A stretch of DNA of 24,000 bases from an uncultured Pseudobdellovibrionaceae bacterium (GTDB lineage: Bacteria; Bdellovibrionota; Bdellovibrionia; Bdellovibrionales; UBA1609), in NCBI GenBank assembly GCA_964636785.1, contig CAZWVK010000009.1:1-24000 (forward strand). The letters are read 5' to 3'. Every line of letters starts with the position of its first letter. Position 1 is the first letter of the stretch. Shown here in pieces: positions 1-24,000 of this stretch. The position numbers and the translations under genes were made by a program. The notes beneath the pieces were generated by a model. That model was not told the origin of the DNA. It searched no databases and saw only the letters and a program-made list of their open reading frames with translations.

Positions 1-81
1 TCTGGCAAAGAGTTTGCGGGCGTTTTAGATCAAGTTATTGAGGCTCAGCCCGATTTGAAGTCGAACTGCGCTATTTTATAA
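1..81 (+). CDS. 3' end of an unidentified CDS entering from upstream of the window
   Basis: Frame 1 is open from base 1 (...SGKEFAGVLDQVIEAQPDLKSNCAIL) to TAA at 79-81. A hairpin plus T-tract terminator follows 41 nt later. Too short to assign a product. Confidence 0.35.
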   Translation, partial: SGKEFAGVLDQVIEAQPDLKSNCAIL

Positions 82-121
82 GAGCTTCGCTTTCCCAATT
101 CAAATAAACTTCCTATAATCA

Positions 122-160
122 GTGGCGATGAAGGTCGCCACTTTTTCTCTTTGTTTTTTT
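122..160 (+). terminator. Rho-independent terminator of the upstream gene
   Basis: Perfect 7-bp stem GTGGCGA (122-128) / TCGCCAC (135-141) with a 6-nt loop TGAAGG, immediately followed by TTTTTCTCTTTGTTTTTTT. Confidence 0.6.
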
Positions 161-493
161 CTTCTTAGTTTTCTTCTCGGAAGTTTCTCTGCTCGATCTT
201 CTTTGGAATTTTCAGCCAAAGGTCATGAATTTGAAATTCCGATTATCTATATCGCTTCTATCACCCTAGATAAGAGTCGAAATTCTCGAGAAATTGCGAA
301 GACCCCGTTAGATCTCTCAGATCCGGATCTCGTTGATCTGAGATGGAATCCATCGCGAAGAATATATCCAAAGTCGAGTCGTTCAGATAAGAAAACTCGG
401 TTTTCAGATGTTTTTTATTCGCCTAGAGCCCCGCCAGTTTCTTAAGTCGATCCAATAAATTTATAAACATTTTGACTTAAGAGAGGTATCTTT

Positions 494-601
494 ATGGAAA
501 CCAAGGATATTATTGTCATTATTTTTACTGTGATTTTCACAATTGCCTGTATTTACGGTTTGTGGGCAGTTCGAAACGACAGTGACGGGGAGAAAAAGTG
601 A
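494..601 (+). CDS. 35-aa single-pass membrane mini-protein (METKDIIVIIFTVIFTIACIYGLWAVRNDSDGEKK), translationally coupled to the antiporter
   Basis: ATG at 494 is preceded by GAGAGG (481-486) at 7-nt spacing. The product has one hydrophobic helix followed by a charged tail. Its TGA (599-601) overlaps the GTG start (598-600) of the next gene (GTGA). It falls below the size cut-off of the supplied ORF track. Confidence 0.45.
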   Translation: METKDIIVIIFTVIFTIACIYGLWAVRNDSDGEKK

Positions 602-2814
602 TTCATCTGCCGCAAATCGTTCAAGACTTAGCTTTGATCTTGATGGCTGCGGCAGCGATGACGCTTTTGTTTCGCGCGATCAAACAGCCTGTGGTTTTGG
701 GTTACATTATCGCAGGCTTTTTGGTTGGTCCTCATTTCACCTGGACTCCGTCTGTGCTCGACACCAAAAGTGTCACGGTATGGGCGGAGATCGGGGTTAT
801 CTTTTTACTCTTTGCACTTGGACTGGAATTTAGCTTTAAAAAGTTAGCTCGCGTGGGATCTGCAGCCACGATCACAGCGCTAGTGGAAGTGGTCGGAATG
901 GTTGGAATTGGTTTTGTTCTGGGGCAGCTTTTTGGCTGGAACAGTATGGATAGCCTATTCTTGGGCGGAATTTTAGCCATTTCATCGACAACCATTATTA
1001 TTCGAGCCTTTGATGAGCTGGGAATGAAAACAAGGGGATTTGTCGCTCTTGTTTTTGGAGCATTGATTGTTGAAGATCTTTTCGCCATTCTATTGATGGT
1101 TCTTCTATCCACCGTAGCTGTTACTCAGACTTTTTCGGGCATTGAGATGGGAGTCTCGGCATTAAAGCTCGTGTTTTTCCTTACTCTTTGGTTTGTCTCA
1201 GGGATCTTTTTAATTCCAAGTTTTTTAAAGCGCACCAAACATCTGATGAAAGCAGAAACTCTTTTGGTGGTATCACTTGGCCTTTGTTTTTTCATGGTTG
1301 TATTGGCTTCTAAAGTTGGATTTTCACCAGCACTTGGTGCGTTTATTATGGGATCGATCTTAGCGGAAACCATGGAAGGCGAAAGAATTGAGCATCTGAT
1401 TGTCCCTGTGAAAGATCTGTTTGCGGCTGTCTTCTTTGTTTCAGTTGGAATGCTGATCGATCCGGCTGTGCTGGTCGAGTACAAATGGCCGGTATTGATC
1501 ATCACTGTCGGAACAATCATTGGAAAAATCATTGCGACATCGTCGGGTGCACTTTTATCCGGCCAGAGTCTAAGGCATTCAGTTCAAGCGGGAATGAGTC
1601 TTGCGCAAATCGGAGAGTTCTCGTTTATTATTGCAGCACTTGGTCTTAGCCTTAAAGTCACCAGTGATTTTCTCTATCCCATTGCAATCAGTGTTTCAGC
1701 GGTTACAACGTTTACAACTCCTTACCTAATTAAATCGGCCGATCCATTTGTGGGATGGCTTGAGAGAACTCTTCCCAATAAGCTTTTAGTGGGGATTGAA
1801 CAATTCGGATCCACTTCACGAAGGATGTCCAATAAGCGGGGTTGGAAGAACTTTCTTCAACTGAGTATTTTAAAAGTTTTTGCAAATGGTGTGGTTGTTA
1901 CAGCGATTTTTTTGGTTTCAGCAAACACTTTAAAACCATGGGTTGAGAGTCATATTGACTCCAACCTCACAGCAAGGCTTTTGAGTTTGGCATTAGCCTT
2001 TCTCTTCTCATCGCCCTTTTTATGGGCGATGGCTTTTGGGCGCACCAACGAAGAGTTCACCAAAGCGCTGTGGAAGGAACGAATTTATAAAGCACCCATC
2101 TTTGTTTTTGAGGCCTCAAGGTGGGTGATCACCTTGGGGCTCGTTATAGTTTTATCCGGTCAGTTTATTTCTGCAGGTGCTGTTACAGTGGCTGCGATCT
2201 CTGCTTTTACTTTTCTTTTTATCTTTCTTTATAATCGCATCTCAAAAGTTTACTTTTGGCTGGAAAGCCGCTTTATGGTCAACCTGAACGAAAAAGAACT
2301 TCTTGAATCCAAAAAACGAATGCCGACATTCACCCCATGGGACGCTCACCTTGTAAAACTCAAGGTTTCGCAGCAATCGGATTTGATTGGAAAAAAGATC
2401 TCTGAAGCCATGATTCGAGAGCGATTTGGAATCAGTGTGGCCGTGATTGAGCGAGGGCGAAAGTTTATTCCAGCACCTTCTCCAGATGAATATATTTACC
2501 CCATGGACACCTTACAGGTTTTAGGAAGTGATGAAGAGATTCATAAATTCAGAGAGGTGTGTGAAGTGGAAGTGGGAGAGGATCTTGATTTTTCTCAGCT
2601 AGAGTATTCCCTTCACGCTATACAAGTGGAAAGCGATGCTTTTTATGCGGGAAAATCCATCCGCGATTCTGGGATTGGAAAAGCCACTTCAGGTTTAGTG
2701 GTTGGAATTGAGAAAAACGGCCAAAGAAATTTAAATCCAGATTCATCCACTCTGATAGAAGTGGGTGATACGCTTTGGATTGTTGGCAACTCAAAACTGA
2801 TTCAAAATCTTTAG
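598..2814 (+). CDS. CPA2/Kef-type monovalent cation:proton antiporter with two C-terminal RCK_C (TrkA-C) domains
   Basis: 738-aa ORF. The N-terminal ~560 aa is polytopic membrane protein with the CPA2-type N-terminal signature (...AIKQPVVLGYIIAGFLVGP...). The C terminus carries two tandem RCK_C-like repeats (...LIGKKISEAMIRERFGISVAVIERGRKFIPAPSPDEYIYPMDTLQVLG... and ...YAGKSIRDSGIGKATSGLVVGIEKNGQRNLNPDSSTLIEVGDTLWIVG...). Confidence 0.9.
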   Translation: MIHLPQIVQDLALILMAAAAMTLLFRAIKQPVVLGYIIAGFLVGPHFTWTPSVLDTKSVTVWAEIGVIFLLFALGLEFSFKKLARVGSAATITALVEVVGMVGIGFVLGQLFGWNSMDSLFLGGILAISSTTIIIRAFDELGMKTRGFVALVFGALIVEDLFAILLMVLLSTVAVTQTFSGIEMGVSALKLVFFLTLWFVSGIFLIPSFLKRTKHLMKAETLLVVSLGLCFFMVVLASKVGFSPALGAFIMGSILAETMEGERIEHLIVPVKDLFAAVFFVSVGMLIDPAVLVEYKWPVLIITVGTIIGKIIATSSGALLSGQSLRHSVQAGMSLAQIGEFSFIIAALGLSLKVTSDFLYPIAISVSAVTTFTTPYLIKSADPFVGWLERTLPNKLLVGIEQFGSTSRRMSNKRGWKNFLQLSILKVFANGVVVTAIFLVSANTLKPWVESHIDSNLTARLLSLALAFLFSSPFLWAMAFGRTNEEFTKALWKERIYKAPIFVFEASRWVITLGLVIVLSGQFISAGAVTVAAISAFTFLFIFLYNRISKVYFWLESRFMVNLNEKELLESKKRMPTFTPWDAHLVKLKVSQQSDLIGKKISEAMIRERFGISVAVIERGRKFIPAPSPDEYIYPMDTLQVLGSDEEIHKFREVCEVEVGEDLDFSQLEYSLHAIQVESDAFYAGKSIRDSGIGKATSGLVVGIEKNGQRNLNPDSSTLIEVGDTLWIVGNSKLIQNL

Positions 2815-3503
2815 GTCTTGCCATTCAGTCGAAACGCAATAAAGAAACTCACGGCTGCAGGAAAATAAAGCCCAGCAAAATGAACATCCATTAAAAGAAA
2901 AGCTGCGAAGATTGATCCGGCTAAGAAGGAAGAGATAAGCTCGATTCTTACGGTATTGTACTTCTTCTCGCCACTGCCATTCAGAAGCAATCGCTTTGCG
3001 AGTCCAATGCCCAAATCCGTTGTGAGTCCGGTTAAGTGGGTTGTTCGAATGATGGAGTTGGAATAGTGAGTGAATAAGGCGTTCTGCGCTCCACAATTGA
3101 AACAAAGGCCAGAGAGCAAAACAAAGTCCCCAAAGCCGGCAAAAGGTGCGCCAAATTCACCTAGAAAAGACATCTGACCAAAAATCCCAAGGAGAAGATA
3201 AATCACACCCAGTAAAGACATGACTTCAAAGTAAGCGGGCTTTTGATCGCGAGCCCTTCGCACGGAAATAAATACTCCGGACACAAAAGATCCAATTAAA
3301 AAGCAAACAGGAACAAATAGAAAAATCAGCGCTTTATCATAAGAGCCTTGTTCAATAAGCACAGCAGAATGACCGGCAAATCCTGTGACATGAGAAACCA
3401 AAAGATGAACCATTAAAAACCCAGCCACATTCACAAAGCCACCTTGAAAAGCGAGCAGCGACCAAATAAATCGGTTTTTAGGTTCGAAGATAGCGTCTTT
3501 CAA
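2811..3503 (-). CDS. DUF1275 (YoaK-family) integral membrane protein
   Basis: 230-aa ORF with ~6 hydrophobic helices and the family-typical N-terminal segment LAFQGGFVNVAGFLMVHLLVSHVTGF. TTG start at 3503 with AAGGA about 7 nt upstream. Its stop codon overlaps the antiporter stop on the opposite strand (TTAG, 2811-2814). Confidence 0.8.
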   Translation of the reverse strand: MKDAIFEPKNRFIWSLLAFQGGFVNVAGFLMVHLLVSHVTGFAGHSAVLIEQGSYDKALIFLFVPVCFLIGSFVSGVFISVRRARDQKPAYFEVMSLLGVIYLLLGIFGQMSFLGEFGAPFAGFGDFVLLSGLCFNCGAQNALFTHYSNSIIRTTHLTGLTTDLGIGLAKRLLLNGSGEKKYNTVRIELISSFLAGSIFAAFLLMDVHFAGLYFPAAVSFFIAFRLNGKT

Positions 3504-3526
3504 TTTCTTTCCTTAAAAGAATGATA

Positions 3527-3554
3527 CTAGCTGATTAATCCTAGCTGGTTAATC
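3527..3554 (-). promoter_or_regulatory. Tandem 14-bp direct repeat (CTAGCTGATTAATC / CTAGCTGGTTAATC) in the 51-bp gap upstream of the DUF1275 gene; possible promoter or operator
   Basis: Two adjacent copies (3527-3540, 3541-3554) with 1 mismatch. Read on the minus strand, the region gives TTAACC - 17 nt - TAGTAT (sigma70-like, 4/6 and 4/6 matches) just upstream of the AAGGA RBS. Confidence 0.35.
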
Positions 3555-5003
3555 CTAATTATGGAATTCCGAATAGGGTAGATCTTTGAAATGTTCAAGA
3601 GCTGGAAGGCGGATGGTGAATGTCGATCCCACCCCGGGCTGACTTTTAACTTCGATCTTACCGCCATGTCTTTCAATGATATGCCTTGATACCGAAAGCC
3701 CAAGTCCCACTCCAGGGATAGTGGCCTTGGTGATTTGAGTGCGCCGAAAAGGCTCAAAAACTTTCTCAAGATCCTGCTCTGAAATACCAATGCCTTCGTC
3801 CTTCACACGCACAATAGCTTCGTTTTTTTCAATCCGAAGATCGACTTGCACTTCGCCACCATTGGGGGAGTATTTGATCGCATTATTAATAAGATTGTTG
3901 ATCACTTGAGTGATCCGGGTCGGATCACATTCAACAGGCACCGGATAGGGTGGAGCATGAAATATAAGAGTGTGGCGAGAAGACACTTGCTGATGAAGCA
4001 CCACGGAATCTCCGATGGGTGTTCGAAGGTCATGAGGGGATTTAACAAGCTCGAGTTGTCCCGACTCAATTCGACTCGCATCCAAAAAATCACCAACCAT
4101 TCGATTCAATTGATCGGACTGTCTGGAAATGATCTCAATCATCTGCTTTCTTTGCTCAGGAGGAAGCTCTTCATGATCAAGAATTTCTGCGGACATTTTA
4201 ATTCCAGACAATGGATTTTTAAGATCGTGAGCCACTCCCGCCAAAAAACGAAGCCTGGCTTTTTTCTGATCGGCCAGCCTCCAGGTGAGGTCATTAAATG
4301 CCTCGGCCGCAACACGAATCTCATCAATCCCCGAAGGTTGAACCACACCATCGCGATTCGCTTCGCGAAAGCCAACAATCCCAGAGCTGAGTTCACGAAT
4401 GGGTTTATAAATCCAGCGTCGAACCATCGTCCATGCATAGGGAAGTAAAAGAGAATAAAGAATCAAAACTCCGAGCGCGACCAAAGATAAAAAATCCACT
4501 CCAGCTTGCGAGCGCTGTATGGCTATGCCGGCGTCATCCAGATTAAGATGCGCTAAACTTGCTGCTTTTTTATGTGCATCTCTCAAATAGACATTAGACT
4601 GCTGATAGGCTTCGGCAGGAGTGAGTCCCTGATGATTCAGATTATCGCGTTGTTTTAGATAAGTCTCGGCGCTCTCTGTGACTTCAATCAAGAGTTCACT
4701 ATGCCGACTTGTGGGCATAAATGATCGAAGCTCCGCAAGAGTTCTTCGAACATTTTCTTCCTCTTGGATCTGGTTTCGGCTGTGTTCAATATCTCCAGTG
4801 AGACCATAGAGGAACCATTCTCTATTGGTGCTCAAGAGATGGATCTGAAGCTCTTCCGAAAGGCGCACCTTTTCAAACATCTGAGCGACATCAGCTGAAA
4901 GCTGGTCGGCGCGAAAAGCCGCAATAAAGGTGACCAGGGCCAAGACGCCTGTGGTAAGAACAAATCCGCCAAGTAGGCGTAAAAAGATACTTTTTAAAGT
5001 CAT
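3555..5003 (-). CDS. Sensor histidine kinase (2 TM segments + HAMP + HisKA + HATPase_c); no response regulator adjacent
   Basis: 482 aa. N-terminal TM helix, a ~150-aa extracytoplasmic helical region, then a second TM helix. H-box FLAGVAHDLKNPLSGI, N-box VINNLINNAIKYSP, G1 VKDEGIGI, G2 GVGLGLSV. Confidence 0.9.
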   Translation of the reverse strand: MTLKSIFLRLLGGFVLTTGVLALVTFIAAFRADQLSADVAQMFEKVRLSEELQIHLLSTNREWFLYGLTGDIEHSRNQIQEEENVRRTLAELRSFMPTSRHSELLIEVTESAETYLKQRDNLNHQGLTPAEAYQQSNVYLRDAHKKAASLAHLNLDDAGIAIQRSQAGVDFLSLVALGVLILYSLLLPYAWTMVRRWIYKPIRELSSGIVGFREANRDGVVQPSGIDEIRVAAEAFNDLTWRLADQKKARLRFLAGVAHDLKNPLSGIKMSAEILDHEELPPEQRKQMIEIISRQSDQLNRMVGDFLDASRIESGQLELVKSPHDLRTPIGDSVVLHQQVSSRHTLIFHAPPYPVPVECDPTRITQVINNLINNAIKYSPNGGEVQVDLRIEKNEAIVRVKDEGIGISEQDLEKVFEPFRRTQITKATIPGVGLGLSVSRHIIERHGGKIEVKSQPGVGSTFTIRLPALEHFKDLPYSEFHN

Positions 5004-5075
5004 AATTCAACTTGGGCGTGCACGGTGGCCCAGTCAACCCCGCTAAATATAAGTCAGCAAAATCTGGGGGAGTTG

Positions 5076-5084
5076 TGGTATATT
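5076..5084 (+). promoter_or_regulatory. Candidate extended -10 promoter element for ssrA (TGGTATATT)
   Basis: The TGnTATAAT-like sequence ends 13 nt upstream of the mature tmRNA 5' end. This would leave a short leader for RNase P processing. No good -35 element was seen. Confidence 0.35.
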
Positions 5085-5097
5085 ATTCATGTTTTCC

Positions 5098-5451
5098 GGG
5101 GGCGACATGGCTTCGACGTGGGTCGTGAAGCTTTGGGAGCATGCAGGGGCGCACGAGGTCCTCTATAAAAACGTGCAAATTTGTAATTGGCAACGATTAC
5201 GCACTTGCTGCCTAATTTAGCGTAGCACACGGATCCGGTGTCGCGAGGACGGACCCGGGGAAGTGTCATTTTAGTCCTCTCGTCTTGAAGCTGTTTTCTC
5301 CAGGGCTTTAAGATTAAATTTTCTGGGGGACGGGTTAGAGAAAGTTTGTCGCTCGACGTTTTCTAACCTTAGTTAAAAGAGTGACTAAGCATGTAGCCGC
5401 CCAACAGTGAATCACTTGCGGACGAGGGTTCGATTCCCTCCGCCTCCACCA
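5098..5451 (+). ncRNA. ssrA: tmRNA (transfer-messenger RNA)
   Basis: 5' end GGGGGCGACATGGCTTCGACG and 3' end GGACGAGGGTTCGATTCCCTCCGCCTCCACCA. tRNA-Ala-like acceptor stem GGGGGCG/CGCCTCC with the G3:U identity pair, T-arm GGGTTCGATTCCC, and an encoded CCA. An internal tag reading frame ends in ...YALAA. Confidence 0.92.
5189..5215 (+). other. tmRNA tag-peptide reading frame, GNDYALAA*
   Basis: GGC AAC GAT TAC GCA CTT GCT GCC TAA, with the canonical C-terminal YALAA degradation tag. Choosing GGC as the resume codon is my inference. Confidence 0.7.
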
Positions 5452-5459
5452 GAATCATT

Positions 5460-5496
5460 CAGATATCGGATATCAGATATCCGATATCTGATATCC
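5460..5496. repeat. Five tandem heptamers GATATCN (N = G, A, C, T, C) forming a perfect 15-bp-arm palindrome
   Basis: GATATCG GATATCA GATATCC GATATCT GATATCC at 5462-5496. CAGATATCGGATATC (5460-5474) is the exact reverse complement of GATATCCGATATCTG (5476-5490). The array is flanked by the 8-bp direct repeat CAGAATCA at 5450-5457 and 5500-5507. Confidence 0.85.
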
Positions 5497-5504
5497 GTAC
5501 AGAA

Positions 5505-5855
5505 TCAGAGTCGGGATTCGGAAGAATGCCCTTTTTTCCAATTGGGCGAATCCTTCAGATTCGAATTTACAAGCTTATAAAGATTTGCGCCGAGAGCATC
5601 CGCTTTCGCGAGCAAGTCTTTATCTTTCAAATCCATAAGTTCAAAAATGGTTTGGCACTCTCTAAGTGATCCATATGCCATATGAAAGAAGTTTCGTTTC
5701 TCACGAGCCGAGCCCTTCGCGTTTCCTTCGGAAAGATTCAATGCAATCGAGGTCGAAGCTCTGTTGAGCTGATCTTTGAGATGGCCCTTAAACTTCAGCT
5801 TTGCAGTCAGCTTGCTAAATTCAATGGCCATATCCAATGTCCGGAATGATTTCAT
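5505..5855 (-). CDS. Four-helix-bundle protein of the '23S rRNA intervening-sequence protein' / Avd-like family
   Basis: 116 aa. Family pattern ...LKDQLNRASTSIALNLSEGNAKGSAREKRNFFHMAYGSLRECQTIFELM... AAGGAG lies 6 nt upstream of the ATG. Confidence 0.8.
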   Translation of the reverse strand: MKSFRTLDMAIEFSKLTAKLKFKGHLKDQLNRASTSIALNLSEGNAKGSAREKRNFFHMAYGSLRECQTIFELMDLKDKDLLAKADALGANLYKLVNSNLKDSPNWKKGHSSESRL

Positions 5856-5860
5856 CTTTT

Positions 5861-5882
5861 GCTCCTTATTTAGTTAAGGAGC
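5861..5882 (-). promoter_or_regulatory. SD-sequestering hairpin in the 5' UTR of the four-helix-bundle gene
   Basis: The minus-strand RNA reads GCUCCUUA-ACUAAA-UAAGGAGC-AAAAG-AUG. This is a perfect 8-bp stem in which the 3' arm contains the AAGGAG SD and the 5' arm is an anti-SD. Confidence 0.45.
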
Positions 5883-6260
5883 TAGGCCATTGCAAAAGTC
5901 GGGGCGTGCTGAGTGTAGAGTGGGCTTAGGATAGAGCGTTGGTTCGGACGCTTCGTCCGGATGCTGGGTGGTGGAATGCGCAAGCATTCAGCGCAGGCAG
6001 GCAAACAGGACTGGGCGCTCCCGATGTTTGACTGAGTAAACTGCCCGGCCTTGCAGTGAGTGAGCTGGAAGCGAACGAACGGAAAGGCGATTCCGGTTGG
6101 CTTGACCAATCACGTGCAATAAGGGGTCATCTTCTTTGTTGGCTTCGTCGTTGCCTTGTGCGACGTACTTTTTTGTACGTCTCCGCGTCTCCTTCTTGCC
6201 GCCTCAGATCGTGGTGTACGGCGAATGAGCATTCCACGGATAATAAAGAGACGGTCTAGA
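5883..6260. ncRNA. Candidate structured non-coding RNA or leader (GC-rich, ORF-poor, multiple perfect hairpins); family not recognised
   Basis: Local GC is about 60% (38/60 counted for 5941-6000) against roughly 42-50% in lines sampled from flanking genes. Hairpins: CGGACG-CTT-CGTCCG (5945-5959), GAATGC-GCAA-GCATTC with a GNRA loop (5974-5989), GACGTAC-TTTTTT-GTACGTC (6162-6181), CGTGG...CCACG (6210-6238). The only ORFs have no RBS and implausible composition. Confidence 0.35.
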
Positions 6261-6405
6261 AGTATAGGCTCTCGATTTGACGAATTCTAAACGATTTTTG
6301 GTAAAGAGGTGAATTTCATACAGGAATTTCTCCGATTGCGCCAAATTGAGCTGCTTACGGGTTAATTTTTATTTAGAGAATGAGCAGTAAATCCGATGAG
6401 TTTAT

Positions 6406-7890
6406 ATGCCAGCGAAAATCATCTATCTAAGCAAGAGCCGCCTCAAAAGGGGACTGCAGTGTCCAAAGAGTTTGTACTTTACCGTGTTCAAAAGAGAGCT
6501 GGAGCCGAAGGTCACGAGCGCTACTCAGCTTATTTTTGATGAAGGGAATGAAGTGGGGGAGCTCGCGAGAAAGCAGTTTTCCGATGGAATCCTTATAGAT
6601 AACCCACACTGGGATATCAGCGGTGCTGCAGAAGCGACCCAAAATGCTATTCGCTTAGGTGCTGATGTGATCTTTGAGGCTGCGTTCCTGGTAGATGGTC
6701 TGTTTGCGCGCGCCGATATTCTAAGAAGAGACTCGTCTCGAAATGAATGGGAGATCATAGAAATTAAAAAATCAACCAAAGTAAAAGAGGAGCACATCCA
6801 GGATCTTGCAATTCAAGCCCTGGTTCTTGAGAAAGTGGGATTAAAAGTAAAAAGCTATCACTTGATGCACTTGAATTCGGAATGCATATTTCCCAACTTA
6901 GGCAATCTTTTCTGTATTACCGATGTGACCGAGGGAGTCGGAGCATCTTTGCCAGTGCTTAAAAATAAGATTTCCGAGTTAAAAAGTCTTGTCAAAGAAG
7001 CCCGTGAACCGGAAATTGAAATTGGCTCCCATTGCGATGATCCTAATCCTTGTACGTTTCGTGATCACTGTTGGAAGGACTTCCCGAGGCCAAATGTCTT
7101 CGATCTTCCGGGGGTAGGACCCGTTAAAGGTTGGAAGTTGATCGAAGGCGGCCAAACTCTCATTTCCGATCTCGATCCGGAAGATTTCAAAGGAAAGACG
7201 AGAGTTGCGATAGAAGCTATTCAAAAAAAGAAGAGATGGATTGAGCCAATGCCTATCAAGACATTTGTTAAAAACTGGCAGTGGCCATTGTACTTTCTAG
7301 ATTTCGAAACGCTGGCACCAGCGGTCCCTAGATATGCAGGCTGCCGACCTTATTCTGAAATCCCATTTCAGTTTAGTTGTCATGTGTGGCCAACTCCTAA
7401 AAGTGAAGTAGATCACATTGAATATCTCCATCTTACAAAAGAGGATCCGAGGCTAGCTATCGCTGACGCACTAGTTAAAGGCATAGGAGATACCGGATCT
7501 GTCGTGGCTTATAATATGTCCGTAGAGAAGAATATTTTACTCAAACTTTCAGAACTGTTTCCTAAATACAGAAGTAAGCTGAAATCAATTGCTGAGCGGT
7601 TGGTCGATCCACTGCCTGTTTTTCGAAATCATGTGTATGACCCAAACTTTAACGGGAGTTTCAGCATCAAGGATGTGGCACCAGTCTTGGTGGGCGCCAC
7701 GTATGGATATGGTCAACTAGAAGTATCAGACGGAATGTATGCCCGCGCTATGGCGGAAGCGATTATATGCGGTAAAATTAGTGGCAAGGAATCCGAACAA
7801 TTAAAACAGGCGCTATTAGAATATTGTCGACAAGATACCATAGCAATGGTTGCGCTGACTAAATGGATGCTTGATCTAAAAGCTGCGTGA
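6406..7890 (+). CDS. DUF2779-family two-domain nuclease (N-terminal Cas4/RecB-like PD-(D/E)XK domain with Cys cluster, C-terminal DEDD/RNase H-like exonuclease domain)
   Basis: 494 aa. The N terminus YLSKSRLKRGLQCPKSLYF is typical of DUF2779. D...ExK motif (ARADIL...IIEIKKST), followed by a Q-helix IQDLAIQAL. Cys pattern C19...C-x5-C-x5-C (HCDDPNPCTFRDHCW). The C-terminal half has YFLDFET, VVAYNMSVEKNIL and YCRQDTIAM (Exo I/II/III-like). Confidence 0.8.
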   Translation: MPAKIIYLSKSRLKRGLQCPKSLYFTVFKRELEPKVTSATQLIFDEGNEVGELARKQFSDGILIDNPHWDISGAAEATQNAIRLGADVIFEAAFLVDGLFARADILRRDSSRNEWEIIEIKKSTKVKEEHIQDLAIQALVLEKVGLKVKSYHLMHLNSECIFPNLGNLFCITDVTEGVGASLPVLKNKISELKSLVKEAREPEIEIGSHCDDPNPCTFRDHCWKDFPRPNVFDLPGVGPVKGWKLIEGGQTLISDLDPEDFKGKTRVAIEAIQKKKRWIEPMPIKTFVKNWQWPLYFLDFETLAPAVPRYAGCRPYSEIPFQFSCHVWPTPKSEVDHIEYLHLTKEDPRLAIADALVKGIGDTGSVVAYNMSVEKNILLKLSELFPKYRSKLKSIAERLVDPLPVFRNHVYDPNFNGSFSIKDVAPVLVGATYGYGQLEVSDGMYARAMAEAIICGKISGKESEQLKQALLEYCRQDTIAMVALTKWMLDLKAA

Positions 7891-7937
7891 GAAGCGCTTA
7901 GATCAATTCTTAGAAATGTCTAATATCAGAATACTTT

Positions 7938-7957
7938 ATCTATATTCCCATCTATAT
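7938..7957. repeat. Direct repeat ATCTATAT x2 (12-bp period) in the AT-rich intergenic region; possible promoter or operator of the downstream gene
   Basis: ATCTATAT occurs at 7938-7945 and 7950-7957. The first copy can also pair with ATATAGAT (7954-7961). TATATT/TATATA -10-like hexamers lie 30-45 nt upstream of the ATG at 7987. Confidence 0.3.
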
Positions 7958-7986
7958 AGATTCCTAATTCCAACCGATAAAATTAT

Positions 7987-8991
7987 ATGAGCATGAAAAA
8001 ATTAAAAAACCTCCTGGCTGAAGCCACTATCAATAAATTCATTGAGCATATAAAAAGGAAGACAAAATCCGGAATTGAAACCCTTCACGAGAATGGCGAA
8101 AAGGCTTGGTTGGGTAGCGTTGCGGCTATGGGAGACTTTAGCACAGCCTTGAGCCAAACAGATTTCGTATCAAAGTTAAATACCTACTCCTCAGATGTAT
8201 CAAAAGCCATGGATGAGGGTTTCAAAATCGGCAGTGAGCATTTGGAGTCGGGACTAAGTATGACCCCAAATAATCATCGTATTCTGGATGGTGGACACGG
8301 CTTTTTTGAATCCATTTCTAAGGCACAAGAGGTGGGAGAAGCCAATGGCTGGTCTGATCTCGAAACCTTTCAGGTTTGGATCAAGTCCTATTTTACAGAC
8401 TTATCCTCAAATGCCGGAATGCCAGTGTTGGATTCATACACAGATGATGTATACGCCTTTTTGAGAAATATTGGCTTTAGTGACGAGACCGCCCGCGACG
8501 TATTAACGGTGAATGGCCAGGAAGCAATTGAGTGCATACTGGGCGGATCTCTATCTGCAGTAGCTATATTCTTTGCCTGGAAGAAAGACGACAAAGATAA
8601 TTTCTCAAGATCTCTGGGGGCGATGGGAATCGCGAGCGTAGTAAGCCTTAATCCGGTTGTGTTAGCCGTCGTTATAGCAGCTGCGGCTTTGGGGTATACA
8701 ACTCTTGTCTGTCGAAAATCTGCGGGCAAAGGAATGATCGTCAGCTCAGCAGCAATGATCACTAGTGCTTTAATTCCGGGTCCGCTGTTACTCGGAGTAA
8801 TTCCTGCAATTGCAGTCGCCGTTCTAATCAATAAAAAGATGAGTAAAGAGTTCGATCCATCGGCCCACTTGGTTCAGCTTTATAAGAATTTGAGAGATAG
8901 GGAAAAGCGACAGAAGATCCTTGATCACTCAAAACAAATCCTGGAAATCCTGTCCCGTGCCCAAGCGAACCCGGAGTCGAGAGTGGGATAG
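7987..8991 (+). CDS. Hypothetical membrane protein (soluble N-terminal ~185 aa, 3-4 C-terminal TM helices, charged helical tail)
   Basis: 334-aa ORF. Hydrophobic segments are LGGSLSAVAIFFAW, MGIASVVSLNPVVLAVVIAAAALGYTTLV, MIVSSAAMITSALIPGPLLLGVIPAIAVAVLI. I recognise no family motif. No clear SD sequence (start may be ATG 7987 or 7993). Confidence 0.6.
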   Translation: MSMKKLKNLLAEATINKFIEHIKRKTKSGIETLHENGEKAWLGSVAAMGDFSTALSQTDFVSKLNTYSSDVSKAMDEGFKIGSEHLESGLSMTPNNHRILDGGHGFFESISKAQEVGEANGWSDLETFQVWIKSYFTDLSSNAGMPVLDSYTDDVYAFLRNIGFSDETARDVLTVNGQEAIECILGGSLSAVAIFFAWKKDDKDNFSRSLGAMGIASVVSLNPVVLAVVIAAAALGYTTLVCRKSAGKGMIVSSAAMITSALIPGPLLLGVIPAIAVAVLINKKMSKEFDPSAHLVQLYKNLRDREKRQKILDHSKQILEILSRAQANPESRVG

Positions 8992-9081
8992 GCTAGCGTT
9001 TTGCCAAACGCCGTATAACAAATTCATACATTGTCACCGATGCTTGTTTTTTGAGCAAAGCTGTCATACAGCAGCCTGTAA

Positions 9082-9288
9082 ATGAGCAAAACAAAAGCTA
9101 TTAGGCTTACCGATGCCGAGGAACGGCGAATTCAGGAATTCTTGCGCCTCAATCCCTTCTTTGACTTTTCATCTCTGGCTCGAACTGCGATTCTAAAATT
9201 TATAGAAAACCCGGAGCTAATCCTTAGGCCGGTACAAAAATCAAAAAAATCATATCAATCGAGTAGGCAAAAGGAGATATCTTTGTGA
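9082..9288 (+). CDS. Small ribbon-helix-helix (CopG/antitoxin-like) DNA-binding protein
   Basis: 68 aa. KAIRLTDAEERRIQEFL...FSSLARTAILKFI fits the strand-helix-helix pattern of RHH proteins. The stop overlaps the next gene's GTG (GTGA). No obvious SD sequence. Confidence 0.55.
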   Translation: MSKTKAIRLTDAEERRIQEFLRLNPFFDFSSLARTAILKFIENPELILRPVQKSKKSYQSSRQKEISL

Positions 9289-10715
9289 AGAACATTGATA
9301 GTCAGGACAGACTAAACAAAGTCATCCCGTTATTTCGAAACGCTAAGCCAGAGCCGTTTATTGAGAAACTAGCGGTGAGTTCTCCAAAGCCTGGAATAGG
9401 CGCCATCGAACGAGAGATGCGTGAGAAACTCGGTAAGCTAAAGGACTGTCGTTATCCAGATACCTTTGATTGGGGCGTCTATGATCGAATTGCTAAAAGA
9501 TATGGTGAGAATCAGCCTCGGGGCGGTGTGGTTTTTAAGACGACATTCAAGTTAGTCAATCATCATTCAACTTGCAATAAATGCCACCAAGCTTTTGAAA
9601 TCGATAGTTATGGCCGAGGTTGTATTCATAACTGTGTTTACTGTTATGCCAAAGATCAACTGACTACGCACGGGTTCTGGAACCGACCGATGCCGTTTCC
9701 GGTTGATTTGAGTGAAGTCAGAAAAATCATGTATACAGTTTTTGAATCTGATAAGCCTTCAAAGTGGAGAAATATTCTTGCGCGACGGGTGCCACTAAGA
9801 ATTGGCTCCATGAGTGATTCGTTCATGCACATGGACAAAAAGTACGGCGTAACAAAAGAGCTTCTTAAAATCCTAAACTACTACGAATACCCACATATTA
9901 TATTTACGCGATCTGACCTTGTTGCGGATGATGAATATCTGAATATTTTGAACCGTGATCTGGTTTCAGTTCAAATGTCAATGTCTGGAAACAACGAGCA
10001 TCTTCATCGTTTGATCGAGCCAGGTGCGCCCAGCATTCAGCGAAGGCTCACTGCTCTCAAAAAGCTAGCTGAAAATAACTTTTGGACGACAGTAAGAATT
10101 AATCCTATGTTCCCAACCCACCCAGACGGGTACTACACGGATAAAGCTAGTGTAGTCGAACGTTTCGGCAGTCTTGAGAAGGTGCCGACGTTCGACCTCA
10201 TGAATAGTGAGTTTATTGATCAACTGAAAGAAGCCAAAGTACCAAGTTTGCTTGCAGGATTTGTTCGTTTATCCTCAAAAGCGATCAATTCAATGTCCGA
10301 GGTGACGGGCATCGATTTGAGATCTTTTTTCAAACCTGAACACTTGGTGGGGCAGGGTGATAAACATTATTCAGATTCAGAAATTGCATACTATTACTTT
10401 AATTTAAAGAAAGAGACCGCCAAACGGGGTATCCGATTTAATACTTGCTACATAGGCAATGGTCAGAAGGACTTTTATCAGTACCAATCGCTTTGGGATA
10501 ATAAGAAAGACTGCTGCGATGCGGTTGGAAATGTCGGTTCCTTCACTACGACAAGTCAGACGATTCCTTGGGAAGAGCGATTGAAGCATGCGCCCAGTAA
10601 AGAGCATGCATTGAAGTCAAAATCGCAAGAGGAAGAGTACGATGAAAAGTTTGATTTCACGAATTCCATGAGGCGGAGCACTCAAAAAAGCGATTCACCT
10701 GAGGTGCAGGTTTGA
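9285..10715 (+). CDS. Radical SAM protein of the SplB / 'DNA repair photolyase' (COG1533, Rv2578c-like) type
   Basis: 476 aa. CxxxCxxC cluster GCIHNCVYCYAKD (C113/C117/C120, nt 9621-9644). Downstream family pattern RIGSMSDSF...IIFTRSDLVADDEYL...VQMSMS...IEPGAPSIQRRLTALKKLAE...VRINPMFP. GTG start with AAGGAGA 7-8 nt upstream. Confidence 0.85.
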   Translation: MKNIDSQDRLNKVIPLFRNAKPEPFIEKLAVSSPKPGIGAIEREMREKLGKLKDCRYPDTFDWGVYDRIAKRYGENQPRGGVVFKTTFKLVNHHSTCNKCHQAFEIDSYGRGCIHNCVYCYAKDQLTTHGFWNRPMPFPVDLSEVRKIMYTVFESDKPSKWRNILARRVPLRIGSMSDSFMHMDKKYGVTKELLKILNYYEYPHIIFTRSDLVADDEYLNILNRDLVSVQMSMSGNNEHLHRLIEPGAPSIQRRLTALKKLAENNFWTTVRINPMFPTHPDGYYTDKASVVERFGSLEKVPTFDLMNSEFIDQLKEAKVPSLLAGFVRLSSKAINSMSEVTGIDLRSFFKPEHLVGQGDKHYSDSEIAYYYFNLKKETAKRGIRFNTCYIGNGQKDFYQYQSLWDNKKDCCDAVGNVGSFTTTSQTIPWEERLKHAPSKEHALKSKSQEEEYDEKFDFTNSMRRSTQKSDSPEVQV

Positions 10716-11125
10716 AAACCATCCCGGGCATTAATGTGCAGTGGCCATGGAGCGAACTTTTGATCTCAGGAAAAAAAACGGTCGAAACGAGAACGTATCC
10801 ATTGCCAGAAAAGTATATTGGAGTAGAGCTCGCGTTAATTGAAACACCAGGTTCAAAGGGGAAAAAGGAAGCTGGGATCAAAAAGGCGAGAGTAATTGGA
10901 ACAATAACCTTTGGTGAAGCTTTTAAGTATAGAACCGAATCCGAGTGGAAAGGAGATGAGCAGCGACACCTGGTAGACACATCGGACCCACAATTCTCCT
11001 GGAAAAAGAGAAAGCAAAATGTTTGGGGTTGGACGGTAATCAGATTCAAGCGTTTTAAAAGAGCAATTCCCGCGCCCAATAAGCGCGGGATTGTATTTGC
11101 AACCTCTTGTAAAGTTAGTCCCTAA
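10712..11125 (+). CDS. ASCH (PUA-like fold) domain protein
   Basis: 137 aa. N-terminal INVQWPWSELLISGKKTVETRTY matches the ASCH signature (xQPWaxLIxxGxKTxExR). TTG start overlaps the radical-SAM stop (TTGA), with GAGGTG upstream. Confidence 0.7.
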   Translation: MKTIPGINVQWPWSELLISGKKTVETRTYPLPEKYIGVELALIETPGSKGKKEAGIKKARVIGTITFGEAFKYRTESEWKGDEQRHLVDTSDPQFSWKKRKQNVWGWTVIRFKRFKRAIPAPNKRGIVFATSCKVSP

Positions 11126-14100
11126 TTGAAACTCGCTCGCCCATCCATACAACTAAATTTCGATATCCCATCGCCGCGAGAGCAGACTGCATGGTACACC
11201 AGGTCTCCCAGCTTTCTTTAGTCGCCATGATTTCTGGACCATGCACCAAACAGATCACAGTTCCATCGTCCGAGATCGCTATTGGATGAAATGCCTTCTT
11301 TAGATTGTTTAGTGCATTCCCAAGAATCAATGTGCGCGGATCGTCGATTTCATCTAGATCGACGGGTGAAAGTTGATAAAAGATAGTCTGTTTGCTCAGG
11401 CCTAATTCCAGACGTTTTTTGGTTTGATCATCAACTATCGACGGAATAGCGAAGAGTTTCTCTTTCCTTTTAAAAATATCTAGAGGCTCAGCGCTTGAGA
11501 TCATATCTTTTAATATTTCTAAGGGCCCTGTTTGTGAAGGCCAGTGCCCTGGTACCCACATGACTGACCAGCCGCGCTTTGCTAAAAAGTTTCGCTTTTC
11601 TATGTCTGCCAGGAATTTCTCTCGATGATGTTCCCAGCCATCGACGAATAGTTGAAGTTTCCGTCTGCCGCTTTCAATCTGGAAATCCGAGACCGTTACA
11701 AGTCCTTCAGAAGGATCTCGAAATTCCTGTTGAGTTTTATATTGAATTTTAGCCTCTTTAAGCCATTTACTAAAAAGTGTCTCGGCACCGCTTCGTTCGT
11801 CGGTCTGTTGCCCAAGGCCGATGTCGATCGCTTTCCAATTCCCAGTCTTAAGAGCTTCAAACAGGATCGGCTTCCCATCTATAAGAAATACGGATTTGTC
11901 AATATGGGCATGATCCCACTGGTTGTCATAGCTTTTGAGACAGCGATAACAGCCTTTTTCACAACAGCTTTTACTGATTAGCGATGTACACTCGTCAAGG
12001 ATTTGATCCCAGTAGGTTTCGATCATTGGAATAATGCCGCTGCCCCCACGTTCTGTGTCCAGTATGAGAATTTCAAGCGAGCTTACTTGGGGATCTTGTC
12101 CATTGGCAGTAGGTGCCATTATACGACGTTCAGTAATCTCTAAGTGGTTTGCACGCTTATTGAGACGCAAAACTTTCTGGGTGGCTCGTTCAAATGTGGC
12201 TGCAAGTGTCTTGTAGAAAATATTGTGAGCTTCGGTATGGCCATCAGGTAATCCTTGCACCCATTGGTTGTACCGGGCTGAAGAAATTGGAAGACGTAGG
12301 CGTATTCCCGGGCAATCAGTTTGAACCGCAGGGAAGAAGGGGCGCCACTGTGCCCTTGTCGCCGCTGGCGGCGGATTTAGTCTTACACCGAACGATGAAC
12401 TTTCAGATTTTTCACGCCAGAGGGCGGTTTGTGAATTGCCTGAGACTGCAGAGTCTCTTCGGTGTATGATTTGTAGTACCCGAAAGCTGTTTTCTCTACT
12501 CATATGAAAGTGCATTTGTATGCTTTGGTCTGTAGTGAGGGCCTTTGAACTATCATTGTTTGGAGCGCCGATAAGTTTTAGATCAGCTGTGAAATAGTTC
12601 ATCTCTCGGCGGCTTGTAGAATCTGAAATGACATTTCTCTGGGAGCCATGAGCTTCACGTATTTCTATGAGTTCTGGCCTCACACTGTCACCATCTTCTC
12701 CAGCGCGTATTACAGGGCTCTGACATGATGGGCATTCTTCTGAACCTGGAGGTATAAGTTCGGTGCATGTATTGGAACAAACGCCCCAGCCGGTAGTTGT
12801 TAAATTCGCATTTTGGGCGCTGATGTACCTTTCCACTTCATAAATCCAACCGTGACCATATATTTTCTGCTCAGGTGCAAATTCACGTAGTGCTACAGTG
12901 GCGGACCGGTCATATTTTAATAGGTCCATATATTTATTTTCCGAGTTCCCATAATTTACTCTGACACCCCTGAATCTAGTTACCCTTCCAGGAAAATCAA
13001 AATTAGGTAGAAAGCCGCTAGCCGCCATATCACTTATAGGTTGTGGTTTGTCAAAATTGCGGCCAATCCCAAGATATAATTTCGAAAAATATAGCGCCCT
13101 AGAGAGCGCACGCTCAAGACCTTTTCGCTCATCTTCATTCATCCGGAGTCTTTCAAGGCCACTTTTTGAACCCAGAGTTTCAACTTCATTTAAATAAATA
13201 TCGAGCAATGCTAAATACCCATTCAGCTCAGAAGCGAAAGTGTCTGGCCAACTTGTAATGTCAGCCTTTTGGCGGAGTTCTGAGGCTAAGGTATTTACTG
13301 CTTCGGACTTTAACGATGGTTTCCAAAGATGAGTCGAAGTCAGGTTTATAAAGTCATCTATCATTGACTGAATTAAATTTTTTCGCGATTCATAAATTTC
13401 TCGCCAATTCTGAGGTGCGGTGGGAAGTCCGGCGATTTCATCTCCCAATAACGCTTTGGCCTTCTGAAAATGGTTACTTAGATCGACTAACTTGTCCCAC
13501 CTTGAAAGCTCAATCGAAGGGACGCCGTCTATTGGTAACCCCATGGCCTCCAGGATAAGACCATTCAGGTGCCTGGCTATGATAAACGTATTTTCAATTG
13601 GCATACCCGGCGGTAAAATTTCACCGGAGGCCATATCTATCGGATTTTCAAAGAAAGTCATATCGTGGCTACTAAAACCACAATATGTAAATATCATTGC
13701 ACGCTTAGGCCCACGGCCGGCTCGACCCGCACGCTGGGCATAATTGCTTGCGTCAGGGGGAACAGAGCGATGAATTACCGTGGGCAGATCGGGTAAGTCG
13801 ACCCCCATTTCAAGAGTAGGCGTCGCAACAAGTGTATTAATTTGGCCCTTTACAAATTTGTTTACTGCTTCATTTTGATCTGCGGCGCCAATCATTCCAT
13901 TGTGCTCTCTTGCTGATACCAATCGCGCCTCTGACGAAAGTGGTTGATGATAGAGCTTTCTGTAATACTCATGTGGGGGATTTATAACTTGTTTCCAAGT
14001 GTCCCCAGGTTTTTTGCCAGTCATTGCTCCTTCAAAGTCATGTCGAAAAGCTGAAACGCGCCACGCACCCGTATAGGCTGACCGCCATAACTTCGGATTT

Positions 14101-17100
14101 GGCACTATTAGCAGTGATCCGCTGACTTTTAAAACAGGATTGTCTTGTTCAGCGCTTGATAAGAACAGACATTTGTTTAAAGGACTCTTTGTGATGAATT
14201 TCACCCAAGTGTCTTTTTTTGCCCAAAAGGGGAGTTCTGCCTCTAAAGCGCCGAGTTGCATAAGTAGGCGCCCAAGTCCCGAGTTTTTGGATATTTTGTT
14301 TTGATTCTTTGCAGATTGGCCTAAAAGATCTTCGATACTTGGACGAATCTGCGCTGACCATAATCGACTCAGAAACTGGTTAGCAGTGTTGCCATCGATA
14401 TCCCCAAGAGCACCTTTGGTTGCCAATTTCTCAATTAACCAGTATCCAATTAGAAAAAGTGCGCGACCACTAAAACCAAAATCAGGGTGAGTGGCAGCAA
14501 ATTCCTCAAAAGACTCTTCATTAAAATCAGGAAAATCCCACGTAGCGAGTCCGAGGGTCTGTAGACCTCCCTCTCTCACCTGAACCGCAGTCACGTCTAA
14601 AGCGATGACATCTGTTAGAAGCTCCAGGACGAATGTGCCCCGGTCGGAATCGGCTAGCAGGTCGAAATCCTCATCTGTTTCAGTTGTACGGCTTTGTGAA
14701 TCACTAATGGTGTAGTTCTCTAATAGCCATTCCCTCAAGGCACGCTTTCTCGAATCGGGATTGCGGTTTTTGAAGTCTGTCTGGAGAACCTCCCGTGGAA
14801 TTAGGTTTTGAATGGTCTGCTTACGTATCCTAAAAGATTTGGGAAGGCTAGCACTACGATGAACTAATTCGCCTGATTCCACACTCATTAAGAGGCGAAT
14901 TGCAAAATCATACTTGAACGATTCCGGTAGCCGTTCGTCCGTAGCAATGCGTTTTTTCAATAACCACGGTTCTTTGTCATTTGCATCCTGATTTGCTTTC
15001 AAAAAGCTAGCAACGGCTCGACGCAAATTAAGCCTTCTATGACGATCAGTCAAAAATCCCGAAAGAAATGAAGTTTCCTGTCTGTTGTCACAGAAAATTA
15101 AAAGCTTCCGCTCTTTGTTGTCACCTTTAGGTGAGCCGTCATATGAAATTTTTGAAAGGAGACTGGCTGAATGAACGGAAAGATCAATTGATGCACTACT
15201 TCGGTGCGTATTAATTAGCGGTCTTTCGTCAGAGGTTTCCCCACAAGCAGGACAACTATGAAAATCTGAAGCCTCTGCTTTTTCTTTCTTGCCATTGGTA
15301 ACTTTGGTTTTAATCCGGCTGTAGCGCACCAATATCGTGGCATCTGAATTTTTTGATTTGCCATAGGTGGCGATTAGATGTTTTCCAGAGGTAGAAAGCG
15401 TATATTCATGCCGCTCCCAACCAGAGGGTAGATGTTGGCCATTATTTGGAATAGTTTCTGGATCATGTAGTACTGCGGCTTCGATCCCGCCACTAAGTGC
15501 TTCCTCGTCAAATCGCTCTGGTAGGTTGATAATTTTAGACTGTTCGGCACCTTCTCCATCCTGAGCAATCATCAGGCCCGCAAATGCACTGTGCCCGCAC
15601 TTCCGACAAGAAACAAAATTCAGCGCTTTTTTGTCTGAATTAGCCAGCGATTCATCATCAAACAATGTCTTTCTATCCAGTGACCAGTACACTCGCGGTT
15701 GCGCGCGGCCAAATAAGTGATATCGAAGACCTATTGCCGGAAATATTTCATTTTCAAAAGCGTGGCTACAAAGTATTAAGAGTGCTTCTAAAAGATGTGG
15801 ACTTCCACCGACACGGCCAGTAAATCGTGAAATAGCGATTTTTAGTGTAACCATACTTGATTCCTGACCTTGTTCGTCTTTCAACAGAACAGCCAGTAGG
15901 TGAGGCGCTATAGCTTTTGCCCAGGGATAAATTTGTTTGGCACAGGTGAGATAGTCTGAGGTTTCAATTTTGACGAATCGTTTTGCCAGTTTAAATAAAG
16001 ACTCTGGAAACATGGCTGAGAGATCTTCAGCAATGGCCTCAGCCGGGGCGGCTTTACAGGCTTCGAATACGCTCAGATCTGGGTTAACAAGTGCCTCAAA
16101 GCTATCTTTCAATAACCAATTTTCGCCCTCGAATGGACGACCAAAGAGTTTAGTGAACATATCTCGCATATCATGTTCAACTTTTTTCTCATCCTGATCT
16201 GGCCCTTGGCTAAGAGTTGCCGAGGTAGCAATTGGCACAAAACTTCGTCCACGCTCTCCAAGATGAACCTTGAGACGATTTAATAAGCATGCAATTTCCA
16301 AGGCCAACGTCCCGGTATAAGTGTGGGCCTCATCTAAAACTAAGTACTCCAGATTCATATCTTTAAAAAGTCGCTGATCAGATGACCTTAGAAGCATGTA
16401 TTCAAGCATCTTATAGTTCGTTAGTAGAATGTGGGGAATTGTCTCAGGTTTGGCCGGGTCAACGACCAGCGTACTTGGATCAAACAAAAGATTGTCGACT
16501 TCGATATCGGGGCGATCTGCTCGTAAGCGTTCTCGAATTTCTTTAATTTCTCTAATAATTTTTTCTTTGTCGGAAGTGTTAAGATCTTTAAAAGCACCGT
16601 TGTAGATTCCAACACGAATCCCGGTGCCTGCTGCATACTTAATAATTCGATAAAACTGATCGTGAACTAGCGCATTCATCGGATAGATAAATATCGCGCC
16701 AATTCCTTGCTTAGTTGGTCCGTAACCCTTCTTAAGGAGACCGTTGATTACTGGCAAAATAAAACTTTCAGATTTTCCAGAACCCGTTCCTGTTGAAATG
16801 ACTGTGCCTTTACCAGAATTAATTCTTTCCCAGGCATTAACTTGATGTGAGTAAGGTGTTCTTAGTTCTGGTAGCGTCCTTAATGTTTCTTGAAGCAAGG
16901 GGTGAAAGTCACCTAGGTTCGGATCTAGTCTTTGGCGAGTTCGCACCAACTGAAGCACTGGATCTTGAAAAAGTGCACCTTCTTTTTCCATAATTGCACG
17001 AAGTTGTCGGTCTAATTCAAAATTTCCATTCTCAGCAAATGGGAACTTTGAACTTACATAGTCGATGAAGTCGCTTCGTAATTCACGAGAAAGATTAAAG

Positions 17101-17108
17101 GGTTGCAT
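11115..17108 (-). CDS. Giant (1,997-aa) DEAD/DEAH-box helicase fused to a DUF1998 (MrfA-type Zn-binding) domain and a C-terminal DUF559/Vsr-like endonuclease domain; DrmA+DrmB-like / DruE-like / Hhe-like
   Basis: Helicase motifs: PYSHQ, TGTGSGKSE (aa 106-114), YPMNALVHDQ, VLDEAH (aa 257-262), ATSATL, LLIFCDNRQ (aa ~669), VATPTLEMGVDLPDL, QRAGRAGRG (aa ~1125). DUF1998-like region at aa ~1361-1745: FLPNFDFPG, CSNTC...CPSC, GGSGIIP...CCEKGCYRCLKSYDNQWDH. Nuclease motifs at aa 1773-1852. The ATG lies 3 nt after the stop of the upstream methyltransferase. Confidence 0.9.
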   Translation of the reverse strand: MQPFNLSRELRSDFIDYVSSKFPFAENGNFELDRQLRAIMEKEGALFQDPVLQLVRTRQRLDPNLGDFHPLLQETLRTLPELRTPYSHQVNAWERINSGKGTVISTGTGSGKSESFILPVINGLLKKGYGPTKQGIGAIFIYPMNALVHDQFYRIIKYAAGTGIRVGIYNGAFKDLNTSDKEKIIREIKEIRERLRADRPDIEVDNLLFDPSTLVVDPAKPETIPHILLTNYKMLEYMLLRSSDQRLFKDMNLEYLVLDEAHTYTGTLALEIACLLNRLKVHLGERGRSFVPIATSATLSQGPDQDEKKVEHDMRDMFTKLFGRPFEGENWLLKDSFEALVNPDLSVFEACKAAPAEAIAEDLSAMFPESLFKLAKRFVKIETSDYLTCAKQIYPWAKAIAPHLLAVLLKDEQGQESSMVTLKIAISRFTGRVGGSPHLLEALLILCSHAFENEIFPAIGLRYHLFGRAQPRVYWSLDRKTLFDDESLANSDKKALNFVSCRKCGHSAFAGLMIAQDGEGAEQSKIINLPERFDEEALSGGIEAAVLHDPETIPNNGQHLPSGWERHEYTLSTSGKHLIATYGKSKNSDATILVRYSRIKTKVTNGKKEKAEASDFHSCPACGETSDERPLINTHRSSASIDLSVHSASLLSKISYDGSPKGDNKERKLLIFCDNRQETSFLSGFLTDRHRRLNLRRAVASFLKANQDANDKEPWLLKKRIATDERLPESFKYDFAIRLLMSVESGELVHRSASLPKSFRIRKQTIQNLIPREVLQTDFKNRNPDSRKRALREWLLENYTISDSQSRTTETDEDFDLLADSDRGTFVLELLTDVIALDVTAVQVREGGLQTLGLATWDFPDFNEESFEEFAATHPDFGFSGRALFLIGYWLIEKLATKGALGDIDGNTANQFLSRLWSAQIRPSIEDLLGQSAKNQNKISKNSGLGRLLMQLGALEAELPFWAKKDTWVKFITKSPLNKCLFLSSAEQDNPVLKVSGSLLIVPNPKLWRSAYTGAWRVSAFRHDFEGAMTGKKPGDTWKQVINPPHEYYRKLYHQPLSSEARLVSAREHNGMIGAADQNEAVNKFVKGQINTLVATPTLEMGVDLPDLPTVIHRSVPPDASNYAQRAGRAGRGPKRAMIFTYCGFSSHDMTFFENPIDMASGEILPPGMPIENTFIIARHLNGLILEAMGLPIDGVPSIELSRWDKLVDLSNHFQKAKALLGDEIAGLPTAPQNWREIYESRKNLIQSMIDDFINLTSTHLWKPSLKSEAVNTLASELRQKADITSWPDTFASELNGYLALLDIYLNEVETLGSKSGLERLRMNEDERKGLERALSRALYFSKLYLGIGRNFDKPQPISDMAASGFLPNFDFPGRVTRFRGVRVNYGNSENKYMDLLKYDRSATVALREFAPEQKIYGHGWIYEVERYISAQNANLTTTGWGVCSNTCTELIPPGSEECPSCQSPVIRAGEDGDSVRPELIEIREAHGSQRNVISDSTSRREMNYFTADLKLIGAPNNDSSKALTTDQSIQMHFHMSRENSFRVLQIIHRRDSAVSGNSQTALWREKSESSSFGVRLNPPPAATRAQWRPFFPAVQTDCPGIRLRLPISSARYNQWVQGLPDGHTEAHNIFYKTLAATFERATQKVLRLNKRANHLEITERRIMAPTANGQDPQVSSLEILILDTERGGSGIIPMIETYWDQILDECTSLISKSCCEKGCYRCLKSYDNQWDHAHIDKSVFLIDGKPILFEALKTGNWKAIDIGLGQQTDERSGAETLFSKWLKEAKIQYKTQQEFRDPSEGLVTVSDFQIESGRRKLQLFVDGWEHHREKFLADIEKRNFLAKRGWSVMWVPGHWPSQTGPLEILKDMISSAEPLDIFKRKEKLFAIPSIVDDQTKKRLELGLSKQTIFYQLSPVDLDEIDDPRTLILGNALNNLKKAFHPIAISDDGTVICLVHGPEIMATKESWETWCTMQSALAAMGYRNLVVWMGERVSIRD
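11553..11792 (-). other. DUF559/Vsr-like PD-(D/E)XK endonuclease domain within the giant helicase (aa ~1773-1852)
   Basis: SGAETLFSKWLKEAKIQYKTQQEF...VSDFQIESGRRKLQLFVDGWEHHREKFLADIEKRNFLAKRGWSVMWV. This reproduces the DUF559 order S-x-x-E ... Q ... DF ... VDG-x-x-H ... D-x-x-(K/R)-x-x-x-L-x-x-x-GW. Confidence 0.65.
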
Positions 17109-17111
17109 TTG

Positions 17112-20100
17112 TTATGCACTCCTCTTTTTACTACTAGATCTACTTGTGTTCTGAACCTCTGTATTTTGGTTGCTATCATCCTTCAGTTTAAAGATTGGTG
17201 TATGGTCAATTTGTCGTAATGACTTGTCCTTAGAATATTCATCATAAAATTTTATGATCATATCGACGTATTCGGGACTGTTACGCTTTAATGTGTCGAA
17301 TTGATTTTCGAGAATCCAAATCAGGTTTTCTCGGCCCATTTCTGGTTGGTTTATACCATAGTGATGCCAGATCAATGCGTCCACTCTCGCACGATCAGCA
17401 TCTGAAATGGTGGTCTTCTCGATTATTCTAACCGCTTTGACGAGAAACATGCTCTTATAATTTGCGATTGGTAAACAGCTGACCGCTTCTTCTGTCATTC
17501 CATTTCCACAAGTAAGCTTAGCGAGAAAGTCTAATGGCAATGAGCTTAGAATTACAGCTAGGGAGAGCAGATTTTTAGGAACGTCAAGAGCATATGCTTT
17601 GCCATTTATGTAATACCCTTTTGGAAGAATTGACACCATAAATGTTCTTTGATTACCCGATCTGGTTAGACTCCGCCATGCGATTTTTGGACGCTCAATA
17701 TTAATTCCTCTTGTGGATAGATGTTCGCGCTTCGCATAGTATTCTATTGGTGAGTCAGTTGAGGTTAATAAATGATTAATATCCCTACCTCTCAGCATAG
17801 GTATCCAGTTGCCATTTTCTTTTTCTAGCTCTCTGGGTTCAATCTTGTTAGTAAATTCGCAGTATCCCTTTTTGGGTCCAGATGAGTGGTTAATTCCTTG
17901 TCGCACCACGCGTTCGAGTTCGGAAAGATAGGCGACCGGCCCAGATGCATTGTGAATTGCGGCAGCCACAGAGACTTGTGTGTTACTAATTAAAGCGGGA
18001 ATTGCAAGCGTAGCAGCAGAGAACTTTTGCAACTGTTCAAATGAGAGCTCTACAGGGAAATATGTAGCTATTGGATTTCGTGAGTCGATTGCAACTGAAA
18101 TGGTATCTAGGTCATTCGTTTGGACCACATTGTTGACGAAGATAGGATTCGACGTTCCGGCCTCTCTGGCAATCACATTACATGTAAACTCGAAGTAAGA
18201 AGGTATTTCGAATATAGAATGAGTATTCCTAAAGTTTACGCTCTCACGAAGCAGCCGCTCTCGAATTAAAAGACGGCGTAAGTCTTTCGTACCTGAATTT
18301 GAGAATATTGCGTACCGTGTAACTAATAAGCCCAATCTTCCCTCGTGATTTATCTGGCAATAGGAAAGTATTGAGAAAAGCACGGATAAATCAATTTTAC
18401 CTTCAATTTTAGCTTCGATTTTTTTTGTACTTTGCCATAATGTCGTCAGTCCCTTTGCGGATCGGTTTTTAGTGAAAATTTCTACCTCGCAGTTTGGCTC
18501 TATTTTGATAAGGCCCTTTCGTCTTTGGGGTTTCTCTGCAGCTTTCAATGAAAGATATTGTGGATCGTAGATTGGATACACGTCTTTGTCTTGAACCCCA
18601 ACTACACCCCATGGTGGGTTTGATATTATTGCGCTAAAACCAGAATGTTTAGGGCTTGCAAATACTTGTGCAAACTCGATATGCCATTGGTAAAAGCGGT
18701 GTTCTCTTGAAACCTTGAATGCAGCTTTAAGTGATTGAAATGCAGATTTTGAAAGTGTTCTCTTTTTCTTTTTCGAGGTACGCTCCAGGGTATTATTATC
18801 TAAAAGATATTCGGTTAGTTCCTTCAAAATTGATAGAGTTGGAAAGCATTTCATTTCATCCACAGGCCAAAACCATTGAGCACACCACAAATCGCCTAGG
18901 GCTTTTAGACGAGCGAATGCACGTTGGTATCGGACCATTTTCTTATAGCCAGTTGGACCATGTTCGTTAATTAGCACTTCTTTTCGTGCGGCTTCGAGTC
19001 TCGTATCAATTTCAATGCCTTCTGCCTCAATTAGCACATCATCGAGTTCGGGAATCCAGGCAAGGCGGTCTCTATGTCTCAGCTCTAAGGAGTCTACAAT
19101 CTCGCCTCTTTTTTGAATTTTCTCAAATTCAGTGACGGCCTTTCGTGCGAGTTGGAGCATCTTGCTCAATTCAATTTGCATCTTAATTGCCCAGTCGGCC
19201 CAGTTCTCATCACCGAATGTTTGGCGCTCATTTCTGAGTTTTGATTTTAATTCGGAGATTTGTTCTTTGATATCGTTGGAGGTGGCTTTTCTGCGGAATG
19301 CTTTTTCTTTCACATCCCAGGCCTCAAAGATCTTTTTGTCAATATCTAGTGCTTCCGTGAAGATATTAAAAATAGATGGAAACTCTGTATGTCCATCCCA
19401 GCTGGTTTTTGATTGGTTAAGATAGTCAGCATAGATGAGCGAGTTTCCTGATTTTAAACGATGATGTAAAAAGGGGAGAGGTTGACCTTTTACTAATGCT
19501 TCGAGATAGAGCGACGTTCTACACAGCTCAAGACTGAGTGGATTCAAGTCGACTCCGAAGAGGCAGTTTTCAAGGATTTGTCTTTTACATTCCTGAAGGT
19601 CGTCGAAAGTGGTATCGCGACCTCGAAGTGTAATATCTTTCTCTCGAACCTTTGCTTTTAATAGCTCTTGACCAAGGTAGCGTAGAGTTGCGATCAAGAA
19701 CCCGCCAGAGCCTACTGCGGGTTCAACGATTCGCAGGTTTAAAATATCTTTGGCTGATTTGCCTTCAACAAGTGGCTTAAGGGTTCGTTTGACTAAAAAT
19801 TCTGCTAGCTTTGGGGGCGTATAAAAACTTGCGGTCTGGCGTTTTTGGCCACCAAGTGGTGCTACGATAAAGGTCCCAGTAGTCGGATTAAATCCGGGTC
19901 TCTCTTGTGAAATATAAGTTTCAAGTCTTCCGACTGCGGCACCTCGTTTACGTTTTTTTCGTGTCGTTCGTAAACCAGACATTTCCGTTGATTCAAACTC
20001 GGTCATTTCAAGTGCATCGGCCAATTTTCTCGAAACGAGCCCAACTCCGCCTCCATGGGCCGGTACCCATAGAGACTCTTCACGAACTATAACGGGCTTT

Positions 20101-21527
20101 TGTGCAAGTAGCGCTTCATAAACTGCGCCTAATTGTTCTACACCGAGATTTCCAAAATGTAGTCGTCTTCCGGACTCTTCGCCTCCAACACGTGTCAGTG
20201 TCAGTAAAACCTGCGCAATTGCATTATCGCGAAGCGCGGGCCCTTCATCAAAGGTAGGAGCTTGGTCGGGTGCGAAGAGTTGGCCGTTAAAAGCGCTGAC
20301 AAATTCACCACCAGAAAGCTTTACCCCACGTCGAAGTAATGTGAACAAACTTTCAAATGCGCCCCAAAGATAGGTCCCATCAGGATCGGCGTGGCCTTGT
20401 CTTTCGCGTTTAATAAAATCTTCTGCCCAGTTTCGTAGATGTTCTACACTGTAGAACGAGGCGTATTGTGGATTTTCGACAGGCAGGAATCTCCTTGCTT
20501 CTGCATAAAGGATGAATAGAACCCTGTATAAAACAAATAGACCATCTTTGAAAAGTTGATGGGCAATTCTCTCGTTCTGATTTTGATTTTTTGATTTCTG
20601 CTTTAACGCTGGGTCAACGTTTAAACGCTCGTTGATGAGAATTTCCAAAGCTAAGGTGACTTGTTTGTGTAGGTCTTCTGTGATTTTCCTGGCCTGCTCT
20701 AGATCCTCACGAAATAGCATGCTCGAAGCAGTGGCTTTGGTTTTAACTGCGGCACCAGAAGCCTCTTCTTCGTTTTCTTCGGACTCCTCTTCGGCAGCTT
20801 CATTTTCATCTTCCGCAACCGCCTGTTCTTCTGAACATGAATATGCGAAGAAATCCGAACTTAAAAGGTGAGTTGCTAGACTTAATGCTGAGTCATTGTC
20901 ATCGAGCAGAATCTCCGTCCAGCGTATTTCTAGGTATTGACCAGCCGTTTGGCTTTCAGATCTGAAATAATAGGCTGAATGGGGCAGAAATAGTACGGCC
21001 TCTGCGCAGCCGGCTGCTTTGATCAGGCGCTCAACCTGTTCTGAAAGAGTTTCCTTTTTGTTTGGCTGATGTGTTCTTTCACCTGTAGCCGTCGTCAGGT
21101 GAAATCCCGAAGAATCTACATCCAGTGGAATTTCGTCTTCACCGGCGAATAGAATAGCTACCGAGTGGCTAGAATTGGGAGACCTTAAGTAAGATAAAAA
21201 ACCTTCGCCGTCCCAGTGAGGAATGCTTTCATGAACAAAATCTGAATAGCCGAAATAATTTTTTAGTGTTTGAAACCACTCGTTAAGTAGCTTTCGGCGT
21301 TTCTCAATATGTTTAGAATTCGCTTCCTTCGTTTTTGCTATTTTTTGATCGAATTCTCTGTACTGATCTCGAAATGCGCGTAGTCGCTCATTTTGATGCT
21401 TCTTGATAATGTAGGTAAACGCATCGCCACCAACGAATTGCAATAATGTTTCGTCGCTTAGGAAGCCATTTCGGGGGTCAATGCCCTTTAGTGCCGCGTG
21501 TGATCTTTGTAATTTATGTGCTGCCAT
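17112..21527 (-). CDS. Large (1,471-aa) gamma-class N6-adenine DNA methyltransferase of the PglX / DrmMI / type IIG-like family
   Basis: FYTPPKLAEFLV (aa 568), RIVEPAVGSGGFLI (aa 599-612), FGVDLNPLSLELCR, SGNSLI, then FYQWHIEFAQVF...FSAIISNPPWGV (NPPW aa 970-973, nt 18609-18620). Family-typical helical region LFKDGLFVLYRVLFILYAEARRFLP and FGNLGVEQLGAVYEALL. A ~500-aa C-terminal region may be a target-recognition domain. Confidence 0.9.
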   Translation of the reverse strand: MAAHKLQRSHAALKGIDPRNGFLSDETLLQFVGGDAFTYIIKKHQNERLRAFRDQYREFDQKIAKTKEANSKHIEKRRKLLNEWFQTLKNYFGYSDFVHESIPHWDGEGFLSYLRSPNSSHSVAILFAGEDEIPLDVDSSGFHLTTATGERTHQPNKKETLSEQVERLIKAAGCAEAVLFLPHSAYYFRSESQTAGQYLEIRWTEILLDDNDSALSLATHLLSSDFFAYSCSEEQAVAEDENEAAEEESEENEEEASGAAVKTKATASSMLFREDLEQARKITEDLHKQVTLALEILINERLNVDPALKQKSKNQNQNERIAHQLFKDGLFVLYRVLFILYAEARRFLPVENPQYASFYSVEHLRNWAEDFIKRERQGHADPDGTYLWGAFESLFTLLRRGVKLSGGEFVSAFNGQLFAPDQAPTFDEGPALRDNAIAQVLLTLTRVGGEESGRRLHFGNLGVEQLGAVYEALLAQKPVIVREESLWVPAHGGGVGLVSRKLADALEMTEFESTEMSGLRTTRKKRKRGAAVGRLETYISQERPGFNPTTGTFIVAPLGGQKRQTASFYTPPKLAEFLVKRTLKPLVEGKSAKDILNLRIVEPAVGSGGFLIATLRYLGQELLKAKVREKDITLRGRDTTFDDLQECKRQILENCLFGVDLNPLSLELCRTSLYLEALVKGQPLPFLHHRLKSGNSLIYADYLNQSKTSWDGHTEFPSIFNIFTEALDIDKKIFEAWDVKEKAFRRKATSNDIKEQISELKSKLRNERQTFGDENWADWAIKMQIELSKMLQLARKAVTEFEKIQKRGEIVDSLELRHRDRLAWIPELDDVLIEAEGIEIDTRLEAARKEVLINEHGPTGYKKMVRYQRAFARLKALGDLWCAQWFWPVDEMKCFPTLSILKELTEYLLDNNTLERTSKKKKRTLSKSAFQSLKAAFKVSREHRFYQWHIEFAQVFASPKHSGFSAIISNPPWGVVGVQDKDVYPIYDPQYLSLKAAEKPQRRKGLIKIEPNCEVEIFTKNRSAKGLTTLWQSTKKIEAKIEGKIDLSVLFSILSYCQINHEGRLGLLVTRYAIFSNSGTKDLRRLLIRERLLRESVNFRNTHSIFEIPSYFEFTCNVIAREAGTSNPIFVNNVVQTNDLDTISVAIDSRNPIATYFPVELSFEQLQKFSAATLAIPALISNTQVSVAAAIHNASGPVAYLSELERVVRQGINHSSGPKKGYCEFTNKIEPRELEKENGNWIPMLRGRDINHLLTSTDSPIEYYAKREHLSTRGINIERPKIAWRSLTRSGNQRTFMVSILPKGYYINGKAYALDVPKNLLSLAVILSSLPLDFLAKLTCGNGMTEEAVSCLPIANYKSMFLVKAVRIIEKTTISDADRARVDALIWHHYGINQPEMGRENLIWILENQFDTLKRNSPEYVDMIIKFYDEYSKDKSLRQIDHTPIFKLKDDSNQNTEVQNTSRSSSKKRSA

Positions 21528-21535
21528 TTAATGCC

Positions 21536-24000
21536 TCATTGATTGATTAGTAGTGCGCATATTTGATACTGGGTTTGTTCGGAATCTACAGACCAGATGT
21601 CTTCAAGCCAGATCGCACGCTCCTTCATTCCTGGCTTTGACTGATCAAAAGTTATTTGTTCCTTTACATAAGCAGATTTCTTTTCATTAAATTCGGATGC
21701 CAGAGTTGAGGCGAAGGCTTTAGTTTCTTTTTCAAGAAAGCCATGCAGATCCTGCCATTCCGTCAATCTTGGAAGTTCCTTTGGTTGGCCAGCACTTTCA
21801 ACTACGTCGAGCTCGTAGCCTTCAATACGTTTACAGTCTTTGACCGAATATGAACGCATTTCCTGTGCAACGATTCTTCCGGAAGGTGCACGAGAGGTCA
21901 TTTCTACTACGACAATCGCTTTAGCTGGCGCATTCTTAACACCGAATATTGGGTAATTTTGCCTTGCCATCGTATGACGAAAACGTGCCTCAGCTTGTAG
22001 AACGACAGGATGTACGGGACCCATAAACTGAAGTTCCCTTTTGGCGTTGCCGCCTTCACGCTTGAATTTCTCATAGTTCAAATAGTGATCAGGGCTGAAC
22101 GTGACTCGCCAAGGGTTGCTCTCACCCGGATATCCAAATCCTTCAATGAGCAGACTAGGGATAGACCAGCCTTTGGGTAAAATTAAATCACATTCAAATT
22201 TTGAGGATCCTATCGGACTCAGTGAGCCTCCAAGTTCAGTAACCATTAGGTCAAATAGTGTCCGTCTTTCATGATTTTCATCTCTCCTTGTTGTCGGAGC
22301 TGGAGTGAGCGGCGTTACACTCGTTGCATCAAGGCCAAATTCTCTTAAGTATTCGATTTGGTCATCGATTTCTTTGTTGATAACCTCTAGGTCGTCACTT
22401 TCAATTGCGGCTTCGAGTTTGTTCAAATCGAGACTTTCCAGAATTGGACTTACAGATCCAAGTGCACTTTGTGCGGCTTCAATTTTCTTATGCAATTTAC
22501 TCATTACACGCTGATCAGGTGTAGCTTTAAGGTCGAGAATTAAATTTAGAATAACCGGAATTTTGGCCTGGCCTAATCGATCTATGCGACCATTCCTCTG
22601 TTCAATTTTTACCAAGCTCCATGGGAGTTCAAAATGAATTAGGTGATTACAAGCGTGCTGCAGATCTTTTCCTTCTGAAATTGTGTCAGTAGCTATGAGT
22701 ACTTTCAGATCTGAATTCGGATTTGCAAAGTTATCTTCAATTTCAACTCTGTCGAGTGCACAGGTAGAGCCATGTATACAGGTTACGTTTGTTTCCTTGA
22801 GGCCGCCTTTGGTCGTAAGGTAATCTGCAATAGCTTCTTGGGATTTGATCGCTTCTGTGAAAACCACAATTTTAGATTGAGAATCAGATTTAATTATACC
22901 ATTAATTTCCTGGCAAAGACGTTTGAGTTTAGCAGAGTCCTTTTTGTTGCAAAGCTTCTCAATTTTCTTTTTCGTTTTTTCAGAGAACCAGTCACTTAGA
23001 CGACTTCCTGAAGATATTGTCTCAAGAAATGCTGGCCAGCTGGAAGATAGTCGTTTCCGAGCGACCTCTTCCAAAAGTCTGTCCCAAGACTCTGCTGACC
23101 CACTGCACTTCTGGGCCGCAAGTTCCTCAGATACCAGTTCGAAAACTTCAAGCTCGTCTTTCGATAAATCGGATTCTTTAATTTTCAGATCTTCGACTTT
23201 GCGGTCGAGAATATTTTCACCGTGTTCCTTAACGTGTCTCTTTAATCGACGTACTAGATAGGGACTGTTTTTATCCCATTTCACTGTTTTCTCATCAGCA
23301 AATTTAGGATCAAGAAGCGTAAGGAGACTTTGGAACTCCTTCATGGCACCAGTAAATGGTGTGGCTGAGAGAAGAATTAATCCAGGCGATTTATAAGCGA
23401 TTCTTTCTGCAAAGTCTCTTAAACGCGTTGATGTCCCGCCTTCATCTTTTACAAAATGGTGACACTCGTCGATCACTACGACGTCCCATTTTACATTTGA
23501 AAGAGGCTTTAGGTTTTCCCATCTCTTTGCGAAGTCGCGGGAGACGATAACTCTCTCTACAACTTCCCATGGATTTGTGACGCCTCTCTCTGAAAGGCGT
23601 TCACGTGTTGTACGATTATAGATCTCAAAGGCAAGACCAAATCTGTTGAAAAGCTCGTCCTGCCACTTTTCACACAAGTGCTGCGGAGCCACAATCAAAA
23701 CTCTATCTGCTCGTCGTCTGCGAGTGAGCTCAGCCAAAACAATTGCCGCTTCCGTGGTTTTTCCTAAGCCTACATCGTCGGCGATTAGAATTCGTGGAAA
23801 CGGAAGTCGGTCGACAATACGATTCCAAGGTTCGAACTGCCATTCTTTATATTCAATGGCGCAGTTCATCGCTGTCATGGGTGCTTTAGATATGGTTTGG
23901 GCTTCGATAGATGATCGCTTTCTTGCATTCAATGTTGGCCTAAGAAGTTTAGACTTTCGCAATTGCTCTTTTGTTGGTGCAGGACAAAAGGCGCTTGCAC
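21536..24000 (-). CDS. SNF2-family helicase (DrmD-like); 5' end uncertain, possibly beyond the window
   Basis: Motif I DDVGLGKTTEA, motif II VIDECHHF, SATPF, helicase-C region, motif VI QRNGRIDRLGQ. A ~290-aa C-terminal domain is unassigned. The frame stays open from 23962 to the window edge. Possible in-window starts are TTG 23962 or ATG 23878, neither with a good SD. The stop lies 8 nt before the methyltransferase ATG. Confidence 0.88.
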   Translation of the reverse strand, partial: ASAFCPAPTKEQLRKSKLLRPTLNARKRSSIEAQTISKAPMTAMNCAIEYKEWQFEPWNRIVDRLPFPRILIADDVGLGKTTEAAIVLAELTRRRRADRVLIVAPQHLCEKWQDELFNRFGLAFEIYNRTTRERLSERGVTNPWEVVERVIVSRDFAKRWENLKPLSNVKWDVVVIDECHHFVKDEGGTSTRLRDFAERIAYKSPGLILLSATPFTGAMKEFQSLLTLLDPKFADEKTVKWDKNSPYLVRRLKRHVKEHGENILDRKVEDLKIKESDLSKDELEVFELVSEELAAQKCSGSAESWDRLLEEVARKRLSSSWPAFLETISSGSRLSDWFSEKTKKKIEKLCNKKDSAKLKRLCQEINGIIKSDSQSKIVVFTEAIKSQEAIADYLTTKGGLKETNVTCIHGSTCALDRVEIEDNFANPNSDLKVLIATDTISEGKDLQHACNHLIHFELPWSLVKIEQRNGRIDRLGQAKIPVILNLILDLKATPDQRVMSKLHKKIEAAQSALGSVSPILESLDLNKLEAAIESDDLEVINKEIDDQIEYLREFGLDATSVTPLTPAPTTRRDENHERRTLFDLMVTELGGSLSPIGSSKFECDLILPKGWSIPSLLIEGFGYPGESNPWRVTFSPDHYLNYEKFKREGGNAKRELQFMGPVHPVVLQAEARFRHTMARQNYPIFGVKNAPAKAIVVVEMTSRAPSGRIVAQEMRSYSVKDCKRIEGYELDVVESAGQPKELPRLTEWQDLHGFLEKETKAFASTLASEFNEKKSAYVKEQITFDQSKPGMKERAIWLEDIWSVDSEQTQYQICALLINQ

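Follow-up and report, generated by a model that had tools for sequence, protein, structure and literature searches.

The window, by which we mean the whole stretch of 24,000 nucleotides analysed here, carries three consecutive plus-strand genes, encoding an RHH-like protein, a radical-SAM (rSAM) protein and an ASCH protein. The first-pass annotation had described them as a trio with overlapping stop and start codons, and the sequence bears this description out. The three genes (from the open reading frame listing) and the signals found in and between them are as follows:

9082..9288, plus strand: RHH-like gene, 68 aa, ATG start
9271..9276, plus strand: Shine-Dalgarno-like AAGGAG, within the RHH-like gene, 8 nt ahead of the GTG of the rSAM gene
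9285..10715, plus strand: rSAM gene, 476 aa, GTG start
10700..10705, plus strand: Shine-Dalgarno-like GAGGTG, 6 nt ahead of the TTG of the ASCH gene
10712..11125, plus strand: ASCH gene, 137 aa, TTG start
11068..11090, no strand assigned: perfect GC-rich hairpin in the 3'-terminal part of the ASCH gene, just past the stop codon of the convergent helicase gene on its downstream side (consensus scan only)

The junctions read GTGA between the RHH-like and rSAM genes (9285-9288) and TTGA between the rSAM and ASCH genes (10712-10715), and each start codon therefore overlaps the preceding stop. Judging from the sequence, the placement of AAGGAG inside the RHH-like gene is that of translational coupling to the rSAM gene. 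Among 74 related loci, the overlap of the rSAM stop with the ASCH start measured 4 nt in 28, 8 nt in 11 and 1 nt in 4; the recurrence of the same gene order and of short overlaps in these loci argues against a chance arrangement. A promoter scan upstream of the RHH-like gene found none, and the base composition (GC flat at 0.40-0.48) gave no signal of horizontal transfer. The same upstream region contains the short repeats TGAGCAAA and TCATACA, each present twice and too short for interpretation.

At its other end the trio meets a restriction-like helicase/methyltransferase operon tail to tail, as first annotated: the 3' end of the ASCH gene shares 11 nt with a convergent 1997-aa minus-strand open reading frame (11115-17108). 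The hairpin at 11068..11090 is a possible terminator for this operon. The annotated genes on the two sides of the trio are:

6406..7890, plus strand: DUF2779 protein with a Cas4/RecB-like nuclease N-terminus (Pfam DUF2779 8.8e-40, Cas_Cas4 1.1e-5)
11115..17108, minus strand: DEAD/Helicase_C helicase with an MrfA Zn-binding (MZB/DUF1998) domain, 1997 aa, DruE/DrmA-like, last gene of the operon (Pfam)
17112..21527, minus strand: Eco57I/N6_Mtase-type DNA methyltransferase, 1471 aa, DrmMI-like (Pfam; PADLOC 4.5e-77)
21536..23962, minus strand: SNF2 helicase, 808 aa, DrmD-like, first operon gene within the window (Pfam SNF2-rel_dom/Helicase_C; PADLOC 4.9e-92)

With its DrmD-like SNF2 protein, DrmMI-like methyltransferase and giant DUF1998/MZB helicase the operon resembles class 1 DISARM and Druantia. 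It differs from class 1 DISARM in that no DrmB or DrmC (PLD) gene lies within the window, the operon possibly running past position 24000, and in that the helicase scores as DruE (PADLOC 2.9e-92) rather than DrmA (only 2.8e-9). The methyltransferase carries the motif IV NPPW at residue 970 and is the predicted N6-adenine methylation partner. Elsewhere, helicases belonging to its protein cluster (c12) come after the rSAM and ASCH genes in loci L001-L003 and L077, and related giant helicases take this place in L165, L166 and L168. Here 'its' refers to the 1997-aa helicase.

Conservation and distribution of the rSAM and ASCH genes

The gene-neighbourhood census suggested by the first-pass annotation was run over 81 loci. 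The rSAM and ASCH genes were adjacent and on the same strand in 74 of them, the other seven all being contig ends or loci with truncated or fragmented rSAM genes, and defence genes occupied the flanks in most loci. The adjacency was seen again in six of six independently gene-called contigs and in eight further metagenome contigs; in three Oligoflexus loci the gene order was inverted with the two genes still adjacent, and one protein of 588 aa is an rSAM-ASCH fusion. An RHH-like homologue lay directly upstream of the rSAM gene in 48/81 loci (~60%), and none was present there in ~25 loci having enough flank. The conserved unit is the rSAM+ASCH pair, and the RHH-like gene is an optional member of the module. 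The trio as originally proposed thus holds for the pair and fails for RHH, which about one third of loci lack.

A scan of 185,579 species genomes returned 88 matching stretches, patchily distributed and almost entirely from Bdellovibrionota MAGs; from these 88 matches, set against all species genomes scanned and not against a count for the phylum, we infer that the pair is absent from most phylum members. Some genomes carry 2-4 copies, in which DNA homology is confined to the 1.8-kb pair and the flanks are non-homologous. Besides defence genes, the neighbours in some loci include mobile-element genes (integrases, transposases, T4SS genes). The single copy, conserved synteny and lineage-wide presence of a core-genome housekeeping gene were not observed, and the initial placement of the genes in an accessory region agrees with this variable, multi-copy context.

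Several other origins were considered and rejected. A core or housekeeping repair gene is at odds with both distribution and context. A phage or plasmid origin was dismissed because the IMG/VR scan yielded no relatives, while GenBank phages and PLSDB plasmids yielded only distant partial rSAM matches (29-31% identity). The multi-copy Oligoflexales loci do not read as transposons: homology does not extend beyond the 1.8-kb pair, and the copies have no terminal repeats in common. As a separate observation, 11 loci have a member of a histidine-kinase cluster (c7) flanking the pair.

None of the three proteins of the window matched PADLOC-DB v2.0.0 at E<=0.01, and no description of the rSAM-ASCH pair was found in PADLOC models or in the literature searched. 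The module is apparently undescribed, in line with the earlier remark that no system with this trio was known.

Folds and motifs of the three proteins

The rSAM protein matched Pfam Radical_SAM (PF04055) with an E-value of 1.9e-9 and 38.3 bits, above the cutoff of 29.5. Its cluster motif, C113-x3-C117-x2-C120 (nt 9621-9644), comprises the CxxxCxxC cysteines noted at the outset and is invariant in 84 homologues, as are five extra cysteines, C97 and C100 (nt 9573-9584), C388 (10446-10448) and C410/C411 (10512-10517). For the catalytic H-atom-donor cysteine (Cys140/141) and the Tyr relay of spore photoproduct lyase (SPL), the comparison was at sequence level: in the same 84-sequence alignment the interval from C120 to C388 holds no invariant Cys, and C120 is flanked by Y119 and Y121. 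This Y-C-Y around the third cluster Cys may be shared with SPL.

When the AF2 model of the rSAM protein (pLDDT 88.7) was searched against the PDB with Foldseek, the top six matches were all SPL (E 4e-9 to 1e-8; TM 0.40-0.42 on the query and 0.54-0.56 on the target), the best being 4fhg/4fhc at 14-15% identity. Sequence profiles placed the protein further away: Pfam SPL (PF20903) gave E 2e-3 and 17.4 bits, below the cutoff of 27; the rSAM profile matched SPL among PDB sequences with E 0.005, over 70 residues only; and the scores for the NCBIfam PA0069 family (NF033668; E 6e-23, 81.3 bits) and the Rv2578c family (NF038135; 60.6 bits) were far below the cutoffs of 360 and 430, respectively. The original SPL/COG1533-like assignment is thereby upheld, with SPL as the closest solved fold, and no orthology to a characterised repair enzyme emerged. 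The designed armadillo repeats that headed the sequence searches against the PDB were discarded as spurious, resting on a short SGNNE..L..IE.GA motif. The radical-SAM core with CxxxCxxC is common to this protein, SPL (PDB 4FHC) and COG1533; unlike SPL, PA0069 and Rv2578c it has an extra conserved N-terminal segment, a C-terminal domain of ~150 aa and the five additional invariant cysteines. Homologues numbered more than 851; at E<=1e-30, only 89 cluster representatives among 1.84 billion were relatives. The protein belongs to a small separate SPL/COG1533-like subfamily marked by the five extra invariant Cys. The wider SplB/COG1533 family has been tied to DNA repair and SOS (PMC3765255, PMC8565304).

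The ASCH protein matched Pfam ASCH (PF04266) weakly (E 0.034, 15.3 bits against a cutoff of 21.2); 38 of 87 family members matched the same profile at E<=0.05, the best at 3.2e-5. Its AF2 model (pLDDT 96) gave Foldseek matches to CXorf40A/EOLA1 (6kir; E 8e-7, TM 0.72), TTHA0113 (2dp9), ZmASCH and the TRIP4 ASCH domain, with 6kir, 2dp9, 5guq and 8yew among those at probability 1.0, a PUA-like beta-barrel fold. The octapeptide G20-K21-K22-T23-V24-E25-T26-R27 (nt 10769-10792) is of the GxKxxExR or 'GKER' type, with K22, E25 and R27 invariant in the 87 ASCH-family sequences. As modelled, the third protein has the ASCH fold together with the invariant motif of ASCH deacylases, and the initial ASCH call is well founded. 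GKER ASCH proteins are amidohydrolases with essential Lys and Glu, the same residues being essential for ac4C deacetylation in TthASCH and EOLA1 (preprint 10.64898/2026.02.27.708502). Likeness to this group (TthASCH/TTHA0113, EOLA1) extends to the fold (TM 0.66-0.72) and to GxKxxExR with its invariant Lys and Glu; the protein is not of the YqfB type, having Glu where the YqfB octapeptide has Thr (GKTR) and matching YqfB structures only weakly (E 0.16-0.3). It differs from TthASCH, EOLA1 and YqfB in being only 15-17% identical to them, very basic, coupled to an rSAM gene and next to DNA methyltransferases. The ASCH protein of the window has a pI of 10.1, and the median pI values of the two partners, 9.8 and 8.7, are both basic. 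The two proteins probably form a complex.

For the 68-aa protein the profile matches were weak: DUF6290 in Pfam (E 0.016, 15.8 bits against a cutoff of 27; matched by 11 of 48 homologues) and, among curated profiles, RelB_antitoxin (16.4 bits against 50) and Tn5252_Orf10. In the homologue alignment a conserved N-terminal strand (TRAVRFS) is followed by two helices, a beta-alpha-alpha pattern which, with the DUF6290/RelB matches, hints at an RHH protein. Such a protein would probably serve as a transcriptional autoregulator.

Association with N6-adenine methyltransferases

An amino-methyltransferase gene was the direct neighbour of the pair in 44 loci and lay no more than four genes away in 58 of 81; in most remaining loci contig ends intervene, or a giant helicase fills the fetched flank, as in the window. 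The neighbouring methyltransferases (MTases) represent no fewer than 10 unrelated clusters, and they span at least six restriction architectures:

Type IIG (cluster c3), with a conserved PD..K nuclease motif
Type ISP
Type III Mod+Res
MTase-Mrr fusions
MTase+McrB+McrC
SNF2+MTase+helicase

Orientation varies, from convergent in the window and L165 to co-directional in L166, L167 and L170, and the MTase link persists throughout. Motif IV of the neighbouring MTases was NPPY, NPPW, NPPF or DPPF in 51 of the 52 having a motif, which is the N6-adenine type in the established MTase classification. Control loci came from a metagenome scan for a sister subfamily at ~40% identity, which gave mostly the same family and generic COG1533 genes; in 69 loci with generic short COG1533 rSAM genes, an MTase lay within ~7 kb in 6 and an ASCH gene was present in 0-1. 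The obligate ASCH partner and the restriction or defence neighbourhood of the present rSAM genes were thus not seen in these controls.

The link to a DISARM-like neighbour, as first proposed, stands with regard to defence adjacency; it does not stand as a specific one, given the many restriction types with N6-adenine MTases listed above. For the same reason, an accessory of the neighbouring system is favoured among the three roles that the first-pass annotation had considered.

Limits to the association were also apparent. At least four loci (L050, L055, L070, L074) had no recognisable MTase, the rSAM gene of L074 being itself fragmented, and in Oligoflexales intact pairs adjoin decayed MTase remnants, so that the pair does not strictly require an intact neighbour. 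No genes are commoner in defence islands than those of restriction-modification, and the MTases of 34 loci come from a single family (c3); shared ancestry or island hitch-hiking could therefore underlie part of the association. Convergent orientation of the pair and the restriction genes, which prevails in most loci, makes the pair a separate transcription unit.

PUA-superfamily readers have been linked to restriction systems before, as EVE-HNH and other modification-dependent endonucleases and as (PIN)-GNAT-EVE and ASCH operons beside Type I restriction-modification genes (PMC7641849, PMC4738411), and ASCH domains fused to or operonic with N6A-MTases are predicted m6A readers (PMC4738411). 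The pair described here is similar in that a PUA-like protein of a modified-base-binding kind is genetically tied to restriction-modification genes, and different in that its partner is a radical-SAM enzyme and not a nuclease, a GNAT or the MTase itself; pairing of PUA-like and radical-SAM proteins was not found in PMC7641849, PMC4738411 or PADLOC. Nor is it a described component of DISARM or Druantia, and it also accompanies unrelated restriction types.

Possible functions of the pair

The explanation that we favour, while granting it somewhat less than an even chance, is that rSAM and ASCH form a module accessory to restriction systems whose self mark is N6-adenine methylation, and that they read or process modified bases and do not serve housekeeping repair. 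The scheme below proposes a substrate, a chemistry and a phenotype for a module whose gene anatomy, folds, motifs, pairing and genomic association have been described above. Two coupled enzymes, of SPL/COG1533 fold and ASCH type, would act under an RHH-type autoregulator in ~60% of loci. The basic ASCH protein would flip out and bind an exocyclic-N-modified base, in DNA or in a DNA-derived nucleotide, its likely target being N6-methyladenine or an N-acyl/N-formyl derivative; it may also hydrolyse an amide-type intermediate via its Lys/Glu dyad. The 5'-deoxyadenosyl radical of the rSAM enzyme, possibly aided by a second metal or Fe-S site formed by the five extra cysteines, would then abstract a hydrogen atom from the bound base, which would be removed or converted. 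In this way the module would edit or interrogate the methyl mark on which the neighbouring restriction enzyme depends, for example by stripping protective methylation from invading DNA or by elaborating the self mark. Besides the limits set out above, the following count against this scheme: the substrate of characterised ASCH enzymes is N4-acetylcytidine, in RNA or as nucleoside, rather than m6A in DNA; the similarity to SPL is at the level of the fold only, Pfam SPL being below threshold; and, to our knowledge, the restriction enzymes concerned function in other bacteria without such a helper.

The separate, usually convergent transcription unit, the module's own regulator and the survival of intact pairs beside decayed or absent MTases would suit autonomous defence (e.g. 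abortive infection, or nucleotide production or destruction), in which rSAM would be the effector, ASCH a sensor or helper and RHH a repressor, and accumulation beside restriction-modification genes would arise from a shared home in defence islands. The presence of two divergent copies in a genome (49-62% identity) is a pattern typical of defence genes, and other rSAM-based defence exists (viperins; Ophion, 10.1101/2025.09.30.679545); we regard this alternative as unlikely, if the least so of the rivals. A type II toxin-antitoxin module, with an RHH antitoxin and rSAM or ASCH as toxin, would account for the overlapping first gene and the weak RelB/DUF6290 similarity. It was nevertheless rejected as very improbable because RHH is dispensable, rSAM-ASCH being intact in the roughly one third of loci that lack it, and a 476-aa Fe-S enzyme with a second enzyme is unlike known toxins. 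By analogy, the ASCH protein might instead sense a danger signal from the methylome: m6-dAMP or m6A oligonucleotides, derived from MTase-made m6A and freed by phage-induced degradation, would bind ASCH and switch on the rSAM effector. There is a reported case, PUA-Cal-HAD, in which a PUA-fold domain senses m6-dAMP derived from Dam (PMC12871103). Sensing of this kind would explain how an N6A-MTase of any type can serve as neighbour, and also the invariance of the ASCH pocket residues from one MTase class to another. The invariant catalytic-type Lys/Glu dyad, on the other hand, suggests hydrolysis and not binding alone, the very basic proteins suit polymer binding, and an SPL-like enzyme offers no evident effector chemistry; we give this reading only a slight chance.

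A DNA-repair module is slightly less probable again. It would reverse lesions in SPL-like fashion at or from methylated or mis-alkylated bases, in a linkage like that of Vsr with Dcm, or perform some lineage-specific repair; a DNA repair lyase heads the fold matches, the COG1533 family is linked to SOS and repair, and Vsr-Dcm is an established precedent. The likeness to Vsr/Dcm is one of concept, an accessory DNA-acting enzyme linked to a restriction-associated methyltransferase, since fold, chemistry and methylation type (5mC) are unrelated to rSAM-ASCH. The small distinct subfamily, with its scores far below the cutoffs for SPL, PA0069 and Rv2578c and its patchy, multi-copy, mobile or defence contexts, is unlike a core repair locus, and we know of no m6A-derived lesion that requires radical chemistry. 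The lack of any functional link is lower still in our estimation: the pair would be a gene set of the defence-hotspot edge, or mobile cargo, in RNA or nucleoside metabolism, such as salvage of prey nucleosides in the manner of YqfB/EOLA1. This would fit the action of characterised ASCH enzymes on ac4C nucleosides or tRNA, a family almost confined to predatory Bdellovibrionota and the histidine-kinase cluster beside 11 loci. It fits less well with flanks that vary on both sides and hold defence genes in most loci, several copies per genome in non-homologous surroundings, inferred absence from most of the phylum and an SPL-like enzyme that has no obvious role in nucleoside salvage.

A narrower form of the accessory-module reading is that the pair is a radical-SAM editor of DNA adenine methylation, acting as an oxygen-independent demethylase or, alternatively, as a hypermodifying enzyme; we hold this to be doubtful, a little less likely than autonomous defence. 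ASCH would flip out N6-methyladenine, the hydrogen atom abstracted by rSAM would come from the N-methyl group or from the base, and ASCH would then hydrolyse the resulting N-formyl/acyl intermediate; restriction systems would carry the pair to strip methylation from escaper phages or foreign DNA, or to upgrade the self mark. If true, the enzymatic activity would be a new one in either case, and restriction-modification biology would gain a further layer.

Among bacterial immune strategies none is more widespread than restriction-modification, and its main weakness is that phage DNA which escapes once becomes methylated and is then immune. The association points to a new helper function in bacterial immunity, and with a conserved helper to read or rewrite the methyl mark, restriction-modification would acquire an additional layer. 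The module would also give the large, functionally obscure COG1533 rSAM family and the ASCH family a concrete, testable biological role, and it could yield a new nucleic-acid-modifying radical enzyme. Because the association is specific, joining a two-gene unit to N6-adenine MTases of at least six architectures, a heterologous host carrying three or four genes would be enough to test it.

One further neighbour recurred: a homologue of the DUF2779 protein, which in the window lies on the other side of the trio, was present within 8 kb of the pair in 26 of 81 loci, a recurrent but non-obligate companion.

Gene layout in the window

The radical-SAM (rSAM) gene and the ASCH gene, called here the pair, follow a gene for a small RHH-like protein and abut an operon on the opposite strand.

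Open reading frames around the pair
5505-5855, minus strand: 23S rRNA-intervening-sequence-type four-helix-bundle protein (PF05635)
6406-7890, plus strand: DUF2779 protein with a Cas4/RecB-like nuclease N-terminus
7987-8991, plus strand: 334-aa ORF between the DUF2779 and RHH genes
9082-9288, plus strand: RHH-like ORF, 68 aa
9285-10715, plus strand: rSAM ORF, 476 aa, GTG start
10712-11125, plus strand: ASCH ORF, 137 aa, TTG start
11115-17108, minus strand: helicase ORF, 1997 aa (PADLOC: DruE-like, 2.9e-92; DrmA only 2.8e-9)
17112-21527, minus strand: methyltransferase, 1471 aa, upstream of the helicase ORF (PADLOC: DrmMI, 4.5e-77)
21536-23962, minus strand: SNF2 helicase, 808 aa, upstream on that strand (PADLOC: DrmD, 4.9e-92)

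The stop/start overlaps reported in the first-pass annotation for the three plus-strand genes were confirmed in the window sequence: GTGA occupies 9285-9288 and TTGA 10712-10715, so that each start codon overlaps the stop of the gene before it, and Shine-Dalgarno-like AAGGAG (9271-9276) and GAGGTG (10700-10705) are correctly spaced to the rSAM and ASCH starts. The ASCH gene is convergent with the 1997-aa helicase ORF and overlaps it by 11 nt. A perfect GC-rich hairpin at 11068-11090 (TCCCGCGC...GCGCGGGA) falls in the 3' end of the ASCH coding sequence, a short way past the helicase stop codon; the minus-strand operon may have its terminator here, inside the ASCH gene. Short direct repeats are found upstream of and across the RHH start (8960-9100), with TGAGCAAA at 9052 and 9083 and TCATACA, upstream of the start, at 9024 and 9064; these could be operator half-sites or chance occurrences.

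The minus-strand operon had been called DISARM-like. The label is fair, but the operon as seen in the window is not canonical DISARM. The alignment of the SNF2 ORF to the PADLOC DrmD profile begins only at about position 119 of the profile; the operon may run past the right end of the window, so that the neighbouring system could hold more genes. For the DUF2779 protein, PADLOC models gave nothing beyond weak Cas4 matches, and its gene may be a defence-island gene in its own right, so far undescribed. The 334-aa ORF had no match in Pfam, NCBIfam or PADLOC and no homologue in any of the 80 loci of the census below; over its C-terminal half it appears hydrophobic. The PF05635 gene, next to a histidine kinase (3555-5003), lies at the left boundary of the accessory stretch; in 11 loci the pair is flanked by relatives of this kinase (cluster c7).

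Protein families of the pair and the RHH-like protein

The rSAM protein scored above the Pfam Radical_SAM threshold. Its similarity to spore photoproduct lyase (SPL) in Pfam was weak (E 2e-3) and that to PA0069/Rv2578c was stronger, yet sub-threshold (81 bits against a cutoff of 360); by the thresholds of SPL, PA0069 and Rv2578c the protein is a member of none of them. The best solved structure for its AlphaFold2 model (pLDDT 88.7) was SPL (E 4e-9, 14-15% identity), in keeping with the COG1533/SPL-like type first proposed, and only 89 of 1.84 billion cluster representatives scored E<=1e-30 against it. Judged by sequence, it is a small, distinct subfamily within the COG1533 'DNA repair photolyase' group. 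C113, C117 and C120 are invariant in 84 homologues. Five further cysteines (C97, C100, C388, C410 and C411) are also invariant and are kept in sister proteins with a mutual identity of 31-39%, which suggests that the enzyme carries a second metal or Fe-S site. The rSAM model had a closer match in the structure of an unnamed viral protein of 469 aa (BFVD A0A7S5RCB4; E 2.6e-12, rmsd 3.1 Å over 308 columns) than in the PDB.

The 137-aa protein matched Pfam ASCH marginally (E 0.034), and 38 of its 87 relatives match that family. Its model (pLDDT 96) resembles EOLA1/CXorf40A, TTHA0113, ZmASCH and the TRIP4 ASCH domains, and it carries the ASCH octapeptide of deacylase type, G20-x-K22-x-x-E25-x-R27, a 'GKER' variant in which K22, E25 and R27 are invariant; its earlier assignment to ASCH holds by predicted fold and by motif. 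The ASCH family of the pair is very basic (median pI 9.8). The GKER proteins TthASCH and EOLA1 deacetylate N4-acetylcytidine, for which the Lys and Glu are required (2026 preprint, 10.64898/2026.02.27.708502). The 68-aa protein had only weak similarity to DUF6290/RelB; its alignment displays a strand-helix-helix pattern as in RHH proteins.

Census and distribution of the pair

One genome from each of 185,579 species was scanned, which yielded 80 loci; their ORFs were called mechanically and searched with the window proteins, and six loci with independent gene calls agreed. Nearly all loci come from Bdellovibrionota MAGs, the taxonomy of which may include mis-binned contigs, and the groups represented are Bdellovibrionales, Pseudobdellovibrionaceae, Bacteriovoracia, Halobacteriovoraceae, Oligoflexales and Silvanigrellaceae. 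In 74 of 81 loci (window included) the rSAM and ASCH genes are direct neighbours with the same orientation; each of the other seven lies at a contig end or has a truncated or fragmented rSAM gene. ASCH comes first in three Oligoflexus loci, still next to rSAM. The two genes overlap at stop and start by 4 nt in 28 loci, by 8 nt in 11 and by 1 nt in 4. The pair was also found in six contigs with independent gene calls and in eight further metagenome contigs, and one ENA contig encodes a 588-aa rSAM-ASCH fusion (P0037). As it is known from a single contig, it may be either a true Rosetta-stone fusion or an artefact produced by a frameshift in the 4-nt overlap of the two genes.

An RHH gene lies directly upstream of the pair in 48 loci; about 25 with sufficient flank lack it and have no other gene at that position. 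What is conserved is therefore the translationally coupled pair, to which the regulator is an optional addition: of the trio first proposed, the rSAM-ASCH unit stands, whereas the RHH protein is not a fixed member.

The pair is accessory, not core. The first-pass annotation had placed it in an accessory context, and examination of the core-genome alternative bore this out, revealing patchy, multi-copy loci with variable flanks and nearby mobile-element genes. The hits are probably few relative to the phylum. Several genomes carry two divergent copies (49-62% identity), and Oligoflexales genomes carry 2-4 (OZ244057.1: L042, L048, L050, L075; OZ245333.1: L033, L043; JAPPIL: L044, L046). Intact Oligoflexales copies are 90-95% identical in protein and 78-91% in DNA, and their DNA homology is limited to the ~1.8-kb pair and ends there, the flanks being unrelated; the L075 copy is frameshifted and several neighbouring MTase-Mrr genes have decayed. 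Integrases, IS transposases, a serine recombinase, a primase-polymerase and T4SS genes occur near the pair in several loci. IMG/VR contained no relatives of the pair, GenBank phages and PLSDB plasmids gave only distant partial rSAM matches (29-31% identity), and no compositional anomaly was seen in the window.

In three loci the RHH-rSAM-ASCH-MTase block has ICE- or island-like settings: beside IS transposases and conjugative T4SS genes (CagX, TrbI, TraG) in L169 (8796-19275), and beside integrases in L168 (1-2462) and L170 (17334-17693).

Neighbouring restriction systems and the possible role of the pair

The flanking ORFs of all loci were clustered and the recurrent clusters annotated. Defence genes flank the pair on both sides.

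Recurrent defence-related neighbours of the pair
34 loci: ~1100-aa Type IIG nuclease-methylase (c3), often accompanied by a small protein with a cold-shock domain
26 of 81 loci: DUF2779/Cas4-like nuclease, as at 6406-7890 of the window, within 8 kb of the pair on either strand
8 loci: N6_N4_Mtase-Mrr fusions (c8)
5 loci: the ~2000-aa helicase of the window (c12)
Recurrent: McrB/McrC pairs, SNF2 helicases, PDC-S11, PDC-S14

The small cold-shock-domain proteins (c5/c17) are encoded directly upstream of the c3 gene in at least 19 loci (e.g. L012 13017-13253), forming with it a recurrent operon in which the Type IIG gene follows the pair.

Methyltransferase (MTase) neighbours were sought iteratively, with three MTase catalytic regions as the starting queries. 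An amino-MTase gene immediately adjoins the pair in 44 loci and lies within four genes of it in 58 of 81. Among the other 23, 12 end at a contig end within ~2.3 kb, four have their fetched flank filled by the giant helicase (which the MTase follows in the window, L165 and L168), three hold remnants or weak candidates, and in four (L050, L055, L070 and L074) no MTase was seen, the rSAM gene of L074 being itself fragmented. Pfam confirmed the MTase calls (Eco57I/N6_Mtase/MmeI, Type ISP, N6_N4_Mtase), and further architectures beside the pair include Type III Mod+Res, of which L167 is a compact case, MTase-McrB-McrC and SNF2-MTase-helicase. Adjacency survives inversion: the last of these trios points towards the pair in the window and L165, but runs in the same direction as the pair in L166. 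Loci of generic short COG1533 rSAM genes served as the control; of 69, six had an MTase in the flank and at most one had ASCH.

An NPPY/W/F or DPPF motif IV denotes N6-adenine specificity in the standard amino-methyltransferase classification. It was found in 51 of the 52 neighbouring MTases with a recognisable motif, which indicates that these are N6-adenine-specific, as predicted from motif IV. The pair is very tightly associated with N6-adenine-methyltransferase restriction systems of many kinds; the suspected link to the DISARM-like operon was right in that the pair adjoins restriction systems, but not that type alone (IIG, ISP, III, Mrr, McrBC). On a high-GC metagenome contig (L095, 452-7990), a sister rSAM gene (5e-90 against the sister profile) is immediately preceded by genes for a DPPY methyltransferase and an SNF2/PLD helicase and has no ASCH gene beside it, suggesting that the link to restriction predates the ASCH pairing or can dispense with it.

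The most economical explanation, which we favour tentatively and somewhat short of calling it probable, is that the pair serves as an accessory to restriction based on adenine methylation. An exocyclic-N-modified base would be recognised by ASCH, which might also hydrolyse it, and the rSAM enzyme would perform radical chemistry on that base, with removal, elaboration or sensing of the methyl mark as possible outcomes. Fusions and operons of ASCH domains with N6A-MTases recur, and the domains have been predicted to be m6A readers (PMC4738411). Should the chemistry prove to be radical editing of DNA methylation, the upside would be large. Against this accessory role, the pair is mostly convergent with the restriction genes, intact pairs stand beside decayed or absent MTases, and the 34 c3 loci are not phylogenetically independent of one another. 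An autonomous defence system that just happens to lie beside restriction genes is an unlikely but serious alternative.

The substrate of the characterised ASCH enzymes is ac4C, in RNA or as a nucleoside, which also speaks against a restriction accessory. By analogy with PUA-Cal-HAD (PMC12871103), the pair might instead be a sensor-effector for methylome-derived m6-dAMP, which we consider improbable. The SplB/COG1533 family has been linked to DNA repair and SOS (PMC3765255, PMC8565304); a repair function, Vsr-like or lineage-specific, is a rather slim prospect here. That there is no functional link, or that the pair serves nucleoside salvage in predators, seems slimmer again, and a toxin-antitoxin role is very hard to credit.

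The first-pass annotation knew of no described system with RHH, rSAM and ASCH, and this still stands: no PADLOC model matched any of the three proteins, and a full-text literature search found no description of an rSAM-ASCH pair. Ophion is also an rSAM defence system, but its partners differ from those of the pair (10.1101/2025.09.30.679545). The closest concept is that of PUA-superfamily readers attached to restriction systems, such as EVE-HNH enzymes, ASCH-MTase fusions and GNAT-EVE+ASCH operons; unlike in these, the catalytic partner in the pair is a radical-SAM enzyme.

Follow-up and report, generated by a model that had tools for sequence, protein, structure and literature searches.

The sequence analysed here, hereafter the window, is a stretch of 24,000 nt from an uncultured Pseudobdellovibrionaceae bacterium. 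ORF calling identified three large co-directional genes on its minus strand, separated by gaps of 3 nt (17109-17111) and 8 nt (21528-21535). The three genes are a real operon and the locus is probably transcribed as one unit; an earlier note made from this DNA had proposed such an operon, and the ORF coordinates bear out the spacing on which it relied. A group of smaller genes converges on the operon from the other strand. Positions are collected in Table 1, where the three large genes are named after the ARMADA genes that they resemble.

Table 1. Genes, protein domains and flanking features of the locus (positions counted from the first nucleotide of the window).
Feature	Position	Strand	Remarks
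armA-like (gene 1)	21536..24000	-	BrxHII/RapA/DrmD-like SNF2 helicase; cut by window edge, 820 codons present
armB-like (gene 2)	17112..21527	-	1,471 aa, ATG start; PglX/DrmMI-like N6-adenine DNA methyltransferase
armC-like (gene 3)	11115..17108	-	1,997 aa, ATG start; YprA-family helicase-nuclease
RecA1 (DEAD) domain of armC	16194..16865	-	Walker A (GTGSGKS) and DEAH; Pfam DEAD 1.1e-18
Beta-rich insertion of armC	15207..15689	-	Two CxxC pairs: C501/C504, C619/C622
RecA2 (Helicase_C) core of armC	13689..13919	-	Motif VI (QRAGRAGR); Pfam Helicase_C 7.6e-14
OB-CON-DUF1998 canopy of armC	11904..13061 (approximate)	-	Pfam MZB aa 1675-1724; cysteine-motif census
Vsr/DUF559-type PD-(D/E)xK nuclease domain of armC	11532..11819	-	hhalign, invariant residues, AF2
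Clade-specific alpha/beta C-terminal domain of armC	11118..11495	-	About 130 aa; confidently modelled (AF2)
GC-rich hairpin	11068..11090	both	25 nt downstream of armC stop, within 3' end of convergent ASCH-like ORF
Convergent neighbour genes	9082..11125	+	Small RHH-like ORF, 476-aa radical SAM, 137-aa ASCH-like

Gene 1, called as 21536-23962, needs a correction. Its reading frame stays open up to the window edge, and conservation with the 891-aa orthologue of the related loci L001/L010 (78% identical) continues to that edge; translation therefore does not begin at the TTG at 23962, and some 70 codons of the N-terminus lie beyond position 24000. The SNF2 motifs that the earlier note had seen in this gene are present (DDVGLGKT and DECHH). 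The product matches SNF2-rel_dom (2.5e-17) and Helicase_C (3e-18) in Pfam, DrmD (5e-92) and BrxHII (6e-59) in PADLOC, and RapA (1.4e-50) in NCBIfam, where the best match is DISARM DrmD (NF038317) with 334 bits, below the equivalog cut-off of 610. With E. coli ArmA it shares 31% identity across 498 aa (E 9e-57). Gene 2 carries the motifs FYTPP (aa 568), EPAVGSGGF (aa 602, with GSGG at aa 606) and NPPW (aa 970), matches Eco57I (4e-15) and N6_Mtase (3.5e-9) in Pfam and DrmMI (4.5e-77) in PADLOC, and shares 24% identity with E. coli ArmB across 949 aa (E 6e-46). The GSGG and NPPW motifs lie near the residues that have been mutated in E. coli ArmB (G605 and N971; PMC12458937). The protein of the window is about 170 aa shorter than the Type II one.

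The third gene encodes a complete helicase core (GTGSGKS at aa 107, DEAH at aa 259 and QRAGRAGR at aa 1125) together with a DUF1998 zinc module (CCEKGCYRC at aa 1715; Pfam MZB/DUF1998 at 25.8 bits, cut-off 24.2), so that one ORF with DEAD, Helicase_C and MZB matches combines a YprA-family SF2 helicase with OB-CON-DUF1998. By BLASTP, residues 1-703 and 1064-1852 align with E. coli ArmC at 22-26% identity (E 3e-38/3e-34), about 1,500 residues in all, and the alignment passes through the canopy, where a single Zn module is inserted (C1444...C1462) and the cysteines of DUF1998 cluster at C1715-C1723. ARMADA helicases have a BrxA-like domain after RecA1, and a beta-barrel Zn module and a MarR-like domain in RecA2 (PMC12458937). 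The AF2 model of our protein has a helical domain at aa 345-448, a beta-rich domain at aa 474-634 and helical domains at aa 729-980. The beta-rich insertion occupies the position of the beta-barrel zinc-binding module of ARMADA/Druantia helicases, is modelled with a pLDDT of 79 (residues 174-334 of the fragment being strands), and its two CxxC pairs are kept in all members of the clade described below as well as in ARMADA Types I and II. When the PDB was searched with Foldseek, the insertion domains of the model gave no significant match, and this search did not confirm a BrxA-like domain, the feature reported as a synapomorphy of the branch that unites ARMADA and Druantia (PMC12458937).

Beyond the canopy lies a nuclease domain for which Pfam gave no match above threshold (MTES_1575 only, E 0.02). 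Profile comparison with hhalign aligned it to the C-terminal regions, bearing DUF559, of Type I ARMADA helicases with 99.0% probability (E 5e-18) and to the Type II Vsr domain with 97% probability, and E1776, D1808, D1823, H1828, D1835 and K1838 are invariant across the clade. In the AF2 model (pLDDT 86) the best Foldseek matches are PD-(D/E)xK nucleases, all weak (R2 RLE domain, Bax1, Hjc and RecU), and we predict the domain to be active. The protein ends in a further domain which by hhalign resembled neither the Vsr core nor the extension at the C-terminus of Type II. A C-terminal profile of armC found 13 matches at E<=1e-30 among 1.84 billion representative proteins, all 13 of which reach into this domain; as judged from these sequences it is specific to the clade. 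The earlier note's description of gene 2 as a methylase in the long PglX/DrmMI-like format is confirmed by motifs, Pfam and PADLOC, that of gene 3 as a full DEAD/DEAH core with a DUF1998 Zn module by motifs and Pfam, and its DUF559/Vsr-like nuclease by hhalign, the invariant residues and AF2/Foldseek, Pfam remaining below threshold.

These parts are those of ARMADA, a family of phage-defence systems related to DISARM and Druantia (Bell et al., bioRxiv Sept 2025, PMC12458937), in which ArmA is a BrxHII/RapA-like SNF2 helicase, ArmB a PglX-like methylase and ArmC a helicase of the YprA family to which DUF1998 and, at the C-terminus, a Vsr nuclease are fused, and which has no PLD gene. In the window a BrxHII/RapA-like SNF2 helicase gene and a PglX-like N6-adenine methyltransferase gene with NPPW adjoin the gene of a helicase which carries a Vsr-type PD-(D/E)xK nuclease (with invariant D, D, H and K) and, in neighbour-joining trees, falls into the ARMADA part of the ARMADA/Druantia branch. 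The absence of a PLD-family (DrmC) ORF asserted by the earlier note holds, as the H.K....D motif is missing from all open frames of at least 100 aa in the window; nor was there a PLDc match in ten related loci. We therefore conclude, with a probability of about 0.82, that armA, armB and armC make up an anti-phage system of the ARMADA family, of a rare lineage and in one operon, its function being inferred. Gene content, domain architecture, homology of all three proteins and the keeping of the cassette in varied genomic contexts support this conclusion; identity to characterised proteins is low (21-31%), with catalytic motifs at near-identical positions in ArmA, ArmB and ArmC of E. coli EDL933. 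The earlier note was right in substance about DrmD-like and DrmMI-like proteins, a fused DrmA/DrmB-like and DruE-like helicase and a non-PLD nuclease in place of DrmC; of its choice between a divergent DISARM subtype and a hybrid restriction-like system, the description as a restriction-like operon for defence, akin to DISARM class 1, stands and the DISARM subtype does not. The novelty that it claimed for the fused architecture fails, as this is catalogued as ARMADA (PMC12458937), an outcome the note itself had named as telling against it. What is new is a rare, uncharacterised side branch, a modest addition.

The locus can be compared with ARMADA Types I and II. The E. coli Type II system (ArmA-ArmB-ArmC-ArmD; NCTC 12900, ATCC 8739, EDL933 z5899-z5902) protects against phages (PMC12458937; 10.1101/2025.09.22.677730) and has the same order of SNF2, methylase and YprA helicase genes as the window, with a colinear ArmC in which DUF1998 and Vsr nuclease are likewise fused and the catalytic motifs lie at matching positions. 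It differs in having Zn modules near aa 1010/1029 and near aa 1576, both lacking from the window's ArmC in a cysteine-motif census, in an EEP/second-Vsr extension at the C-terminus to which the terminal domain of the window has no match, and in ArmD, a RelE-GajB-like UvrD helicase. The fourth gene is essential in E. coli according to Bell et al. (PMC12458937), while the EDL933 study found a weaker requirement (10.1101/2025.09.22.677730). With three ArmD queries no tblastn match was found in the window or in 13 loci (L001, L002, L004-L006, L010-L013, L033-L036), ArmD was found in none of the 11 clade loci, and the gene directly 3' of armC is the convergent ASCH-like ORF and not armD. Type I (Haloquadratum walsbyi PL100, Nostoc sp. 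HK-01 plasmid2, Desulfosoma caldarium ROR02912.1) shares with the window and its related loci a content of ArmA, ArmB and ArmC only, a single Vsr-type nuclease domain and, in documented archaeal and cyanobacterial members, the A-B-C order, whereas typical bacterial members put the helicase gene first (PMC12458937). The nearest named database relatives of the window's ArmC belong here (P0025 and P0058 are entered as 'ARMADA Type I helicase' in the accessible part of Table S1, PMC12458937), but the protein of the window is about 250 aa longer and has the extra terminal domain. Protection against phages has been shown only for the four-gene system of E. coli Type II (PMC12458937; 10.1101/2025.09.22.677730).

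The helicase belongs to a clade of 11 loci, with 30-78% ArmC identity within the cassette set, whose flanks differ and include an integrase with T4SS genes, ThsB-TIR, AbiEii, GmrSD and WYL regulators. Two trees, one with 58 and one with 71 sequences, were rooted on DruE of E. coli and place the clade among ARMADA sequences, with four unclassified matches separating it from the root. Grouping with Type II is recovered in 70-98% of bootstraps and grouping with Type I in none of 100-200 replicates, while Type II is monophyletic without it in 100%; these are neighbour-joining trees on saturated distances, with a single DruE outgroup and with BRIGADE and TALON sequences left out. The absence of grouping with Type I speaks against membership of the window's ArmC in the Type I clade, and the monophyly of Type II and an identity to E. 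coli ArmC of about 22% against membership in the Type II clade; gene 3 is also outside the best 120 Type II ArmC clusters (about 2,080-2,180 aa, each sharing 39% identity or more with E. coli ArmC). The clade most likely stands outside the sampled Types I and II as a sister to Type II. Its modest novelty consists of the lack of armD, the two missing Zn modules, the clade-specific terminal domain and the convergent radical-SAM/ASCH genes in eight of the 11 loci.

Other families were weighed against ARMADA. A Druantia variant, in which a DruE helicase-nuclease has recruited a methylase and an SNF2 protein in place of DruH or DruA-D, would account for the best PADLOC matches of gene 3 (DruE3, DruE1 and DruE2; 2.9e-92 to 1.7e-65) and for its best PDB sequence match, 9tu7, a 2,108-aa DEAD/DEAH helicase (E 4e-49) which we take to be a DruE. 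We regard it as very unlikely, since DruE is the nearest model in a PADLOC-DB release (2023) older than the ARMADA description, E. coli DruE aligns with gene 3 at the helicase motifs only where E. coli ArmC aligns over most of the protein, and of the Druantia components (types I-IV with their DruA-D, DruM/F/G, DruH and DruF/L partners) it is DruE that gene 3 resembles at the HMM level. No DruH was found in the window by tblastn; the other partners were judged from the content of the three-gene operon, which leaves no place for those of types I, II and IV (type IV as defined in PMC8565338). Type III (DruH-DruE) comes closest, with a very large helicase-nuclease of the YprA family (about 2,000 aa) that has fused DUF1998, as in the window's ArmC, and a beta-barrel Zn module to which the beta-rich insertion of the window may correspond; engagement of ssDNA or junctions is probably the same in ArmC. 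DruE of type III bears tandem PLD domains and not a Vsr nuclease (PMC12458937), and the methylase and SNF2 partners present in the window set the locus apart. Less likely still is the main reading of the earlier note, a divergent DISARM class 1 subtype with DrmA and DrmB fused and DrmC exchanged for another nuclease, for which the DrmD and DrmMI matches of genes 1 and 2 speak, as do the two proteins that ARMADA shares with DISARM class 1 (PMC12458937). An SNF2 helicase, a long N6-adenine methylase and a YprA helicase with DUF1998 are common to the window and to that class (DrmD, DrmMI, DrmA, DrmB, DrmC), presumably with the same logic of modification and helicase-nuclease, but the DrmD score is far under its equivalog cut-off, gene 3 matches DrmA at E 2.8e-9 against 2.9e-92 for DruE, and helicase and DUF1998 are one polypeptide with a fused Vsr-fold nuclease where DISARM has separate drmA and drmB genes and a PLD nuclease, separate DrmB and PLD being absent from the window and 10 related loci. 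The published YprA tree places ARMADA helicases with Druantia and not in the DISARM/Dpd branch (PMC12458937). That gene 3 is a housekeeping DNA-repair helicase of YprA/MrfA type, with an orphan methylase and a transcription factor of RapA type as chance neighbours, is hardly credible: the family does include repair enzymes such as MrfA (PDB 6znp, E 7e-15) and RapA is a transcription-recycling factor, but the spacing of the operon is tight, the cassette as a whole moves among unrelated settings, of which an integrase/T4SS element and defence islands are examples, the length of the protein and its inserted Zn modules are those usual in the 'defence' branch, and homology to the validated ArmC extends over the full length. 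The likeness to Hhe (Gao et al. 2020) pointed out in the earlier note is superficial: Hhe consists of one gene, whose product HheA joins an SF1 (DUF4011-type) helicase to a Vsr-like nuclease, gene 3 is by Pfam an SF2 YprA-type DEAD helicase in a three-gene operon, and no Hhe model was among the best 25 of 47 PADLOC families.

A different matter is whether the functional unit extends beyond armABC. The 476-aa neighbour is SPL/PA0069-like (Radical_SAM 1.9e-9) and the 137-aa protein a weak ASCH match in Pfam, both with NCBIfam matches below cut-offs, and beside the radical SAM gene there is a conserved small ORF which, from its translation by eye, we take to be RHH-like. This convergent operon, and perhaps a DUF2779 Cas4-like nuclease (6406-7890), could join ArmABC in making, reading or repairing a DNA modification. 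ASCH, with or without radical SAM, abuts the 3' end of armC in eight of the 11 clade loci (36-78% ArmC identity) while the flanks otherwise differ, DUF2779 recurs in four loci, and in metagenome loci the pair, which is also found without ARMADA, again adjoins Eco57I-family methylase systems. We nevertheless consider such an extension unlikely. The pair is absent from three clade loci (L004, L005, L036) and from the annotated features of four Type I/II reference loci (L014-L017), is transcribed from the opposite strand, has no PADLOC match and also adjoins cargo of unrelated kinds, such as Type IIG RM enzymes, a methylase accompanied by a PLD-SNF2 helicase, and a YhcG nuclease; its conservation of 62-80%, far better than that of the ARMADA genes, fits an anchor pair beside a defence-island hotspot. 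Slightly less probable again is the wider proposal in which the clade, as a third lineage of ARMADA beside its sister Type II that never acquired or has lost armD, also uses the radical-SAM/ASCH operon as a functional accessory. Were the genes to act together, the RHH-like, radical-SAM and ASCH proteins could, for example, read or process a modified base made by Eco57I-family methylase systems, and the working unit would be a five- to six-gene system of a not yet described kind.

As a three-gene ARMADA system, the locus may be expected to work as follows. ArmB would write an N6-methyladenine mark on host DNA and would also be needed for defence itself; in E. coli the NPPW mutant of ArmB loses protection (PMC12458937). 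ArmC would load on exposed ssDNA or duplex-ssDNA junctions of invading or replicating phage DNA, as the related YprA-family helicases DrmAB and DruE do (for DruE, 10.64898/2026.05.13.724758 and 10.64898/2026.05.13.724313; the DrmAB complex, with an autoinhibitory trigger loop over the DNA-binding site, is summarised in PMC12458937). It would then translocate with ATP and cut with its Vsr-type PD-(D/E)xK domain, which would replace the separate PLD nuclease DrmC of DISARM. The probable task of ArmA, an SNF2 translocase resembling RapA and BrxHII, is to remodel or remove protein-DNA complexes or to assist in loading ArmC. Immunity is expected to be direct and not abortive, and this lineage would work without ArmD. 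Methylation motif, trigger and nuclease activity are here inferred by analogy with relatives. Where the operon meets its convergent neighbours, a scan for terminator-like sequences on both strands, which reports consensus matches only, found a hairpin of 10 pairs, 7 of them G-C, that is a possible bidirectional terminator.

The open reading frames bear out the arrangement proposed in an earlier note on this DNA, which was made from the sequence alone: three co-directional genes lie on the minus strand with gaps of 3 nt and 8 nt between them (Table), and every motif quoted there was found. The frame of gene 1 is unbroken as far as base 23998 and its 891-aa orthologue in a Pseudobdellovibrionaceae MAG (L001/L010), which is 78% identical, is conserved up to the window edge, indicating that about 70 codons lie beyond the window; this orthologue was taken as a stand-in for the part of gene 1 past position 24000. 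Exact-protein look-ups with genes 2 and 3 returned no identical record. Pfam domains were SNF2-rel_dom and Helicase_C in gene 1, Eco57I and N6_Mtase in gene 2, and DEAD, Helicase_C and the DUF1998/MZB zinc module in gene 3. The best PADLOC models were DrmD for gene 1 (5e-92), DrmMI for gene 2 (4.5e-77) and DruE for gene 3 (2.9e-92), the last of these proteins matching DrmA at 2.8e-9 only. This apparent chimera of DISARM and Druantia matches the published definition of ARMADA, in which a helicase resembling BrxHII/RapA and a PglX-like methyltransferase accompany a YprA-family helicase; the latter is nearest to DruE of Druantia and has an OB-CON-DUF1998 module fused to it, together with a Vsr-type nuclease at its C-terminus (Bell et al., 2025; PMC12458937). 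What seemed a novel hybrid is thus ARMADA, a family published in 2025, previously described and partly validated; the fused architecture that had been thought new is that of ARMADA (PMC12458937).

Features of the window discussed in the text
Feature	Position	Strand	Remarks
tmRNA (ssrA) gene	5098-5451	+	tag peptide GNDYALAA
"23S rRNA intervening sequence protein", 116 aa	5505-5855	-	four-helix bundle, Pfam 3.5e-15
DUF2779 protein, 494 aa	6406-7890	+	Cas4-like PD-(D/E)xK N-terminus, RNase-H-like C-terminus
RHH-like ORF, radical SAM and ASCH-like operon	9082-11125	+	convergent with armC
Possible terminator hairpin	11068-11090	both	10-bp, GC-rich, scores as terminator
Gene 3 (armC-like)	11115-17108	-	1,997-aa ORF
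Gene 2 (armB-like)	17112-21527	-	1,471-aa ORF
Gene 1 (armA-like)	21536 to window edge	-	ORF cut by edge

The validated armABCD system of E. coli EDL933 (z5899-z5902, taken from NZ_CP008957) served as the reference for comparison. Gene 1 is 31% identical to its ArmA (E 9e-57) and gene 2 is 24% identical to its ArmB over 949 residues (E 6e-46). The alignment of gene 3 with E. coli ArmC spans aa 1-703 and 1064-1852, whereas that with E. coli DruE is limited to the helicase motifs and the DUF1998 cysteines. Residues which have been mutated in the E. coli proteins are retained, G605 and N971 of ArmB corresponding to G606 and N970 in gene 2, and K110 and D234 of ArmC to K112 and D259 in gene 3. Among named proteins, those closest to gene 3 are P0025 (GAA1966291.1) and P0058 (ROR02912.1), both of which appear as "ARMADA Type I helicase" in Table S1 of PMC12458937; MCS6838637.1 and MDW8191117.1 do not occur in the first 1,999 Type I rows of that table (PMC12458937). 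A BrxA-like domain was sought by Foldseek in a model of the 765-aa middle region, with no meaningful match.

The kinship to DISARM and Druantia seen in the earlier note was right, but the divergent DISARM subtype that it offered as one of two readings is not borne out, as the locus has neither a separate DrmB nor a PLD-family DrmC, and gene 1 does not reach the DrmD equivalog score. The absence of a PLD nuclease, which the note had already recorded, holds for the window and for ten related loci. A variant of Druantia, as the DruE call for gene 3 might suggest, fails on the partner genes and on the type of nuclease, neither of which fits. Were gene 3 a housekeeping repair helicase, the operon organisation, the mobility of the operon and the full-length homology to ArmC would be hard to accommodate, and this explanation is unlikely. 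Hma (helicase, m5C methylase and ATPase) and Druantia IV (DruE, DruF and DruL) were ruled out on gene content.

The defining feature of Type II ARMADA is a fourth gene, armD, which encodes a RelE-GajB-like helicase (PMC12458937); this gene was essential in E. coli according to Bell et al. (PMC12458937), and the requirement was weaker in the EDL933 study (10.1101/2025.09.22.677730). Neither the window nor any clade locus searched gave a tblastn match to three ArmD sequences. In gene content the locus is like Type I, which has three genes and for which the A-B-C order is known in archaea and cyanobacteria (PMC12458937); we observed this order in Haloquadratum PL100 and on a plasmid of Nostoc HK-01. 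Bootstrapped neighbour-joining trees of 58 and 71 sequences (1,171-1,465 aligned columns) were run with two distance measures, with and without outgroups. The clade formed by gene 3 and its rare relatives was monophyletic (100% bootstrap), as were Type II (100%) and Type I (61-100%) without it; the clade grouped with Type II at 70-98% and with Type I at 0%, values to be read with the caution that distance trees may mislead at such sequence divergence. The identity of gene 3 to Type I or Type II is 21-24%, the same as that between the two types. CxxC pairs near residues 1010/1029 and 1576, present in the sampled Type II sequences and in most of those of Type I, are lacking in the clade, and the extension of Type II is unlike the terminal domain of about 130 aa found in the clade. 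On the trees, the equal distance to both types and these features of its own, we interpret the locus as ARMADA belonging to a rare lineage apart from both types and probably sister to Type II. The novelty that remains relative to known ARMADA is modest and comprises the rare lineage in which armD is lacking, its new terminal domain and the radical-SAM/ASCH genes that recur beside it. Four YprA-type helicases of about 1,600-1,740 aa with Pfam ResIII and YjiV_N matches (P0067, P0076, P0109, and P0112) fell outside all sampled ARMADA types and beside the DruE outgroup with 100% bootstrap; they could be Druantia III-B, BRIGADE or TALON-like.

The DUF559/Vsr nuclease which the earlier note assigned to gene 3 has no above-threshold Pfam match, the isolated C-terminus giving MTES_1575 as its sole match at E ~0.02, but the claim stands on other evidence. 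A profile of the clade C-termini matched the DUF559-bearing C-termini of related helicases (hhalign 99% probability, E 5e-18) and the Vsr part of E. coli-type ArmC (97%); E1776, D1808, D1823, H1828, D1835, and K1838 do not vary among 15 clade members; and the best Foldseek matches of an AF2 model of the C-terminus (pLDDT 86), although weak, were PD-(D/E)xK nucleases. An hmmsearch of PDB sequences with the C-terminal profile gave nothing useful. Sequence and model together indicate that the domain is real, with nuclease activity predicted. Beyond it, gene 3 is modelled to end in a confidently folded alpha/beta domain, the terminal domain already mentioned (aa 1872-1997); the idea that this is a degenerate second Vsr was rejected, hhalign giving a probability of about 1% or less against both the Vsr core and the Type II extension.

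Full-length relatives of gene 3 are few: a search of 5.8 billion proteins gave some 16 clusters, and at E<=1e-30 the C-terminal profile matched 13 of 1.84 billion representatives, all of them reaching into the terminal domain. Eleven clade loci were inspected (ArmC identity 30-78%). All three genes are present in ten, while the contig of the other (L036) begins within armB and shows armB and armC only. The order armA-armB-armC is constant, with a divergent armA in L004. The flanks of these loci vary and include an integrase with conjugation genes, ThsB-TIR with AbiEii, GmrSD, WYL regulators and transposases. Constancy of the genes in varied surroundings fits a mobile defence cassette. Genes directly 3' of armC in L010 (364 aa), L011 (145 aa) and L013 (EcsC-like) are not conserved and were therefore not counted in the system. 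In a Chromatiales MAG (L002, 9656-18045) armA-like (48% identity) and armB-like (44%) genes belonging to the clade have an unrelated ORF of 409 aa after them in place of armC, and the contig stops about 240 bases past this ORF; either the system is degraded or it is a variant with two genes.

By analogy with characterized systems, ArmB would write m6A on host DNA and would itself be needed for defence, which is lost in an NPPW mutant of E. coli ArmB (PMC12458937). ArmC may engage exposed ssDNA or duplex-ssDNA junctions, as do DruE (10.64898/2026.05.13.724758, 10.64898/2026.05.13.724313) and DrmAB (PMC12458937), and would next translocate with ATP and cut via its Vsr-type nuclease, with ArmA as a putative assisting SNF2 translocase. 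Immunity would be direct and not abortive. The rare Bdellovibrionota-associated clade, which among those sampled is closest to Type II, is without ArmD and has another ArmC terminal domain, makes a natural comparison case, which bears on whether three genes suffice for defence and on what ArmD contributes. ARMADA is absent from PADLOC-DB 2.0 (2023) and nothing in NCBIfam release 20 (June 2026) matched above its cut-offs, so that annotation tools will go on calling a partial DISARM and an orphan DruE.

The operon convergent with armC comprises a small RHH-like ORF (about 65 aa) and the genes for an SPL/PA0069-like radical SAM protein of 476 aa and an ASCH-like protein of 137 aa. It has no PADLOC match and no mention in the ARMADA paper (PMC12458937). 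The pair, ASCH with or without radical SAM, abuts the 3' end of armC in eight of the 11 clade loci and is 62-80% conserved, much above the ARMADA genes. When metagenomes were scanned with the radical SAM protein as query, 15 loci were recovered, in 11 of which the ASCH gene follows that of radical SAM. Among the neighbours were Type IIG enzymes of the Eco57I family, a methylase accompanied by a PLD-SNF2 helicase, a gene resembling armA, a YhcG nuclease and DUF2779. Most simply, the pair can be read as a conserved anchor next to a hotspot for defence genes; it may also be linked functionally to methylase systems of the Eco57I family. As a separate lead, the pair may be a marker of defence-island hotspots or an accessory module. 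The armC and ASCH-like ORFs overlap by 11 nt (11115-11125), and the possible terminator hairpin lies 25 nt beyond the armC stop, within the 3' end of the ASCH-like ORF, which is conserved and codes for PAPNKRG. In the related locus L033 (17333-20003) a gene for a PIF1/AAA_30-type SF1 helicase (421 aa) sits between the ASCH-like and radical SAM genes, beside the ARMADA cassette.

An island may extend from the tmRNA gene up to the ARMADA cassette. Genes for tmRNA are frequent, classic insertion sites of islands; no integrase is visible within the window. A WYL-WCX regulator (about 336-370 aa), which might control the island, is encoded a few genes past radical SAM in the clade loci L006 (19118-20230), L013 (20493-21512) and L034 (16472-17482). 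DUF2779 is met again close to the cassette in L010, L011 and L013 (there directly upstream of armA), and L020 and L027 have it in the vicinity of the radical SAM pair. The gene for the 23S rRNA intervening sequence protein is situated immediately past the tmRNA gene.
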